Shown piece by piece: positions 1-64,000 of a stretch of DNA of 64,000 nucleotides (position 1 is its first letter; every line of letters starts with the position of its first letter). The stretch comes from an uncultured Bacilli bacterium (GTDB taxonomy: Bacteria; Bacillota_I; Bacilli_A; RF39; UBA660). The position numbers and the translations under genes were made by a program. The DNA lies in contig CALVON010000019.1 in the NCBI GenBank assembly GCA_944350315.1, positions 6,164 through 70,163 of the forward strand. The letters run 5' to 3'. The notes under the pieces were generated by a model. The model was not told the origin of the DNA. It was given only the letters and a program-made list of their open reading frames with translations, and did not search any database.

Positions 1-1
1 T

Positions 2-751
2 GAAACCTACGGAGGTATATCATTTCATAACGATACCATCGGTAAAATAGAGCTATATAATATTGAAACATCTGATATTATTATCTTTGATAATGTAAAA
101 AATGCTACAAGTGCTGTAGACTTGGAGCTTATAACCAAAGATGATAATTCAAAATATCTTTTAAGTTTCGATGGTAAAATTAACCGTGAAGTAAAGTATG
201 AATTAGAAATGGACTGTTATGAAGGTTGTAAAATAGATGATGAAACTATTAATTATGAAAACAATCTTCTAATAACTAAAGAGAATGACAAATATGGAAT
301 CGAAAAACTTGATAATGGTGAAACTATTATACCTAGAGAATATGATAATATAAAATTAACAAGTAATAATATAGATAATTTATACTATAGTAATGAATAC
401 TTTATTGGTACAATAGATGGAAAAAAGAATCTATACAGCATTAAAGATAACAAACAAATAACAAAAAATGGTTATGACGAAATATTTATGTTAAATGAAA
501 ACACTCTTTTTGTTTATCAAGAGAAGTATTTTAGTTTTATCGACTTAGACGAAAAACAACTAAATAACGATAAAATAAAAGTAGATAATTTATACGGGAT
601 TTTACCAAAGTCACCAAATGGGGTTAATTTTTCAAAAAATGGTGAAAATGAATTAACTATAATATTATATGATGGAACTAGTTCCCAAGACATAATTACC
701 AGCGAATATATCTATAATTTAGAAAGTCATGAATTAAAAAAAGAAACTTAA
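2..751 (+). CDS. Hypothetical protein, 5'-partial (frame open to the left window edge); WG-repeat-like segments
   Basis: The frame of ORF 122..751 has no stop back to nt 2, so the listed TTG start is probably internal. Segments such as KYGIEKLDNGETIIPREYDNI resemble WG-containing beta-repeat proteins. No catalytic motif recognised. Confidence 0.45.
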   Translation, partial: ETYGGISFHNDTIGKIELYNIETSDIIIFDNVKNATSAVDLELITKDDNSKYLLSFDGKINREVKYELEMDCYEGCKIDDETINYENNLLITKENDKYGIEKLDNGETIIPREYDNIKLTSNNIDNLYYSNEYFIGTIDGKKNLYSIKDNKQITKNGYDEIFMLNENTLFVYQEKYFSFIDLDEKQLNNDKIKVDNLYGILPKSPNGVNFSKNGENELTIILYDGTSSQDIITSEYIYNLESHELKKET

Positions 752-769
752 CACTTTAAAAATTCAAAT

Positions 770-798
770 AAAAAAAACGGGATTAATTCCGTTTTTTA
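770..798. terminator. Bidirectional rho-independent terminator between the convergent ORF 2..751 and rpsD
   Basis: AACGG (776-780) / CCGTT (789-793) stem with an 8-nt loop, flanked by an A-run upstream and a T-run downstream. Confidence 0.55.
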
Positions 799-803
799 TT
801 TGA

Positions 804-1406
804 CTAAACTCTACTATAAAATTCAACAATTAATGACTCATTTATTTCAGCATTTAGTTCACTTCTTTGTGGATATCTTACATAAGTAGCTTGCTTTTTC
901 TTCTCATCATAATTAATATAATCAACTCTAGATTTTACATTTGCTAAAGCAATTTCAATACCTTTATGATCTTTAGAATTTTCATTAATTGCAACCACAT
1001 CACCTGGTTTAACCCTATATGATGGAATATCAACTTTTTTGTTGTTTACAGTAATATGTCCATGGTTAACAAGTTGTCTTGCACCTCTTCTAGTAGAAGC
1101 AAAACCAATTCTATAAACAATATTATCTAATCTACTTTCAAGTAAAATTAATAAATTTTCACCATGAACACCTTTCATCTTTGCAGATTCATTAACTAAT
1201 CTTTCGAATTGCTTTTCAGAAATTCCATACATAAATCTAACTTTTTGCTTTTCATTTAATTGAACCGCATAGTTAGAAGGTTTTCTTTTTCTATCGCTTC
1301 CATGTTGTCCTGGACCATAAGGTCTTTTTAAGTCTTTACCATTTTCTAGTATTGAAAATCCAACTCTTCTTGCTTGCTTATTATTTGGGCCTGTATATCT
1401 TGCCAT
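804..1406 (-). CDS. rpsD: 30S ribosomal protein S4
   Basis: MARYTGPNNKQARRVG... N-terminus, 200 aa, C-terminal S4 RNA-binding domain pattern. Confidence 0.97.
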   Translation of the reverse strand: MARYTGPNNKQARRVGFSILENGKDLKRPYGPGQHGSDRKRKPSNYAVQLNEKQKVRFMYGISEKQFERLVNESAKMKGVHGENLLILLESRLDNIVYRIGFASTRRGARQLVNHGHITVNNKKVDIPSYRVKPGDVVAINENSKDHKGIEIALANVKSRVDYINYDEKKKQATYVRYPQRSELNAEINESLIVEFYSRV

Positions 1407-1570
1407 TTTTCATTTCCTCCTTTTTTTGGAGATATTTATCTATTTATAGGGTGTTTGTTTTGCTTTTCACTTATGCAGCCAATAAGCTACTAGTACATAA
1501 CACATTAAAAATAAATAAATATTGCTGCCAAATTCATTAATATTATATATTTAATAATATTACCTGTCAA
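1407..1570 (-). promoter_or_regulatory. rpsD promoter plus ~130-nt 5' leader (candidate S4 autoregulatory leader)
   Basis: Minus strand reads TTGACA (1570-1565), a 17-nt spacer, then TATAAT (1547-1542). This leaves a long untranslated leader before the AGGAGG RBS. S4 autoregulation through the rpsD leader is known in Bacillus. The fold was not verified here. Confidence 0.4.
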
Positions 1571-1712
1571 GAAAAATAATATATATTTTTAAAAATATAC
1601 ATTAAGAATTATGTATAATTTAGCAAATTATGGAAAAAAATGTAATTTAACAACAAATGCTTAAATTTTTATAAAACATATGATATAATCAAATTAGAAA
1701 GGATTTGATGTT

Positions 1713-2249
1713 ATGAAATACAATATACGTGGTGATAAGCTTGTAGTAACTGACGCAATAAACAACTATGTTGAATCTAAACTTGATAAACTAAACAAAT
1801 ATTTTAAAGAAGACGATATTTTAGCAAATGTTTTACTAAGAGTAAGAGGAACTAGTCAAATAATTGAAGTAACTATTCCTACCGACAAATTTATTTTAAG
1901 AAGCGAAGAAGAAGACAAGGACTTATATGCAGCAATTGATTTAGTAGCAGATAAGCTAGAAAGACAAATAAGAAAAAATAAAACTAGATTAAATAGACAA
2001 AATATAGACAATAAATACAAAGATTTTAATTTTGATTATGAACTAACAGAAGATGAAGAAAGCAACGATAACGAAAAAATAGTAAAAAGAAAAAATATTG
2101 AAATGAAGCCTATGGATGAAGAAGAAGCAATATTAGAAATGAATTTATTAGGTCATTCATTCTTTGTATATAAGGATATGCACACCAATAATATATGTAT
2201 TGTGTATAAGCGAAAAGATGGCAACTATGGACTAATTGAAACACAGTAA
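1713..2249 (+). CDS. hpf: Ribosome hibernation promoting factor, long form
   Basis: MKYNIRGDKLVVTDAINNYVESKLDKLNKYF N-terminal sigma54-modulation/S30EA domain plus a C-terminal dimerisation domain (FFVYKD...IVYKRKDGNYGLIE). Confidence 0.9.
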   Translation: MKYNIRGDKLVVTDAINNYVESKLDKLNKYFKEDDILANVLLRVRGTSQIIEVTIPTDKFILRSEEEDKDLYAAIDLVADKLERQIRKNKTRLNRQNIDNKYKDFNFDYELTEDEESNDNEKIVKRKNIEMKPMDEEEAILEMNLLGHSFFVYKDMHTNNICIVYKRKDGNYGLIETQ

Positions 2250-2250
2250 T

Positions 2251-2269
2251 AAGCCTATTAAATAGGCTT
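2251..2269. terminator. Hairpin between the convergent hpf and ylbJ-like genes
   Basis: AAGCCTA (2251-2257) / TAGGCTT (2263-2269) inverted repeat followed by TTT. Confidence 0.45.
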
Positions 2270-3208
2270 TTAAATTGGAAACAAAAATAAACATATAAAA
2301 TAAGTAATTAATCCTGAAATAATCATTTGCCAAATTCTTCCTATTAAAAAATAATGATATTTAATATCCGTATCGACAATTTGACTAATTACTTGCATAT
2401 GAACAGATAATCCTCCAAAAGCTAAAAAACAACTCGCAATTACAGCTTTATAAACCATATTAATCGGTAACTTACTCAATTGCTCGATTCCTATTGTAAT
2501 TTCAAAAATACCTTTTACTAACATAGAATTATATATATTAAAATCAAATAAATTAGTAAATATTGATGATAACATTAAAAAAATAGTTATAATACCACAA
2601 ATCAAAAGAATAGTTTCAATACCTTTCTTAATAGCATTTACAAAAATTGATCCAAAATTACCAACAACCAGATAATTTATTTCATTTATGTTACTATGCT
2701 TAAATGTCTTTCTAAAAAAACAACCTAAAATAAAATTGCTTAAGTAATGAGAAATTAAGATAATTATTCCAACTTTTTCATTTCCAAAGAAAAAAAAACC
2801 GACAGTCGTTAAAATAAAAATAGGGTTTGAAAAATGAGAAAAGATAATAATATGATTAGCTTCATCTAAATCAATTACCCCTTTGTCATATAAAATTCTT
2901 GTATTTCTAGCATTAGAAGGAAATCCCGATATTATACTTAAAAAAAAGATAGTAAGCATATTATCAGAGATACCCCACAAACATTTAAAAAAACTTTTAA
3001 TAGATTTTGGTATATACATTGTAATATTATAATTTATTAAAATATCTGATATAACAAAAAAAGGAAATAAAGCAGGAATCAAATTCTTGACCCAAATATT
3101 AAGAGCATATGTTATAGATGAATATATTAAACTTTTTTTAATCAATAATTCAATTAATACGAAACAACATAATACTATAACTAAAATATTAAATAATTTT
3201 TTCTTCAT
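2270..3208 (-). CDS. ylbJ: YlbJ-like sporulation integral membrane protein (nucleoside-recognition/Gate-domain membrane protein)
   Basis: Polytopic membrane protein of 312 aa. Sits next to a ylbL homologue as in Bacillus. The architecture resembles SpmA/SpmB/YlbJ proteins. Confidence 0.5.
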   Translation of the reverse strand: MKKKLFNILVIVLCCFVLIELLIKKSLIYSSITYALNIWVKNLIPALFPFFVISDILINYNITMYIPKSIKSFFKCLWGISDNMLTIFFLSIISGFPSNARNTRILYDKGVIDLDEANHIIIFSHFSNPIFILTTVGFFFFGNEKVGIIILISHYLSNFILGCFFRKTFKHSNINEINYLVVGNFGSIFVNAIKKGIETILLICGIITIFLMLSSIFTNLFDFNIYNSMLVKGIFEITIGIEQLSKLPINMVYKAVIASCFLAFGGLSVHMQVISQIVDTDIKYHYFLIGRIWQMIISGLITYFICLFLFPI

Positions 3209-3263
3209 ATTAAATAATATGAATATATAATAAATTTAATTATATAAAATAATAGGTGATTAC

Positions 3264-4226
3264 ATGAAAAAATTTCTAAAAGAAAATTTAAAATTTATAA
3301 TTTTTATGATTATACTAATAACTGTTGTAAATATAGAATTACCATATTATATTGAAGCTCCTGGAGGAACTATTAACTTAACAAAGAGAATAGATGATAA
3401 TTACGATAAAGAAAATGGTAGCTTAAATATGCTATATGTAACTGAATACAAAGGAAATATTGTAACCGTTTTATTAAGCAAAATAATTAAAAGTTGGGAT
3501 TTGTATGAAATTAGTGAGCAACAAATATCGGATGAAGATGCAAAAGATATATACATAAGAAATAAAGTAATGCTAGAAAATTCCATTCAAAATGCCACTT
3601 TTGTAGCTTACAATTATGCCGATAAAACAATAGAAATTAAAGACACTCAAAATATAGTTATTGCGACAACTAAAGAAAATGGTATAGAAATCGGAGATAT
3701 TATTAACAGCATTGATGAAATTCCTATAGAAAATAGTAGTACAATAAAAAATTATATTGAAAATTTATCAAAAGGTGATACTGTAACTTTAAATATAATT
3801 AGAGACGGAAAAGAAAAACAAGTAAATATAACTTTAGATGAAGATAAAGTAATTGGTGTTATGATTATTACTAATTATGTATATGAAACAGAAGATGAAA
3901 TAGATATTGATTTCAAAAATGGTGAAGGGGGATCATCTGGAGGTTTAATATTGAGTCTAGGTATTTATAGCAAAATAACAGGTATTGATCTGCTAAAAGG
4001 AAGAAATATTGCAGGAACAGGAACCATTGATATTGACGGGAACGTTGGTGAAATAGATGGTATAAAATATAAAATAGCCGGAGCAGTCAAAAATAATATG
4101 GACGTTGTACTAGTATCTCCATACAACTATGAAGAAGCTAAAAAAGTTATTGACGAGAATAATTATAAAATTGAGTTAGTTTGCGTAAAAACATTTGAAG
4201 AAGCTATTGAGTATTTGACTAAATAG
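3264..4226 (+). CDS. ylbL: YlbL/SepM-family PDZ + Lon-like serine protease
   Basis: N-terminal TM, central PDZ-like segment (GDIINSIDEIPIEN...GDTVTLNIIRDGKE), and a Lon C-terminal proteolytic-domain pattern GGSSGGL...IAGTGTIDIDGNVGEIDGIKYKIAGA. Confidence 0.75.
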   Translation: MKKFLKENLKFIIFMIILITVVNIELPYYIEAPGGTINLTKRIDDNYDKENGSLNMLYVTEYKGNIVTVLLSKIIKSWDLYEISEQQISDEDAKDIYIRNKVMLENSIQNATFVAYNYADKTIEIKDTQNIVIATTKENGIEIGDIINSIDEIPIENSSTIKNYIENLSKGDTVTLNIIRDGKEKQVNITLDEDKVIGVMIITNYVYETEDEIDIDFKNGEGGSSGGLILSLGIYSKITGIDLLKGRNIAGTGTIDIDGNVGEIDGIKYKIAGAVKNNMDVVLVSPYNYEEAKKVIDENNYKIELVCVKTFEEAIEYLTK

Positions 4227-4266
4227 CTTTTTTTCATAATTAAGAATAAAGTACATATAATGTAAT

Positions 4267-4833
4267 ATGAAAAAAGAAAAAGAAGAGAAAATAATTAAAT
4301 ATTTAAGAAGTTTAATATTAAGAACATTAGCAGTAATTGTTTTATTTCTGATTTTAGCTATAATTACTAAAAGCAATAAAACATATAAAGATATAATTAT
4401 AAAAAACATATACGAAGAAAATATATCGTTTACTAAAATCAAAAATTTATATACTAAATATTTAGGAGGAATAGAACCACTAGATAAAGTAATTGATAAT
4501 GAAATGCCAGTCTTTAAAGAAGAACTAGAATATAGTAATATATCTATTTATCATGATGGAGCAAAATTGCAAGTTGCTAACAACTACTTAGTACCCATCC
4601 AGCAAGAAGGACTGGTTATATATATTGGTGAAAAAGAAAATTATGGAAATGTCGTTATTATAGAAGGTATTGATGGTATTGATATTTGGTATGGAAATAT
4701 GGAAACTGTTTCTGTAAAACTTTATGATTATGTTGAAAAAAATACTTATTTAGGAACAACCTATGGTAATTATTTATACTTAGCCTACCAAAAAGACGGG
4801 GTATTCCAAAATTATCAAGAGTATCTAGAATGA
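4267..4833 (+). CDS. spoIVFA: SpoIVFA-like membrane protein with a degenerate M23/LytM domain
   Basis: N-terminal TM plus a C-terminal LytM-like block (GLVIYIGEKENYGNVVIIEG..DIWYGNM). Overlaps the downstream M50 protease gene by 4 nt. Position upstream of rplU matches the Bacillus spoIVF operon. Confidence 0.5.
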   Translation: MKKEKEEKIIKYLRSLILRTLAVIVLFLILAIITKSNKTYKDIIIKNIYEENISFTKIKNLYTKYLGGIEPLDKVIDNEMPVFKEELEYSNISIYHDGAKLQVANNYLVPIQQEGLVIYIGEKENYGNVVIIEGIDGIDIWYGNMETVSVKLYDYVEKNTYLGTTYGNYLYLAYQKDGVFQNYQEYLE

Positions 4834-5582
4834 AAATAGAATTTCACTATACATACATAATAATAGCCTTAAGTTTCATTATAACGGGCTATTTTTCAAA
4901 TCTTATAGTATTTACTAGTATAATTATTATTCATGAATTAGGACACTATATAACTGCAAAATTGCATAGCATTGAAGTAAATAAAATAATAATTTATCCA
5001 TATGGAGGACTAACACAAATAAATAGTCCCATAAATACTAAGATAAGTATTGACTTAAAAATAGCTATATCAGGAATTGTTTTTCAATTAATTTATTATT
5101 TCATTATATATATATTATATAAAAATAACATCATAAGAGAATATATATTTGAAGAATTTACAACATACAATTTTAGTATACTTTTCTTTAACATTCTTCC
5201 TATTCACCCATTAGATGGATCAAAAATACTTAACTTGTTCCTATCAAAAATGCTACCATATAAATTGACCCTAAAATTAAATATATTAGTATCATTAATA
5301 ACCCTAATTATTATTTTCTATATAAATTACTACCAATTTAATTATACAACCATACTTATTATAACTATCATACTAGATAACATTGTTAAATATTATAAAG
5401 AAATAAATTATATCTTTAATAAATTTTTATTAGAAAGATATTTAAATAAAAAAATATATAAAAAAAACAAAACAATAAACAAAATAGAAAACATGTACAA
5501 AGAAAAATATCATTTAATTAAAAATAAAAATCATTACATTACAGAAAAACAGGCATTAAAAGATAGATTTTATAGAAAATAG
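4830..5582 (+). CDS. spoIVFB: SpoIVFB-like M50 site-2 metalloprotease
   Basis: HELGH zinc motif inside a TM helix and the NILPIHPLDGSKIL (NxxPxxxLDG) motif. Synteny spoIVFA-spoIVFB-rplU. Confidence 0.75.
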   Translation: MKIEFHYTYIIIALSFIITGYFSNLIVFTSIIIIHELGHYITAKLHSIEVNKIIIYPYGGLTQINSPINTKISIDLKIAISGIVFQLIYYFIIYILYKNNIIREYIFEEFTTYNFSILFFNILPIHPLDGSKILNLFLSKMLPYKLTLKLNILVSLITLIIIFYINYYQFNYTTILIITIILDNIVKYYKEINYIFNKFLLERYLNKKIYKKNKTINKIENMYKEKYHLIKNKNHYITEKQALKDRFYRK

Positions 5583-5592
5583 TCAAAAATAT

Positions 5593-5728
5593 TTGACTTA
5601 AATAACATAATATGCTAAAATTAAAAATGTTTTAAAGACCTCGAGTTGATTATGCTCAACCGCACAGAATTGGTATTAATATTAAGTGATTAGATCCACC
5701 ATAATGGCGAGTCTTAAACAAAAAATAT
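5593..5728 (+). promoter_or_regulatory. rplU operon promoter and candidate ribosomal protein L21 leader
   Basis: TTGACT (5593-5598), a 17-nt spacer, then TGcTAAAAT extended -10 (5613-5621). The ~110-nt leader has a long-range pairing GTTTTAAAGACCTCG...CGAGTCTTAAAC enclosing the small hairpin GTTGA-ttatgc-TCAAC. The location matches the Firmicutes L21 leader. No covariance-model check was possible. Confidence 0.5.
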
Positions 5729-5740
5729 AAGGAGGTAAAT

Positions 5741-6040
5741 ATGAAAGCTATAATTGAAACAGGTGGAAAACAATATTATGTTTCTGAAGGGGATACTATC
5801 TATGTTGAAAAGTTAGATGTTGAAGCAGGAAAAAAAGTTGTTTTTGACAAAGTTTTAATGGCCAACGGTGTTTCTGGTAATCCATATTTAAAAGGAGTAT
5901 CCGTAGAAGGCGAAGTAGTAAAGCAAGGAAAAGGAAAGAAGTTAACAATATTTACTTATGTTCCTAATAAAAAGTCTACTAGAAAGAAACAAGGACATCG
6001 TCAACCATATACAAAAGTTGAAATTAAAAAAATCAAATAA
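5741..6040 (+). CDS. rplU: 50S ribosomal protein L21
   Basis: [25 protein letters not shown]..., 99 aa. Confidence 0.97.
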
Positions 6041-6049
6041 GGTGCTTTT

Positions 6050-6349
6050 ATGATAAAAGTAAAAGTAGGGAAGGATATTATTTCCATTATTGGTCATGCT
6101 AACTATGATGAATATGGCAAAGATATTGTTTGTGCCGCAGTTAGTTCTGTTGTTATAACCTCAATTGAGGGTATCTCAAGTATAGACAATAAGGCAATAG
6201 ACATAAACGAAAAAAATAATGAACTAAATATTATCATTAATAAACATGATGATATTACTAATAAGTTAATTTCTAATATGTTAAAATGCCTTAAAGAAAT
6301 ATCTAGTAAATATCCGAAAAATATTAAAATAATTAATAAGGAGGAATAA
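6050..6349 (+). CDS. prp: Ribosomal-processing cysteine protease Prp
   Basis: [18 protein letters not shown] (His/Cys dyad region). Sits between rplU and rpmA. Confidence 0.9.
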
Positions 6350-6351
6350 AT

Positions 6352-6642
6352 ATGTTAAAGTTCTTAGAATTTAATATACAATTATTTGCTCATAAAAAAG
6401 GACAATCTTCAACAAGTAATGGTAGAGATTCTGCTGGTAGAAGATTAGGAGCAAAGGCTGCTGATGGTGAATATATTACTGCTGGTTCTATAATTTATCG
6501 TCAAAGAGGAACAAAAATTCATCCTGGAACAAATGTAAGAATTGGAACTGATGATACTCTATATTCAACAATTTCAGGATATGTAAAATATGAACACAAA
6601 GGAAAAGATAAGAAAAAAGTAAGTGTTTATACTACAAAATAA
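6352..6642 (+). CDS. rpmA: 50S ribosomal protein L27 with a cleavable N-terminal extension
   Basis: [12 protein letters not shown]|AHKKG...: a Prp cleavage-type propeptide followed by the conserved AHKK start of mature L27. Confidence 0.97.
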
Positions 6643-6714
6643 ATATAAAAAATCAAAAATATCATAATATATCTTGAAAAAAAATAATATTTATGATATT
6701 ATTGATTTCGTAAT

Positions 6715-6791
6715 GGACCCTTAGCTCAGTTGGTTAGAGCATCCGGCTCATAACCGGGCGGTCGTAGGTTCGAGTCCTACAGGGTCCACCA
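6715..6791 (+). tRNA. tRNA with CAT anticodon (elongator Met or lysidine-modified Ile2), encoded CCA
   Basis: Cloverleaf drawn by hand: acceptor GGACCCT/AGGGTCC, anticodon stem TCCGG/CCGGG, loop CTCATAA, T-arm GTAGG-TTCGAGT-CCTAC, ACCA end. The G1:C72 pair argues against an initiator. The GGACC start resembles Bacillus tRNA-Ile2 as I recall it. Confidence 0.9.
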
Positions 6792-6798
6792 TTAATTT

Positions 6799-6882
6799 GC
6801 GGGTGTGGCGGAATTGGCAGACGCACTAGACTTAGGATCTAGCGGTTTATCCATGGGGGTTCAAGTCCCTTCACCCGCACCA
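6799..6882 (+). tRNA. tRNA-Leu (TAG anticodon), type II long variable arm, encoded CCA
   Basis: Acceptor GCGGGTG/CACCCGC, anticodon stem CTAGA/TCTAG with loop CTTAGGA, T-loop GGTTCAAGTCC. Confidence 0.92.
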
Positions 6883-6892
6883 TAGGAAAATT

Positions 6893-6947
6893 AGTCGAAC
6901 TAATCGACTTTAAATATATGAGAGGTTAATTTCGGTTAACCTTTTTT
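6893..6947 (+). terminator. Two hairpins after the tRNAs, the second a rho-independent terminator
   Basis: AGTCGA (6893-6898) / TCGACT (6904-6909). Then AGGTTAA (6923-6929) / TTAACCT (6936-6942) followed by TTTTTT. Confidence 0.65.
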
Positions 6948-7226
6948 ATATGCTTGAAAGGAGTTGATTAGTTATGCAGATAATAAAGGAAAAATTAGAT
7001 ATCGATGATGAGTTAGAAAAATGAATCAAAAACATACTTAAATTTCTCAATATTAAATCTAAAATTATTAAAGGCAATATTATTCACATTCCCAAAACTA
7101 ATATTGCTTATATAGAGCCATATAATTTAGAAATAAACAAGATAACATATCTTTTATTTAATGAATGTGAAAAGTTTATATTAATAAATTAGAAACTTAT
7201 ATTAAAAAGCATAAAAACTAGCCCTA

Positions 7227-7294
7227 TTGACAAAGAAAAAATAAATGATAGAATATAAAATCAATAAATGAAATGCAGTATTTCTCATTTATTG
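7227..7294 (+). promoter_or_regulatory. Near-consensus sigmaA-type promoter followed by a 10-bp perfect 5' stem-loop
   Basis: TTGACA (7227-7232), a 16-nt spacer, then TGaTAGAAT extended -10 (7246-7254). CAATAAATGA (7262-7271) pairs with TCATTTATTG (7285-7294). No T-run follows. Confidence 0.45.
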
Positions 7295-7407
7295 GATTGG
7301 TGGGATTCTATGCATTGGAATAAACGATATATTAATGGAATTAATAACGATTGTTTAAGGATTCAAAGGTATTAGTTTAATGTTAGTACTTTTGACTCCT
7401 CTTTTTT

Positions 7408-7698
7408 ATGGAAAAAGAATTTTATAATAAATATATGAAACATGAATTTCCTGGAATCTTAGGTCCTTTAAAAAAAGTAATAAAATACTATTCTTTAAAT
7501 TATACCGATGCTTATAAATTAATAGAGCAATATAAAAAAGATAATAACCGCAAAAAAATGATACATTTACAAGAAAAAGAAGATTCATCAACAAAACTAG
7601 AAGAAAGAAAATATTATTATAAAGGTCCATCTAATGAAATTTATAAATATTCTACTGAACAAGAAGAACTAACAAGTAAAAAAAATAGATCTAAATAA
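7408..7698 (+). CDS. Hypothetical small basic protein (96 aa)
   Basis: ORF only. No convincing RBS (the upstream sequence is CTCCTCTTTTTT). No recognised motif. Confidence 0.3.
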   Translation: MEKEFYNKYMKHEFPGILGPLKKVIKYYSLNYTDAYKLIEQYKKDNNRKKMIHLQEKEDSSTKLEERKYYYKGPSNEIYKYSTEQEELTSKKNRSK

Positions 7699-7731
7699 GT
7701 AAAATTGTGAATTATAAACAAAAATAAATTT

Positions 7732-7760
7732 TTGACAAAATTATTTATTAAAAATATAAT
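7732..7760 (+). promoter_or_regulatory. Consensus sigmaA-type promoter of the two-component operon
   Basis: TTGACA (7732-7737), a 17-nt spacer, then TATAAT (7755-7760), 16 nt before the ATG at 7776. Confidence 0.55.
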
Positions 7761-7775
7761 GTAAGTGGTGATCAC

Positions 7776-8453
7776 ATGAGAATATTGATTGTAGAAGATG
7801 AATTTAATTTAGCAGATGCTATTTCTTCAAGATTAAAAAAAGAAAATTATAGTGTAGATATTTCAACAGATGGAATAGAAGGATTGGATAATGCCTTAAC
7901 AAACATATATGATCTAATTCTTTTAGATGTTATGTTACCTAGAAAAAATGGGTTTGATATTTTAAAGGAAATTAGAGATAATCATATTAATTCTAAAGTT
8001 ATTATGATAACTGCAAAAAATCAAATTGATGACATTCTAAATGGGTTTGATTATGGTGCAGATGACTATTTAACTAAACCATTTCATTTGGAAGAATTAG
8101 TAGCTAGAATTAATGTTCAATTACGGAAAAACACAATTAATCAAAAAAATAATTACTTAGAGTTTGGAGATTTACAACTAGACACAAAAAATAATCAATT
8201 AATATGCCTTAAAACAAAAGAAAAAATAGAAATTTCTTATAAAGAATATCTTTTAATTGAATATTTTATTATTAATCAAAATCAAATTATTTCTAGAGAA
8301 AATTTGTATGATAAAATTTGGGGTTATGATAATAATATTGAATCTAATAATTTAGAAGCTTATCTTTCTTTCATTAGAAAGAAAATAAAAATAATTGGTT
8401 CTAATGTTAAAATTAAAGCTATTCGTGGATTAGGATATAAAATGGAAAAATAG
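7776..8453 (+). CDS. OmpR-family response regulator (CssR-like)
   Basis: Receiver domain (ILIVEDE...LILLDVMLP...KP) plus a winged-helix output domain (...IKAIRGLGYKM). Confidence 0.9.
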   Translation: MRILIVEDEFNLADAISSRLKKENYSVDISTDGIEGLDNALTNIYDLILLDVMLPRKNGFDILKEIRDNHINSKVIMITAKNQIDDILNGFDYGADDYLTKPFHLEELVARINVQLRKNTINQKNNYLEFGDLQLDTKNNQLICLKTKEKIEISYKEYLLIEYFIINQNQIISRENLYDKIWGYDNNIESNNLEAYLSFIRKKIKIIGSNVKIKAIRGLGYKMEK

Positions 8454-8465
8454 TGAGGTGCATTA

Positions 8466-9677
8466 ATGACAAAGTTAAAAAATAAAATATTTTTAATTTT
8501 AATAACAATGTTTACCATTTTTCTCTTAAGCATGATTATTATTTTTAATTACCAATCATATCAAAAAGAGTATGATACTGTAAAAAATAATATTATTAGA
8601 ATTGAAAACATAACTGATGAATTAATATCATTTAATAATTCTAGTTTTGAAAAGCCATTGTTTATTAATCAAACAGTGTATGTAATTCTTTTTGATAATA
8701 AATATAATATAAAAGAAATTATCAGTTATAGTACAGAAACAATTGATGAACAAAAAATTATTTTATTAATTAATAATTATTTAAATAAAAATAATATGAA
8801 TAATAAAATAGGCAATTTATATTTTAATAAATATATTTATTATTTAACTCAAAACAATAGTCTAATCATTGTTGATAATACTACGGTAAATCAAAAATTA
8901 ATTTCATTGTTAGACACATCCTTTATAATATTTATATTGTTAGAATTTATTGCTATATATACCTCATTAAAATTAACTTCCTGGATAATTAAGCCAGTTA
9001 GAGAAAGCTTTGAAAAACAGAAACAATTTATATATGATGCTTCACATGAACTAAAAACGCCATTATCAGTTATTACGGCGAGCGCCGAAATGTTAGAAAA
9101 TAATCCCCAAGAAATTAAATGGATAAATAACATAAAAAATGAGTCGGAAAGAATGAATAATTTAATTGTTCAAATGTTAGATTTAGCTAAAAGCGAAAAT
9201 ATAAATAAGCAACAAGAATATTCCATTAATAATTTATCGAAAATAACTGAAAAAGTCGTTTTAACATTTGAAAGTATTATTTATGAAAAAGGATTAAAAA
9301 TAAAATATGAGATTGAAAAAGATATTAACTTTAAATGTGAATCTGAAGACATTAAAGAATTAATAAGTATTTTAATTGACAATGCTATTAAACACAGTTA
9401 TAATTCTTCCAAGATAACTGTAAAACTATATAGAGAAAAAGATAATATTATTTTAGAAGTAAAAAATAGAGGAGATAGCATACCAAAAGAAGAACAAGAA
9501 AAAATATTTGAAAGATTTTATAGAATTGACAAATCCAGAAATAGAGATGAAAATCGTTATGGCTTGGGACTATCGATTGCAAAAAATATTGTCACTAATC
9601 ATAACGGAAAAATTTTAGTAGACTCATTACATGGGTATACAACATTTAAAGTAATTTTTAAACAAAATTTAAAATAA
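8466..9677 (+). CDS. Sensor histidine kinase (CssS-like)
   Basis: Two TM segments, H-box SHELKTPL, N-box DNAIKH, G-box GLGLSIAKNIV. Confidence 0.9.
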   Translation: MTKLKNKIFLILITMFTIFLLSMIIIFNYQSYQKEYDTVKNNIIRIENITDELISFNNSSFEKPLFINQTVYVILFDNKYNIKEIISYSTETIDEQKIILLINNYLNKNNMNNKIGNLYFNKYIYYLTQNNSLIIVDNTTVNQKLISLLDTSFIIFILLEFIAIYTSLKLTSWIIKPVRESFEKQKQFIYDASHELKTPLSVITASAEMLENNPQEIKWINNIKNESERMNNLIVQMLDLAKSENINKQQEYSINNLSKITEKVVLTFESIIYEKGLKIKYEIEKDINFKCESEDIKELISILIDNAIKHSYNSSKITVKLYREKDNIILEVKNRGDSIPKEEQEKIFERFYRIDKSRNRDENRYGLGLSIAKNIVTNHNGKILVDSLHGYTTFKVIFKQNLK

Positions 9678-9750
9678 GTCTATTTTTTAATCTTTATTTA
9701 ATCTTTCTTAAATATAATTAAAATATAAATTAACAGAAAAAAGAAAAATA

Positions 9751-11034
9751 ATGAAAGGAATGATAATTAAGATGGAAAAGAATAAAGGAAAAGAAGAAAT
9801 TGAAACAGAAAAAAAAATATTATCAAAAAATGAAGGTAAAGAAGATATCGATGAAGAAAAAAATGTAATAAAAAGAAATAATAAAAAGAATAAAATATTA
9901 ATAATAGCAGTAATATTAATAATTTTATTAGGTAGCAGTGCGCTACTAGTAATTTCTTATAGTAATAAAAATAATTTGTTTAATTTTAATAAAAATAAAG
10001 AAAAAATAGAATTACAGTATACAGAAACAAATGACACTGTAGAAGGAATATACATTACAGATGTATCTGGAATTGTTGAAAACGTTATGCCATCAATTGT
10101 CGCAATTACTAGTAAAACATTAGTGTCAACAGGAAAATATGGTCCTTTATACTTTGGCCAAAATCAATATAGTGAAGGTGCTGGTTCAGGAATTATTATT
10201 AGTAAATCAGATACAGAATTATTAATACTAACCAATAATCATGTTGTAGAAGGTGCTGAAGAACTGACTGTAACTTTTATTAATGACAAAAGTATTGATG
10301 CTACAATAAAAGGAACTTCTGAAAGGAAAGATATTGCTATAATATCAATAAAGTTAAATGATTTAGATGAAGATACTGCTAATGCTATTAAAATTGCTAC
10401 AATCGGCAATAGTGATGAATTAAAAGTAGGAAATGGTGTAATTGCCATTGGAAATGCCCTTGGATATGGTCAATCAGTAACAACTGGTGTAGTAAGTGCT
10501 TTGCACCGAGAAGTAACTATTGATGATTATACTAACGAAATGATTCAGATTGATGCTGCTATTAATGGAGGAAATAGTGGTGGTGCCCTTTTAAACAGTA
10601 ATGGTGAAGTAGTAGGTATTAACTCTGCTAAATATTCATCAAGTAGTAGTTCTGGTGCAAGCGTTGAGGGAATGGGATTTGCTATTCCCATAACAGATGT
10701 AGAAGAATTAATAACTGACTTAATTAATGGAGAAGAAGAACCTCAAGGAGCAACTCTAGGGGTTGAAGGATATATGATAGATGAAAGTTATAGCATGGTC
10801 TACAACATTCCAACTGGTTTTTATATTTCTAAAATAACCAATAATAGTGCCGCTGATAAAGCAGGATTATCAATTGGAAATATCATAACTAAAATAGATG
10901 GTGAAGAAGTTGAAAAATTTAGTGATCTAAGTAACGTTTTATATGAGAAAAAAGTAGGCGATACAATAACATTAACTATAAAATATATTAACGGTAAAGA
11001 ATATTTAGAAAAAGATATAAAAGTTACATTATAA
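9751..11034 (+). CDS. htrA: HtrA/DegP-family serine protease with a C-terminal PDZ domain
   Basis: N-terminal TM anchor. Triad contexts TNNHVV, KDIAII, GNSGGAL. PDZ segment GLSIGNIITKIDGEEV. The start may be an internal Met (MEKNKG). Confidence 0.9.
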   Translation: MKGMIIKMEKNKGKEEIETEKKILSKNEGKEDIDEEKNVIKRNNKKNKILIIAVILIILLGSSALLVISYSNKNNLFNFNKNKEKIELQYTETNDTVEGIYITDVSGIVENVMPSIVAITSKTLVSTGKYGPLYFGQNQYSEGAGSGIIISKSDTELLILTNNHVVEGAEELTVTFINDKSIDATIKGTSERKDIAIISIKLNDLDEDTANAIKIATIGNSDELKVGNGVIAIGNALGYGQSVTTGVVSALHREVTIDDYTNEMIQIDAAINGGNSGGALLNSNGEVVGINSAKYSSSSSSGASVEGMGFAIPITDVEELITDLINGEEEPQGATLGVEGYMIDESYSMVYNIPTGFYISKITNNSAADKAGLSIGNIITKIDGEEVEKFSDLSNVLYEKKVGDTITLTIKYINGKEYLEKDIKVTL

Positions 11035-11107
11035 ATTTATATAAAATGTCAATAATAATTATATACTTGCGTAATGTAAAAAATATTATATAATTATTAT
11101 AAAGGCA

Positions 11108-11689
11108 GTGATATATGTGGAAAATTTTTATGAATGGATTATTAATTTAATAAATAATTTAGGTGAAGTAGGAATGATTATTAATTGCCTATTAATTGTT
11201 TTAGAATCCGTCATTCCTCCATTACCTCTTGCATTATTTATTACAATTTTATTTACCAATTATGGCCCAGTAATAGGATTTTTAATATCATGGATATTTA
11301 CTGTTATCGGCTGTACAATATCTTTTTATCTATTTCAAACAGTACTAAAAAAATATGTTGATAAAAAAATTAGAAAATATGAATTTGCAGATAATTTTTT
11401 AAAAATTGTTGATAAAATAAAATTTTCCAATCTAGTATTATTAACAGCAATCCCATTTACTCCCGCTTTTGCAATTAACATTGTTTCAGGTATTTCAGAA
11501 ATGAACATAAAAAAATTTTTACCAGCAATTTTAATAGGAAAAGTATTTATGATTGCTTTTTGGGGATATGTTGGAACTAATCTCATAGAATCAATTAAAA
11601 ATCCCATTTCTTTAATAAAGGTAATTATTCTATTAATATTCGCATATATTGTAAGTAAAATTGTTAATAAAAAATTTAAATTAGATTAA
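11108..11689 (+). CDS. DedA/TVP38-TMEM64 family membrane protein
   Basis: VLESVIPPLPL... motif typical of SNARE-associated/VTT-domain proteins. About 5 TM segments. GTG start as listed. Confidence 0.65.
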   Translation: MIYVENFYEWIINLINNLGEVGMIINCLLIVLESVIPPLPLALFITILFTNYGPVIGFLISWIFTVIGCTISFYLFQTVLKKYVDKKIRKYEFADNFLKIVDKIKFSNLVLLTAIPFTPAFAINIVSGISEMNIKKFLPAILIGKVFMIAFWGYVGTNLIESIKNPISLIKVIILLIFAYIVSKIVNKKFKLD

Positions 11690-11732
11690 AAACATTAATA
11701 ATAAAAAACTTTTGATTCATAAATATTAATCT

Positions 11733-12266
11733 TTATTTATCAAAAGTTTTTTCAATTCCATAACATTCATTATGCTTATCATAAAATATAGGATTTTTAC
11801 TAGGATAATATGTAAAATAGTAAAATACTACATAAATTAATATTACTAGTAGAATTCCAATAATTTTATTATTACTAATTGGTCGATAACACATTAATTT
11901 ATATACAATGTACTGAATAAAAACAAAAATTAAAAATAATAAAGAAATAGATATAATTATGCTATGACCAATAAGCGCATCAATTGGTAAATATATAATA
12001 AGATAAGTAATTATTCCTAAAATAATTCCTATACTATAAGATAGAAGAAAATTATTACATTTAATTTCTTTTTTCTTATAATAAAAGTATTCAAAAATAG
12101 CAAATATTAATAGTGGTGTAGCAATTAATTTCATATGTTCCCAAATACTTTCATTAACAGGAAATAAAATACTAGTAAAAAAATTAGGAATAAGATCATA
12201 AACATAATGACTAATAAATGAAATTATAAAAATAACAAAAATTCCAATAATTTTAATCTTTTTCAT
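11733..12266 (-). CDS. Polytopic membrane protein of unknown function
   Basis: 177 aa, about 5 TM helices, PVNESIWEHMKL motif. Family not confidently recalled. Confidence 0.5.
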   Translation of the reverse strand: MKKIKIIGIFVIFIISFISHYVYDLIPNFFTSILFPVNESIWEHMKLIATPLLIFAIFEYFYYKKKEIKCNNFLLSYSIGIILGIITYLIIYLPIDALIGHSIIISISLLFLIFVFIQYIVYKLMCYRPISNNKIIGILLVILIYVVFYYFTYYPSKNPIFYDKHNECYGIEKTFDK

Positions 12267-12424
12267 ATATTATATATTATGAAAAGCAAATATAAAAAAT
12301 ACTACTATTATATAAATAAGTATAACCAATTATACTAGTTTTTTTAATTATCTTATGATATAATTCAATTGATTTAAAAATTAATTATATCTAAAAATGT
12401 AAAAAAAGAAAGCAGGTGTAATTT

Positions 12425-13696
12425 ATGTTTATAGATGAAGTAATAATGGAAGTAACTGCTGGAAGAGGCGGAGACGGATGTATGGCTTTTTTAAGAGAAA
12501 AATTTGTTCCTATGGGAGGACCAAATGGTGGCAATGGCGGTAAAGGAGCTAATATCGTTTTTAAAGCTGATGAAGGATTAAAGACACTAATTGATTTGCG
12601 ATATTTAAAAAATGTTAAAGGAGATGCTGGACTAAACGGAGAAGGAAAAAATAAAAATGGTAAATCAGCTGAAGATAAAATTATCAAAGTTCCTGTAGGA
12701 ACTACCATAAAGGATTTTGAAAATAATTTCATAATAGCAGATTTAACAAAGCATAATGAAGAAGTAGTAGTAGCATATGGCGGAAAAGGTGGAAGAGGCA
12801 ATGTAACATTAGCTACTAGAAATAATCCTTGTCCCTCTTTTGCAGAAAGAGGTGAACCTGGCGAGACAAGAAAAATTAAAGTTGAACTAAGAATGCTTGC
12901 AGATGTTGGCTTAGTAGGTATGCCAAGTGTTGGCAAATCAACAATATTATCAATGATTACTAATGCTAACCCTAAAATTGCTTCATATCATTTTACAACT
13001 TTATCACCCAATTTAGGTGTAGTAACTACCAAAGAAAAGTTTAATTATGTTATCGCTGATTTACCAGGATTGATTGAAGGAGCCGGAGATGGAGCAGGAC
13101 TAGGACACAAATTTCTAAAACACATAGAAAGAACCAAAATAATTGCCCATATAATTGATATGTCAGCTTCAGAAGGAAGAGATCCATACGAAGATTATTT
13201 AATTATTAGAAAAGAGTTAGAAAAATTTAGCCCTAAATTATTAAATAAAAAAGAAGTAATTATCGCAAACAAGATGGATTTACCAAGTGCTAGAGAAAAT
13301 TTAATAAATTTTAAGAAAAAAATAAACCAAGAAGTATATGAAATATCTGCTATTAATAATCAAAATCTTGATACAATTATTAATGTTTTAGGAAAATTAG
13401 TAAAAGAAATTCCTAATGAGACATTATACGAAGAAGACGTCCAAGAAAGTCACGTACTATATAAATTTAAAGCAGAAAAACCATTTACTATTATTAAAGA
13501 AGATCATGTATTTATTATAAAAGGTGAAAAGGTAGAAAAAATATTTAAAATGATAAACTTTAACACTGAAGAAGCTATCTCAAGATTTGCTAAGAAATTA
13601 AGAAATATGGGTGTTGATGAAGAATTAGAAAAATTGGGAGTAGAAGAAGGCGACATAATTAGAATTCTTGACTATGAATTTGAATATACTAAATAA
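12425..13696 (+). CDS. obg: GTPase Obg/CgtA
   Basis: MFIDEV...AGRGGDGCMAFLREKF glycine-rich Obg fold, G-domain GMPSVGKST / DLPG / NKMD, C-terminal OCT domain. Confidence 0.97.
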   Translation: MFIDEVIMEVTAGRGGDGCMAFLREKFVPMGGPNGGNGGKGANIVFKADEGLKTLIDLRYLKNVKGDAGLNGEGKNKNGKSAEDKIIKVPVGTTIKDFENNFIIADLTKHNEEVVVAYGGKGGRGNVTLATRNNPCPSFAERGEPGETRKIKVELRMLADVGLVGMPSVGKSTILSMITNANPKIASYHFTTLSPNLGVVTTKEKFNYVIADLPGLIEGAGDGAGLGHKFLKHIERTKIIAHIIDMSASEGRDPYEDYLIIRKELEKFSPKLLNKKEVIIANKMDLPSARENLINFKKKINQEVYEISAINNQNLDTIINVLGKLVKEIPNETLYEEDVQESHVLYKFKAEKPFTIIKEDHVFIIKGEKVEKIFKMINFNTEEAISRFAKKLRNMGVDEELEKLGVEEGDIIRILDYEFEYTK

Positions 13697-13735
13697 ATAA
13701 AAAGTAAATAATATTTGTAAAAGAAATGTAAAATA

Positions 13736-13764
13736 TTGACATAAAAACAAAAATATTATATTAT
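13736..13764 (+). promoter_or_regulatory. Candidate promoter of the T4SS cluster
   Basis: TTGACA (13736-13741), a 17-nt spacer, then TATTAT (13759-13764). AGGAGG RBS 7 nt before the ATG at 13791. Confidence 0.4.
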
Positions 13765-13790
13765 AAACATAAGAAAAAAGGAGGAATATT

Positions 13791-14102
13791 ATGCTAATAT
13801 CGGCTGTAGCTTGTGAAAATTTAATGCCAATAATAAAACTTATTAAAAATGGAGTTATTCCTTTGATTCAAATAGGAATTCCTATAGTCTTAATTTTATT
13901 AGGAATGCTAGATTTAGGTAAAGCAGTAATGGCTTCAAAAGAAGATGAAATTAAATCAGCTCAAAAACTACTTATTAAAAGATGTATTTATGCTGTAGCA
14001 ATCTTTTTTGTAGTTTTAATAGTTCAATTAGTATTTAGTCTAGTAGATAATAGTGGAGATTTAGGTCAAAATAGTTGGTATGATTGTTGGAAGCAAGCGT
14101 AG
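13791..14102 (+). CDS. Small two-TM VirB2/TrbC-like (pilin-like) conjugal transfer protein
   Basis: 103 aa with two hydrophobic helices separated by the charged loop ASKEDEIKSAQK. First gene of the T4SS operon. A paralogue of the C-terminus of the next ORF. Pilin assignment rests on architecture and position only. Confidence 0.5.
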   Translation: MLISAVACENLMPIIKLIKNGVIPLIQIGIPIVLILLGMLDLGKAVMASKEDEIKSAQKLLIKRCIYAVAIFFVVLIVQLVFSLVDNSGDLGQNSWYDCWKQA

Positions 14103-14124
14103 TATAAAAAACATAGTTAATTTA

Positions 14125-14157
14125 ATAGAAAAAGTTCTATCTTTTTCTATTTTTTTA
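14125..14157 (+). terminator. Rho-independent terminator/attenuator directly after the small pilin-like gene
   Basis: ATAGAAAAAG (14125-14134) / CTTTTTCTAT (14141-14150), a 10-bp perfect stem with a 6-nt loop, then TTTTTT. Followed by the TGtTATAAT extended -10 at 14158-14166. Confidence 0.65.
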
Positions 14158-14204
14158 TGTTATAATGTATACGTGATATTTTACTTTATTAAGGAGCGAA
14201 CTTT

Positions 14205-15038
14205 ATGAAATATAAAAAATATATATTTTTCTTATTAATTATAATGATTTTTGGTTGCAATAAAATATATGCCATCACTACCTGCAAGGAAGAAAATGCT
14301 TGTTATTACATTTCAGCAGAAAAAGATACTTTTATGTGTTACAACCCCACACAAGACAAAATTACAATATCACTTACGCCAGAAAATAATGGGAAGACAG
14401 ATCCACTTATTAATAAAGATAAGAGTAAAACAGATGGAACTACAGGGATAGTAGTTAAGGCTGTTGGCAATGAATGCCCCAAATATCTTGTGTATAGGCA
14501 CAAAGATCGTTTTGGGATTGATTCTGACGGAATTTGGGGATTTAACGACAAAAGTTCCGCAGAAAAATTTGCTAGCGCATCAAATAGTGTAAAAAAATTT
14601 TCAACATATGTAGCAAGTACGGAAACAGAGAACGGAGAAACAATTACTAAAGATGTCTATGATAGGCAATTAGTAGAAGCCTTATTTGGCGATATTGATT
14701 CGACGGAAATTGGCGAAATTGATATAAACGGCAATATTGATTGTAGTGAATTATTTGGATCAAAAGATGATCCAAATAGTATAAGATACATGATAAATGA
14801 AATATTGCAATATCCAAAAATAATAGTACCAATACTAGTTATATGTTTTGGTATATTGGATTTTGCAAAGGCAGTTATTGCTAGCAAAGAAGATGAAATG
14901 AAAAAAGCTCAAGCCACTTTTATAAAAAGAATTGTTATTGGTGTTGCATTCTTCTTTATTCCAGTAATTGTTGATATAATAATGGGATTAGCAAATATAG
15001 TATGGGAAGGGTTAGGATATACTTCTTGCAATATTTAA
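14205..15038 (+). CDS. Secreted Cys-containing protein with a C-terminal pilin-like module
   Basis: Signal/lipobox-like N-terminus MKYKKYIFFLLIIMIFGC. About 180-aa extracytoplasmic domain. The C-terminal ~95 aa align with the 103-aa protein (GILDFAKAVIASKEDEMKKAQATFIKRIVIGVAFFF vs GMLDLGKAVMASKEDEIKSAQKLLIKRCIYAVAIFF). Confidence 0.55.
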   Translation: MKYKKYIFFLLIIMIFGCNKIYAITTCKEENACYYISAEKDTFMCYNPTQDKITISLTPENNGKTDPLINKDKSKTDGTTGIVVKAVGNECPKYLVYRHKDRFGIDSDGIWGFNDKSSAEKFASASNSVKKFSTYVASTETENGETITKDVYDRQLVEALFGDIDSTEIGEIDINGNIDCSELFGSKDDPNSIRYMINEILQYPKIIVPILVICFGILDFAKAVIASKEDEMKKAQATFIKRIVIGVAFFFIPVIVDIIMGLANIVWEGLGYTSCNI

Positions 15039-15054
15039 ATAGGGAGTGATATAA

Positions 15055-17415
15055 ATGTTTGATATTGAAGGAAACTTAAGAGTAGTTGCTGCAATGTTTT
15101 GTAAAGTAATATATGAGCTTATAGCACTTATATATGAACTTTTTATGGTAATTGCAAGAGTAAATATTTTATCTTCGGAAGAAATTGCTCCCATTTATCA
15201 AAGGGTAACAATGATATTAACAATAATAATGGTTTTTTATATAACTTTTGAATTTGTAAAATATGTTGTTCAACCTGATACAATAAATGATAAAGAAAAA
15301 GGTGCGGGGAATGTTGCTTTAAAAATGATAGTTGTAATACTATTGATTGCCTTTGTCCCTAAAATATTTACAATGGCTTATGATTTGCAAGGAAGAATAA
15401 TCGATAATCAAGTTATTTCTAAAATAATAATAGGGAATACAAGTATAGATAGTAATGCAGGAACATATGGTAGAGAATTTTCTAAAGAAGTACTGGCAGT
15501 TTTTTATAAAGTGAATGAAGAAGTATGTGATGGATGTGTAGAAGCTGATATAGTTAAATACAATTTGGATAGGTTAGCTTCAAATGGTGATTTAAAATAT
15601 CTAAAAACTAATTTAAAAGAGTATGAAAAAGTTAAAAACCCAGTAACAAATAAAAAAGAAGAGGTTCCCATCATTGATTTTGATGGAATATTAGCAATTA
15701 TAGTTGGTTGCTTAATAATCTACATATTAGTTTTATACTGCATTGATGTTGGAACAAGATATGCTCAATTGATATTTTTACAAATAATATCTCCTATCGC
15801 TATTATAGGATATTTAACTCCTAAGAAAGATAATATGTTTACAAAGTGGGTAAAGCAGTGTACGACAACTTATATAGATTTATTTATAAGAATAGCAATA
15901 ATATATTTTATTTTATTGCTATGCCGAGTGCTAGGAGATGCATATGGAAGTGGTAAGTTGTTTGAAGAATTAGGAGAAATATCAGTAGGGCTTAAAACAT
16001 TTACATATATTGCTTTAATATTAGGGTTATTGGTATTTGCAAATAAAGCTCCAAAAATGCTACAGGAGTTATTCCCAAATAGTGGAGCGGCAGGAATTGG
16101 ATATGGATTGAAAGGTTCAGAAAGAGTTGCACCAATGGCTGCTAGAACATTAGGTGCGGGACTTGGAGGACTAAATAGAATGGTCAGAAGTGGAATTTCA
16201 AGAGGAGTAAATACGCATAAAAGAAATGTTGAAAACGAAGATAAAAGGGCAACTAAAGGAGAGAGAAGAGAACATAGACAAGATAACCGAGCAGCTAATA
16301 GAGATTTAAAACAAAAAAGAAGAAATTTGAGAGCAGTAAGAAAAACCGGTGGTAATGTGCAAGCAGCAAGGGAGGAATTAAGGCGAGCAAGGGAAAATCA
16401 AGTAGAAGCACGAAGCAAAATAGCGGAAGATAAAAATACCCGAAAACGTAGTGTTGTTGGCGCAACACTAGCAGGTGCAGGACAAGGAGCATTGACAGGC
16501 GCGAGCGCTGGATTTGGAGCAGCAAAACTTGGGGATATAGGCAAGAAAATACAAGAGGGAAATAAAAAAGAATTAGAGGCAATAACAGCTAGAGAAAAAT
16601 ATTATGATGCTGGTGGTACTGGTGAATTGGCAAGAATGGGCACAAGAATTCAACAGTCAATGGGAATTCAAACCGATTCGCAAAGAACAGCAGAAGAAAT
16701 TAAAAGAATGGATTCAGAAATCAAAGCTGGAGAAACTTTAATTTCAAATCAAAGAGCTTCAAAAAAATCTGTTGATAGTGCTGAAAACAGAGGAAAAGAT
16801 AAAGCGAAAGCTGGAGAAATAAAAATATCAGCAGCTGGAGCAATAATAAAAACTGGAATTGGCACAGAAGTGGCAGCGATAAAACCTGGGGAAACTTTAA
16901 GCGACGTTGCGTTAAGATATAGTAAAGAAGCAGAAGTTGCAAAGTCTGCATTAGATGCAGCAGTTAAGTCAAATGCTTCACAATCGGTTATTGATGACTT
17001 AATTAAAAAATCGGCAGATGCAGATACTAGGGCAACAACAGTATTAAAGAATGTGTCTAGAGAAGCATTTACTAGATATTTACAAAACAAGGTTAATCCT
17101 AATGAAAAACCAGATGCAGTATTAATAAATCATATAGAAAATGTTAAAAATGATCTTAATGTTGCATTAAGAGATAAATCAACATTTGAAACATTAAAGA
17201 GGAGACTTGATTCAGCTAGATTTAATACATTAATAAAAGGAGAATATGAAAAATTTACATTTGATGATATAGATGAAATAAAGAACATATTACTTGATAT
17301 TTCAAATGATAAAGAAAGAGAAATAAGTAGCATTAAAGATTACAAAACAAGAATTGAAACAAGTTCAATGTATGATGCTCAAAAAGCTAATGCAGATGGA
17401 GGCGGCAAAAAATAA
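15055..17415 (+). CDS. VirB6/TrbL-like polytopic T4SS membrane protein with a ~400-aa charged C-terminal extension
   Basis: The N-terminal ~390 aa hold at least 6 TM helices with a large loop, as in ConG/TcpH/Orf15-type proteins. The C-terminal half is Lys/Arg/Glu/Ala-rich and predicted helical. Confidence 0.6.
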   Translation: MFDIEGNLRVVAAMFCKVIYELIALIYELFMVIARVNILSSEEIAPIYQRVTMILTIIMVFYITFEFVKYVVQPDTINDKEKGAGNVALKMIVVILLIAFVPKIFTMAYDLQGRIIDNQVISKIIIGNTSIDSNAGTYGREFSKEVLAVFYKVNEEVCDGCVEADIVKYNLDRLASNGDLKYLKTNLKEYEKVKNPVTNKKEEVPIIDFDGILAIIVGCLIIYILVLYCIDVGTRYAQLIFLQIISPIAIIGYLTPKKDNMFTKWVKQCTTTYIDLFIRIAIIYFILLLCRVLGDAYGSGKLFEELGEISVGLKTFTYIALILGLLVFANKAPKMLQELFPNSGAAGIGYGLKGSERVAPMAARTLGAGLGGLNRMVRSGISRGVNTHKRNVENEDKRATKGERREHRQDNRAANRDLKQKRRNLRAVRKTGGNVQAAREELRRARENQVEARSKIAEDKNTRKRSVVGATLAGAGQGALTGASAGFGAAKLGDIGKKIQEGNKKELEAITAREKYYDAGGTGELARMGTRIQQSMGIQTDSQRTAEEIKRMDSEIKAGETLISNQRASKKSVDSAENRGKDKAKAGEIKISAAGAIIKTGIGTEVAAIKPGETLSDVALRYSKEAEVAKSALDAAVKSNASQSVIDDLIKKSADADTRATTVLKNVSREAFTRYLQNKVNPNEKPDAVLINHIENVKNDLNVALRDKSTFETLKRRLDSARFNTLIKGEYEKFTFDDIDEIKNILLDISNDKEREISSIKDYKTRIETSSMYDAQKANADGGGKK

Positions 17416-17446
17416 TTGATACAAACAAAAAGGAGTGTGATACTTA

Positions 17447-17764
17447 ATGAATGGCAGTTTAGTTCCTGCAAATACTAAAAAATCATTACTAGTATTTGGA
17501 ATGTTTAGACCACTTCCGGATTTATTGATACTAGGAAGTGGTATAGGAATAACCGTTATACTATTATTAATATTTGGAGATGCAAGTACATGGATTTTAA
17601 TGTTATCTTGCATCCCAATGTTAATTGGATTAGTATTGGTATTACCAATTCCCAATTACCATAATACATTATGTGTAATTGAAAGTATTTTAGGATTTTA
17701 TAATGGAAGAAGAAAATTTATATGGAGAGGTTGGTGCATGAAAGATGAGTACAAAGACAAGTAA
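17447..17764 (+). CDS. PrgI/VirB3-like small T4SS membrane protein
   Basis: 105 aa, two TM helices, immediately upstream of VirB4 and overlapping it by 20 nt. Confidence 0.5.
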   Translation: MNGSLVPANTKKSLLVFGMFRPLPDLLILGSGIGITVILLLIFGDASTWILMLSCIPMLIGLVLVLPIPNYHNTLCVIESILGFYNGRRKFIWRGWCMKDEYKDK

Positions 17765-18302
17765 TTCAAAATATACTGAAGATTGGATACCCGTAAAAAA
17801 TATAACAAATGGGATGATTGAATTAGATAATAAGTACAAGGTAACAGGAGTAAAAGTTATACCTAGAAATATTTTCATTTTAGACAATAATACGCGAAAC
17901 AATTTAATAGCAATGCTAAAAACGTTTTATGACACTATAGATTTTGAATTTTGGTTAATATCTGCAGATAGGCCTGTTGACATATCAAATTATTTAGCTA
18001 CATTACAAATTCAATATAATCAGGTTGGAGATCCAAGAATAAAAAAATTAATAAGTCAGGACATAGAAAAGGCAAATGATTTTATGAGAGATAATGTAAC
18101 TGATACAGAATATTATATTTTATTTAAAGAAAAAAACGTGGATATTATTCAAAAAAGACTAAGAACTTTGATGCTTGGTTTATCAAATTGCGGAATAGAC
18201 TCTGTTCAAACTTCAAATGCAGATTTAAGAACAATGCTAGAAAGCTTTTTAAATGGTGGAATGAAAACTGAAAATAAGGCGGTGTTACCTAGTGAACGTT
18301 AA
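17745..18302 (+). CDS. VirB4-like ATPase, N-terminal domain encoded as a separate ORF
   Basis: EDWIPVKNITNGMIELDNKYKVTGVKVIPRNIFILD... matches the typical N-terminus of Gram-positive VirB4 homologues (TcpF/PrgJ/Orf16 type). 185 aa. The stop overlaps the next ORF by 11 nt. Confidence 0.7.
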   Translation: MSTKTSNSKYTEDWIPVKNITNGMIELDNKYKVTGVKVIPRNIFILDNNTRNNLIAMLKTFYDTIDFEFWLISADRPVDISNYLATLQIQYNQVGDPRIKKLISQDIEKANDFMRDNVTDTEYYILFKEKNVDIIQKRLRTLMLGLSNCGIDSVQTSNADLRTMLESFLNGGMKTENKAVLPSER

Positions 18303-20079
18303 ATCTCAAATTGCCCCTAAAGGACTCCAATTTAATTCAAACGATTTTGTAATTAGTGATAAATATGCGACCGTATTAACTGTAATTTCTTATCCAAGAA
18401 TAGTAAATGATGGATATTTGTCAGACTTAACCAATATTCCTGGTGTAAAAGTCTCAATAAAGCATATACCAGTTCCTTTTTCAATGCTAAGAAAAATGTT
18501 GGATAAAGAACTTGCTGACTTAAGAGCAAAATATCAACAAGAAAGAGATAATACCATTCTTGAAAGGATTCGCCAAGATATGGACTCTTTAGAAATGTTT
18601 ATCCAGCAATTCACAGCTTCACAGTCTAGAACTTTTGATTTTCAGCTTCATATCATGATTACTGCAGATACTAAAGAAGAATTAGAAAATAAAAAAGTAA
18701 ATTTAAAAACATACCTAGATTCCATGGAGTTAGTAGCAGTACCATTAAGATTTGAACAACAAAGAGTATTAAAATCAATGCTACCAATATTTGAAAAACA
18801 GCCAATTGAAGATAGAATTGGTACAATTATGCCATCACCAACAATAGCTACAATGTATCCGTTTATTTTTGATAGTTTGAAAGACGAAGGATTATCAACA
18901 TTACTTGGAGTAGAATTTTCAGGTGGAGTAGTATTATTTAATCAATTTTTGTATCAAATAAGAAAAGAAAATAATCGAAATAATGCTAATATGATTATTT
19001 TAGGAGCATCTGGAAGCGGAAAATCAACAGCAGCCAAATTGATGATACGTAGTCACATAAGAAATAATTATCAACTTGTATGTGTAGATCCTGAAGGAGA
19101 ACTTAGTGAAATGACAAAGAACTATGGTGGCGAAGTTATTGACTTAGGAAAAGGCGGGCAATATGGTATGATTAATCCACTTGAAATAGTAATGGATAGT
19201 GATGATAATGAGATATCTAGTCAAGGGTTAGGATATACTATACTTACATCTACACTTCAGACATTAAAAGCATTCATGAAATATTATTCGCCAAATATTG
19301 AGGAAGATGTATTGACACTTTTCGGGGAAATGGCTTTAGAGACGTACGCAAGATTTGGAATTGCCTATAATACTAATTTTTCCAATTATAAATCTAAGGA
19401 TTTTCCAATTATGCAAGATGTTTATGTAACTGTTACTAGTAAATTGACATCTATGACTGAAAAGACTCATGAAAGAGATGTTTTAGAAAGACTTGAATTA
19501 AAACTTAGACCATTAGTAAAAGAATTACAATATTATTTTAATGGCCATACAACAATTGATACTTCAAACGACTATTTAGTATTTAATATTAAAGAAATTA
19601 TGAATTCTGACGTAAATATTAGAAATGCTCTATTATTTAATGTTTTAAAATATGCTTGGAGTTTATGTTTAAATCCAAATAAAAATACTGTATTATCAGT
19701 AGATGAAGCCCATGTTTTACTAGGATCACAAAATGAATTAGGGGCCGAATTTTTGGCGCAAGTACAAAGAAGGGCAAGAAAATATAATACAGGTACCATT
19801 ATAATAACGCAACAACCGTCAGACTTTGTTGCTAACAATATGATTATGCATGGTAAAGCTATATTTGATAATGCATCATATTATTTAGTGATGGGATTAA
19901 GAAAACAAGCTGCTGATGACTTAGCATTACTAATAGACCTAAATGATAATGAAAAAGAAAATATAAAGAGATATAATCAAGGAGAAGCACTATTTGTTTG
20001 TGGAAATAGAAGAATGCAAATAGATGTAACCTTAACTGATAGTGAACTTGAATCATTTGGAAGTGGCGGAGGACTTTAA
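18292..20079 (+). CDS. VirB4-like conjugal transfer ATPase, C-terminal ATPase part
   Basis: Walker A GASGSGKST, Walker B LSVDEAHVL, and IIITQQPSDF typical of VirB4/TraE. GTG start with AAGGCGG 9 nt upstream. 185 + 595 aa is about the length of a canonical single-chain VirB4. Confidence 0.85.
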   Translation: MNVKSQIAPKGLQFNSNDFVISDKYATVLTVISYPRIVNDGYLSDLTNIPGVKVSIKHIPVPFSMLRKMLDKELADLRAKYQQERDNTILERIRQDMDSLEMFIQQFTASQSRTFDFQLHIMITADTKEELENKKVNLKTYLDSMELVAVPLRFEQQRVLKSMLPIFEKQPIEDRIGTIMPSPTIATMYPFIFDSLKDEGLSTLLGVEFSGGVVLFNQFLYQIRKENNRNNANMIILGASGSGKSTAAKLMIRSHIRNNYQLVCVDPEGELSEMTKNYGGEVIDLGKGGQYGMINPLEIVMDSDDNEISSQGLGYTILTSTLQTLKAFMKYYSPNIEEDVLTLFGEMALETYARFGIAYNTNFSNYKSKDFPIMQDVYVTVTSKLTSMTEKTHERDVLERLELKLRPLVKELQYYFNGHTTIDTSNDYLVFNIKEIMNSDVNIRNALLFNVLKYAWSLCLNPNKNTVLSVDEAHVLLGSQNELGAEFLAQVQRRARKYNTGTIIITQQPSDFVANNMIMHGKAIFDNASYYLVMGLRKQAADDLALLIDLNDNEKENIKRYNQGEALFVCGNRRMQIDVTLTDSELESFGSGGGL

Positions 20080-20102
20080 TAAAAATTAAATGAAATAAGG
20101 AT

Positions 20103-21776
20103 GTGGTAATATTGGGGAAAAAGATAGACTTGAATCGAAAACGTAATAATTTAACTCATAAAAATAAAAATACACGTCCAAAAAATAATAACTATGAAGG
20201 CAATAATAGCGATTTGGATGGAGAAAATATTACTGATGAAGAACAAAACAAAATAAATGCACCCGCCACTAAAACTTCAAATGGATTATTTGGCATAAAT
20301 GCAATAAACAATTCAGTATCAACAAAAAATAAAATTAAATTATTAACTAAAAATCCAGCTATTAAAGCAATAAAAACAAAACTGATATTAATTGGTATTG
20401 GGGTATCTTCGTTTGTTTTTATAATATTGTTCCTTATGGCAATGTTTGGTAATGAAACAGCACAAATTGCTACTGGTGGCTACTATGCTATGACGTGCCC
20501 CGAAGTAACGGTAATTTTTACTGACAAAGAAAATAACTATGAAATAACTGGTTCCAAAACATATCCATTTGAAGAATACATTGCTGGTGTTGTAGCTAAG
20601 GAAGTGGGTCCATTAGTATCCCTAGAAGTTTACAAGACTTTTGCCATTGCAGCAAGAAGTTACTTCTTTGCCAATGAAACAAATTGCATAATTGAATCTA
20701 GTGATCGTAAACAAGTATTTAGAGAACTAACAGAAACGGAAGCAGATAAATTAGTAATACAGGCAGTAGAAGAAACAAAAGGGAAAGTGTTGCTTTCTGA
20801 CAATCAATTATTTAGCACCCAATATGATGCTTTTGCATGCATTGCAAAAGATGATAATTACTATACCATTTCCCAAGCAAATCAAAAATTGCCAATTGAA
20901 TGGATTGATTCAAAAATAAATAAAGAGTCAAAACCAGAGTGGTTTATATGTAATGGCAAAGAAAATTTGAAAGAGCATCATGGAAATGGACTAAGCCAGT
21001 ATGGCTCTCTATACTTAGCTGTTGAACTAGATTATACATATGACCAAATTTTAAATTATTACCTTAGTGAATATGATATCACCATAAGTAGCGGTGGAAT
21101 AACCTCTATAGCTGGATTAGAAGTAAAAGATACAACTAATTCTGAAGCATTGAAAGAAAATTTAAGTCAATATTTATTAAATAATGGTAGTTCAATTGAA
21201 GAAATGAACGAATTTATATATAACAGTGTAGAAGAAGCAGGGAAAGGAACTAGAGCAGGAGTCGTTACTGCAGCTGTGTCATTAATTAATTATCTATATG
21301 ATAATTTCAATGTGCACATACCATATTATTGGAATGGAAAATATCAATACTATGGTGTTAATCCAAACTTTGGTGAAGAAACAGGTGGTTCGTGTTCACC
21401 AACTAGATGCTATTATTACTCCGGTTTTGATTGTAGTGGCTTTGTAAGTTGGGCCATAAAAAATGGTGGATATAACATAGGCGGATACTCCACATATGAC
21501 TTTCATAATAACTTTTCGCAAAATAGTTGTAGTATAACAGATGAAACATGTGTCGGGCAACCAGGAGATCTAATAAATACAAGAGATTCTCACGTTCAAT
21601 TGATTGTAGCAGTAGATGAGGAATCTCAAAAATACATTATAGCTGAATCCACAGGAAGTTACGGAGTCATTATGCGAGAATATGATATGCACAAAAGCAT
21701 GTTTCTTAAAGATACTAGAATTTTATTAATGGATGACTATTATAACAATCCTAACAATGTAGACCCAAATTATTAA
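20103..21776 (+). CDS. Membrane-anchored bifunctional cell-wall hydrolase: SpoIID-like lytic transglycosylase domain plus NlpC/P60 endopeptidase domain
   Basis: TM at KLILIGIGVSSFVFIILFLMAMF. SpoIID/LytB signature EEYIAGVVAKEVGP..LEVYKTFAIAARSYF. NlpC/P60 Cys in GFDCSGFVSW and His in DSHVQLIV. The exact start codon is uncertain. Confidence 0.75.
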   Translation: MVILGKKIDLNRKRNNLTHKNKNTRPKNNNYEGNNSDLDGENITDEEQNKINAPATKTSNGLFGINAINNSVSTKNKIKLLTKNPAIKAIKTKLILIGIGVSSFVFIILFLMAMFGNETAQIATGGYYAMTCPEVTVIFTDKENNYEITGSKTYPFEEYIAGVVAKEVGPLVSLEVYKTFAIAARSYFFANETNCIIESSDRKQVFRELTETEADKLVIQAVEETKGKVLLSDNQLFSTQYDAFACIAKDDNYYTISQANQKLPIEWIDSKINKESKPEWFICNGKENLKEHHGNGLSQYGSLYLAVELDYTYDQILNYYLSEYDITISSGGITSIAGLEVKDTTNSEALKENLSQYLLNNGSSIEEMNEFIYNSVEEAGKGTRAGVVTAAVSLINYLYDNFNVHIPYYWNGKYQYYGVNPNFGEETGGSCSPTRCYYYSGFDCSGFVSWAIKNGGYNIGGYSTYDFHNNFSQNSCSITDETCVGQPGDLINTRDSHVQLIVAVDEESQKYIIAESTGSYGVIMREYDMHKSMFLKDTRILLMDDYYNNPNNVDPNY

Positions 21777-21789
21777 AAAGGGGGATATT

Positions 21790-22512
21790 ATGAAAAAAAG
21801 AATAATAATGTTGATAGCAGTTATATTTCTTACAACAGGTTGTACATGTGAATATAATTTAACAATTGATAATAATACATATAAAGAAGAAATTGTCTTG
21901 ACATCAAGTGATAGTGAAGAATTAACCAATTTTAACAATGAATGGCAAATACCTATAGATAAGGAAATTTATCAAAATATTAGTGGTGATCCGAGTACGG
22001 AAACTAATATAGAAGAAGATATATATAATTATAATTTATCTGGGAATAAATTGAAATTTGACTATGAATTTACTAAAAACGGTATATCTAATTCAACGGC
22101 AATTTCAGCATGTTATAATACAGCAACAATTCAAAGTTATGATGATTCAATAATAATATCGACTAGTGATAAAGTAAAATGTTTTGATACTTATCCACCA
22201 CTTACAGAAATAAAAATTAACATTTCTACAGATCAAAAAGTAACCACACATAATGCTGATAGCGTCAATGAAAATACATATACTTGGTATATAACAAAAG
22301 AACAAGCCGAAAATAGACCTATCAACATGATAATTAAAAAAAATGAAGCAAGTTCTTCGTCAAGTGTAGCAGAATCAACAACAAATAATCAAAATAATAA
22401 ACAAAAAGATTATACCTTATATATATTTTGCTTAATATTACTTATTGTTTTACTATTAGGATATTTTATAGTTACAAGAATAAAGAAAGACAAAGATGAT
22501 ATGGATGATTAA
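21790..22512 (+). CDS. T4SS-associated lipoprotein with an additional C-terminal TM anchor
   Basis: Lipobox FLTTGC at residues 13-18. Ser-rich linker. C-terminal helix LYIFCLILLIVLLLGYFIV followed by KKDKDD. Confidence 0.6.
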   Translation: MKKRIIMLIAVIFLTTGCTCEYNLTIDNNTYKEEIVLTSSDSEELTNFNNEWQIPIDKEIYQNISGDPSTETNIEEDIYNYNLSGNKLKFDYEFTKNGISNSTAISACYNTATIQSYDDSIIISTSDKVKCFDTYPPLTEIKINISTDQKVTTHNADSVNENTYTWYITKEQAENRPINMIIKKNEASSSSSVAESTTNNQNNKQKDYTLYIFCLILLIVLLLGYFIVTRIKKDKDDMDD

Positions 22513-22581
22513 TTTCATCCTTTTTATTGATAGTTTTTAATCAATGTGTTATAATTTTACTTATGAAAAGAGGTGTAATAA

Positions 22582-24966
22582 ATGAAATTTAAAATTGAAT
22601 CAAAGGATTTAATAATTTTTATTTGTTTTTGTGTATTATTATTATACCTTTGTGCTATTACTGTCTTAAATTTATCGACATTATCAACAGACGGTGTATT
22701 TTATGGTCTATTACCATTTAAAGCATTCACTGGAAAATATATTGGAGCAACTTTAGTTTTGTTTATATTAGCACTAATTGGTGTTTTTACTGCGGTTAAT
22801 TCCTATATCTTTGACCGTGAATCTGGATTTGGATTTAGCATTGGTGGCAAGAAGAACAATGGCTATTCCAGATGGGCAAAAAAGACTGAAATAAAAAAAC
22901 AACTAAAAAGAGTTGATCCAAAAGCATATTCAGCTGATGCTGCTGGGCTAGTAGTAATTAATGAAGGCCACACAATATGGGTAGACGATGGAGAGGCACA
23001 TAACATTGTTATCGGAGCTACCGGTAGTGGTAAAACCCAAGCAGTTGTCTTTCCAATGGTACAAAGCTTAGCTAAAAAAGGCGAATCGATGATTATCACC
23101 GATCCTAAAGGGGAAATATATGAAAACACCGCCAATATGCTAAGAGAAAGAGGATATAATATAATTATTCTAAACTTTAGAAGCCCACAACAAGGAAATG
23201 GTTGGAATCCTATGGCCCTTCCATATGAATTATATAAAGAAGGAAATGCCGATAAGGCTATTGAATTATTAGATGACTTAGCATTAAACATTTTGTATGA
23301 AGAAAAAGCAGGAAATGCCGATCCATTTTGGGAAAAATCAGCTGCCGACTATTTTACTGGTCTTGCTTTAGGATTATTTGAAGATGCTAAAGAAAATCAA
23401 ATTAATTTAAATAGTATGAATCTTATGTCGAGTCTAGGAGAGGAAAGATTTGGGGGACCAAACAACAACTACATTAAGGAATACTTTAACTCAAAAGATC
23501 CATCACGTCCAGCATATGTTAATGCTTCAGGAGTAGTCTACACAGCAGAAGATACAAAGCAAGGTGTATTAGCAACCTTTAAACAAAAAGTGAAATTGTT
23601 CTCATCACGCGATAATTTATCAGAAATGTTATGCCATAGCGATTTTGAAATGAAAGAAATAGGAAGACAAAAAACAGCTGTCTTCATGATAGTGCAAGAT
23701 GAGAAAAAAACGCTTCACCCATTAGCAACAATCTTTATTAAACAATGTTATGAAACTCTAATTGATGTAGCACAAGAATCTGGTGGGAAATTACCATATA
23801 GAACAAATTTTATTCTTGATGAATTTGCCAATATGCCACCATTAAAAGATGTTACGACAATGGTAACAGCTGCTCGTTCAAGACTTATTAGATTTACCTT
23901 TATCATTCAAAATTACGCTCAACTAACTCAAGTGTATGGAAAGGAAAATGCAGAAACAATAAAAGGAAACTGTAATATTACATATCTAATAAGCAGTGAA
24001 TTAGGGGCACTTGAAGAATTGTCAAAATTATGTGGTGAAGTAAAATCAAAAGAAAAAGATAAAACTGCATCTACGCCACTAGTAACAGTTAGTGATCTAC
24101 AAAGATTACAACAATATGAAACAATCAGTTTACGTCTAAGAACAATGCCATTTAAAACAAAATTGATTCCTAATTACAAAATGGATTGGGGAAAAAAGTA
24201 TGAAAAGGCTACATATCCAGAAAGAGAAAGACAAAAGGTTGAATTATTTGATATTCGTGAATTTGTAAAAGAAATGAAAAAGAAAAAAATGGCTGAAATG
24301 ATGGGATCAACACCTAATGGTGGTGAAATGTCAAAAATGCCAAACTCCAATCCATTTTTAGGAAATCCCTATGGGATAAATCAAATGTCAAATCCTTCAT
24401 TTGGTACTAATCCATTTACTTTAAATAATCCATTTGCTAATAACTTTAATAATAATTCTCAATCATCCGGAAGCTTTAATGTTGATGATTTAGTAAAAAG
24501 AATTGATGCCAAAATAGCAGAATTAGAAGCTGAAGAGCAAGAAGAAAAAGAAAAAGCTAATAAAAGCAATGGCAAACTGTCACCAATAGAAATTAAAGAA
24601 AATGTTAATAGCATATCTGATTTACCTGAAGAAAAAAGTCAAAATAATAATGTATTGTCAGATGAAGTAAAAGATGAAAAAATTAACCTATCTGATAATG
24701 CTTCAATTAAAGAAAATAACGAAATTAATATAAATGAGCTATTACAAGAAAAGAATGAACTACCTGATAATACTCCAATTAAAGAAAATAATACAATTAA
24801 TATAAATGAATTATCGCAAGAAAAAAATAAACTACCTAATAATAACCCAATTAATGAAAAAAATACAATTAATATAAATGAATTATCACAAGAAAAAAAT
24901 AATAGTATTCCTAATACTCAGGAAAATGATGATAATTTCTTTGATGACTTTTTTGCTGATGAGTAA
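22582..24966 (+). CDS. VirD4/TraG-family type IV coupling protein with a long low-complexity C-terminal tail
   Basis: Two N-terminal TM helices, Walker A GATGSGKTQ, Walker B FILDEFANM, IQNYAQL motif. About 225-aa Asn/Pro-rich tail containing tandem repeats. Confidence 0.88.
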   Translation: MKFKIESKDLIIFICFCVLLLYLCAITVLNLSTLSTDGVFYGLLPFKAFTGKYIGATLVLFILALIGVFTAVNSYIFDRESGFGFSIGGKKNNGYSRWAKKTEIKKQLKRVDPKAYSADAAGLVVINEGHTIWVDDGEAHNIVIGATGSGKTQAVVFPMVQSLAKKGESMIITDPKGEIYENTANMLRERGYNIIILNFRSPQQGNGWNPMALPYELYKEGNADKAIELLDDLALNILYEEKAGNADPFWEKSAADYFTGLALGLFEDAKENQINLNSMNLMSSLGEERFGGPNNNYIKEYFNSKDPSRPAYVNASGVVYTAEDTKQGVLATFKQKVKLFSSRDNLSEMLCHSDFEMKEIGRQKTAVFMIVQDEKKTLHPLATIFIKQCYETLIDVAQESGGKLPYRTNFILDEFANMPPLKDVTTMVTAARSRLIRFTFIIQNYAQLTQVYGKENAETIKGNCNITYLISSELGALEELSKLCGEVKSKEKDKTASTPLVTVSDLQRLQQYETISLRLRTMPFKTKLIPNYKMDWGKKYEKATYPERERQKVELFDIREFVKEMKKKKMAEMMGSTPNGGEMSKMPNSNPFLGNPYGINQMSNPSFGTNPFTLNNPFANNFNNNSQSSGSFNVDDLVKRIDAKIAELEAEEQEEKEKANKSNGKLSPIEIKENVNSISDLPEEKSQNNNVLSDEVKDEKINLSDNASIKENNEININELLQEKNELPDNTPIKENNTININELSQEKNKLPNNNPINEKNTININELSQEKNNSIPNTQENDDNFFDDFFADE
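24688..24903 (+). repeat. Three in-frame 72-bp (24-aa) tandem repeats inside the VirD4 tail
   Basis: Units 24688-24759, 24760-24831 and 24832-24903 encode LSDNASIKENNEININELLQEKNE / LPDNTPIKENNTININELSQEKNK / LPNNNPINEKNTININELSQEKNN. Confidence 0.9.
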
Positions 24967-24977
24967 TATTAAAAAAC

Positions 24978-25018
24978 ATAATGCAAGTATTATAAAAATA
25001 TATGCATTGTGTTTTTTT
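24978..25018 (+). terminator. Weak terminator-like hairpin after virD4
   Basis: AATGCA (24980-24985) / TGCATT (25003-25008) with a long loop, followed by GTGTTTTTTT. Confidence 0.35.
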
Positions 25019-25074
25019 AGTCAATCTAACTTATCAATAATAGTATATCTAAATATAATAAAATAGGTGATATA

Positions 25075-25362
25075 ATGAATGAAATTAGTATCAAAGATTT
25101 AATTAAATTAGATAATCCTAATATTATTGATATAAGAGACAACTACACTTACAATTTAGGACATATAAAGAATGCTAAAAATATTCCATATTATAGTTTA
25201 TTATCCAACTATTCAATATATTTAAATAAAAATGACACCTATTACTTATACTGTAACTACGGGAAACAAAGTCTAGAAATAAGCAACCGTCTAAATTTAT
25301 TTGGATATCATACATTTTATATTAAAGAAGGATATTTAGACTTTAAAAATAAAAATATTTAA
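25075..25362 (+). CDS. Single-domain rhodanese-like sulfurtransferase
   Basis: IIDIRDNYTYNLGHIKNAKNIP and the active-site loop YCNYGKQS. Confidence 0.8.
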   Translation: MNEISIKDLIKLDNPNIIDIRDNYTYNLGHIKNAKNIPYYSLLSNYSIYLNKNDTYYLYCNYGKQSLEISNRLNLFGYHTFYIKEGYLDFKNKNI

Positions 25363-25388
25363 TGTATAATATTAATAGGTGATAATAA

Positions 25389-26447
25389 ATGGAGTATATA
25401 GTAATTGGCTTACTTATAATAATTATAATTTTATTAATAATTTTACTATCAAGAGGAAATTTAGGATTAATAGAAAGATTGAGTAAAGTTGAAACAACTA
25501 CAATAAAAGAATTGTCATCATTCAGAACAGAACTATCTAAAAGTCTAACTGAAGATTTTGAACATTTAGAAGACAAAGTTGAAAAAAGATTAATATTTAT
25601 TAATGACAAAGTAAATGAAAGATTAGATGAAAACTTTAGTAAAACCAATAAAACATTTACCAATGTTTTAGAAAGACTATCAAAGATAGATGAAGCTCAG
25701 AAAAAGATTGATAGTTTATCTGGTGATATTGTTTCATTACAAAGCATTTTAACTGATAAAAAAAGTAGAGGAATATTTGGCGAAGTAAATTTAAATCACA
25801 TTTTAAAAAATGTTTTTGGAGAAAGCAATGAAAAAATTTATAAACTTCAATATACATTGCCAAACACAACCATAGCAGATGCAGTAATATTCACTCCTGA
25901 ACCCTTAGGAACAATTGCAATAGATTCTAAATTTCCATTAGAAAATTACCGTTTAATGGTAGACAAAAATAAAAGCGCATCTGAAAGGCAAATGTATGAA
26001 AAACAATTTAAAAGTGATGTAAAAAAACACATCGATGCCATAAGTAATAAATATATCATTCCAGGAATAACATCTAATCAAGCCATCATGTTCTTACCAG
26101 CTGAAGCTATTTTTGCTGAAATTAATGCATATCATAATGATTTAGTAGAATATGCCTATAAAAAAAATGTCTGGATAACGTCTCCTACAACATTAATTTC
26201 TTCACTAACAACCATTCAGGTATTATTAAAAAATATGGAAAGAGACAAATATGCCAAAGTAGTTCATGACGAATTGATTAAGTTAGGAATTGAATTTCAA
26301 AGATACAAAGAAAGATGGGATAAATTATCTAGAAGCATCGAAACTGTCGGAAAAGATGTTGAAAATTTAAATATTACTTCCGAAAAGATAACTAAAAAAT
26401 TTGAATCAATAAATGATGTTAAATTAGATGAAAATTATTTAAAATAA
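25389..26447 (+). CDS. rmuC: DNA recombination protein RmuC
   Basis: N-terminal TM, coiled coil, and a nuclease-like core with IAIDSKFPLENY. Confidence 0.85.
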   Translation: MEYIVIGLLIIIIILLIILLSRGNLGLIERLSKVETTTIKELSSFRTELSKSLTEDFEHLEDKVEKRLIFINDKVNERLDENFSKTNKTFTNVLERLSKIDEAQKKIDSLSGDIVSLQSILTDKKSRGIFGEVNLNHILKNVFGESNEKIYKLQYTLPNTTIADAVIFTPEPLGTIAIDSKFPLENYRLMVDKNKSASERQMYEKQFKSDVKKHIDAISNKYIIPGITSNQAIMFLPAEAIFAEINAYHNDLVEYAYKKNVWITSPTTLISSLTTIQVLLKNMERDKYAKVVHDELIKLGIEFQRYKERWDKLSRSIETVGKDVENLNITSEKITKKFESINDVKLDENYLK

Positions 26448-26488
26448 TAAAATATGAGTCATTTGAATACACTATTATAGGTGATTAA

Positions 26489-26710
26489 ATGACCCGTATT
26501 TTTTTCTTTTTATTTGGCTTTGGATTAATGACATTAGGGTTTATATATGCAATTTCTTATTTAAATTTATTAAATTTTGGGTATAATTTACATGATTATG
26601 TTAATTTTATAATAAAAAGAGTGGAATGTTATTTTATAATTATTGGCTTTATTATTTTAAATTTATCAATATATATAAAAGGAGATAAAAATAATGGATT
26701 ATATTTATGA
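26489..26710 (+). CDS. Small membrane protein (2-3 TM), unknown function
   Basis: AGGTGA RBS. Hydrophobic 73-aa product. Overlaps the next ORF by 17 nt. Confidence 0.5.
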   Translation: MTRIFFFLFGFGLMTLGFIYAISYLNLLNFGYNLHDYVNFIIKRVECYFIIIGFIILNLSIYIKGDKNNGLYL

Positions 26711-27284
26711 CATCGTTTTAAATTTTCATGAAAATTACTATGAATTTTATGAATGGAAATCTTCTGATAAAATAATTAATATAAAAAGAATACCAATTTA
26801 TAGAGTAAATACAGAGGATTATTTAAATATAAAAAATAATGATGTGAGTATTGAAATTTCAAGTTTACCAAAGCAAAATAAAATGTTTCTAATTACTAAT
26901 GGAGCCGAAGTTATAGGTCTTATAATTAATAAAAATGGTAAAGTTATAAAAAAAAGTAGTCTAATATTAGAAGAATCAGACGATATTTTACAAGATAAAG
27001 ATTTAATAAAAAAAGTTAAGCTAAAATATAAAATAAATAAAATAAATAAAAATTATCATATCAGTAGAATTTCTCAAGAGAAAAAATTATATATAGAGAA
27101 ATATTTAAAAAATATTGACAAATTTAAAGATGAATATTTATTAAAATACATATATTATGAAATATATAATAAAGAAGAAAATAATTTAGATAAAATATAT
27201 AATAATTTATATGAATTGTACAAAGAAAATAAAAACAAATTATATGATGCACTAAAAAGAATAAATTTAGAATTAAAAAAATAA
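26694..27284 (+). CDS. YjbA/UPF0736-like protein
   Basis: The N-terminus MDYIYDIVLNFHENYYEFYEWKSSDKIINIKRIPIY parallels Bacillus YjbA (MLYLHDVWVNWFEG...FYEWRKDD...) as I recall it. AAGGAG RBS. Confidence 0.45.
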   Translation: MDYIYDIVLNFHENYYEFYEWKSSDKIINIKRIPIYRVNTEDYLNIKNNDVSIEISSLPKQNKMFLITNGAEVIGLIINKNGKVIKKSSLILEESDDILQDKDLIKKVKLKYKINKINKNYHISRISQEKKLYIEKYLKNIDKFKDEYLLKYIYYEIYNKEENNLDKIYNNLYELYKENKNKLYDALKRINLELKK

Positions 27285-27333
27285 AAGGTGAATATCATCA
27301 AATATTCGCCTTTTTAAGTATATATTTATATTT

Positions 27334-28482
27334 TTATTTAAATGAACTAATATATTCATTATAAGCATCATTAAATTTTGTATCAAAAAATTCTATATTA
27401 GCTTCTTCTCTCATATGGATTAAAGCCTTGTAATATAAATTCTCATCATCATTCTTTTTTTCATCAGCCAAAACTTCTCTAACTTCCTCTTTAACGCTAT
27501 CAAGTTCAGGTTTATCTTTTTGATCTATTTTATATACAATATGATATCCATAAGAAGATAAAACAGGACTCTTACTGTAAGTACCTACCTCTAGGTTTTT
27601 ACATTCCTCTAAATATGCACTATCTAAATTAGCATTGAATGCTTGATAACCAAGTTCTTCATCGATAATTTGATCTTTATATTCTGAAATAACATCATCC
27701 CAAGAAGTACCGCTATCAAGTTTTTCAATAATCTCTTGAGCTAATTTTTTAGCTTCTTCATCACTAAGGCCATTTTCCTCATCAATAGAAACCAAAATAT
27801 GTTTAGAATCAACATCTCCAAATACATCTTCTTCATAATATTTCTCTATCTCATCATCAGTAACTAATCCTAAAGCATAATCTTCATAGTATTTGTTTCT
27901 ACGATAATCTAGAGTTAAACTTTCAAGAAAACTTTCTTCATCTTGAAAGCCATATGCTTCTAGAAATTGTTCTTTGGTATAACCATAAGATTGTTCATAT
28001 ACAGAATAATAATATTCAGCTGTTGACTGTATTTCTTCCTTCATCTGTTCGTCTTCTTCATACATATTAGTTAAAATGACATCATCTATTAAATTTAATA
28101 AACTTTCAATAGAATAGCTTTCTTTAAGACTCTCATATAATTCATTAGCTGTAATAGATTCATCACCAATATTAACTATTGGTTGAGTACCATCTTTCAA
28201 TGTAGCAATTCTATCAGGCCATAAAATACATCTAAAAAGCAAAGTAGCTATTAAAAAACCTACAACGAATAAGATGATACTATTTCTATTATTATCAATT
28301 TTATTTAAAGAATTAATTACCTTATCTGTTTTTTTTGTATCATAAGTATTATGAACTTTTTTGTTTTCCTTAACTTTTTTCTTTTTATTATCAGATGCTT
28401 CTTTAATATCGTTAATTTCCTCTTTTTTTATTTCTTCTTCCTTTTTTTTATTTTGTGTTTTTTTAGCACTATTAGTAGCCAT
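27334..28482 (-). CDS. prsA: PrsA-like foldase / parvulin-type peptidyl-prolyl isomerase, membrane anchored
   Basis: Lys-rich N-terminus, one TM, a SurA-N-like helical region, and a PPIC-type domain (SKHILV...SYGYHIVYKIDQ). The start is set at MATNSAKK, preceded by AGGAG, rather than the upstream Met at 28539. Confidence 0.75.
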   Translation of the reverse strand: MATNSAKKTQNKKKEEEIKKEEINDIKEASDNKKKKVKENKKVHNTYDTKKTDKVINSLNKIDNNRNSIILFVVGFLIATLLFRCILWPDRIATLKDGTQPIVNIGDESITANELYESLKESYSIESLLNLIDDVILTNMYEEDEQMKEEIQSTAEYYYSVYEQSYGYTKEQFLEAYGFQDEESFLESLTLDYRRNKYYEDYALGLVTDDEIEKYYEEDVFGDVDSKHILVSIDEENGLSDEEAKKLAQEIIEKLDSGTSWDDVISEYKDQIIDEELGYQAFNANLDSAYLEECKNLEVGTYSKSPVLSSYGYHIVYKIDQKDKPELDSVKEEVREVLADEKKNDDENLYYKALIHMREEANIEFFDTKFNDAYNEYISSFK

Positions 28483-28671
28483 AACTATTCTCCTTTCTAA
28501 CACATAGAATATGATAACAAAAAATAATATAAAATTCAATAGTTATCCTAAAATATGGGATATAAACACACAATTCAAATATTTTACAAATAAAATAAAT
28601 TTAAATAATCACACTTTGAAAATATTACCATAAAATAAATGTGAAAAGACAAAAAAAGGAGGATTGTATAT

Positions 28672-28755
28672 ATGGGAAATTGTTGTGGTTCATCAGCTGC
28701 TATCGTTTTAGTTCTATTTATCTTATTAATAATTATACTAGGAGCATGGATATAA
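28672..28755 (+). CDS. YjcZ-like tiny transmembrane peptide (27 aa), not in the ORF track
   Basis: AAGGAGG at 28657-28663, 8 nt before the ATG. Product MGNCCGSSAAIVLVLFILLIIILGAWI matches the Gly/Cys-rich head plus LVLFILLIIxG core of the Bacillus YjcZ tiny-TM sporulation peptides. Confidence 0.6.
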   Translation: MGNCCGSSAAIVLVLFILLIIILGAWI

Positions 28756-28777
28756 TATAGCAAAGGAGGGTATAAAT

Positions 28778-28900
28778 ATGTCAACATGTAATAATACATG
28801 CCAAACTACAACCGTAAAAAGTTGTGGTAATGGTTATTTGATAGTACTAGTAATATATATATTATTAGCTATAATACTAGGATCTTGCTTTACTTTTTAA
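28778..28900 (+). CDS. YjcZ-like tiny transmembrane peptide (40 aa), not in the ORF track
   Basis: AAGGAGG at 28763-28769. Product MSTCNNTCQTTTVKSCGNGYLIVLVIYILLAIILGSCFTF. Confidence 0.55.
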   Translation: MSTCNNTCQTTTVKSCGNGYLIVLVIYILLAIILGSCFTF

Positions 28901-28966
28901 TATACTGTATTTATAAACATTAGTAGCTACTAATACTTAAAAATTAATAACTTAAAAAGATTACTA

Positions 28967-29344
28967 CTATTCGTTAGTAATCTTTTTATATACTTCATCA
29001 ATATCCATTGTCTTATCGTTACTATATTTTGGAATAATATGTAGATGAAAATGTTTTACATCTTGAGCTATTCCATTGTTTTGTAATATAGAATATCCAT
29101 CAGCATCTAAAACTGAAACAATTTTTTTACTTAAATTTTTACATATCTTCATTAAATTTAATAAATCATCATCATCTATTTCTTGAAAATCTAAAATATG
29201 CCTTTTAGGAACTACTAAAGTATGTCCAGGAGAACTAGGATTAATATCCAAAAAAGCAAGAACATTTTCATCTTCATATATTTTTTTACTAGGTATTTCA
29301 CCATTTATGATTTTACAAAAAATACATTCCACTTTCATCACCAA
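28967..29344 (-). CDS. HIT-family (histidine triad) nucleotide hydrolase
   Basis: CIFCKIINGEIPS N-terminus and the HFHLHIIP histidine triad. Confidence 0.9.
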   Translation of the reverse strand: MVMKVECIFCKIINGEIPSKKIYEDENVLAFLDINPSSPGHTLVVPKRHILDFQEIDDDDLLNLMKICKNLSKKIVSVLDADGYSILQNNGIAQDVKHFHLHIIPKYSNDKTMDIDEVYKKITNE

Positions 29345-29469
29345 TTAAATTGTATCAAATTCTTAACTATATGTCCATATTTACAAAAAAAATATAAAAT
29401 AAATTTAAATGGCTTGCATTTTACTAGATTAAATGATATTATAAAAATATAAAATAAAGGAGTGATATA

Positions 29470-30261
29470 ATGAACGATAGTAAAAGTAGAGATATATTTT
29501 ATGGAGTAGTAGCTATTGCAACTTTAATAGTAGCCGTAATTGGAGCGACTTTAGCATACTTTTCAATTACCGCAAATAGTGCTGAAGGAGCAGTAAATGC
29601 CCAAGCAGGAACCGTATCTATTTCTTATGATGATGGACAACAAGTAACAGCTCAAGCTGATGAGTTAATTCCATCTAGTTTCGAAGTAGTAAAAACAGCT
29701 TATGAAAGAAGTCAAAAAAGCTTTGGTTCAGATGGAGCTATGGCTAAAAATATTTGCTTAGACGATAATAATAGACAAGTTTGCAGTATTTATCGTTTTA
29801 GTATTGGTAGTGATAGTGAACGACAAATAATAGCTACACTAAACAGTGAACATAATGGTTTTTCAACTGGGCTTAGTTATGCAATATACTCTGTAAGTGG
29901 TGACTATGCAAGTAATGAAGAAAGATGGCAAATATTAGATGATGAGACATCAGCAAAAAAATTGACAATTAACTATTGTGACAATGATGATGAAGATCCT
30001 ACAAATTATTGCTATAATACAAGTCTAGGAGTAAAGGACTACGGAGAAAATTCAAATTCTATTTTTGGTTATGATACAGATGGTATGAAGTCAAAAAGTA
30101 TTGGTGCTGATGAAACACAAACTTATGATTTAGTAATTTTCCTAAATGAAAATGACCAAGAACAAAATATTGATCAAGGTAAAAGCTTCCGAGGAACAAT
30201 TATTGTTAAAGTCATTGATAGTGGACTAGATGATGGAAAAATAACTGGAACAATTAACTAA
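29470..30261 (+). CDS. TasA/camelysin-like secreted protein with a SipW-type signal peptide (paralogue 1)
   Basis: N-terminus ...VAVIGATLAYFSITANSAEGAVNAQAGTVSISY fits the SipW-cognate signal pattern (GTxAYFsD...N.f.aGtl.l). The C-terminal strand pattern ...DLVIFLNENDQEQNIDQGKSFRGTIIVKV parallels the TasA C-terminus. Confidence 0.6.
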   Translation: MNDSKSRDIFYGVVAIATLIVAVIGATLAYFSITANSAEGAVNAQAGTVSISYDDGQQVTAQADELIPSSFEVVKTAYERSQKSFGSDGAMAKNICLDDNNRQVCSIYRFSIGSDSERQIIATLNSEHNGFSTGLSYAIYSVSGDYASNEERWQILDDETSAKKLTINYCDNDDEDPTNYCYNTSLGVKDYGENSNSIFGYDTDGMKSKSIGADETQTYDLVIFLNENDQEQNIDQGKSFRGTIIVKVIDSGLDDGKITGTIN

Positions 30262-30263
30262 TA

Positions 30264-30292
30264 AAAAGCATAAAATATTGCTTTTTTTTTTT
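30264..30292 (+). terminator. Rho-independent terminator after paralogue 1
   Basis: AAAAGCA (30264-30270) / TGCTTTT (30279-30285) followed by a T-run of at least 10 nt. Confidence 0.65.
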
Positions 30293-30324
30293 ATTTAGTG
30301 TATTATTATAATAGGTGATAATGT

Positions 30325-30885
30325 ATGGTGGAAAATAGCACAGAAAAGAAAAAAGTATTTTATATGATAGTACTTATCCTAACACTTGTTGCTATGATTA
30401 TCGGAGCAACATTAGCATATTTTTCATTAGTATCAAGTCAAAAAGAAGAAGGAACCATTTTATACACTGGTACACTAGAAATAAACTATATAGATGGTGT
30501 TTATATAAAAAATCCAACGCTATATCCTCTAAATAATGTCAATTATTATACTTATGATAATGTTTATCGAAATAGTTTTATCGTCAAAAGCTCAGGTACA
30601 TTAGATCAAACGCTTAAAATGGATTTGAATATATCAAAAAATGAATTTAATAAAGATGCTTTAAAATATGTTATATATAATGATAAAGGATATGAAATGG
30701 GGCAAGGATATGTCCCTAATAGTGGAAGTGTTAATATTGCCAATAACATGTATTTAAAAAGTAATGATTCAGCTCGCTATACATTAATTATTTGGTTAGA
30801 CAATACTAATTATAATCAAAATTTTGAAATGGGAAATACTGTTACTGGAAGTATAAGTATCAATGCCACACAAATTAAATATTAA
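30325..30885 (+). CDS. TasA/camelysin-like secreted protein with a SipW-type signal peptide (paralogue 2)
   Basis: ...IIGATLAYFSLVSSQKEEGTILYTGTLEINY. The C-terminus YTLIIWLDNTNYNQNFEMGNTVTGSISINATQ parallels TasA ...QNKYQGNSIKLQFSFEATQ. Confidence 0.6.
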   Translation: MVENSTEKKKVFYMIVLILTLVAMIIGATLAYFSLVSSQKEEGTILYTGTLEINYIDGVYIKNPTLYPLNNVNYYTYDNVYRNSFIVKSSGTLDQTLKMDLNISKNEFNKDALKYVIYNDKGYEMGQGYVPNSGSVNIANNMYLKSNDSARYTLIIWLDNTNYNQNFEMGNTVTGSISINATQIKY

Positions 30886-30899
30886 ATGGAGATGATTAA

Positions 30900-32519
30900 A
30901 TGGAAAAGCTACCGGCTAAGCAAATATATTTATTAAGCATAATTATTATAGGAATTATTGCTTTATCTGTTTATTCAACTTATGCTATTTTTACATTTGA
31001 AGGACAAACATCAAATATTGTTAGTCTATATACTCCAAATTCATTAAACATTAGCGAAGAAATATCAGAGTATCGTCAGACAAAAATTGCTAAAAATTCA
31101 TATATAACAACAGATATAGATATATACAATACATATGATTATGAAATATGTTATAGTGTATGGTATCAAATATTAGATGGTGAATTCGATAAGTCATTAA
31201 TAAAAATATATCAAGTAAATAATTCATCATCAGGAAGTATTGAAGCATTAAAAAGCCAGCGAATAAAATTGCTTATCATTAATGATAATGATGTTGAAGT
31301 CAAACTAAAAGTAGGGATTGCTACTGCTAAAAACGAAAATACTTGCACACTAAATATAAATGAAAATAAAAATTTAGTAAAAGATAATATTGAAAACTAT
31401 CAAGAACTAACAACATTGATAAAAAATGATACTGTTGCTATAACTGAAGAACAAGGATATCTAGTATACAAAAGTAAAAACGATGATGATATAATATTAG
31501 AAGACGAAAAGATATATATTGCAAATGAATATACATATGATAATGAAATATTTACTTTAGTAAATCCTATCAGTATTGACATTATAAATATTAATAATTA
31601 TCAAAGTAATGATGATAAAAACTATTATACATGTCTAGATGAATCAACATGTAAATTTCTATATAAAATAAATCAAACAGAGAAACAAACTGTAAAAAAT
31701 GAAACAACTGTATTTTCTGAAGATATCTATAAAATAATTGATTATGACACTTATAAAGGATATTCTAAAACAACTTCAGGAGTAAAGAAGATAGTAAAAA
31801 AAGATATAGAAAATTACCTTTATTATGGTGATAATCCTCATAATTTTATTTACTATAATTGTCTTGATAATTCAGATAAAAATAGTTGTGAATTATGGAG
31901 AATTATTGGTACATATTATGACACAGAAACGGGAGAATATTATACTAAAATAATAAGAAATGAATCAATTGGAACGTATCAATATAACAATATAGATGAT
32001 AATTTATGGAATAATTCCCCTTTACTAAAATATTTAAATACAGAATATGAATTAAATAATATAGAGTATCTTTATGAACCAAAATACTTTCAAGAGTCAA
32101 TAAGTGATTTTGAAAATAAAATAGAAGATATAAAAATTTTAAATAATGAAATAAGCTCAAAAGTAAATATAATGAGCTTAACAGATTATTTATTATCTTC
32201 TTCTTGCAATAAAGAAACAATTAATCAATATACTAAAGAATGCTTAACAAATAATTGGTTAAATAATAATGACAACCCATATTGGACATATACTTTAAAA
32301 ACGAATACTAAAATAGTAGAAGAAAGTCAACAAGATGAACAAGAAGATGATAATTTAGAAGACATAGTTTTAAACAATCAAATTATTTCTGTATCAGATA
32401 CTATAAACATAAATTATGCTAAAGAACAATTAGCAGTAAGACCAGTAGTTTACCTTAAATCTAGAATGTTAGTAGTAGAAGGCACTGGAACCCTAGAAGA
32501 TCCTTATATTATAAAATAA
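30900..32519 (+). CDS. Large secreted protein with a degenerate SipW-type signal and a TasA-like N-domain plus a ~350-aa C-terminal extension
   Basis: ...ALSVYSTYAIFTFEGQTSNIVSLYTPNSLNIS. The C-terminal part contains LWNNSPLLKYLNTEYE...MSLTDYLLSS (a DUF6273-like pattern) and ends with GTGTLEDPYIIK. Confidence 0.5.
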   Translation: MEKLPAKQIYLLSIIIIGIIALSVYSTYAIFTFEGQTSNIVSLYTPNSLNISEEISEYRQTKIAKNSYITTDIDIYNTYDYEICYSVWYQILDGEFDKSLIKIYQVNNSSSGSIEALKSQRIKLLIINDNDVEVKLKVGIATAKNENTCTLNINENKNLVKDNIENYQELTTLIKNDTVAITEEQGYLVYKSKNDDDIILEDEKIYIANEYTYDNEIFTLVNPISIDIININNYQSNDDKNYYTCLDESTCKFLYKINQTEKQTVKNETTVFSEDIYKIIDYDTYKGYSKTTSGVKKIVKKDIENYLYYGDNPHNFIYYNCLDNSDKNSCELWRIIGTYYDTETGEYYTKIIRNESIGTYQYNNIDDNLWNNSPLLKYLNTEYELNNIEYLYEPKYFQESISDFENKIEDIKILNNEISSKVNIMSLTDYLLSSSCNKETINQYTKECLTNNWLNNNDNPYWTYTLKTNTKIVEESQQDEQEDDNLEDIVLNNQIISVSDTININYAKEQLAVRPVVYLKSRMLVVEGTGTLEDPYIIK

Positions 32520-32522
32520 TAA

Positions 32523-32554
32523 AAAGAGCAACCATTAAAAATTGTTCTTTTTTA
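32523..32554 (+). terminator. Rho-independent terminator after the TasA-like locus
   Basis: AAAGAGCAA (32523-32531) pairs with TTGTTCTTT (32542-32550), including one G-U pair, followed by a T-run. Confidence 0.55.
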
Positions 32555-32633
32555 CTATTCTTTTAAAATATTAAAAATACTTTTATTAATTTATTAAAAA
32601 TTTATGATATTATATATATAAGGATGTGATATC

Positions 32634-35195
32634 ATGAAAAAAGTAATATTAGTAGATGGTAATAACTTAATGTTTAGAAGTTTCTATGCAACATTATATT
32701 CAGGTAGTATAATGACAAACAAAGAAGGATTTCCAACAAATGCTCTATATGGATTTGTCAATATGATAAATAAAATAGTAAATGAAGAAAAACCAGAATA
32801 TATCATGGTGGCTTTTGACATTGGAAAAACCTTTCGCCATGAAAAATATGACTACTACAAAGGAAAAAGAGATGAAACACCTGATGACTTAAAAAAACAA
32901 TTTCCTATTGCAAAAAAGATTTTAACCGCTATGGGAATTAAATATTTTGAAATAAATGGTTATGAAGCTGATGATATTATTGGTACATTTGCTAAAAAAA
33001 TAGATGAAACTCCAGAGTTTATTGGAACAATTGTCAGCAGTGATAAAGATTTATTGCAACTAATTTCTGACGATGTTGAAGTAAAATTATTAAAACAAAA
33101 AGATTATATTAGAATGAATAAAGAACAATTTTATAGTACTTACGGTCTTGAGCCAATAAAAATGATCGATTTAAAATCATTAATGGGAGATCCATCTGAT
33201 AATATACCAGGAGTAAAAGGTATAGGGGAAAAAACAGCTATTAAATTATTACAGCAATATAAAACATTAGATGGCGTATATCAAAATATTGATAATATAA
33301 AAGGAGCAAATCATGATAAACTAGTTAATGATAAGGAAAATGCTTACATGTCATATGATATTGCCACAATTTATAAAGAAGTACCAATAGATACTGATTT
33401 AGAAAAATTAAAATATAAAAAAGAAGATACAGAAGAGTTAATAAATATTTATAATGATTTAAACTTCTATTCATTCTTAAAAAAAGCAACTATTTCTGAA
33501 ACAAACAATAATTTAATTTATGATGTCGTAAATAACCTTGAAAATATTAAACTGTCTGGCAATGTCGCCATTAATCTAGATTTAGATAATGATAATTACC
33601 ACCATGCAACTATCTTAGGACTTAGTATCTATAATGAAAAAACTGCCATATACATAAAAGGAAAAGATTTAATTAATACTAATTTTTTAAAAGATATTAA
33701 TATTTATACCTATAATTATAAGAAATTATATTCTGTCTTTAAAAGAAATAACCTATATATTCCTACCTGTACATTTGATACTATGTTAGCAGCCTACCTC
33801 CTAAATTATACTGTAAAAGACGATATTGGTTATTTAGCTAGTGCTCTAAACTATGATATTAAGATTTATGATAAGAAAGAATTATTAAGTGAAGAGGAAA
33901 TTCAAATAAGAAGTGTTTGTAAAGCAAAATTTATTTATGAAACATATGATAAACTAAAAAATGATTTAATTAAAAATAATCAATTAGAATTGTTTGAAGA
34001 AATTGAGTTACCTTTATCCGAAGTCCTAGCTAAAATGGAACTAAATGGTATTTCTGTAGATAAAACAATTCTTGAGGATATGAAAGAAAATATAAAAGAA
34101 AAAATATTATCAGTAAGTGAAGAAATATATAAATATGCTAATCATGAATTTAATATTTCTTCACCTAAACAGTTAGGAGAAGTCTTATTTGATGAATTAA
34201 AATTACCATATGCCAAAAAGAATAAAACCGGCTATGTTACTGATGCAAATGTTTTAAGTAAATTGATTGAATACCCAATAGTTAAATTGATTTTAGAATA
34301 CAGACTTTTAAATAAACTATATACAACTTATCTTGAAGGAATTTTAAATGCCGTTTCTGAAGATGGAAAAATTCATACTATATATACTCAAGCATTAACA
34401 AGAACAGGAAGATTATCATCAATTGAACCTAATTTACAAAATATACCTGTGAGAAATGAATTTGGAAGATTAATAAGAAAAGCTTTCATACCTGAAAAAA
34501 ATTCCCTTATTATGTCATCAGATTATTCACAAATAGAATTAAGAATTTTTGCTCATCTTTCTAATGTAAAAGAACTTATCGAGGCATTTAATAACCATCT
34601 TGATATTCACACAAAAACCGCCATGGATATTTTTCACGTTTCATCAAGTGAAGTAACTAAAAATATGAGACGCCAAGCAAAAGCGGTAAACTTTGGAATT
34701 CTTTATGGAATTAGTGCCTATGGTCTCGCAGAAGACATTGGCATTTCTCCAAAAGAAGCCAAAAAGTTTATTGAAAAATATTTTGAAACTTATCCCGGAA
34801 TAAAAAATTATATGGATAAAGAAATTGCTGAAGCACATCAAAATGGTTTTGTTAAAACAATAATGAATAGAACTAGAACAATTGAAGAGTTAACCAGTTC
34901 CAATTATATGCAAAGAAGTATGGGAGAACGCATGGCACTAAATACGCCAATTCAAGGAAGCAGTGCCGATATCTTAAAAAAGGCAATGGTCGAAATAGAC
35001 CGAGCATTTACAAAAAAGAATTTAAAAAGTACTATGCTTTTGCAAGTGCATGATGAATTAATTTTTAATGTCTTGTTAAATGAAAAAGATATTGTTCATG
35101 AAATAGTTAAAAATATTATGGAAAATACAATAAAGTTAAATGTACCCTTAGAAGTTGATATTGAATTTGGAAATAATTGGTATGATGCAAAATAG
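32634..35195 (+). CDS. polA: DNA polymerase I
   Basis: 5'-nuclease domain (VILVDGNNLMFRSFYA, GVKGIGEKTA). Polymerase motifs SSDYSQIELRIFAH, RRQAKAVNFGILYG, QVHDEL. Confidence 0.97.
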   Translation: MKKVILVDGNNLMFRSFYATLYSGSIMTNKEGFPTNALYGFVNMINKIVNEEKPEYIMVAFDIGKTFRHEKYDYYKGKRDETPDDLKKQFPIAKKILTAMGIKYFEINGYEADDIIGTFAKKIDETPEFIGTIVSSDKDLLQLISDDVEVKLLKQKDYIRMNKEQFYSTYGLEPIKMIDLKSLMGDPSDNIPGVKGIGEKTAIKLLQQYKTLDGVYQNIDNIKGANHDKLVNDKENAYMSYDIATIYKEVPIDTDLEKLKYKKEDTEELINIYNDLNFYSFLKKATISETNNNLIYDVVNNLENIKLSGNVAINLDLDNDNYHHATILGLSIYNEKTAIYIKGKDLINTNFLKDINIYTYNYKKLYSVFKRNNLYIPTCTFDTMLAAYLLNYTVKDDIGYLASALNYDIKIYDKKELLSEEEIQIRSVCKAKFIYETYDKLKNDLIKNNQLELFEEIELPLSEVLAKMELNGISVDKTILEDMKENIKEKILSVSEEIYKYANHEFNISSPKQLGEVLFDELKLPYAKKNKTGYVTDANVLSKLIEYPIVKLILEYRLLNKLYTTYLEGILNAVSEDGKIHTIYTQALTRTGRLSSIEPNLQNIPVRNEFGRLIRKAFIPEKNSLIMSSDYSQIELRIFAHLSNVKELIEAFNNHLDIHTKTAMDIFHVSSSEVTKNMRRQAKAVNFGILYGISAYGLAEDIGISPKEAKKFIEKYFETYPGIKNYMDKEIAEAHQNGFVKTIMNRTRTIEELTSSNYMQRSMGERMALNTPIQGSSADILKKAMVEIDRAFTKKNLKSTMLLQVHDELIFNVLLNEKDIVHEIVKNIMENTIKLNVPLEVDIEFGNNWYDAK

Positions 35196-35209
35196 AAAGA
35201 AGTGATAAA

Positions 35210-36025
35210 ATGCCTGAATTACCAGAAGTAGAAACTGTCAAAAATGGATTAATAGAAAAAGTAAAAGGTAAAAAGATAATTTCTTGTGAAGTTAAATATT
35301 TAAAAATAGTAGAATATCCTCAAGTTGAAAGATTTATTAAAAATATTGCTAATCAAACGATTGAAGATATTAAAAGAAGAGGAAAATTTATAATTTTTGA
35401 ACTAGATGATTATTTATTAATATCACACTTAAGAATGGAAGGAAAATATTTCATAAAAAACAAAGAAGAGGTAAAAGATAAACATGATCACATAATATTT
35501 AGCTTAGATGATAACCAAGAACTACGATATAATGATACTAGAAAATTTGGAAGAATGTATTTAGTAGAAAAAGATAAAATATCATTAACACCAATATCTA
35601 AATTAGGATTAGAACCATGGGATTTAAAATTAGATGCTAACTATTTACAAAAAAAGACAAATAAAAAGAAAGCTATTAAATCATTATTATTAGATCAAAG
35701 TATTATTGCAGGAATTGGTAACATTTATGCTGATGAAATTTTGTTTATGTCAAAAATAAACCCTTGTAAATATGGAAAGGATTTGACTCATAAAGAATTA
35801 AATGCAATAATTAAAAACACGCAAATAGTCTTACAAAAGGCCATATCATTAGGAGGAACAACAATCCATAGTTATACATCAGTAAATGGAATAACAGGAA
35901 GATTTCAGCAAGAACTTTTAGTCCATGGAAAAAAAGGTTTGCCTTGTCCAAATTGCCATACCGAAATAGAAAAAATAACAGTAAATACAAGAGGAACCTA
36001 TTATTGCCCTAAATGTCAAAAATAA
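35210..36025 (+). CDS. mutM: Formamidopyrimidine-DNA glycosylase
   Basis: MPELPEVETV N-terminus, H2TH region, C-terminal zinc finger CPNC...CPKC. polA-mutM synteny as in Bacillus. Confidence 0.95.
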   Translation: MPELPEVETVKNGLIEKVKGKKIISCEVKYLKIVEYPQVERFIKNIANQTIEDIKRRGKFIIFELDDYLLISHLRMEGKYFIKNKEEVKDKHDHIIFSLDDNQELRYNDTRKFGRMYLVEKDKISLTPISKLGLEPWDLKLDANYLQKKTNKKKAIKSLLLDQSIIAGIGNIYADEILFMSKINPCKYGKDLTHKELNAIIKNTQIVLQKAISLGGTTIHSYTSVNGITGRFQQELLVHGKKGLPCPNCHTEIEKITVNTRGTYYCPKCQK

Positions 36026-36064
36026 GTACTAATAGTTATTTTATAAGTACTAATAGTTATTTTA
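36023..36064 (+). repeat. Perfect 21-bp tandem duplication starting at the mutM stop codon
   Basis: TAAGTACTAATAGTTATTTTA at 36023-36043 is repeated exactly at 36044-36064. Confidence 0.95.
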
Positions 36065-36136
36065 TCTTTCTTTACTAATATTTGTTATTTTGATATAATT
36101 AATGAAAGAAATATAGAACATATAAGGTGATTAACC

Positions 36137-36862
36137 ATGAATTATAATATAAAAATAGATGAATTTGAAGGACCACTTGATCTTTTACTTCACTTAATAA
36201 AACAATCTAATATTAATATTGTTGATATAGAAATTAATAAAATAACTGAACAATATTTAGATTATTTAAATAAGATGGGTGAACTTAATATAAATATTGC
36301 ATCATCATATTTAGTCATGGCTGCTGAATTAATAGAAATAAAATCAAAATCTCTCTTACCTAATCAAGAAGAGTCAAAAGAAGAAGATGAAGAAGAAATA
36401 TCCAAAGAAAATTTAATTAATAAATTGATTGAATATCAAAAATATAAAGATATGGCTACTAAATTTAGAGAATTAGAAACAGAGAGAAAACAAATTTTTA
36501 TTAAACCACCAGAAAAGATTTCTAATTATATAAATGTTAAAGAAATAAATAATAATGATCATACAGTAGATGACTTAGTAGAAGCATTTAAAAAGTTTTT
36601 GGAAAGATTAGACAATGAAAAACCACTTACAACTAAAATAACTAATAAAGAATATAGTATTAAAACAAGAAAACAAAATATAAAGAAAATACTACAAGAA
36701 AAGTCCAAAGTTTTATTTACTGAATTATTTACTGAAAATAATATATCTTTTATTATTGTAACTTTTTTATCAATTTTAGAAATGACAAAAGAAAATGAAA
36801 TTATAATTAAACAAGATACTAATTTTAAAGATATAACAATTGAATTGAAGGTGAAACAATGA
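36137..36862 (+). CDS. scpA: Segregation and condensation protein A
   Basis: FEGPLDLLLHLIKQSNINIVDIEINKITEQYL signature. Followed by scpB with a 4-nt overlap. Confidence 0.93.
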   Translation: MNYNIKIDEFEGPLDLLLHLIKQSNINIVDIEINKITEQYLDYLNKMGELNINIASSYLVMAAELIEIKSKSLLPNQEESKEEDEEEISKENLINKLIEYQKYKDMATKFRELETERKQIFIKPPEKISNYINVKEINNNDHTVDDLVEAFKKFLERLDNEKPLTTKITNKEYSIKTRKQNIKKILQEKSKVLFTELFTENNISFIIVTFLSILEMTKENEIIIKQDTNFKDITIELKVKQ

Positions 36863-37416
36863 AAGGAATAATAGAAGGTTTATTATATGTCCAGGGGGAT
36901 CAAGGATTAACTTTAGAAGAAGTATCGGAGATTTTAAATATTGATTCAGAAGAAGCCAAAAACATTATTCTTTCATTAAAACAAGATTACATGGATGAAA
37001 GTCGCGGTTTGAGAATAAATTATTTAGGAAATTCATTTAAATTAACTACTAAAGAAGAACACAAAGAATATTTTCAAAAATTATTAGAAAATCCTCATAA
37101 TAATACTTTATCCAATCAAGCTTTAGAAACACTAGCTATAATAGCATATAATGAGCCAATAACAAGGATAGAAATAGATGAAATGCGTGGTGTTGATTCA
37201 ACATACGTAATAAGAAGACTACTTGCAAAAGGGCTAATTAAAGAATCAGGAAAAAGTCCCAAACCAGGGCATCCTATTCTATACAAAACAACAGATGAAT
37301 TTTTAGATTATTTTGGTTTGTCAACCAAAGAAGAACTACCACCAATCAATTTGATAGAAGAAAAAAATTTAGAAGAAAAAGATTTATTTAAATCGACTTA
37401 TAAAGAAAAGATATAA
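36859..37416 (+). CDS. scpB: Segregation and condensation protein B
   Basis: IEGLLYVQGDQGLTLEE... and LSNQALETLAIIAYNEPITRIEIDEMRGV. Confidence 0.93.
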   Translation: MKGIIEGLLYVQGDQGLTLEEVSEILNIDSEEAKNIILSLKQDYMDESRGLRINYLGNSFKLTTKEEHKEYFQKLLENPHNNTLSNQALETLAIIAYNEPITRIEIDEMRGVDSTYVIRRLLAKGLIKESGKSPKPGHPILYKTTDEFLDYFGLSTKEELPPINLIEEKNLEEKDLFKSTYKEKI

Positions 37417-37428
37417 AAGAGGGATAAA

Positions 37429-38697
37429 ATGAATATTATTGATATTATAAATAAAAAAAGAATGAAGCAATCACTTACTGATGAAGAAATTAAATATGTA
37501 ATCGATAATTATTTATCTGGGGTAATAAAAGACTATCAAATGAGTTCGTTGTTAATGGCAATAGTCTTAAATGGAATGAATGAGGAAGAGACTTATTCAT
37601 TAACTAAATACATGGCAAATTCAGGTGATAAACTAGATTTAAATTTCCTTGGAGATAATGTTGTTGACAAGCATTCAACAGGAGGAGTTGGAGATAAAAC
37701 AACGCTAATTGTTGCCCCCATTGTCGCATCATGTGGTGTCAAAGTCGCTAAAATGAGTGGTCGAGGTTTAGGACATACTGGTGGAACAATTGATAAACTA
37801 GAGTCAATTCCAGGCCTTGTTGTCAATTTAGAAAAAGAAAGATTTCTAAATCAAGTAAATGAAATAGGCGTAGCAATAACTAGTCAAACAGAAAATATTG
37901 CTTTAGCAGATAAAAAAATTTATGCCTTAAGAGATGTCACTGGAACGGTTGAATCAATTCCTTTAATAGCGTCTTCGATCATGAGTAAAAAAATTGCCCT
38001 AGGGACTAAAAAATTAGTATTAGATATAAAAGTTGGTAAAGGAGCATTAATTAAAAATTTAGATGATGCTAAAACATTGGCCAACTTAATGATCAATATA
38101 GGCAAACAAAATAATATTAAAGTTGTTTGTATTTTGACTAATATGGATATTCCTTTAGGAAATAATATTGGTAATTCTCTCGAAATAGAAGAGGTAATAG
38201 ATATATTAAAAGAAAATAAACAAGGTTCACTAACAGACTTATGTATAGAAATATCATCACAAATGGTATCACTTGGACTAAATATTGATTATCAACAAGC
38301 TAAAGAAAAAGTGTTAGAAAGCCTTTCCAGTAAAAAAGCTTATAATAAATTTTTACAATTAATTGAATATCAAGAAGGATCTTTAGACAAATTACCAAAA
38401 GCAAATAGTAAATATCAGATAAAGTCAATTACAAATGGATATTTAATAGATATCGATGCATATAAACTAGGAGTTTTATCAATGCATTTAGGAGCCGGTA
38501 GAGAAAATAAGGAAGATAAAATAGATTACTCGTCAGGTATTATTATTCATAAAAATATAAATGATTATATAAATTCAGGAGATGTCTTGATGACTCTATA
38601 TACTGATAAATTAATTACAAATATAGATAATACAATTTTTAAAATATCATCAAATAAATTAAAAAATAATCCATTGATATTAGATATCATAAAATAA
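37429..38697 (+). CDS. pdp: Pyrimidine-nucleoside (thymidine) phosphorylase
   Basis: IIDIINKKR...LTDEEI start, HSTGGVGDKT, KMSGRGLGHTGGTIDKLESIPG. Confidence 0.93.
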   Translation: MNIIDIINKKRMKQSLTDEEIKYVIDNYLSGVIKDYQMSSLLMAIVLNGMNEEETYSLTKYMANSGDKLDLNFLGDNVVDKHSTGGVGDKTTLIVAPIVASCGVKVAKMSGRGLGHTGGTIDKLESIPGLVVNLEKERFLNQVNEIGVAITSQTENIALADKKIYALRDVTGTVESIPLIASSIMSKKIALGTKKLVLDIKVGKGALIKNLDDAKTLANLMINIGKQNNIKVVCILTNMDIPLGNNIGNSLEIEEVIDILKENKQGSLTDLCIEISSQMVSLGLNIDYQQAKEKVLESLSSKKAYNKFLQLIEYQEGSLDKLPKANSKYQIKSITNGYLIDIDAYKLGVLSMHLGAGRENKEDKIDYSSGIIIHKNINDYINSGDVLMTLYTDKLITNIDNTIFKISSNKLKNNPLILDIIK

Positions 38698-38777
38698 ATT
38701 CTGATAAATAAAAATATCAGAATTTTTATTGTAAAATTATGTAAATAATTATCAAAATAACTTTTAAATATGATAAA

Positions 38778-41700
38778 ATGATTAAAGAAGGAATGATAAG
38801 TAGTATGATGCAAGAAAAATTATTAAAATTATTTAAAGAAATAGAATTAGATGATAATTTATTGACATATTTCAAAAATGCTTCTATTGAAAAAATTATT
38901 GTCTACGACCAAAGCAAACAACTAGACTTTATAATTAATACTGAAGAAATATTACCCATAGATGTATATAATAATGTCTTATATAAATTGATATCTTATT
39001 TTAGCACTATAGAACTAGTTAGACTTTTTATTAACCCAAAAACAATAGATAATAATTTAATTGAATCATACTTTTTAAATATTTTAAAAACAATATGTCT
39101 AGATAGAGCCAAATATAACATTTTTTTAGAAAGAGAAATAAAAATAGTAGATAATACTATTAATATAAAAACTTATAATAAGGCAGAATGTACAAGTATT
39201 ATTAGCCTAAAACAAGAAATAATTGATAAAATGAAAGCTTATGGTTTTGTTATAGATATAAATATAGATTTAGAACTAGAAGGAGATACTGATTTAAAAA
39301 ATAAAATAGAGTCAGAAAAAGAACAAACAATCACAAAAGTATTTGAAGAAAAAAGAGAAAAGAAAGATATAAATACTCCTAAAGTAACTAATTATCATGC
39401 TAAAAAAAGTAAAGAAATAACTTTAATAAAAGATGTTATATATGAAGTAGATAATATAAATATTAAAGGAACTATTTTTGGAATTGATTATTTTGAATCA
39501 AAAACAGGTTATAAAATTATAACGCTAAAAGTAACTGATTATACTGATAGTATGTATGTAAAAATGTTTACTAAAGATGATGAAGAGTATTCTTTAATAA
39601 AAAAATTATTAAAAGAAGGAAAATGGTATATATTCTATGGAAAAGCCGTCATGGATAAATATGCTAATGAAATAGTTTTTAACACTAGATATAAAGATGT
39701 TGAAGAAACTGAATCTCCACCGAAAGAAAAAATAGAAGATAATGAGCCCGTAAAAAGAGTAGAATTACATGCTCATACTATGATGAGTCAAATGGATGGT
39801 ATAACTAAAGTAGATTTAGGAAAACATACTTGTGAACTAGTAAGTAAAGCTATTGATATAGGATATCGTGGCGTTGCTATTACCGATCATTCGGGATGTC
39901 AAGCATTTCCAATTGCCTATGGAATAATTTCGTCATACAATAAAAAAATAGAAGACCCCGAAAAACATTTTAAAGGATTATATGGAACTGAGCTTACTTT
40001 AGTAGATGATACAGTAAATATTGTCATAAGACCATCTGATTTATCATTAAGTGATTCTACATATGTTGTTTTTGATACAGAAACAACCGGATTTAATGCC
40101 GGCGGAGAAGACCAAATGATAGAAATAGGAGCCGTAAAAATTTGTAAAGATGAAATAATCGACAGATTTGATGAATTAATTGATCCTAAAAGACACATTC
40201 CAGAAAAAATAACAGAGTTGACATGTATAACTGACGATATGGTAAAAGGAAAAGATGATGAAGAAACAGTGACCAAGAAGTTTTTAGAATGGATTGAAGA
40301 CTTACCAGTCGTTGCTCATAATGCCAAATTTGATATTTCTTTCATAGAAATGGCTATAAAAAAATATAATCTTCCAGAATTTAAAAACACCGTTATAGAT
40401 ACGCTAGAATTGTCTCGTGCCATAGATCAAGGATTTGCACGTCATAGTCTATCTGCTTTAGTAAAAAGGTATAATGTTCCTTGGGATGAAGATGCTCACC
40501 ACAGAGCAGATTATGATGCTGAAGGAACAGCTCGTATATTTAGCAAGATGATTACTAAACTAACATCACAAAACATAAACAAAATAAAAGATTTAGATAA
40601 ATTAATAACTAAAGATGAAATTTATAAATTTGGAAGAACATATCATTTCAATGCTATTGCCAAAAATAAACAAGGATTAAAAAATTTATTTAAAATAATA
40701 TCTCTTGCAAACACGACATATTTATATAAAACACCAAGAATCTTAAGAAGTAAATTAAATGAATTAAGAGAAGGATTATTAATAGGAAGCGGTTGCTACG
40801 AATCAGAGGTTTTCCTTGAAGCTCGTTCCAAAGAAGGGCAAGAGTTAACCAATATAATAAATTTTTATGATTATGTAGAAGTTCAACCACCAGAAGTATA
40901 TAATCATTTGATTCAAACTAGCGATTTTGGAAATGAAGAAGAAATAAGACAACACATAAGGAAAGTAATTGATGCTACTAAAGAAGCTGGGAAAATAATA
41001 GTAGCAACAGGAGATGTTCATCACTTTTCTAGAGAAGATAAAATTTATCGAGAAATTATTGTCAATCAAAAAGTGCCTGGAGGAGGAAGACATCCATTAG
41101 CAAAAAGCAACATTCATGACATTCCATCGCAACACTTTAGAACAACTAGAGAAATGCTTGATAATTTTAATTTCCTAGATGATGATCTAGCTTATGAAAT
41201 TGTAGTTACAAATACAAATAAAATATTAGACACAGTCGAAGAAATAGAAGTTATAATTGATACTGGTGGAATTCCATTTTCACCAAGAGTTAAAAGTGAT
41301 GATGGTAAGACATATCTAGATTGTCCACGTGTTGTTACCGATTTGGTATATGATAAAGCAGCATCATGGTATGGAAATCCATTACCTCATAACATAGAAG
41401 AAAGAATCGCTAAAGAATTATATGGTGATATTTTATACAAATGTTGGTCAGAAAAAATCAAAGAACAAAATCCGGATATTAATGAAGAAGAATTAGAAAG
41501 CACTGTTTTCAACAATCTACATAATACCGTTATAGAAGGGTTCGATAGTGTAAAACAACTAATTGGTGAATATGTTGAAAAAAAATGGACTGAAGAAGAT
41601 GGCGAATTGAATGAAAAAAGTAAAGCCAAAAAAGTAAAAAAATTATTAGGAGGTATTATTGGTGGTGGTTTTGACCCAATATATTTGATAGCTCAACGAC

Positions 41701-43439
41701 TAGTTAAACACTCTAATGATGAAGGATATTTAGTTGGTTCCAGAGGATCCGTTGGTTCTAGTTTTGTAGCTACTATGATGGGAATAACAGAAGTAAATCC
41801 GCTCCCAGCTCACTATAGATGTAAAAAATGTCAAAATAGTATCTTCAAAGACGATAACGGTTCAGAACTTGGAGCAACTTATTCAAGTGGCTTTGATTTG
41901 CCAGATAAAGAATGCCCTAAGTGTGGTGAATTAATGTACAAAGATGGCCAAGACATGCCATTTGCAACCTTCCTAGGATTTAATGCCGATAAAGTTCCCG
42001 ATATAGATCTAAATTTTTCAGATTTAAATCAGGCATCTGCACATGAATATACAAAAGTTTTATTTGGCGTTGATAATGTCTATCGTGCTGGAACAATTGG
42101 AACAGTTGCCGAAAAAACAGCTTTTGGTTTTGTAAAAGGATACTTCGAAGATAAAGGAATATTGAATAAAAGAACTTGCGAAATAGAAAGATTAGCTGCA
42201 GGATGTACCGGAGTAAAAAGAACAACGGGCCAGCATCCTGGAGGAATTGTCGTAGTACCAGATTATATGGAAGTTTTTGATTTTACCCCATTTCAATTCC
42301 CAGCTGAAGACGTTACAAGCCCATGGAGAACAACCCATTTTGATTATCACGCGATAGACCAAGATTTATTAAAATTAGATATATTAGGTCATTCCGATCC
42401 AACACAATTGCGACTAATTCAAGATTTGACTAAAACGGACGTTTTAAAAGTCCCATTAGATGATAAAGAGACTATGAGTATTTTTACATCTACAAAAGCC
42501 CTTGGAGTAACAAATGAACAAATTATGTGTCCAACAGGAACCCTAGGAATACCAGAGTTTGGAACTCCATTTACAATAAGTATGGTCGAAGAAACAAAAC
42601 CAACAACCTTTGCCGAATTAATTAAAATATCTGGTTTGTCCCATGGTACAGACGTTTGGTTAGGAAATGCCCAAGAACTAATAAAGAATAATGTTGTTCC
42701 TTTCAAAGAAGTTATTGGGTGCCGTGACGATATTATGGTATATTTAATGTACCATGGAGTAGAACCAATTAAAGCCTTTAAAATTATGGAATTTGTCAGA
42801 AAAGGAAAAGCCTCAAAAGATCCTGAAACTTGGGCTGGGCATGTTGAAACAATGAAGAAAGCAAATATAGAAGAATGGTTTATTGACTCGTGTGCTAAAA
42901 TTAAATATATGTTCCCAAAAGCACATGCAGCAGCCTATGTTATAAGTGCTTTTAGAATAGCATGGTATAAAGTCCATATGCCGGCTTATTACTACGCATC
43001 GTGGTTTTCAACAAAAGCAACTGATTTTAATGTTGAAGCTATGATTGGCGGTTATGATGAGATTAAGAAAGTGTTAATTGAAATTGAAAATAAAGGATAT
43101 GATGCTACTAATAAGGAAGCAGGAATAGCAGAATGTTTAAAATTAGCCTTAGAAGCTACCGCCCGTGGAATAAAAATAGCTAATGTTGACTTATATAAAA
43201 GTAAAGGAACTACTTTTGAAGTCCCTGACGATAAAACAATTATTCCTCCATTTAGAGCCATCGATGGATTAGGAGATGTTGTTGCTAAAAATATTGAATC
43301 AGAAGCTAGAAAACATCCATTTATATCAATAGAAGATTTTCAAAATAGATGTAAAGTTTCATCAACTTTAATAGAAAAAATGAAAAATATGGGATTATTT
43401 AAAGATATGCCAGAAACGAGTCAATTAAGTTTATTTTAA
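38778..43439 (+). CDS. polC: DNA polymerase III alpha subunit, PolC type
   Basis: OB fold, PHP (VELHAHTMMS), inserted DnaQ-like exonuclease (YVVFDTETTG...HNAKFDISF...HRADYDA), Zn module CKKC...CPKC, polymerase core. The true start is probably the MMQEKLL Met near 38805. Confidence 0.97.
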   Translation: MIKEGMISSMMQEKLLKLFKEIELDDNLLTYFKNASIEKIIVYDQSKQLDFIINTEEILPIDVYNNVLYKLISYFSTIELVRLFINPKTIDNNLIESYFLNILKTICLDRAKYNIFLEREIKIVDNTINIKTYNKAECTSIISLKQEIIDKMKAYGFVIDINIDLELEGDTDLKNKIESEKEQTITKVFEEKREKKDINTPKVTNYHAKKSKEITLIKDVIYEVDNINIKGTIFGIDYFESKTGYKIITLKVTDYTDSMYVKMFTKDDEEYSLIKKLLKEGKWYIFYGKAVMDKYANEIVFNTRYKDVEETESPPKEKIEDNEPVKRVELHAHTMMSQMDGITKVDLGKHTCELVSKAIDIGYRGVAITDHSGCQAFPIAYGIISSYNKKIEDPEKHFKGLYGTELTLVDDTVNIVIRPSDLSLSDSTYVVFDTETTGFNAGGEDQMIEIGAVKICKDEIIDRFDELIDPKRHIPEKITELTCITDDMVKGKDDEETVTKKFLEWIEDLPVVAHNAKFDISFIEMAIKKYNLPEFKNTVIDTLELSRAIDQGFARHSLSALVKRYNVPWDEDAHHRADYDAEGTARIFSKMITKLTSQNINKIKDLDKLITKDEIYKFGRTYHFNAIAKNKQGLKNLFKIISLANTTYLYKTPRILRSKLNELREGLLIGSGCYESEVFLEARSKEGQELTNIINFYDYVEVQPPEVYNHLIQTSDFGNEEEIRQHIRKVIDATKEAGKIIVATGDVHHFSREDKIYREIIVNQKVPGGGRHPLAKSNIHDIPSQHFRTTREMLDNFNFLDDDLAYEIVVTNTNKILDTVEEIEVIIDTGGIPFSPRVKSDDGKTYLDCPRVVTDLVYDKAASWYGNPLPHNIEERIAKELYGDILYKCWSEKIKEQNPDINEEELESTVFNNLHNTVIEGFDSVKQLIGEYVEKKWTEEDGELNEKSKAKKVKKLLGGIIGGGFDPIYLIAQRLVKHSNDEGYLVGSRGSVGSSFVATMMGITEVNPLPAHYRCKKCQNSIFKDDNGSELGATYSSGFDLPDKECPKCGELMYKDGQDMPFATFLGFNADKVPDIDLNFSDLNQASAHEYTKVLFGVDNVYRAGTIGTVAEKTAFGFVKGYFEDKGILNKRTCEIERLAAGCTGVKRTTGQHPGGIVVVPDYMEVFDFTPFQFPAEDVTSPWRTTHFDYHAIDQDLLKLDILGHSDPTQLRLIQDLTKTDVLKVPLDDKETMSIFTSTKALGVTNEQIMCPTGTLGIPEFGTPFTISMVEETKPTTFAELIKISGLSHGTDVWLGNAQELIKNNVVPFKEVIGCRDDIMVYLMYHGVEPIKAFKIMEFVRKGKASKDPETWAGHVETMKKANIEEWFIDSCAKIKYMFPKAHAAAYVISAFRIAWYKVHMPAYYYASWFSTKATDFNVEAMIGGYDEIKKVLIEIENKGYDATNKEAGIAECLKLALEATARGIKIANVDLYKSKGTTFEVPDDKTIIPPFRAIDGLGDVVAKNIESEARKHPFISIEDFQNRCKVSSTLIEKMKNMGLFKDMPETSQLSLF

Positions 43440-43449
43440 AAGATAATTA

Positions 43450-43620
43450 TTGACAAGAAATAAAAGAATGATATAATAATAATTAGTTTAAGTCTTATGA
43501 GTGACACATAAGTATTCAGAGAAAAATTTAAAAATTGAAAAGAGCGCACGAAAGTGAAATAAGGTGGCACCGCGGAAATTCCGTCCTTATGTAAAACTTT
43601 TTTGTGCTTTTTAATTAGTA
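43450..43620 (+). promoter_or_regulatory. Promoter plus T-box leader (Asp specifier) of aspS
   Basis: TTGACA (43450-43455), then TGaTATAAT (43469-43477). GAC codon at 43503-43505 within the CTTATG-AGTGACA-CATAAG element. The conserved T-box sequence AAGGTGGCACCGCGG lies at 43561-43575 and is followed by T-runs. The full fold was not verified. Confidence 0.65.
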
Positions 43621-43629
43621 GGAGGATAT

Positions 43630-45375
43630 ATGAAAGAAAATATTTATAGAAACATTTATTGTGGAGATGTTACTTTAGATGATGTTGGAAAAAAAGTAAG
43701 ATTAGCAGGGTGGGTAAATTCTATTAGAAATCTTGGCGGACTACTATTTATCACTTTAAGAGATGAAACAGGGATTATTCAACTTATAAGTGAAAACGCC
43801 GATAAGTATATTAATATTAATAGAGAATCTACCGTAACAGTAACAGGAACCGTTCAAAAAAGAACAGATGATATGATTAATCCCAATATGAAAACAGGAC
43901 AAGTAGAAGTAAAATTAGAAACTCTAGAAATACTTGGAGAATGTGAAAGCGTTCTTCCTTTTGAAATATCTAGATCTAAAGAATCAAGTGAAGATACTAG
44001 ACTAAAGTATCGTTATCTAGATCTAAGAAATGAAGAAGTTCACAACAATATTTTGTTTAGAAGCAAAGTTATTGACTATATTAGAACAATTATGAAAGAA
44101 ATGAATTTTACAGAAATTCAAACCCCAATTATAACAGCAACTTCTCCAGAAGGAGCAAGAGATTTTATCGTTCCATCACGTAAATTTAAAGGAAAATTTT
44201 ATGCATTGCCTCAAGCACCACAAATATTTAAACAATTATTAATGGTTTCTGGCTTTAATCGTTATTTTCAAATTGCACCATGTTTTCGTGATGAAGATCC
44301 AAGAAGTGATAGACTATATGGTGAATTTTATCAATTAGACTTTGAAATGTCATTTGCCACAGAAGAAGATGTATATGATGTCGGCCAAGAAGTGTTTTAC
44401 AAAATATTTACTAATTTCTCTAACAAAGAAGTTAGTCCTATTCCATTTAGAAGAATCCCATATCAAGAGTCCATGTTAAAATATGGAACTGATAAACCGG
44501 ATTTAAGAAATCCATTAGAAATAATTGATATAACTAATATTTTATCATCATCAGAGTTTCCACCATTTAAAAATGCCACAATCAGAACAATAAAAGTAGA
44601 AGAAATAGATAAATCTAATTCTTGGTACAAGCAAATGGAAGAATATGTAAAATCAATCGGAGGAACTTTAGGTTATATTAAAGTTAATGAAGATTTATCA
44701 TTTAAATCATCTTTAGATAAATTCTTAAATGATGAAATAAGAAACAAATTAAAAACAACCCTATCATTAAAAAAAGGAAATGTTTTATTTATTGTAGCAG
44801 ATCCATCTAAAGAAAAATGCGCCAAATTAATGGGTAATTTAAGAATAAAATTAGGTGATGAATTAAACTTAATTGATAAAAATAAATATGTCTTTTGTAT
44901 TATAAATGATTTTCCATTTTATGAATTAAATGAAGAAGATAATTCAATTGCTTTTTCACATAACCCATTTTCAATGCCTCAAGGAGGACTAGATTCTCTA
45001 AATAATATAAACCCACTAGATATAAAAGCATATCAATATGATTTTGTATGTAATGGCTATGAAATGGCCTCTGGTGGTGTTAGAAATCATGATAGAAAAA
45101 TATTAAGAAAAGCTTTTGAAATAGCTGGTTATGATGAAGAAATTGTTAAATCAAAATTTCCATCACTATATGAAGCCTTTAGATATGGTGCACCACCACA
45201 TGCTGGAATGGCTCCAGGAATAGATCGCATATTGATGCTTTTAAAAGATGAAGAAAATATTAGAGAAATGGTTGCTTTTCCATTAAGTGCAAATGGATCT
45301 GATGCCATGATGGGATGTCCTGGAGAAGTATTTGAAAAACAATTAAGAGAAACACATATAAAAATACGTGATTAA
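43630..45375 (+). CDS. aspS: Aspartate--tRNA ligase
   Basis: N-terminal OB (VRLAGWVNSIRNLGGLLFITLRD), class II motifs (FRDEDPRSDR, GGVRNHD, GMAPGIDR), bacterial insertion domain. Confidence 0.96.
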   Translation: MKENIYRNIYCGDVTLDDVGKKVRLAGWVNSIRNLGGLLFITLRDETGIIQLISENADKYININRESTVTVTGTVQKRTDDMINPNMKTGQVEVKLETLEILGECESVLPFEISRSKESSEDTRLKYRYLDLRNEEVHNNILFRSKVIDYIRTIMKEMNFTEIQTPIITATSPEGARDFIVPSRKFKGKFYALPQAPQIFKQLLMVSGFNRYFQIAPCFRDEDPRSDRLYGEFYQLDFEMSFATEEDVYDVGQEVFYKIFTNFSNKEVSPIPFRRIPYQESMLKYGTDKPDLRNPLEIIDITNILSSSEFPPFKNATIRTIKVEEIDKSNSWYKQMEEYVKSIGGTLGYIKVNEDLSFKSSLDKFLNDEIRNKLKTTLSLKKGNVLFIVADPSKEKCAKLMGNLRIKLGDELNLIDKNKYVFCIINDFPFYELNEEDNSIAFSHNPFSMPQGGLDSLNNINPLDIKAYQYDFVCNGYEMASGGVRNHDRKILRKAFEIAGYDEEIVKSKFPSLYEAFRYGAPPHAGMAPGIDRILMLLKDEENIREMVAFPLSANGSDAMMGCPGEVFEKQLRETHIKIRD

Positions 45376-45389
45376 TAAAAAGGAAACAA

Positions 45390-46154
45390 ATGAAAGAATT
45401 AAAAGAAATAGAAAAAGCTATTCAAAAAAAATATCGTAAAGAAATATTTTCTAAATTTGTTAAAGCAGTAAAAGAATTTAATTTAGTACAACCAGATGAT
45501 AAAATTGCTGTATGTATTTCTGGAGGAAAAGATTCCTTTCTTCTAGCTAAATGTTTTCAAGAGTTAAAAAGACACAACAAATTTAATTTTGAATTAAAAT
45601 ATATAGTCATGAATCCAGGATATTCAAAAGAGAGTCTTAATCAAATTGTTAGCAATGCAAAACATTTAAATATTCCTATTGAAATATTTGAAACAAATAT
45701 TTTTGATGTCATAAAAGATTCTGATAGCCCATGTTTTTTATGCGCTAGAATGAGAAGAGGTTGCTTATATTCTAAAGCACAAGAATTAGGATGCAATAAA
45801 ATAGCTTTAGGCCATCACTTTAACGATGTCATCGAGACAATATTATTAAACATGATATATAATGGAAAATTTTCCGGTATGCTTCCTATCCTAGATAGCG
45901 ATCATTTTGAAAACATGAAATTAATTAGACCACTATATTATATTAAAGAAAAAGATATTATATCATGGTCAAAATATTGTGAATTAACATTTATAGACTG
46001 TGCCTGCAAGGTAACAAAGAAAAATTTAGGCAAACGAAAAGAAATAAAAAAATTATCATATCAATTAGTAGATATGTATGAAAATGCTGATATAAATATT
46101 CTAAATTCAATGTATCATGTTAATCCTAATACCACATACTGTGACAAACAATAA
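45390..46154 (+). CDS. ttcA: TtcA-like PP-loop tRNA thiolation ATPase
   Basis: PP-loop SGGKDS in VCISGGKDSF, Cys cluster CFLCARMRRG, later CAC. Confidence 0.75.
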   Translation: MKELKEIEKAIQKKYRKEIFSKFVKAVKEFNLVQPDDKIAVCISGGKDSFLLAKCFQELKRHNKFNFELKYIVMNPGYSKESLNQIVSNAKHLNIPIEIFETNIFDVIKDSDSPCFLCARMRRGCLYSKAQELGCNKIALGHHFNDVIETILLNMIYNGKFSGMLPILDSDHFENMKLIRPLYYIKEKDIISWSKYCELTFIDCACKVTKKNLGKRKEIKKLSYQLVDMYENADINILNSMYHVNPNTTYCDKQ

Positions 46155-46748
46155 TTATTAATAAATATAAAAATGGCCTCTAGGCATTTTACTTAAAGGC
46201 CACTTTTATTATGCCTAAATTATAACATATTCGTAGGTTTATGTGTGTATTTAGATTGCAAAACATTCTAAGATAATTTATGCATTATTCACTATAGTGA
46301 AAAAAATTTTATGAATGCATTAATTATAGGTAGTTTCGGTTATAATTGAATCAATAACAAATATCTAATCATACAGACAGTAATTATAACAATGGAGATA
46401 ATAATTTAAGTAATGGATTTACAAAAAAACTTTTTGAACATTTCTATTGAAATGAATATGAGCTATGATAAGAATGGCAGAAATGCTATAGTAGTGAATT
46501 GATTAAACCAGAAAATAAAACATTATCTATCATCATAAAAGAAACGCATGAATTTAATGACTGAAAACAAGCAAAAGAGGAGACACAAAAGTAAATAATT
46601 AAATAACTTTTTTAATTACATTATATATGCATACTGGAAATATAATATATAAATTTGTATTTTAATTTAACATAACAAAGCAAAAAATAAAGTAATTGAA
46701 AAAAATTACTTTTTTTAGTATAATGAAATAAAATAGAAAGGGGATAGT

Positions 46749-49076
46749 ATGAAGAAAGAAGAATTAGAATTATTAGATAAATACTTTCGTGCAAGTAATT
46801 ATTTATCAGTAGGACAATTATATTTATTAGATAATCCATTACTTAAAAGAAAATTAGAATTAAGTGATATAAAAAAGAAGTTAGTAGGACACTGGGGAAC
46901 GGTTCCAGGACAAAATTTTATTTATACCCATCTTAACAGAATTATTAAAAAATATGATTTAAATATGATTTATATATCAGGACCAGGTCATGGAGGAAAT
47001 GCAATTGTTTCTCAAACATATCTAGAAGGAACTTATAGTGAAATATATCCAAATATTTCAGAAGATGAAGAAGGAATGAAAAAATTATTTAAGCAATTTT
47101 CTTTCCCTGGCGGAATCTCTAGCCATGTTGCTCCAGAAACACCAGGATCAATAAATGAAGGAGGAGAGTTAGGATATAGTCTTGCACATGCATACGGTGC
47201 AGTAATGGACAATCCTTCTTTAATTGCTGCATGTGTTATAGGAGATGGTGAAGCAGAAACGGGACCACTTGCTACTTCATGGCATTCAAACAAATTTCTA
47301 AATCCTAAAACAGATGGTATTGTATTACCAATTCTTCACCTAAATGGATATAAGATAGCTAATCCAACTATTTACGGTAGAATGACCGAAAAAGAATTGT
47401 TTTCATACTTTACTGGATGTGGATACAAACCATATTTTATATCTGGAAGCGATTCAATGATAATGCATGAATTAATGGCTAAAACTTTAGATAGGGTAGT
47501 TAAAGATATTAGAGAAATTAAAAAAGGAAATAGTGTCAAAAGACCAATATACCCAATGGTAATATTAAAGACTCCAAAAGGTTGGACTGGACCTAGCATA
47601 GTATCTGGTCATCAAATAGAAGGAACTTTTAGAGCACATCAAATACCTTTATTGGTTGATTCAGAACATCCTAAAAATCTACATATTTTAGAAAAATGGC
47701 TAAAAAGCTATCACCCTGAAGAATTGTTTGATGAATTTGGAAAAATAAAAAAAGAAATAAGAAAAATAGCTCCTACTGGTAAAAGGAGAATGGGTTCAAA
47801 CCCTCATGCTAATGGTGGCCTTTTATTAGAAGAGTTGAAAATGCCTGATTTTAAAAAATATGCAATTGATATTCCATATCCAGGTAGTATTAAAAAAAGC
47901 GATATGACAGAATTAGGAAAATTTGTAAGAGATATTATTTATCTAAATAAAAAGAATTTTCGTGTATTTGGACCGGATGAAACAATGTCAAATAAATTAT
48001 CATGTATTTTTGAAAAAACGAATAGACGTTGGATTGATAAAAAAATTAAAACCGATGAATTTTTATCAACAGATGGCCGAGTATTAGATAGTATGCTTTC
48101 AGAACATTTGTGTGAAGGATGGTTAGAAGGATATTTATTAACAGGTAGACATGGCTTTTTTAATAGTTATGAGGCTTTTATTAGAATAATTGACTCAATG
48201 GCTAGTCAACATGCTAAATGGTTAAAAGTATGTCAAGATCTACCTTGGCGTAGACCTATCGCAAGCCTTAATTATGTCTTATCTTCAAATGTATGGCAAC
48301 AAGATCACAATGGCTATACCCACCAAGATCCTGGATTTTTGAATCACATTGTCACAAAGAAATCAGAAATATCTAGAATGTATTTACCCCCTGATACTAA
48401 TTGTTTACTATCATGTTTTGATCATTGCATAAGAAGCAAAAATTATATAAATGTCATCGTAGCATCTAAACATCTATCAAATCAATGGCTAAATATGGAA
48501 GAAGCAATAAAACACTGCACAAAAGGTGTCGGTATATGGGAATTTGCCTCAAATGATGAAGGAATGGAACCAGATATTGTTATGGCCTCATGCGGTGATG
48601 CCCCAACCTTAGAAACGCTAGCAGCCATTTCAATTTTAAAAGATAACTTTAAAGAAGTAAAAATTAGAATGGTAAATGTAGTTGATTTAATGAAATTACA
48701 ATCAAATACTAAACACCCACATGGTCTTACGAATGAAGAATATGATGCAATTTTTACAAAAGATAAACCAATTATTTTTAATTTTCATGGATATCCTGAT
48801 TTAATACATCAATTAACATACAATAGAAATAATCAAAATTTACATGTTCATGGTTATATAGAAGAAGGAACAATAACAACATCGTTTGACATGAAAGTAC
48901 AAAATAAAATAGATCGCTATAATCTTGTAATTGATGCCTTAAAATATTTACCACAATTGGGAAATAAAACATCGTTTTTAATTGAAGAATGTAAAAATAA
49001 ATTAATTGAACATAAAGAATATATTAAAGAATATGGTATTGATTTACCAGAAGTAACAGAATGGAAATGGAAATAA
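46749..49076 (+). CDS. xfp: Xylulose-5-phosphate/fructose-6-phosphate phosphoketolase
   Basis: [21 protein letters not shown]...[42 protein letters not shown]. Confidence 0.95.
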
Positions 49077-49246
49077 TTACTAATATATAGACATAAAAAA
49101 GTTATTATTATGATAATTTAATAGACTTTTTATGTCTATTTTGTTTTAATTTAAATGTAATTTCAACATATATTAAAAAAATACTATAAAAAAAAAGATT
49201 TTTATGATAAAATATAATATAGTAAGAATGACAAGGAAGTGATGTA

Positions 49247-50953
49247 ATGAAAAATAATTTTATTTTCCCGATGATTATTTTTTTACTTGCATTCATTTCT
49301 ATTATCATTATATTGATTGTTATTCAAAATAAACGTAAGAAAAAATATAAACATACTATTGAAGAATTAGACTACGAAAAGAATAAATTGATTGGTGTTC
49401 CTATTTTAAGTGAATTGTCTAAAGTTAGAGAATTAGTAAAAACAGAAGATTTAAAAAGAAAGTTAAATGAATGGGATGAAACTTTTAAAGAAATAAAAGA
49501 AGATAAGATAGACAATTTGACGGATTTAATTACTGATGCTGATTTTATGATTGATAAAAGAGACTACAAAGGGGCAATGAAAAAAATTGCTTATATAGAA
49601 ATCTTACTAGAAACTATAAAGAAAAAAACAGAAACTTTACTTGAAGAAGTAAAAGTAATTACTAAATCAGAAGAAAGAAATAGATCAATAGTTACCAAGT
49701 TAAAGGCAATATATCGTGAAAGTGAAAATAAATATGAAAGAACTAAAAAAGATTATGGTCCATTACAAGAAAGTATAGAATCATATTTAAAGAAAATAGA
49801 TTTATCTTTTAAAAAATTTGAATCATTTATGGATAAAAATGATTATGTGTCTGTTGAAAAAATTGTCGTAAAGCTTGAAAAAGATATAAATACTTTAAAA
49901 GAATATTTAGAAAAGACTCCTGACTTGGTATTAATTTCAACACTTATGATACCAAATAAAATAGAAGAAACTAAAACATTGTATTTTCGGATGCAAAGAG
50001 ATGGTTTTCCTTTAGATTATCTAAATATAGAATATAATATTAAAGAGATAGAAGAAAAAGTAAATACAATTGTAGAAAAGATGAAATCTTTTGAATTAGA
50101 AAATACTGATGTTGAGTTAAAAACTATGTTAGAATACTTTAATACTATTTTTAATAGCTTTGAGAAGGAAAGAGAATCTAAGGATATTTTTAGAGAAAAC
50201 ATTAAAAAGTTGAAGAAAAAACTAGAAGGGGTAAATAAAATAATATATGATATATATTTGCAAATGGATGATATAAAGAGTACATATGATTTATCAGAAA
50301 ATGAAATAGGAAAATTTAATATAATTAGTAAATCATTAGAAAAAATAAATGAAGACTATAAGGTACTATATGAACATGGAAAAGGAAAAACATTTGCATA
50401 TTCAAAATTGGTTGAGGAACTAGATGGTCTAGGTAATCGTCTAACAAGACTTCAAGATGATTTAGATTATCAATTAAAATCAATCACTAGTATGAAAGAT
50501 GATGAATATCGTGCTAAAGAACAATTGAATATGATCCAAAACTTGCTAGTACAATCAAAAAATAAATTAAAAGATTACAAAATACCAGTTATTCCTAATA
50601 GTTATTATATTGAATTAGAAGAAGCCGGAGAAGCAATTAGGGAAATTATTAAGGAACTAGCAAAAAAACCAATAGTAATTAAAATATTAAATATAAGAGT
50701 AGATACGGCAAGAGATTTAGTATTTAAAATTTTTAATAAGACTAATGACATCGTTAAAAGTGTAATAACATGTGAAAAATTAATCGTATATGGAAATCGT
50801 TATCGCACAACATATAAAGAAATTGATGATGCCTTAAACGAAGCAGAGGAACTATTTAGAAAAGGTAAATACAAGCAATCAATGGATGTATCTATTAAGG
50901 CAATTAGCAATGTTGATAATACTGTTATTGCAAAATTTGAATTAGAAAAATAA
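49247..50953 (+). CDS. ezrA: Septation ring formation regulator EzrA
   Basis: Single N-terminal TM followed by ~540 aa of coiled-coil repeats. Typical length and N-terminal pattern (KR..IEELDYEKNKLIGVPI..EL). Confidence 0.85.
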   Translation: MKNNFIFPMIIFLLAFISIIIILIVIQNKRKKKYKHTIEELDYEKNKLIGVPILSELSKVRELVKTEDLKRKLNEWDETFKEIKEDKIDNLTDLITDADFMIDKRDYKGAMKKIAYIEILLETIKKKTETLLEEVKVITKSEERNRSIVTKLKAIYRESENKYERTKKDYGPLQESIESYLKKIDLSFKKFESFMDKNDYVSVEKIVVKLEKDINTLKEYLEKTPDLVLISTLMIPNKIEETKTLYFRMQRDGFPLDYLNIEYNIKEIEEKVNTIVEKMKSFELENTDVELKTMLEYFNTIFNSFEKERESKDIFRENIKKLKKKLEGVNKIIYDIYLQMDDIKSTYDLSENEIGKFNIISKSLEKINEDYKVLYEHGKGKTFAYSKLVEELDGLGNRLTRLQDDLDYQLKSITSMKDDEYRAKEQLNMIQNLLVQSKNKLKDYKIPVIPNSYYIELEEAGEAIREIIKELAKKPIVIKILNIRVDTARDLVFKIFNKTNDIVKSVITCEKLIVYGNRYRTTYKEIDDALNEAEELFRKGKYKQSMDVSIKAISNVDNTVIAKFELEK

Positions 50954-51014
50954 TTGAAAAAAAAACAAATTCATGATATTATTATATAGAATAAAGAGGA
51001 GATGAAGATAGATT

Positions 51015-51923
51015 ATGAATATAAAAGAGTTTTTACTGGATAATTATATATGGATAATAGTAGTTATTTTATTATTGATAATTACTGTTATTGGCTTTTT
51101 AGCAGATAAGAAAAAAGGACCAAAAAAAGAAAAGCAACCACCACAACCAACTGGATACACCCCTCAAGCAAATCAAATGCCAATAAATTATCAAAATATT
51201 CAACCAACAAGTCAACCGCAACCAATAAACTATCAGTTTCAAGAACCAGTTAATAACAATCAGTTAAATAATCAAAATTTTAATAATCCCGCTAATTTTG
51301 GGACTATTCCTAATAATGTTGTGACGCCAAATAACAATATTAATATGTTTGAATCACCAAATTATAATCAAGGGCAAATTAATAATGAAATAAATTCTAA
51401 TCAAAATTTTAATGAACCATTAAATCAAAATGTTACTCCATATAGTAACTATAATAATCCTGTACCAGTAGAGCAAATAAATCAAAATACAACCCCACAA
51501 GCAACTGAACCAATGTATCAACCATTATCAGAACAAGTACCAAGTTTTGCTCCAAGAGAAGTAACCATTCCTAGCGAGGTTTCAAATAATCAAGTTCAAA
51601 ATAATCAAGGTAGTGAAATTTATACAAATCAAGTTAATTATACTTCGAATGATATTGGCGGAACAGTTAATAATGAACAAGCAAATATTAACTATGAACA
51701 ACCACAACAAGTTAATTTTACTCAACCACAATCAGTTAACTTTGTTCAACCACAACCAGTACAGATGGTAAATCAAGACAATTTTAACATACAAGGTAGT
51801 AGTATGCAGCAGACAAATAATGTAATTCCAGGTAATACTATAACAAATCAAACAATACCACCACAACCAATAAACTTTATTTATGGCCCACAACAGCCAA
51901 ATAACAATAATCAAAATATGTAA
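51015..51923 (+). CDS. N-terminally anchored membrane protein with a ~260-aa Gln/Asn/Pro-rich low-complexity domain
   Basis: TM YIWIIVVILLLIITVIGFL followed by DKKKGPKKEK (positive-inside, so the tail is cytoplasmic). The remainder is PQ/NQ/PINYQ-type low complexity. Confidence 0.65.
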   Translation: MNIKEFLLDNYIWIIVVILLLIITVIGFLADKKKGPKKEKQPPQPTGYTPQANQMPINYQNIQPTSQPQPINYQFQEPVNNNQLNNQNFNNPANFGTIPNNVVTPNNNINMFESPNYNQGQINNEINSNQNFNEPLNQNVTPYSNYNNPVPVEQINQNTTPQATEPMYQPLSEQVPSFAPREVTIPSEVSNNQVQNNQGSEIYTNQVNYTSNDIGGTVNNEQANINYEQPQQVNFTQPQSVNFVQPQPVQMVNQDNFNIQGSSMQQTNNVIPGNTITNQTIPPQPINFIYGPQQPNNNNQNM

Positions 51924-51925
51924 AG

Positions 51926-52636
51926 ATGAAAGGAGGAATAATGAACAATAATCAATCAAATATGATGAATAATTCAAATAATAATTATTCTATTAATTCT
52001 AATAACCAATTTATTCCTCAAACAAATAATCAATTAAATAATCAAAACTCTAATATCAGGTTTCCAAATGGTAATTTAAATCAATCAAATCAAGTAAATA
52101 ATCTTAGTAATCAACAATTTAGCAATAATCCAAACTCCTCATTTTTACAAAGTCCCCCAAACCAACCAACCACTAATCAACAATGGGGCCCAAATCAGAC
52201 TAAAGTAGAAAATCAATTAACTGATAGTATCCCCCAAAATAATAATGTCATCAATAATCAACAAATGCCAACTAATTCAAACAATATAGACCCATTTACT
52301 AATACTAATCAAACACAAAAACCAACAACTTATGTCGATATGCTAGAAAAAGAGGGAATAAATATTATTGGGAATGAATCAAAATTTATCAATAATAAAC
52401 TTACATATAATGAAACATCTATTAATGATTTAAATGTTCAAGGAAATTATAATAATGTATTACAAAATGATTATCGAAACGATCCTAGAGTTATAGAAAA
52501 TCTAAAACAAAAAGAAAAAAAGACTATTACAATAACTAAAGAATTAAAAATAGTTATTATAATAGTAGTTATACTTTTCATATTTATCTTTATAATTCCT
52601 TATATTTTTGATTTTATAAGAGAAATTAGATATTAG
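51926..52636 (+). CDS. Tail-anchored membrane protein with an N-terminal Asn/Gln-rich low-complexity domain
   Basis: Asn/Gln-rich for ~130 aa, a more ordinary ~60-aa segment, then a basic stretch KQKEKK and the C-terminal TM IVIIIVVILFIFIFIIPYIF. The start is probably ATG 51941, which follows AAGGAGG. Confidence 0.6.
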   Translation: MKGGIMNNNQSNMMNNSNNNYSINSNNQFIPQTNNQLNNQNSNIRFPNGNLNQSNQVNNLSNQQFSNNPNSSFLQSPPNQPTTNQQWGPNQTKVENQLTDSIPQNNNVINNQQMPTNSNNIDPFTNTNQTQKPTTYVDMLEKEGINIIGNESKFINNKLTYNETSINDLNVQGNYNNVLQNDYRNDPRVIENLKQKEKKTITITKELKIVIIIVVILFIFIFIIPYIFDFIREIRY

Positions 52637-52943
52637 TAAAGTTGTTATTTACAGATAGCTTAACAATCAAATCATAGTCATCGTCATTAGCTACAATATT
52701 TTTATGAATTTGATTACATTTAGTACACTTATAAATAATTTTATAAGTGTTTTTATATTTCTCAATACCAATAGGTTCCATTAATCCTAAACATTTATTC
52801 ATTCTATCACCAGGTGATATATCAACATGTAAAGAATATAAACATTTAGGACAATGATCACGAGCACTATAATTAAGCTTATCAACCTCATAGCCACAAT
52901 TAAGACATTTAAAACTTTCATCAATCATATTAAATTTTTTCAT
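52626..52943 (-). CDS. RNHCP-domain zinc-ribbon protein
   Basis: CLNCGYEV...ARDHCPKCLYSLHVD...CTKCNQIH matches the RNHCP-domain pattern. Confidence 0.75.
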   Translation of the reverse strand: MKKFNMIDESFKCLNCGYEVDKLNYSARDHCPKCLYSLHVDISPGDRMNKCLGLMEPIGIEKYKNTYKIIYKCTKCNQIHKNIVANDDDYDLIVKLSVNNNFTNI

Positions 52944-53041
52944 AATTCACCTAAAATAAGTATATAATAAAATTCCTTATATTACAAATAAAACTTTAAA
53001 TTATTAATTTTTTGGTATATAATTAGATAAAGGTGAAAAAT

Positions 53042-53284
53042 ATGGAATTTACTAGTAAGGAAGAACTATATCAAAAATTATTACCTGTATTTAAAGTAAA
53101 ACAAAGAATAATATCAATAACAAAATACAAAAAATTAAATAATAGTGATATTTGGAAATACTTAATTGTTAATAAATGGACTCGTGCTAGTAACTTAACC
53201 ATTCAAGAAATTGTAAATGATATTATAACCATAGAACCTGAAAAAGTATATAGACAAATGGAGGAAAATTATGAAAAAAAATAA
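53042..53284 (+). CDS. ComN-like post-transcriptional regulator (small protein upstream of secDF)
   Basis: About 80 aa, immediately upstream of and overlapping secDF, as comN (yrzD) is in Bacillus. The start is moved to ATG 53042, after AGGTGA. Sequence identity is not independently confirmed. Confidence 0.4.
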   Translation: MEFTSKEELYQKLLPVFKVKQRIISITKYKKLNNSDIWKYLIVNKWTRASNLTIQEIVNDIITIEPEKVYRQMEENYEKK

Positions 53285-55520
53285 TAAATTAAAAATGCTT
53301 ATTGGTTTAATATTAGTAGTAATTATAACTGCTGCTTGTTGTTACTTTATCAAACCATTAATGAATAAAATTAATTTTGGATTAGACTTACAAGGTGGAT
53401 TTGAAGTCTTATACGAAGTAGAGCCATTAAAAGAAGATGAAGATTTGACTCAAGACATGTTGTATTCAACATATAAATCAATACTTAAAAGAATAGATGT
53501 ATTAGGAGTTTCTGAACCAGAAATAACAATTGAAGGAGATAATAGAATTAGAGTAAAATTAGCAGGTATTACCAACGCTGAAGATGCCAGAAATACAATT
53601 TCTTCAACGGCTGTTTTATCTTTTAGAGATTATAATGATAATCTTCTTATGACAAGTGATGTACTAGGTGGGCAGGCTAAAGTAACAAAAGATGAATATG
53701 GAAAACCGGCAGTCAGTTTAAACATAAAAGACACAGATACTTTTTATGAAGTTACCAAAAAAGTAAAAAATATGACTAATAACATAATGGTAATTTGGTT
53801 AGATTATGATGAAGATGTTGACTCTTACACCAAAGAAAAAAATACATGTGGTAGCAGTTCTTCTCATTGCTTATCAGCAGCAACTGTCAATAAGGCTTTT
53901 GCTAGTGATGTAATAATTCAAGGAAATTTTTCAAAAGAAGAGGCAACTTCGTTAGTAGAATTAATTAATTCTGGAGCCCTACCAACAAAATTAACAGAGA
54001 TTTCATCAAAGACAGTTGAAGCTTCTTTTGGAGAAGATTCATTAAATAAAACTCTTTTTGCTGGCATAATTGGAATTATTTTAGTAATTATTTTAATGAT
54101 TACTATTTATAGATTTTCTGGTTTTATTGCAGGAATAGGCTTAATCATTTACACCTTCCTTTCATTTTTAATATTTTATTTAATTAATGGAGTATTAACA
54201 TTACCAGGAATTGCTGCAATGCTCTTAGGAATAGGTATGGCCGTAGATGCTAACGTAATTAGCTTTGAGCGAATAAAAGAAAATTTATTAATTGGAAAGA
54301 ATTTAAATGAATCATATGAAATTGGTAATAAAAGTAGTTTTACTAGCATAATTGATGCTAATGTTACAACAATTATTGCTGCAATAATAATGTTTATATT
54401 AGGTCAAAGTTCAGTAAAAGGATTTGCAACAATGCTAATAATAAATATAATCGTTACTATTTTAATAATGGTATATTTAGTAAAATATATATTAAAATAT
54501 TTTGTTAAAACGGGATTTTTTGATAATAAGTTAGGAATTTTCATTGGTATTAATAAAAAGAAAATAAAAAAAGAAAAAGAAATTCAAATACCATATCAAA
54601 AATTAGACTTTGTCCATAATCAAACTAAATTCATTGCTTTTACATTAATTTTATTCCTAATAGGTATTATTTCATATATAATAACAGGAGCAAATTATGG
54701 AGTCGATTTTTCAGGAGGAACAAGTATCACAATAAATACTACAACTGATGTTAGTAATATAAACGATTATTTAATTGAAAATGATTATCATATTGAAAAA
54801 GAAAATAGAACTAGTCAAGACGTAAGTCTTACTTTATCAGAAGTTTTAAATAAAGATGAAATAAATAACTTAACAAAAATACTAAAGGAAGACTATAAAC
54901 TAGATAGTAACATTTATGTAGTGAGCAAAGTTGTAAAACAAGAATTAGTAAAAAATGCTATAAAATCATTAATCATTGCTAGTATTGGAATTATTATTTA
55001 TGTTGCTATACGTTTTAGATTTAATTATGCTATAAGTGGAATTATTGCATTAATTCACGATGTCGCCTTTACGTTTTTATTCTTTGCTATATTTAAAATA
55101 CAAATAGATTCAATATTTATAGCAGGAATATTAACAATAATTGGTTATAGTATCAATGATACAATCGTTACATTTGATATAATAAGAGAAAATTATAAAA
55201 ACAAATACAAAAATAATATAAAAAATCCTAAAGATTTAGATGACTTAGTAAATATTAGTATCAGAAGAACATTATTTAGAAGTATTTTAACAACGGTAAC
55301 AACAATTATTCCTGTTATTGTACTAATGGTTTTTGGTTCAAAAGAAATTTTAAACTTTAATATATCACTATTAGTAGGATTTATTGCTGGTGTATATTCT
55401 TCAATCTTTATATCAAATATGATATGGTTAAAATTAGAAAAAAGAAGAATAAGTAAACCTAAGAAAAATAAAGAAAATGATGAAATTCAAGAATTAAAAG
55501 TTAGAGGGATTAACTGTTAA
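53271..55520 (+). CDS. secDF: Protein translocase subunit SecDF (fused)
   Basis: 749 aa. Two 6-TM halves, each preceded by a periplasmic-type loop. GLDLQGG and GVDFSGGT motifs. Confidence 0.93.
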   Translation: MKKNNKLKMLIGLILVVIITAACCYFIKPLMNKINFGLDLQGGFEVLYEVEPLKEDEDLTQDMLYSTYKSILKRIDVLGVSEPEITIEGDNRIRVKLAGITNAEDARNTISSTAVLSFRDYNDNLLMTSDVLGGQAKVTKDEYGKPAVSLNIKDTDTFYEVTKKVKNMTNNIMVIWLDYDEDVDSYTKEKNTCGSSSSHCLSAATVNKAFASDVIIQGNFSKEEATSLVELINSGALPTKLTEISSKTVEASFGEDSLNKTLFAGIIGIILVIILMITIYRFSGFIAGIGLIIYTFLSFLIFYLINGVLTLPGIAAMLLGIGMAVDANVISFERIKENLLIGKNLNESYEIGNKSSFTSIIDANVTTIIAAIIMFILGQSSVKGFATMLIINIIVTILIMVYLVKYILKYFVKTGFFDNKLGIFIGINKKKIKKEKEIQIPYQKLDFVHNQTKFIAFTLILFLIGIISYIITGANYGVDFSGGTSITINTTTDVSNINDYLIENDYHIEKENRTSQDVSLTLSEVLNKDEINNLTKILKEDYKLDSNIYVVSKVVKQELVKNAIKSLIIASIGIIIYVAIRFRFNYAISGIIALIHDVAFTFLFFAIFKIQIDSIFIAGILTIIGYSINDTIVTFDIIRENYKNKYKNNIKNPKDLDDLVNISIRRTLFRSILTTVTTIIPVIVLMVFGSKEILNFNISLLVGFIAGVYSSIFISNMIWLKLEKRRISKPKKNKENDEIQELKVRGINC

Positions 55521-55535
55521 AAAGGAGGTGACTTT

Positions 55536-57686
55536 ATGAGTGTAAAAACAGAAAATATTACCATTGAAGATTTAATAGAAAAAGTAAGCTCATATGATGA
55601 TAATTTAGAAGATATTAAACTTATTAGAAACGCTTATGATTATGCCTATAAAAAACATTTTTCTCAAAAAAGAATAACTGGAGATGAATATATTACCCAT
55701 CCATTAAATGTAGCATGGATATTAACTGACGTAAATGCTGATGGTAAGGCGATTGCAGCAGCATTACTTCATGATACTATTGAAGATTCAGATAGTACTT
55801 TTGAAGAAATAAAAAATTTATTTGGAGAAGATGTTGCCAAAATTGTTGACGGAGTTACCAAAATTAATCGCCTAAATTTTACAACTGACTCTGAACAAAT
55901 GGCTGCTAATCAAAGAAAAATTTTAGTAGGATTATCTTCTGACGTAAGAGTGTTAATTGTTAAACTAGCTGATAGATTGCATAATATGAGAACACTTTAT
56001 GTTTTATCAGAAGCCAAGCAAAAAAGAAAAGCAAAAGAAACCCTAGAAATATTAACACCCGTGGCACATAGACTAGGTATGTATAAGTTAAAATCAGAAC
56101 TAGAAGACCTATCACTACGCTATTTAAATCCTGATGCTTATTATGAAGTTGTCGAAAAATTAAATTTAAAGAAAACTGAAAGAGACGCTGCTGTAAACAA
56201 AATGTTAGAAGAAGTAAGTAATCTTTTAACAGAACATAATATAATCCATGAAATTAAAGGAAGAAGTAAAAGCATCTATAGCATATATAACAAAATGAAT
56301 AAAGGTAAAAAATTTGAAGATATATATGATATTTTAGCTTTAAGGGTATTTGTCAATACTGAGCAAGAATGTTATCTTGCTCTAGGACTAATTCACTCAA
56401 AATATAAGCCTGTCCCTAAACGATTTAAAGATTATATTGCTATGCCAAAAACTAATCTTTACCAATCATTACATACAACTGTCTTTGGAATAGATGGACA
56501 ATTATTTGAAATTCAAATAAGAACATATGAGATGGATAAGATTGCTGAATATGGAATAGCATCGCACTGGTCATATAAAGAGAATAAATCAGTTAATTCT
56601 AAAGATGTCATGGAACAAAAATTAGAAATATTTAGAAGCATAATAGAATTAAATGAAGAATCAAAAACTCCAGAAGAATTTATTGATAATGTCAAAAATG
56701 ACCTTTTATTTAATGATTCCATATACGTATATACTCCTAAAGGGGATGTAATAGAATTGCCAAAAGGAGCAACATGCGTTGACTTTGCATATCGTGTTCA
56801 CAGTGAAGTAGGGGATAAAATGGTTGGTGCTATAGTAAATGATAGTATTGTTCCATTTGATTATACCCTTAAAACAGGTGACATTATAAAAGTAAACACT
56901 AGTAAATTATCAAAAGGTCCTAATAAAGATTGGTTAAATTTTGTTGTTACCTCACAAGCAAGAAATAAAATAAAAGCTTTTTATACTAGAAGAGAAAAAA
57001 ATGAAAATTTAGAAAGAGGAATGGCTATCTTTGAAAAAGCCTTAAGAAGAAAAAAAATGTCTCTTCAAGAAACTTTAGATAATTACTTAAATATTATCTT
57101 AGATTCTCTAAAACTAAAAGACTTAGATGAATTATATATTGCTATCGGCCAAGGAAAATATACAATATCTGCAGTCATGAAATTAATAGGGAAAAAAGAA
57201 GAAAAAACAAATAAAATTTTAAATAAAACATCAGAACAGAAAAAAGCCATTATAAAAAATGATATTTTAGTCGAAGGAATGAATGAAATTAAAGTTAGTT
57301 TGTCCGGTTGTTGTAAGCCAATACCCGGAGATAATATTATCGGATATATTACCAAAGGTTCAGGAATAACCGTACACCGTAGTTCATGTAAAAACATTAT
57401 TGATTTAGATGAAAGACTAATAAACGTCAAATGGAATGAAAATTTATCTAAAAGATTTCCAACAGACTTATTAATTTATACAAGTCCAGATGATAATTTA
57501 TTAGATATTATTACTAAAGCATCATCAAATAACATTGCTATTGATAGCGTATATACAATAACCAAAAATGACTTTAAAATTTATGCAATAACCATTTTAG
57601 TAGAAAATACTGAAAAATTGGATAAGTTTTGTAAAGAGTTAAACAATTTAAAATTTATTCAAAAAGTAGAAAGGCAGATGAATTAG
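55536..57686 (+). CDS. relA: Bifunctional (p)ppGpp synthetase/hydrolase Rel
   Basis: HD domain (HPLNVA...LHDTIEDS), synthetase domain (RSKSIYSIYNKM, LALRVFV, EIQIRT), TGS (VYTPKGDVIELPKGAT) and a C-terminal ACT-like domain. Confidence 0.96.
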   Translation: MSVKTENITIEDLIEKVSSYDDNLEDIKLIRNAYDYAYKKHFSQKRITGDEYITHPLNVAWILTDVNADGKAIAAALLHDTIEDSDSTFEEIKNLFGEDVAKIVDGVTKINRLNFTTDSEQMAANQRKILVGLSSDVRVLIVKLADRLHNMRTLYVLSEAKQKRKAKETLEILTPVAHRLGMYKLKSELEDLSLRYLNPDAYYEVVEKLNLKKTERDAAVNKMLEEVSNLLTEHNIIHEIKGRSKSIYSIYNKMNKGKKFEDIYDILALRVFVNTEQECYLALGLIHSKYKPVPKRFKDYIAMPKTNLYQSLHTTVFGIDGQLFEIQIRTYEMDKIAEYGIASHWSYKENKSVNSKDVMEQKLEIFRSIIELNEESKTPEEFIDNVKNDLLFNDSIYVYTPKGDVIELPKGATCVDFAYRVHSEVGDKMVGAIVNDSIVPFDYTLKTGDIIKVNTSKLSKGPNKDWLNFVVTSQARNKIKAFYTRREKNENLERGMAIFEKALRRKKMSLQETLDNYLNIILDSLKLKDLDELYIAIGQGKYTISAVMKLIGKKEEKTNKILNKTSEQKKAIIKNDILVEGMNEIKVSLSGCCKPIPGDNIIGYITKGSGITVHRSSCKNIIDLDERLINVKWNENLSKRFPTDLLIYTSPDDNLLDIITKASSNNIAIDSVYTITKNDFKIYAITILVENTEKLDKFCKELNNLKFIQKVERQMN

Positions 57687-58123
57687 TGAAAGTAGTTGTT
57701 CAAAGATGTGAAAGGGCAAAAGTAACCGTAGATAATAAAATTGTCGGAAGTATTGAGCAAGGAATAATGCTTTTAGTAGGATTTACAGAAGGTGATAACT
57801 CTAAAAATATTGATTATTTAGTAGATAAAATTGTTAATTTAAGGATTTTTGATGATTCAAATGGTATAATGAATAAAAGTTTATTTGAAATATCTGGAAG
57901 TATTCTTTCTATTAGTCAATTTACGTTATATGCAGATACCAGCAAAGGAAGAAGACCAAGCTATATTAACGCTTTATCTGGAGAAAAAGCCATAAATTTA
58001 TATGATGAATTTAATCAAAAATTAAAAAATAAAGGAGTTAATGTAGAAACTGGTATTTTTGGAGCTGATATGAAAGTAGATTTTATAAACGATGGTCCAG
58101 TTACAATAATATTAGAAAAATAA
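57686..58123 (+). CDS. dtd: D-aminoacyl-tRNA deacylase
   Basis: MKVVVQRC...V.V, SQFTLYAD, GADMKVDFINDGPVTI. The GTG start overlaps the rel stop. Confidence 0.95.
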   Translation: MKVVVQRCERAKVTVDNKIVGSIEQGIMLLVGFTEGDNSKNIDYLVDKIVNLRIFDDSNGIMNKSLFEISGSILSISQFTLYADTSKGRRPSYINALSGEKAINLYDEFNQKLKNKGVNVETGIFGADMKVDFINDGPVTIILEK

Positions 58124-58201
58124 TTGTCAAATGAAAGTAGACTCAAAAATATGAGTTTACTTTTTTATATATATTTGATATATTTATCTAAAAGGATAGT
58201 G

Positions 58202-59344
58202 ATGATTGTGAAGAAAACTAAGCTTGATAAACCATTGCTAATAGTAATGTTAATATTCATGATTTTCGGATTAATTATGGTATTAAGTGCTTCTTCAATG
58301 GCATCTTACATGCGATATGATAAAAACATCTATGATTATTTTATAAGACAAGCTATTTTCATGCTAGCCGGTTTAGTAGGATTTTTTACGGCTATTTATT
58401 TTCCTACTAAATTATTTAAAAAATTATCACCATTTTTAATTTTTATTCTTTTAATTTCATTATTTGGTTTATTTGCAATAGGTGAAACTTTTAATGCTAC
58501 TAAAGGTTGGTATGATTTAAAAATTATTACTGTTCAACCAAGTGAAGTAGGGAAAATAATAATAGTTTTATATTTAGCATACTATTATGAAAAACACAAA
58601 GATAATTTAGATAATCAATGGACATTATTAAAACCTATCATCCTAGTATTAATTGTATTTATGTGTGTAACAATGCAGCCAGACTTAGGAACAGCTTGCG
58701 TCATTGCAGGAATAACTATATTAATCTTTTATGCCCTACCGTTAAAAAAAGAAACTAAAACCCCAATTAATAGAATTTTTATTGGAGGTATTTTACTAGC
58801 ATGCTTATCATTATTATTAACAGGTGGTTCTTTTTTAAGAGATTATCAATTACAAAGATTCAATTTCTTAAACCCATGTGAAAGATATGAAGAAGAAAGT
58901 GGCTATCAATTATGTAATAGCTTAATTGCCTTCAAAAACGGTGGATTACTAGGAAAAGGTATTGGTGAAAGTACCCAAAAGTATTTATATCTTCCAGAAT
59001 CACATACCGATTTTATATTTCCTATAATTGTTGAAGAATGGGGCTTATTGGTAGGACTTGCAATTATTTCCATGTATCTATTTATTTTATATAGAATCTT
59101 AAACATTGCTAAAAGAGCAAATAATTTAGGAAATTCTATTATTGCCTATGGAGTATTTGCATATTTACTATTACATATTGCAATTAATTTAGTTGGAGTA
59201 ATGGGAATCGGACCATTAACTGGCGTACCACTACCATTTTTATCTTATGGAGGAAGCTATACCTTAACATTATTGTTTTCTATGGGATTAGTTCAAAGAG
59301 TACACTATGAAACTTATCGAAAGAATAAAAATCATATAAAGTAA
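58202..59344 (+). CDS. FtsW/RodA/SpoVE-family peptidoglycan glycosyltransferase
   Basis: 10-TM SEDS pattern (PSEVGKIIIVLYLAYY, ESHTDFIFPII, PLPFLSYGGS). The start is moved to ATG 58202, after AAAAGGA. Confidence 0.88.
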   Translation: MIVKKTKLDKPLLIVMLIFMIFGLIMVLSASSMASYMRYDKNIYDYFIRQAIFMLAGLVGFFTAIYFPTKLFKKLSPFLIFILLISLFGLFAIGETFNATKGWYDLKIITVQPSEVGKIIIVLYLAYYYEKHKDNLDNQWTLLKPIILVLIVFMCVTMQPDLGTACVIAGITILIFYALPLKKETKTPINRIFIGGILLACLSLLLTGGSFLRDYQLQRFNFLNPCERYEEESGYQLCNSLIAFKNGGLLGKGIGESTQKYLYLPESHTDFIFPIIVEEWGLLVGLAIISMYLFILYRILNIAKRANNLGNSIIAYGVFAYLLLHIAINLVGVMGIGPLTGVPLPFLSYGGSYTLTLLFSMGLVQRVHYETYRKNKNHIK

Positions 59345-59467
59345 TTATTCGAAATGTGTCAAATAAAAGTAAAAGTGTTTACAACACAAAAAAAAAATGA
59401 TATATTGTAAATGTAGAAAGTAGTAAAAATATTACTTATACGAGATAAAATTATAAAAGGAGGAAAT

Positions 59468-59758
59468 ATGTCAAAATTTGTAGCAGACCCTTTCACATTA
59501 AGAAATAAAGGAAATGAAATAATTGATAAATCACATGAATTTGATGAGAATGTTAATAAAATTTATCAAACAATTGGAGAAATGGTAAATAGTAATTATC
59601 TTGATCCTGCGGCTAGAGCAATAGCAGGTGAAATTGAAACATATCGTGATGATTTAAATAAAATGACAAGAGTAATTTCAGACTATGGAAACTTTTGCAT
59701 AACTGCAAGCAGCAAGGTTATTAAAAATCAAGATAATATTATATCATCTATAAAATAA
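59468..59758 (+). CDS. WXG100-like small helical-hairpin protein (no W-x-G)
   Basis: 96 aa, AGGAGG RBS, predicted helix-turn-helix hairpin, directly upstream of a WXG100-type gene. Confidence 0.5.
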   Translation: MSKFVADPFTLRNKGNEIIDKSHEFDENVNKIYQTIGEMVNSNYLDPAARAIAGEIETYRDDLNKMTRVISDYGNFCITASSKVIKNQDNIISSIK

Positions 59759-59767
59759 GGAGGAAAT

Positions 59768-60076
59768 ATGAACGACGGAACAATTATTACATATGAACGA
59801 GTAAGAGCAAATGCAAATACAATTAGAGAATGCTCTACTAAAATGAGAAATATATTTGATGATTTCAATCAAGCAATGAATCAAGTTGGCTCAGATGATG
59901 TTTTCATGGGACAAGCAAGTGAAGCATTAAAAAGTAGATTTAATGCTCTAAAGGGAAGATTTGAATCATATACCGCAAAAGTAGATCAATTTGCTAATAT
60001 GATTTCTAGTGCTGCAGAGCAAACAGAATCAACTGAAAAAAGCATTGCTGGAGATGCAGACACATTAGCAGGATAA
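59768..60076 (+). CDS. WXG100 (ESAT-6-like) family protein with an F-x-G variant
   Basis: 102 aa. Central ...SDDVFMGQASEALKSRF... aligns with the W-x-G turn of EsxA/YukE-type proteins. AGGAGG RBS. Confidence 0.6.
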   Translation: MNDGTIITYERVRANANTIRECSTKMRNIFDDFNQAMNQVGSDDVFMGQASEALKSRFNALKGRFESYTAKVDQFANMISSAAEQTESTEKSIAGDADTLAG

Positions 60077-60108
60077 TTAGTGCTGTAATTTTAAATAGTA
60101 ATAAAAAA

Positions 60109-60150
60109 ATAGAATAAAACTAGTACTAAATAGTGCTAGTTTTATTCTAT
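60109..60150. repeat. 15-bp perfect inverted repeat (hairpin) downstream of the WXG pair
   Basis: ATAGAATAAAACTAG (60109-60123) / CTAGTTTTATTCTAT (60136-60150) with a 12-nt loop. An A-run lies upstream and there is no T-run downstream. It would therefore act as a canonical intrinsic terminator only for minus-strand transcription. Confidence 0.8.
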
Positions 60151-60172
60151 AGAAAATCTTTAAATAGTTTAG

Positions 60173-60580
60173 GATACCAATGAATTTTTAGAACATAAAT
60201 TTTTTTATAATAGATATTACATTATGAAGAAATTTAAAAAAGAAATAGGAATAACAATTTTTGATTATTTAAATAAATACAGAGTTAATAATAGTATTAA
60301 ACAAATAAATAACAGTAATGACTCATTAACTAAGATAGCCCTTAATAATGGATTTTACTCACTTGAATATTTTTCAGAAATTTTTAAAAAAGAAATAGGT
60401 GTTTCTCCTCAAAAATATAAAAAAATAATAATAAGCAAATACATATATGATGATAGCTATACATTTGCTCTTACTAATATAATTAAAATTAATAAAATTA
60501 TCAATTTTACCCAAAAATATAAAAGTAAACGTAAAATTAAATCTACACCAGTTATGAAATTGTCAATATTTAATAGATAA
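60173..60580 (+). pseudogene. N-terminally truncated AraC/XylS-family regulator remnant (HTH domain only)
   Basis: The frame is open from 60173, just after a TAG at 60170. ...NEFLEHKFFYNRYYIMKKFKKEIGITIFDYLNKYRVNNSIKQI...IALNNGFYSLEYFSEIFKKEIGVSPQKYKK is the C-terminal double-HTH of AraC proteins, with the first helix lying upstream of the only ATG. There is no ligand/dimerisation domain and no RBS. Confidence 0.6.
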
Positions 60581-60742
60581 TAAGAAAATTACAAGACTAA
60601 AATTATATTATTTATGAAATTTTATTTTTTGAATATAGTATTTATAAATATAAACAAAATCTTAATAGCAAATAAAATTTACTTAAATTAAGTAAAGGAC
60701 TAATTAATTAATTTTTTTCATATAATTATATAGGTGATATTG

Positions 60743-61819
60743 ATGAAAAAAATACTATTATTTAGTCTTTTGTTTTTTATAGGAATAAATAATATTCAAG
60801 CCTCAACACAAACTGCATCTTCATATGTTTTGATGGATATGGATTCTGGTAGAGTTTTAAAATCAAAAGATAAAGATACACCAAGATTAATTGCTTCAAT
60901 CACTAAAATTATGACCTGTATTTTAGCACTAGAAAATAAAAATATTGAAGATATAGTAACCGTAGATGATTCAATTAACAAAAGTTATGGTTCAGGAATC
61001 TATATATCCGTAGGAGAAAAAATATCTTTATTAGATTTATTATATGGATTGATGCTTCGTAGTGGAAATGATGCTGCCATTATGATAAGTACATATGTTT
61101 CGGGAAGTGAAGAAGAATTTGTAAAACTAATGAATCAAAAAGCCAAAGAAATAGGAATGAAAAATACTATCTTCTATAATTCAAGTGGACTAGATAATAC
61201 TACTAGAGGAAATTTATCCACTGCTTATGATATGGCTCTTTTAACAAGATATGCTATGCAAAATGAGCAATATAGAAATATTGTTAAAACTAAAGAGTAT
61301 ACGGTTAAAACTAATTTAAAAACATACGTGTGGTACAACAAAAATAAATTGCTTCAATATGATTACATTACTGGTGGAAAGACAGGATATACCGAAAAAG
61401 CAAAAAGAACTTTGGTATCAACAGCCAGCAAAAATAATCTTAATTTAATAGTAGTTACAATCAAAGATTCTGACGATTGGAATACTCATAAATCTTTATA
61501 TGAAGAAGCTTTTGACACATATAAGTCATATAAAATAATAGATAAAGATAATTTTTTTGTAATCGGAGATACATATTATGATGATCTATATATAAAAAAT
61601 GATATTAAAGTTATTTTAAAACAAGATGAAACAAAATCATTAATATCGCATATTAAATTGGAAAAAGTAAATAATTATCAAAATAATCAAAAAGTGGGAG
61701 TTAATTATATTTATCTAGGAGATACTCTTATACATCAAGAAGATATTTATGCCAAAAAAGATTCTAAAACATTAAATATTTTTAATAAAATAAAAAATTG
61801 GTTTAAAAATAAAAAATAA
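60743..61819 (+). CDS. dacB: D-alanyl-D-alanine carboxypeptidase (DacB-like, S11)
   Basis: Signal peptide, SxxK in ASITKIMT, SxN in RSGND, KTG in GGKTGYT. dacB-spmA-spmB synteny. The start is set at ATG 60743, after AGGTGA. Confidence 0.9.
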   Translation: MKKILLFSLLFFIGINNIQASTQTASSYVLMDMDSGRVLKSKDKDTPRLIASITKIMTCILALENKNIEDIVTVDDSINKSYGSGIYISVGEKISLLDLLYGLMLRSGNDAAIMISTYVSGSEEEFVKLMNQKAKEIGMKNTIFYNSSGLDNTTRGNLSTAYDMALLTRYAMQNEQYRNIVKTKEYTVKTNLKTYVWYNKNKLLQYDYITGGKTGYTEKAKRTLVSTASKNNLNLIVVTIKDSDDWNTHKSLYEEAFDTYKSYKIIDKDNFFVIGDTYYDDLYIKNDIKVILKQDETKSLISHIKLEKVNNYQNNQKVGVNYIYLGDTLIHQEDIYAKKDSKTLNIFNKIKNWFKNKK

Positions 61820-61871
61820 ATTCAGATTCATAAAAAGAATCTTTTTTTATATTATTAAATAGAGGGATAAC

Positions 61872-62447
61872 ATGATTAACTATATTTTTGGCTTATTTTT
61901 TATTACCGGTATTATTTACAGCTTTATTACTAATACTAATATTAGCGAAGAAATGTTACTTGCATCTTCAAATAGTATAGAATTAATTTTTTCTATTATA
62001 CCAGTTATTTGTCTTTGGTTAGGTATTATGAATATTGCTAAAAAAAGTGGATTATTAGATAAATTAGCAAAAATGTTAACACCAATTCTTAAAATTATAT
62101 TTCCTGAAATTCCCCAAAATAGTCCATGTTTTTCCTATATTGGATCAAATATTATGATGAATATGTTAGGACTTGGCAATGCTGCAACACCATTTGGCTT
62201 AAAAGCAATTAAAGAAATGCAAGAGTTTAATGATAAGAAAGATACTGCCTCAAGAAGTATGATAACTTTTTTAGTTTTAAATACCGCTTCAGTTACAATT
62301 ATGCCTACAACAATTATCAGTTTAAGAATGTTATATGGTAGCGTATCTCCAGAATCAATTATTCCTTATATAATTATAACTTCATCACTATCATGTATTA
62401 TTGGTTTAATTATTGATAGAATATTATATTTAGTGGTGAGAAAATGA
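61872..62447 (+). CDS. spmA: Spore maturation protein A
   Basis: Nucleoside-recognition-type membrane protein directly after dacB. 4-nt overlap with spmB. Confidence 0.8.
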   Translation: MINYIFGLFFITGIIYSFITNTNISEEMLLASSNSIELIFSIIPVICLWLGIMNIAKKSGLLDKLAKMLTPILKIIFPEIPQNSPCFSYIGSNIMMNMLGLGNAATPFGLKAIKEMQEFNDKKDTASRSMITFLVLNTASVTIMPTTIISLRMLYGSVSPESIIPYIIITSSLSCIIGLIIDRILYLVVRK

Positions 62448-62947
62448 TTGAAATATCAAAATTTATAATTCCTTTAATTACCTTGATTGTTATTGTCTAT
62501 GGAATTATTAAAAAAGTAAATATTTATGACGAATTCATAGAAGGAATAAAAGAAGGTTTAGATATATCATTAAGTATTTTTCCTTCCATGTTTGCTATTA
62601 TTATATCGGTTTCCGTATTTGTAAAAAGTAACTTTTTAAATGATTTTATATCTTTAATAGACATTTCTTTATTTCCTAAAGAAATATTATCAATAGCTAT
62701 ATTAAGGCCAATATCATCATCTTCATCATTAATGATTTTAAATAATATTTTAAGTACCTATGGACCAGATTCATTAATTGGAAAAATATCTTCTATTATT
62801 ACAGGAAGTACTGATACGACAATATATATTATTGGCTTATATTATTCTAGTATTAAAATAAAAAAAATAAGATATTCCTTACTAGTAGGACTTTTAGCTG
62901 ATTTTGCATGTGTTGTAATAAGCATTTTAATAGTTAATATTATTTAA
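62444..62947 (+). CDS. spmB: Spore maturation protein B
   Basis: Membrane protein completing the dacB-spmA-spmB operon. Confidence 0.8.
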   Translation: MIEISKFIIPLITLIVIVYGIIKKVNIYDEFIEGIKEGLDISLSIFPSMFAIIISVSVFVKSNFLNDFISLIDISLFPKEILSIAILRPISSSSSLMILNNILSTYGPDSLIGKISSIITGSTDTTIYIIGLYYSSIKIKKIRYSLLVGLLADFACVVISILIVNII

Positions 62948-62962
62948 AAATAAAAGCAACCA

Positions 62963-63109
62963 TTATAGGTTACTTTTATTTAGGTTACATCCATTCATGT
63001 TAGCATTATTTGAATTACCTTCATGGGCATTACATGAATTGCAGCTTGAAGTTCTATTCATATTATTCTTACATGAATTAGAATTTTTAGACTTTTTGTT
63101 TTTAGCCAT
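62963..63109 (-). CDS. Candidate 48-aa Asn/Cys/Ser-rich small protein, not in the ORF track
   Basis: Minus-strand ATG at 63109-63107, preceded by GGGTGAT. Product MAKNKKSKNSNSCKNNMNRTSSCNSCNAHEGNSNNANMNGCNLNKSNL. The stop at 62965-62963 overlaps the spmB terminator hairpin. Confidence 0.3.
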   Translation of the reverse strand: MAKNKKSKNSNSCKNNMNRTSSCNSCNAHEGNSNNANMNGCNLNKSNL

Positions 63110-63212
63110 AATTATCACCCGCTATTATTATTAGCAAAGAATACATTTTTATGTATGAAATACTAGTATTTTTATTTGTTTTTTGATAAAATACATATAA
63201 GGAAGTGAATAC

Positions 63213-64000
63213 ATGATAAGTATATTTAAAAAATTATTTGATAATGAATATAAAGAATTAAAAAGATTTAATGAAATAGCTACAAGAATAGATGCACTAG
63301 ATAAAGAGTATAGTAAATTATCTGATAAAAAATTAGCATCTAAAACAGTAGAATTTAAAAAAAGACTATCAGATGGAGAAACTTTAGAAGATATTTTAGT
63401 AGAAGCATTTGCTACTATTCGTGAAGCTGCATATAGAATCATTGGTGAAAAAGCTTACTTTTGTCAATTATTGGGAGGACTAGCTATTCACTATGGAAAT
63501 ATAGCAGAAATGAAAACTGGAGAAGGAAAAACTTTAACCACTATTTTTCCAGCATATCTTAATGCACTAACAGGATTAGGAGTACATGTTGTTACCGTAA
63601 ATGAATATCTTACTCAAAGAAATGCTGAATGGATGGGTCCAATTTTCAAATTTTTAGGTTTAACAGTAGGAATCAATTTAAGAGAATTATCACCAAAAGA
63701 AAAACAAGAAGTTTATAATTGTGACATTATGTACACTACAAATAATGAATTAGGTTTCGATTACTTAAGAGATAACATGGTAGTCAAAAAAGAAAATCGT
63801 GTTGGAAGAAAACTTAACTATTGTATTATTGATGAAGTAGATTCAGTTTTAATTGATGAAGCCAGAACGCCATTAATTATTTCTGGTGGTGTTATGCAAA
63901 ATGTCAATTTGTTTGAACAAGCAGATACATTTGTTAAGTCTTTAAAAGAAAATGTTGATTATATTAAAGATGAAAAAACGAGAAGTATTTCACTAACCGA
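63213..64000 (+). CDS. secA: Preprotein translocase ATPase SecA, 5' part (continues past the window end)
   Basis: Hand translation gives [23 protein letters not shown]...[27 protein letters not shown] (Walker A)...[19 protein letters not shown] (DEAD-like motif). RBS AAGGAAG at 63199-63205. The ORF is absent from the track because it is open-ended. Confidence 0.93.

Follow-up and report, generated by a model that had tools for sequence, protein, structure and literature searches.

Why would a bacterial chromosome carry the channel genes of a conjugation machine with no relaxase or recombinase gene beside them? The question is raised by nine co-oriented genes, o1 to o9, at 13791-24966 (+) of the window, the whole 64 kb stretch of DNA analysed here, which comes from a very AT-rich, uncultured bacterium of the gut. 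ORF and profile analysis identify them as a Gram-positive MPF_FATA T4SS encoding two VirB2-like pilins, a VirB6/TrbL protein, a VirB3-like protein, a split VirB4, a SpoIID+NlpC/P60 hydrolase, a lipoprotein with a predicted LppM-like fold, and VirD4 (Table 1). The initial annotation described ten co-oriented ORFs; the co-orientation is correct, but only nine are supported. A 62-aa ORF at 24878-25066 was rejected as a tenth gene because it overlaps the end of virD4 and is without homologue support. As that annotation had stated, the genes are closely packed, with gaps of 94 nt between obg and o1, 102 nt between o1 and o2, and 69 nt between o8 and virD4, the remainder overlapping or separated by at most 31 nt. 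Its TTGACA/TATTAT promoter (P1) is the top consensus match of the region, and the hairpin that it noted after the first gene is real but weak, presumably acting as a weak intrinsic terminator or attenuator.

Table 1. Features of the T4SS cluster, with coordinates in the 64 kb window.
Feature	Coordinates	Strand	Description	Basis
P1	13736..13764	+	TTGACA-17-TATTAT, predicted promoter inside the 94-nt gap 3' of obg	Consensus match, 11/12, best of 13400-25500
o1	13791..14102	+	103 aa; two TM helices	BLAST family, TM scan
o1-o2 hairpin	14124..14158	+	11-bp A/U stem, U7	-13.3 kcal/mol, z -3.3
o2	14205..15038	+	277 aa; signal/lipobox-like N-terminus, globular domain, C-terminal pilin hairpin paralogous to o1	
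o3	15055..17415	+	786 aa; VirB6/TrbL-like polytopic membrane protein	
o4	17447..17764	+	105 aa; two to three TM segments; VirB3/PrgI-like	
o5	17745..18302	+	185 aa; separate VirB4 N-terminal domain protein, TrsD/TraC-like	
o6	18292..20079	+	595 aa; VirB4 ATPase, Walker A GASGSGKST, Walker B VDEAH	
o7	20103..21776	+	557 aa; membrane-anchored cell-wall hydrolase, SpoIID + NlpC/P60, VirB1 analogue	
o8	21790..22512	+	240 aa; lipoprotein, LTTGC lipobox, LppM-like beta domain, C-terminal TM anchor	
Hairpin and P2	22503..22555	+	Weak hairpin and U-run, then predicted promoter P2 (TTGATA-17-TATAAT with TG, 22527-22555), 5' of virD4; putative function	-10.5 kcal/mol, z -2.4; consensus match
o9	22582..24966	+	794 aa; VirD4, 2 TM, Walker A GATGSGKT, Walker B, 270-aa low-complexity C-terminal extension	
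VirD4 tail repeats (D1)	24662..24900	+	Three tandem 72-nt (24-aa) repeats	76-78% identity
VirD4 extreme C-terminal motif	24928..24963	+	DDNFFDDFFADE	Orthologue comparison
Terminator 3' of virD4	24971..25018	+	Strong intrinsic terminator, then U7	-18.4 kcal/mol, z -6.1

The first four genes appear to encode the pilins and the membrane platform. At family level o1 resembles the small VirB2-like (T4SS_pilin/PrgF-type) pilins and is a candidate for the major pilus subunit, with conserved residues Cys8, Cys99, P31, D41, K44, and R64. It shares a single BLAST family with o2, containing 140 proteins from 71 related loci, and 17 members of this family in relatives match PF18895 (T4SS_pilin; best 5e-9), as do many full-length o2 homologues at 36-61% identity. 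The profile search gives o1 no Pfam match of its own, and the C-terminal 97 aa of o2 score 17.8 bits (E 0.0034), under the cut-off of 26.6, such that the two pilin-like proteins of the initial annotation stand at the family level through PF18895 while the window proteins themselves are below threshold. The AF2 model of o2 (pLDDT 80) is confident over residues 30-160; its globular domain has no PDB match (best E 0.68). The TM scan and composition of o3 show seven TM segments in aa 1-330 followed by a 430-aa Ala/Lys/Arg/Gly/Glu-rich soluble C-terminal region, and a match to PF19597 TrbL_4 (39.3 bits, cut-off 27) bears out its description as VirB6-like. It also matches NCBIfam MMCAP2_0566 and Mbov_0396 under their cut-offs, and neither an enzymatic domain nor a PDB sequence match was found. 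The assignment of o4 as VirB3/PrgI-like is suggested by its position directly 5' of the VirB4 genes (it overlaps o5 by 20 nt), by a PF12666 PrgI match to one orthologue (2e-4), and by a plasmid counterpart annotated as PrgI; the window protein itself has no Pfam profile match.

VirB4 was expected with Walker A and B motifs, and it has them, but it is encoded by two genes. The 185-aa o5 corresponds to positions 97-283 of NCBIfam VirB4_plasma (1.6e-14) and the 595-aa o6 to positions 294-893; because this split is found in every relative, it does not reflect a frameshift. PF26593 TraC-like is precomputed on proteins identical to o5, which has homologues in 84 loci and is 28% identical to a 227-aa pBMB68 protein encoded 5' of VirB4. 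The ATPase o6 matches P-loop_TraG and AAA_10, and scores 340 bits against VirB4_plasma (cut-off 590) and 189 bits against CD1110 (cut-off 325); its orthologues in 86 loci are 593-608 aa long, with Walker A intact in 85 of the 86. Both domains proposed for the wall hydrolase o7 are above their Pfam cut-offs (SpoIID 52.6 bits, NlpC/P60 24.7 bits), following one N-terminal TM segment, and at its position in relatives M23/NlpC or SpoIID/other modules substitute. The predicted lipoprotein o8 is likewise upheld by its lipobox, and its AF2 model (pLDDT 81) suggests an LppM-like fold, the top Foldseek match being M. tuberculosis LppM (2nc8; E 4e-6, TM 0.60), with a weak match to PF21946. It is hypervariable, with homologue identities of 27-97%. 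Profile searches of the cluster found no VirB8-like component, o8 being LppM-like by its modelled fold, so the claim to a full set of the components normally needed went too far; completeness of the channel is assumed.

The VirD4 assignment of o9, with its Walker motifs, holds, with matches to PF02534 T4SS-DNA_transf (1.2e-54), TraG-D_C, and NCBIfam conju_CD1115 (294.6 bits, cut-off 250). Its C-terminal DDxFFDDFF tail is a clade-wide invariant newly seen here. In 59 of 60 full-length orthologues the final 14 residues contain the core [FY][FY][DN]DFF, preceded by a hypervariable linker, and the sixtieth is cut off at a contig edge. The motif was not found in other ORFs of these loci or in the T4CPs of mobile relatives, and thus appears to be an innovation of this clade that conjugative relatives lack.

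The surroundings of the cluster are housekeeping genes throughout the 64 kb, as had been proposed. We considered the 52 window ORFs of at least 110 aa, of which 45 were scanned against Pfam and the eight without a Pfam match also against NCBIfam; the seven unscanned ORFs are antisense within annotated genes. These HMM and BLAST analyses return housekeeping families or nothing, with no relaxase or recombinase in the window and no relaxase-like match among its unassigned ORFs. No convincing direct repeats flank the cluster, and none of relaxase, recombinase, or att repeats was found within 10 kb of it in 80 species-level relatives. On pBMB68 and in ICEs, which are distant mobile relatives, the shared genes adjoin a MobP3 or MobL relaxase or a serine recombinase; queries with these MobP3 and MobL relaxases, the Toprim protein, and the serine recombinase gave no tblastn match in either the window or 85 related loci. 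A GC-rich stretch at 16-17 kb, earlier taken as a hint of foreign origin, is real (GC 0.387 versus about 0.25), but the hint fails because its GC3 of 0.155 matches background: the excess arises from first and second codon positions of the Ala/Lys/Arg/Gly-rich domain and is an amino-acid composition effect. Cluster GC3 is 0.18 against a background of 0.148 (sd 0.03).

Members of this VirB4 clade occur in uncultured gut Bacilli, in at least 588 species genomes of GTDB. The best 80 of these matches have 68-93% identity, all belong to uncultured gut Bacilli or 'Tenericutes' MAGs, and they include a complete 1.52 Mb chromosome. Close relatives keep the obg-T4SS-rhodanese-rmuC synteny, gene order is conserved, and rhodanese-rmuC is also downstream in many related genomes, placing the cluster at the same chromosomal site in related species. 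Among metagenome loci with RmuC of at least 77% identity and enough upstream sequence the T4SS is present in 13 of 13, a figure limited to those loci and not extended to the whole clade, since in 31 related loci (RmuC about 72-75%) the 10 kb upstream of rmuC contain no T4SS; at least one sub-lineage of some size must either have the cluster elsewhere or lack it. The genes are intact wherever sampled, in about 80 species, and the VirB4 and VirD4 ATPases are constrained like the flanking core genes obg and rmuC (dN/dS of 0.04-0.08 for VirB4, 0.10-0.12 for VirD4, and 0.07-0.08 for obg, rough values with dS saturated at about 1-2). The VirB4 and RmuC identity matrices are correlated (Mantel r 0.82, reached by 0 of 2000 permutations). 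Two further features are newly seen here: the exposed parts of the T4SS evolve very fast, and in most relatives a Tad-like pilus module (CpaB, CpaF-like ATPase, TadB/C-like), not found in the 64 kb window, lies directly upstream. Each locus has one to four VirB2-like pilin copies of divergent sequence.

The conserved site, the spread over at least 588 species genomes, the intact genes, the core-like constraint, and the relaxases and recombinases of mobile relatives support the suggestion that the T4SS is chromosomally fixed and not a self-transmissible ICE. We consider it likely that the cluster is a domesticated conjugation machine, derived from a pXO2/pAW63/pBMB68-type MPF_FATA T4SS, whose relaxase, integration, and replication modules have been lost and which now passes vertically, as an ordinary chromosomal operon, through a large clade of uncultured gut Bacilli with small, low-GC genomes. 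The genes and their order match those of mobile relatives (pilin-VirB6-VirB3-TrsD-VirB4-hydrolase), and because related species hold the cluster at the same chromosomal site it looks like a once mobile machine kept for the host's own use. In such a machine P1 would drive o1, the small VirB2-like pilin, with a leaky terminator ahead of o2, a second pilin with a globular head; o3 and o4, the VirB6/VirB3 membrane platform, would build the channel and pilus together with the two-part VirB4 ATPase of o5 and o6, and o7 would open the peptidoglycan. VirD4, from its own promoter, would recruit a cytoplasmic substrate to the channel, and the terminal DDxFFDDFF of its long disordered tail may be where an adaptor or substrate docks. 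The T4SS would be unable to move itself.

The substrate is harder to assign, and no effector candidate was identified. Contact-dependent, non-conjugative transfer of a protein or other macromolecule between the cell and its neighbours, in either direction, is ranked first, tentatively, because this is the usual reading of T4SSs that have a coupling protein but no relaxase, as proposed for Patescibacteria. DNA, handled by a relaxase encoded elsewhere or unrecognised (chromosomal exchange or mobilisation of other elements), is the less probable second choice, and adhesion only or DNA uptake makes up the remainder. Conjugation that still works is similarly a minority reading: a relaxase and oriT would sit at another chromosomal site or on small mobilisable elements, and the fixed T4SS would move chromosomal DNA (Hfr-like or mycoplasma-MCT-like) or act as a shared helper for such elements. 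Wherever the function of a homologue is known, it is DNA conjugation, VirD4 falls above the cut-off in the conjugative CD1115 family, relaxase and MPF genes are separable (PMC12102498), the mycoplasma ICE T4SS moves chromosomal DNA (PMC12857230), and our scans covered only the window and 10 kb on either side in relatives. However, the position directly beside virD4 that a relaxase gene occupies in mobile relatives is empty in every locus examined, and the VirD4 tail is seemingly clade-specific, absent from conjugative relatives.

To our knowledge ComB and Ced systems have no VirD4 coupling protein, and the tight linkage and strong conservation of VirD4 here thus make it very unlikely that the T4SS takes up DNA in the manner of ComB or archaeal Ced, perhaps together with the upstream Tad-like pilus of most relatives; a match of VirB4 to NCBIfam CedD is weak (1e-10, far under cut-off). 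The Tad-like module, which most relatives and related plasmids have directly upstream, is no pointer to uptake because conjugative plasmids carry one too, and it is not in the window. An ordinary ICE or decaying remnant, with its integrase and relaxase half just outside the examined DNA or recently lost, is already disfavoured and is the most improbable of these readings. Its distant relatives are indeed ICEs or plasmids, and on one metagenome contig the hydrolase gene is split in two, but the cluster holds the same position in species with saturated synonymous sites, with all genes intact in about 80 species and ATPases under core-gene-like constraint, an ameliorated composition, no att repeats, and 64 kb of housekeeping genes around it.

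The proposed domesticated machine can be compared with several known systems. The closest annotated plasmid homologues are on pXO2/pAW63/pBMB68-type B. cereus-group plasmids (VirB4 28%, VirD4 31%; PMC1196294), which share the order pilin-like, TrbL, PrgI, TrsD-like, short VirB4, NlpC/P60 and, like most chromosomal relatives, pair it with a SAF/CpaB-AAA-CpaF ('VirB11') Tad-like module. They differ in being mobile, with a MobP3 relaxase adjoining virD4 and replication, primase, and toxin-antitoxin genes, whereas the window cluster has virD4 at its far end with its own predicted promoter and no Tad-like module in the window. Erysipelotrichales ICEs (e.g. Thomasclavelia ramosa) and a related conjugative element (L091) have a split VirB4 (about 606 aa, 31-32% identity) and matching local gene order, but no more than a few kb from these genes they encode a serine recombinase, SSB, a MobL relaxase, and Toprim or ArdC proteins. 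Mycoplasma ICE T4SSs (CDS5/CDS17), for which we know of no canonical relaxase, provide the best NCBIfam models for VirB4 (Mbov_0397) and VirB6 (MMCAP2_0566, Mbov_0396), all scored under family cut-offs (340 vs 590; 45 vs 90), and share a minimal set lacking a VirB8-like part; unlike the window cluster they are mobile, with a fused VirB4, a DDE transposase, and no wall hydrolase. The Streptococcus suis 89K island resembles it by gene set (Gram-positive VirB1/3/4/6/D4) and is implicated in protein rather than DNA export, its T4SS being the only reported Gram-positive effector-secreting one (PMC12857230), but it is a mobile pathogenicity island of some strains and not a lineage-wide fixed operon.

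The closest analogue may be the chromosomal, relaxase-less, pilin-bearing, MPF_FATA-related T4SS of Patescibacteria/CPR (e.g. Southlakia epibionticum; PMC12102498, PMC12857230), a likeness judged on gene content and arrangement. Both are vertically inherited in small-genome hosts with a relaxase not nearby, and share a separate TrsD-like VirB4 N-domain protein with VirB4, PrgI/VirB3 and VirB6, arrays of sequence-divergent VirB2-like pilins, and peptidase or lysozyme genes directly 3' of virB4. The window host, in contrast, belongs to the Bacillota and has a normal wall-synthesis gene set, and whereas in CPR the T4CP mostly lies at a distance and proved dispensable, VirD4 here is adjacent, strongly conserved, and ends in an apparently unique C-terminal motif.

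The T4SS genes o1 to o9 lie in a stretch with a G+C content of ~25% that uses the standard bacterial code. The initial annotation described the surroundings as housekeeping, and Pfam indeed assigns core families from end to end of the window, cluster aside. These include rpsD, hpf, an L21 leader with two tRNAs, a two-component pair, HtrA and obg; rhodanese, rmuC, polA, fpg, scpAB, polC, aspS, tilS and phosphoketolase; and EzrA, SecDF, RelA, dtd, FtsW and a D-Ala-D-Ala carboxypeptidase. Behind the L21 leader are three ORFs of ~99 aa, probably rplU-ysxB-rpmA, followed by tRNA-Met and tRNA-Leu. A 539-aa ORF has no family match and its C-terminus is similar to DUF6273 proteins (cluster c20), which adjoin virD4 in several relatives. 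A 118-aa ORF, possibly a truncated regulator, matches the C-terminal HTH of the AraC family and nothing else.

The cluster had been counted as ten co-oriented ORFs; spacing and co-orientation are as described, and nine genes are present between obg and rhodanese. The promoter proposed 5' of the first gene is the top consensus match of the region, and a second good predicted promoter was found 5' of virD4 by the same kind of scan. Gene 1 is followed by a weak A/U hairpin and U-run and gene 8 by another weak hairpin, and a strong terminator is predicted 3' of virD4.

Positions of features in the window and, where an L number is given, in related loci
Feature	Position	Description
L21 leader region	5648-5724, 6715-6882	L21 leader, ORFs of ~99 aa, tRNAs
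Predicted promoter	13736	TTGACA-17-TATTAT
o1 Cys8, Cys99	13812-13814, 14085-14087	Pilin-family alignment
Exposed parts	14205-15038, 15055-17415, 20103-22512	Compared with L003 and L006
o2 residues 30-160	14292-14684	Predicted alpha/beta domain
VirD4 tail repeats	24662-24900	Three tandem 72-nt repeats; 24-residue units (..NININELSQEKN.LP.N.PI.E.)
VirD4 end	24928-24963; same place in L003-L085	Acidic-aromatic motif DDxFFDDFFxD/E
539-aa ORF	30900-32519	No family match
118-aa ORF	60224-60580	HTH match
Split hydrolase gene	L001 4736-6417 (vs L002 4736-6400)	291-aa and 269-aa ORFs
Loci with RmuC ~72-75% identical	L109-L171, e.g. L139 1-10000	valS, TM2/DUF2752, YetF and polysaccharide deacetylase upstream of rmuC
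Tad-like module	L066 1-5032, equivalent stretch in most of L011-L085; L086 24486-30059; L087 30927-33560	CpaB/RcpC, T2SSE/CpaF-like ATPase, two TadB/C-like membrane proteins, small TadE-like proteins, 330-aa protein

The motor proteins are readily assigned. The VirB4 ATPase (o6) matches both P-loop_TraG and AAA_10 over the Pfam cut-offs, and its best NCBIfam models are those of the mycoplasma ICE VirB4 and the CD1110 family, each under its equivalog cut-off. Its closest homologues are located on Firmicutes plasmids and ICEs, and these matches place it with the VirB4s of monoderm conjugation systems, of the Gram-positive MPF_FATA class. The coupling protein (o9) is by sequence a VirD4 of the CD1115 family (conju_CD1115, 294.6 bits against an NCBIfam cut-off of 250; PF02534, 1.2e-54). 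VirB4 consists of two proteins, a TrsD/TraC-like N-domain (o5) and the ATPase, an arrangement common to all of the relatives as well as to plasmid and ICE homologues, and known in pGO1 and Patescibacteria (PMC12102498). A frameshifted pseudogene is ruled out as the cause of the split, because the 185+595 layout is kept in every relative and in the plasmid and ICE homologues.

Among the other components, o3 matches TrbL_4 (39.3 bits, cut-off 27), has seven predicted transmembrane segments and ends in a 430-residue charged tail. The o4 product has no HMM match and is VirB3/PrgI-like judging from its position and topology; one of its orthologues matches PrgI at 2e-4. The cell wall hydrolase o7, the VirB1 analogue, contains SpoIID (52.6 bits) and NlpC/P60 (24.7 bits) domains, both over cut-off. 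In metagenome contig L001, whose VirB4 is identical to that of the window, the hydrolase gene is split into two ORFs, reflecting a frameshift in that strain or else a misassembly. The lipoprotein o8 is the lone extracytoplasmic protein without an assignment; its model resembles M. tuberculosis LppM in a Foldseek search, and an initial guess that it is VirB8-like was dropped. No VirB8-like component (PrgL/TraM/TcpC, NTF2-like) was found among the cluster proteins, nor is there a VirB8-family match in the o8 Foldseek list, and the suggestion that every channel component is encoded here is not supported. Sequence searches of the PDB with o2, o3 and o8 gave no match.

The first two genes encode putative pilins. 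The 103-aa o1 and the C-terminus of the 277-aa o2 are paralogous two-helix membrane hairpins, belonging to a family with 140 members over 71 related loci and one to four genes per locus. T4SS_pilin (PF18895) is found in 17 members (best 5e-9) and in many full-length o2 homologues, and the window copies are sub-threshold; a VirB2-like pilin (PrgF/T4SS_pilin) is thus recognized at the level of the family. A profile built from 69 family sequences gave just non-specific membrane-helix matches in the PDB. Almost all conjugative plasmids of Gram-positive bacteria are now reported to have VirB2-like pilins (bioRxiv 10.64898/2025.12.18.695078), which makes their occurrence in this cluster expected. 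In o2 the pilin hairpin is fused to a confidently predicted globular domain (pLDDT ~90), and the o2 model has no PDB match in Foldseek under an E value of 0.68. Near-invariant cysteines lie by the N and C ends of the family (alignment A3), and since both are predicted to be outside the membrane, a disulphide between those of o1 may tie its termini together, reminiscent of the cyclic T-pilins.

The exposed components diverge far faster than the motors. Relative to a locus with a 94% identical VirB4, identities are 57-62% for o2, 36-42% for o3, ~53% for o7 and ~62% for o8, and over both relatives compared (L003 and L006) these four proteins are 27-63% identical where VirB4 is 88-94% identical. 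Identities of o2 and of o8 to their database homologues grade continuously from 99% to 27%, and the hydrolase module is exchanged between lineages, appearing as SpoIID plus NlpC/P60, M23 plus NlpC/P60, or others. Diversifying selection and relaxed constraint are inseparable as causes, since dS is saturated. VirD4 likewise carries a hypervariable, low-complexity extension of ~270 residues, part of it built from tandem repeats, and behind this linker the core of the terminal motif is retained in 59 of 60 full-length orthologues. No other ORF of these loci has the motif, nor do the coupling proteins of pBMB68 and of L091, a conjugative element with MobL. Being conserved at the end of a disordered tether, the motif may serve to dock a partner.

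No genes for mobility were found in the window alongside this apparatus. We considered 52 window ORFs of at least 110 residues, ran 45 of them through Pfam (the seven omitted are antisense within annotated genes) and eight Pfam-negative ones through NCBIfam as well, and found no relaxase, recombinase, replication or partition protein among those scanned. Relaxases and recombinases of mobile relatives used as tblastn queries (MobP3 of pBMB68, MobL and ArdC/Toprim of L091, and Toprim_2 and the serine recombinase of a Thomasclavelia ramosa ICE) had no match in either the window or the 85 related loci searched. Direct repeats flanking the cluster are restricted to the 70-80% matches typical of AT-rich DNA, none standing out as an att candidate, and the tRNAs are 7 kb away. 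The absence from the window of relaxase, recombinase and replication genes and of att repeats, noted in the initial annotation, is therefore borne out by Pfam, NCBIfam, tblastn and repeat searches, and in the loci of relatives the tblastn searches gave no relaxase or recombinase related to these queries.

The cluster is widespread and stably placed. More than 120 database clusters are 88-100% identical to the VirB4 ATPase; their proteins are all 594-596 residues long and stem from gut metagenomes. Scanning one genome per GTDB species yielded VirB4 relatives in at least 588 species. The best 80 of these are 68-93% identical and come from MAGs of uncultured 'Bacilli', 'Tenericutes', 'Acholeplasma sp. 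CAG:878', 'Firmicutes CAG:321' or 'Candidatus Onthousia', with human, mouse, rabbit, goat and chicken hosts; among them is a complete 1.52 Mb chromosome. No exact match to the window VirD4 is on record. The order o1 to o9 is kept. In many loci the genes after virD4 are rhodanese and rmuC, in the closest group obg sits before the cluster, and comparison of the obg-rmuC interval shows the cluster at the identical position in all close relatives. Using RmuC as bait in metagenomes, we found the T4SS in 13/13 loci with RmuC at least 77% identical and sufficient upstream sequence, and no empty sites among close strains; 31 more distant metagenome loci, with RmuC ~72-75% identical, have valS and other housekeeping genes upstream of rmuC in place of the T4SS. 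Deeper in the clade the neighbours of the cluster change, with no mobile-element genes seen there. Pairwise identities of VirB4 and RmuC co-vary over 18 genomes (Mantel r 0.82, 0/2000 permutations), and together with the constant position and core-like constraint this agrees with the earlier proposal of a chromosomally fixed T4SS. A hint of foreign origin in the base composition is not sustained: GC3 of the T4SS genes is 0.18 against 0.148 (sd 0.03) for other genes, the GC bump at 16-17 kb is confined to codon positions 1 and 2, and recent acquisition as judged from GC content was dropped.

In most of the best-80 loci the T4SS is immediately preceded by a co-oriented Tad-like module, a pairing that recurs on pBMB68 and on a Mycoplasmatota plasmid. 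The module corresponds to the 'VirB11' of pAW63 (PMC1196294); it was searched for in the 64 kb window and is absent.

These data support domestication of a conjugation-type T4SS: captured by the chromosome in an ancestor of the clade, it would then have been stripped of its mobility genes and retained under selection. The dN/dS values of VirB4 (0.04-0.08) and VirD4 (0.10-0.12) show both to be constrained like obg and rmuC, with dS saturated between the window and its relatives, and that the cluster is instead the decaying remnant of an ICE is very unlikely. Having a coupling protein but no relaxase usually marks a T4SS as protein-translocating. Because of this, and of the precedent of the Patescibacteria T4SS, we favour a non-conjugative, contact-dependent role, a reading to which we give slightly less than an even chance. 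Ranked second is DNA transfer with a relaxase encoded elsewhere, which has perhaps a chance in three or a little less.

Going beyond the favoured non-conjugative role, we tentatively consider, with rather less than even odds, that the cluster is a Bacillota counterpart of the Patescibacteria system, a pilus-bearing secretion apparatus fixed in a large clade of uncultured gut Bacilli with small genomes. Cells would then depend on it for contact-dependent exchange of nutrients, effectors or DNA with others, the fast-evolving exposed parts would set partner specificity, and substrates or adaptors of a new class would be recruited through the invariant DDxFFDDFF tail of VirD4. In that case a dedicated non-conjugative T4SS would for the first time be seen as a fixture of a Gram-positive lineage, and it would offer a lead on the origin of the Patescibacteria system. 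The mobile relatives, which have relaxases, and the fixed ones, which do not, provide a clean comparison set; with it, genomics and metatranscriptomics can directly test how a conjugation machine is domesticated and what role a coupling protein has in the absence of a relaxase. The conserved VirD4 tail is a concrete handle for a substrate search, and if the organisms depend on cell contact, co-culture is a possible hook for their cultivation.

Among known systems, the nearest mobile homologues, with VirB4s 28-32% identical, have the same local gene order but also a relaxase or recombinase no more than a few kilobases away. The T4SS of mycoplasma ICEs, with its Mbov_0397 VirB4 equivalog and DDE transposase, is not matched (340 bits against a cut-off of 590), and no transposase was found in the window. 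No description of this system was found in the searchable literature on RFN20, CAG-826, Onthousia, RF39 and Mycoplasmatota. According to a December 2025 review, nearly all known functions of Gram-positive T4SSs are limited to DNA transfer, dedicated non-conjugative systems are a long-standing question, and Patescibacteria alone among monoderms have a chromosomal T4SS with pilins (PMC12857230); theirs lacks a relaxase and is essential for epibiotic growth (PMC12102498; PMC12857230). The system described here shares with the Patescibacteria type its chromosomal location, vertical inheritance, absence of a nearby relaxase, pilin array and TrsD plus VirB4 (cf. PMC12102498). The hosts differ, and the likeness is one of gene content and inheritance, with the same kind of arrangement now seen in Bacillota proper, in species-level genomes that number in the hundreds and are frequent in the gut metagenomes of humans and animals.
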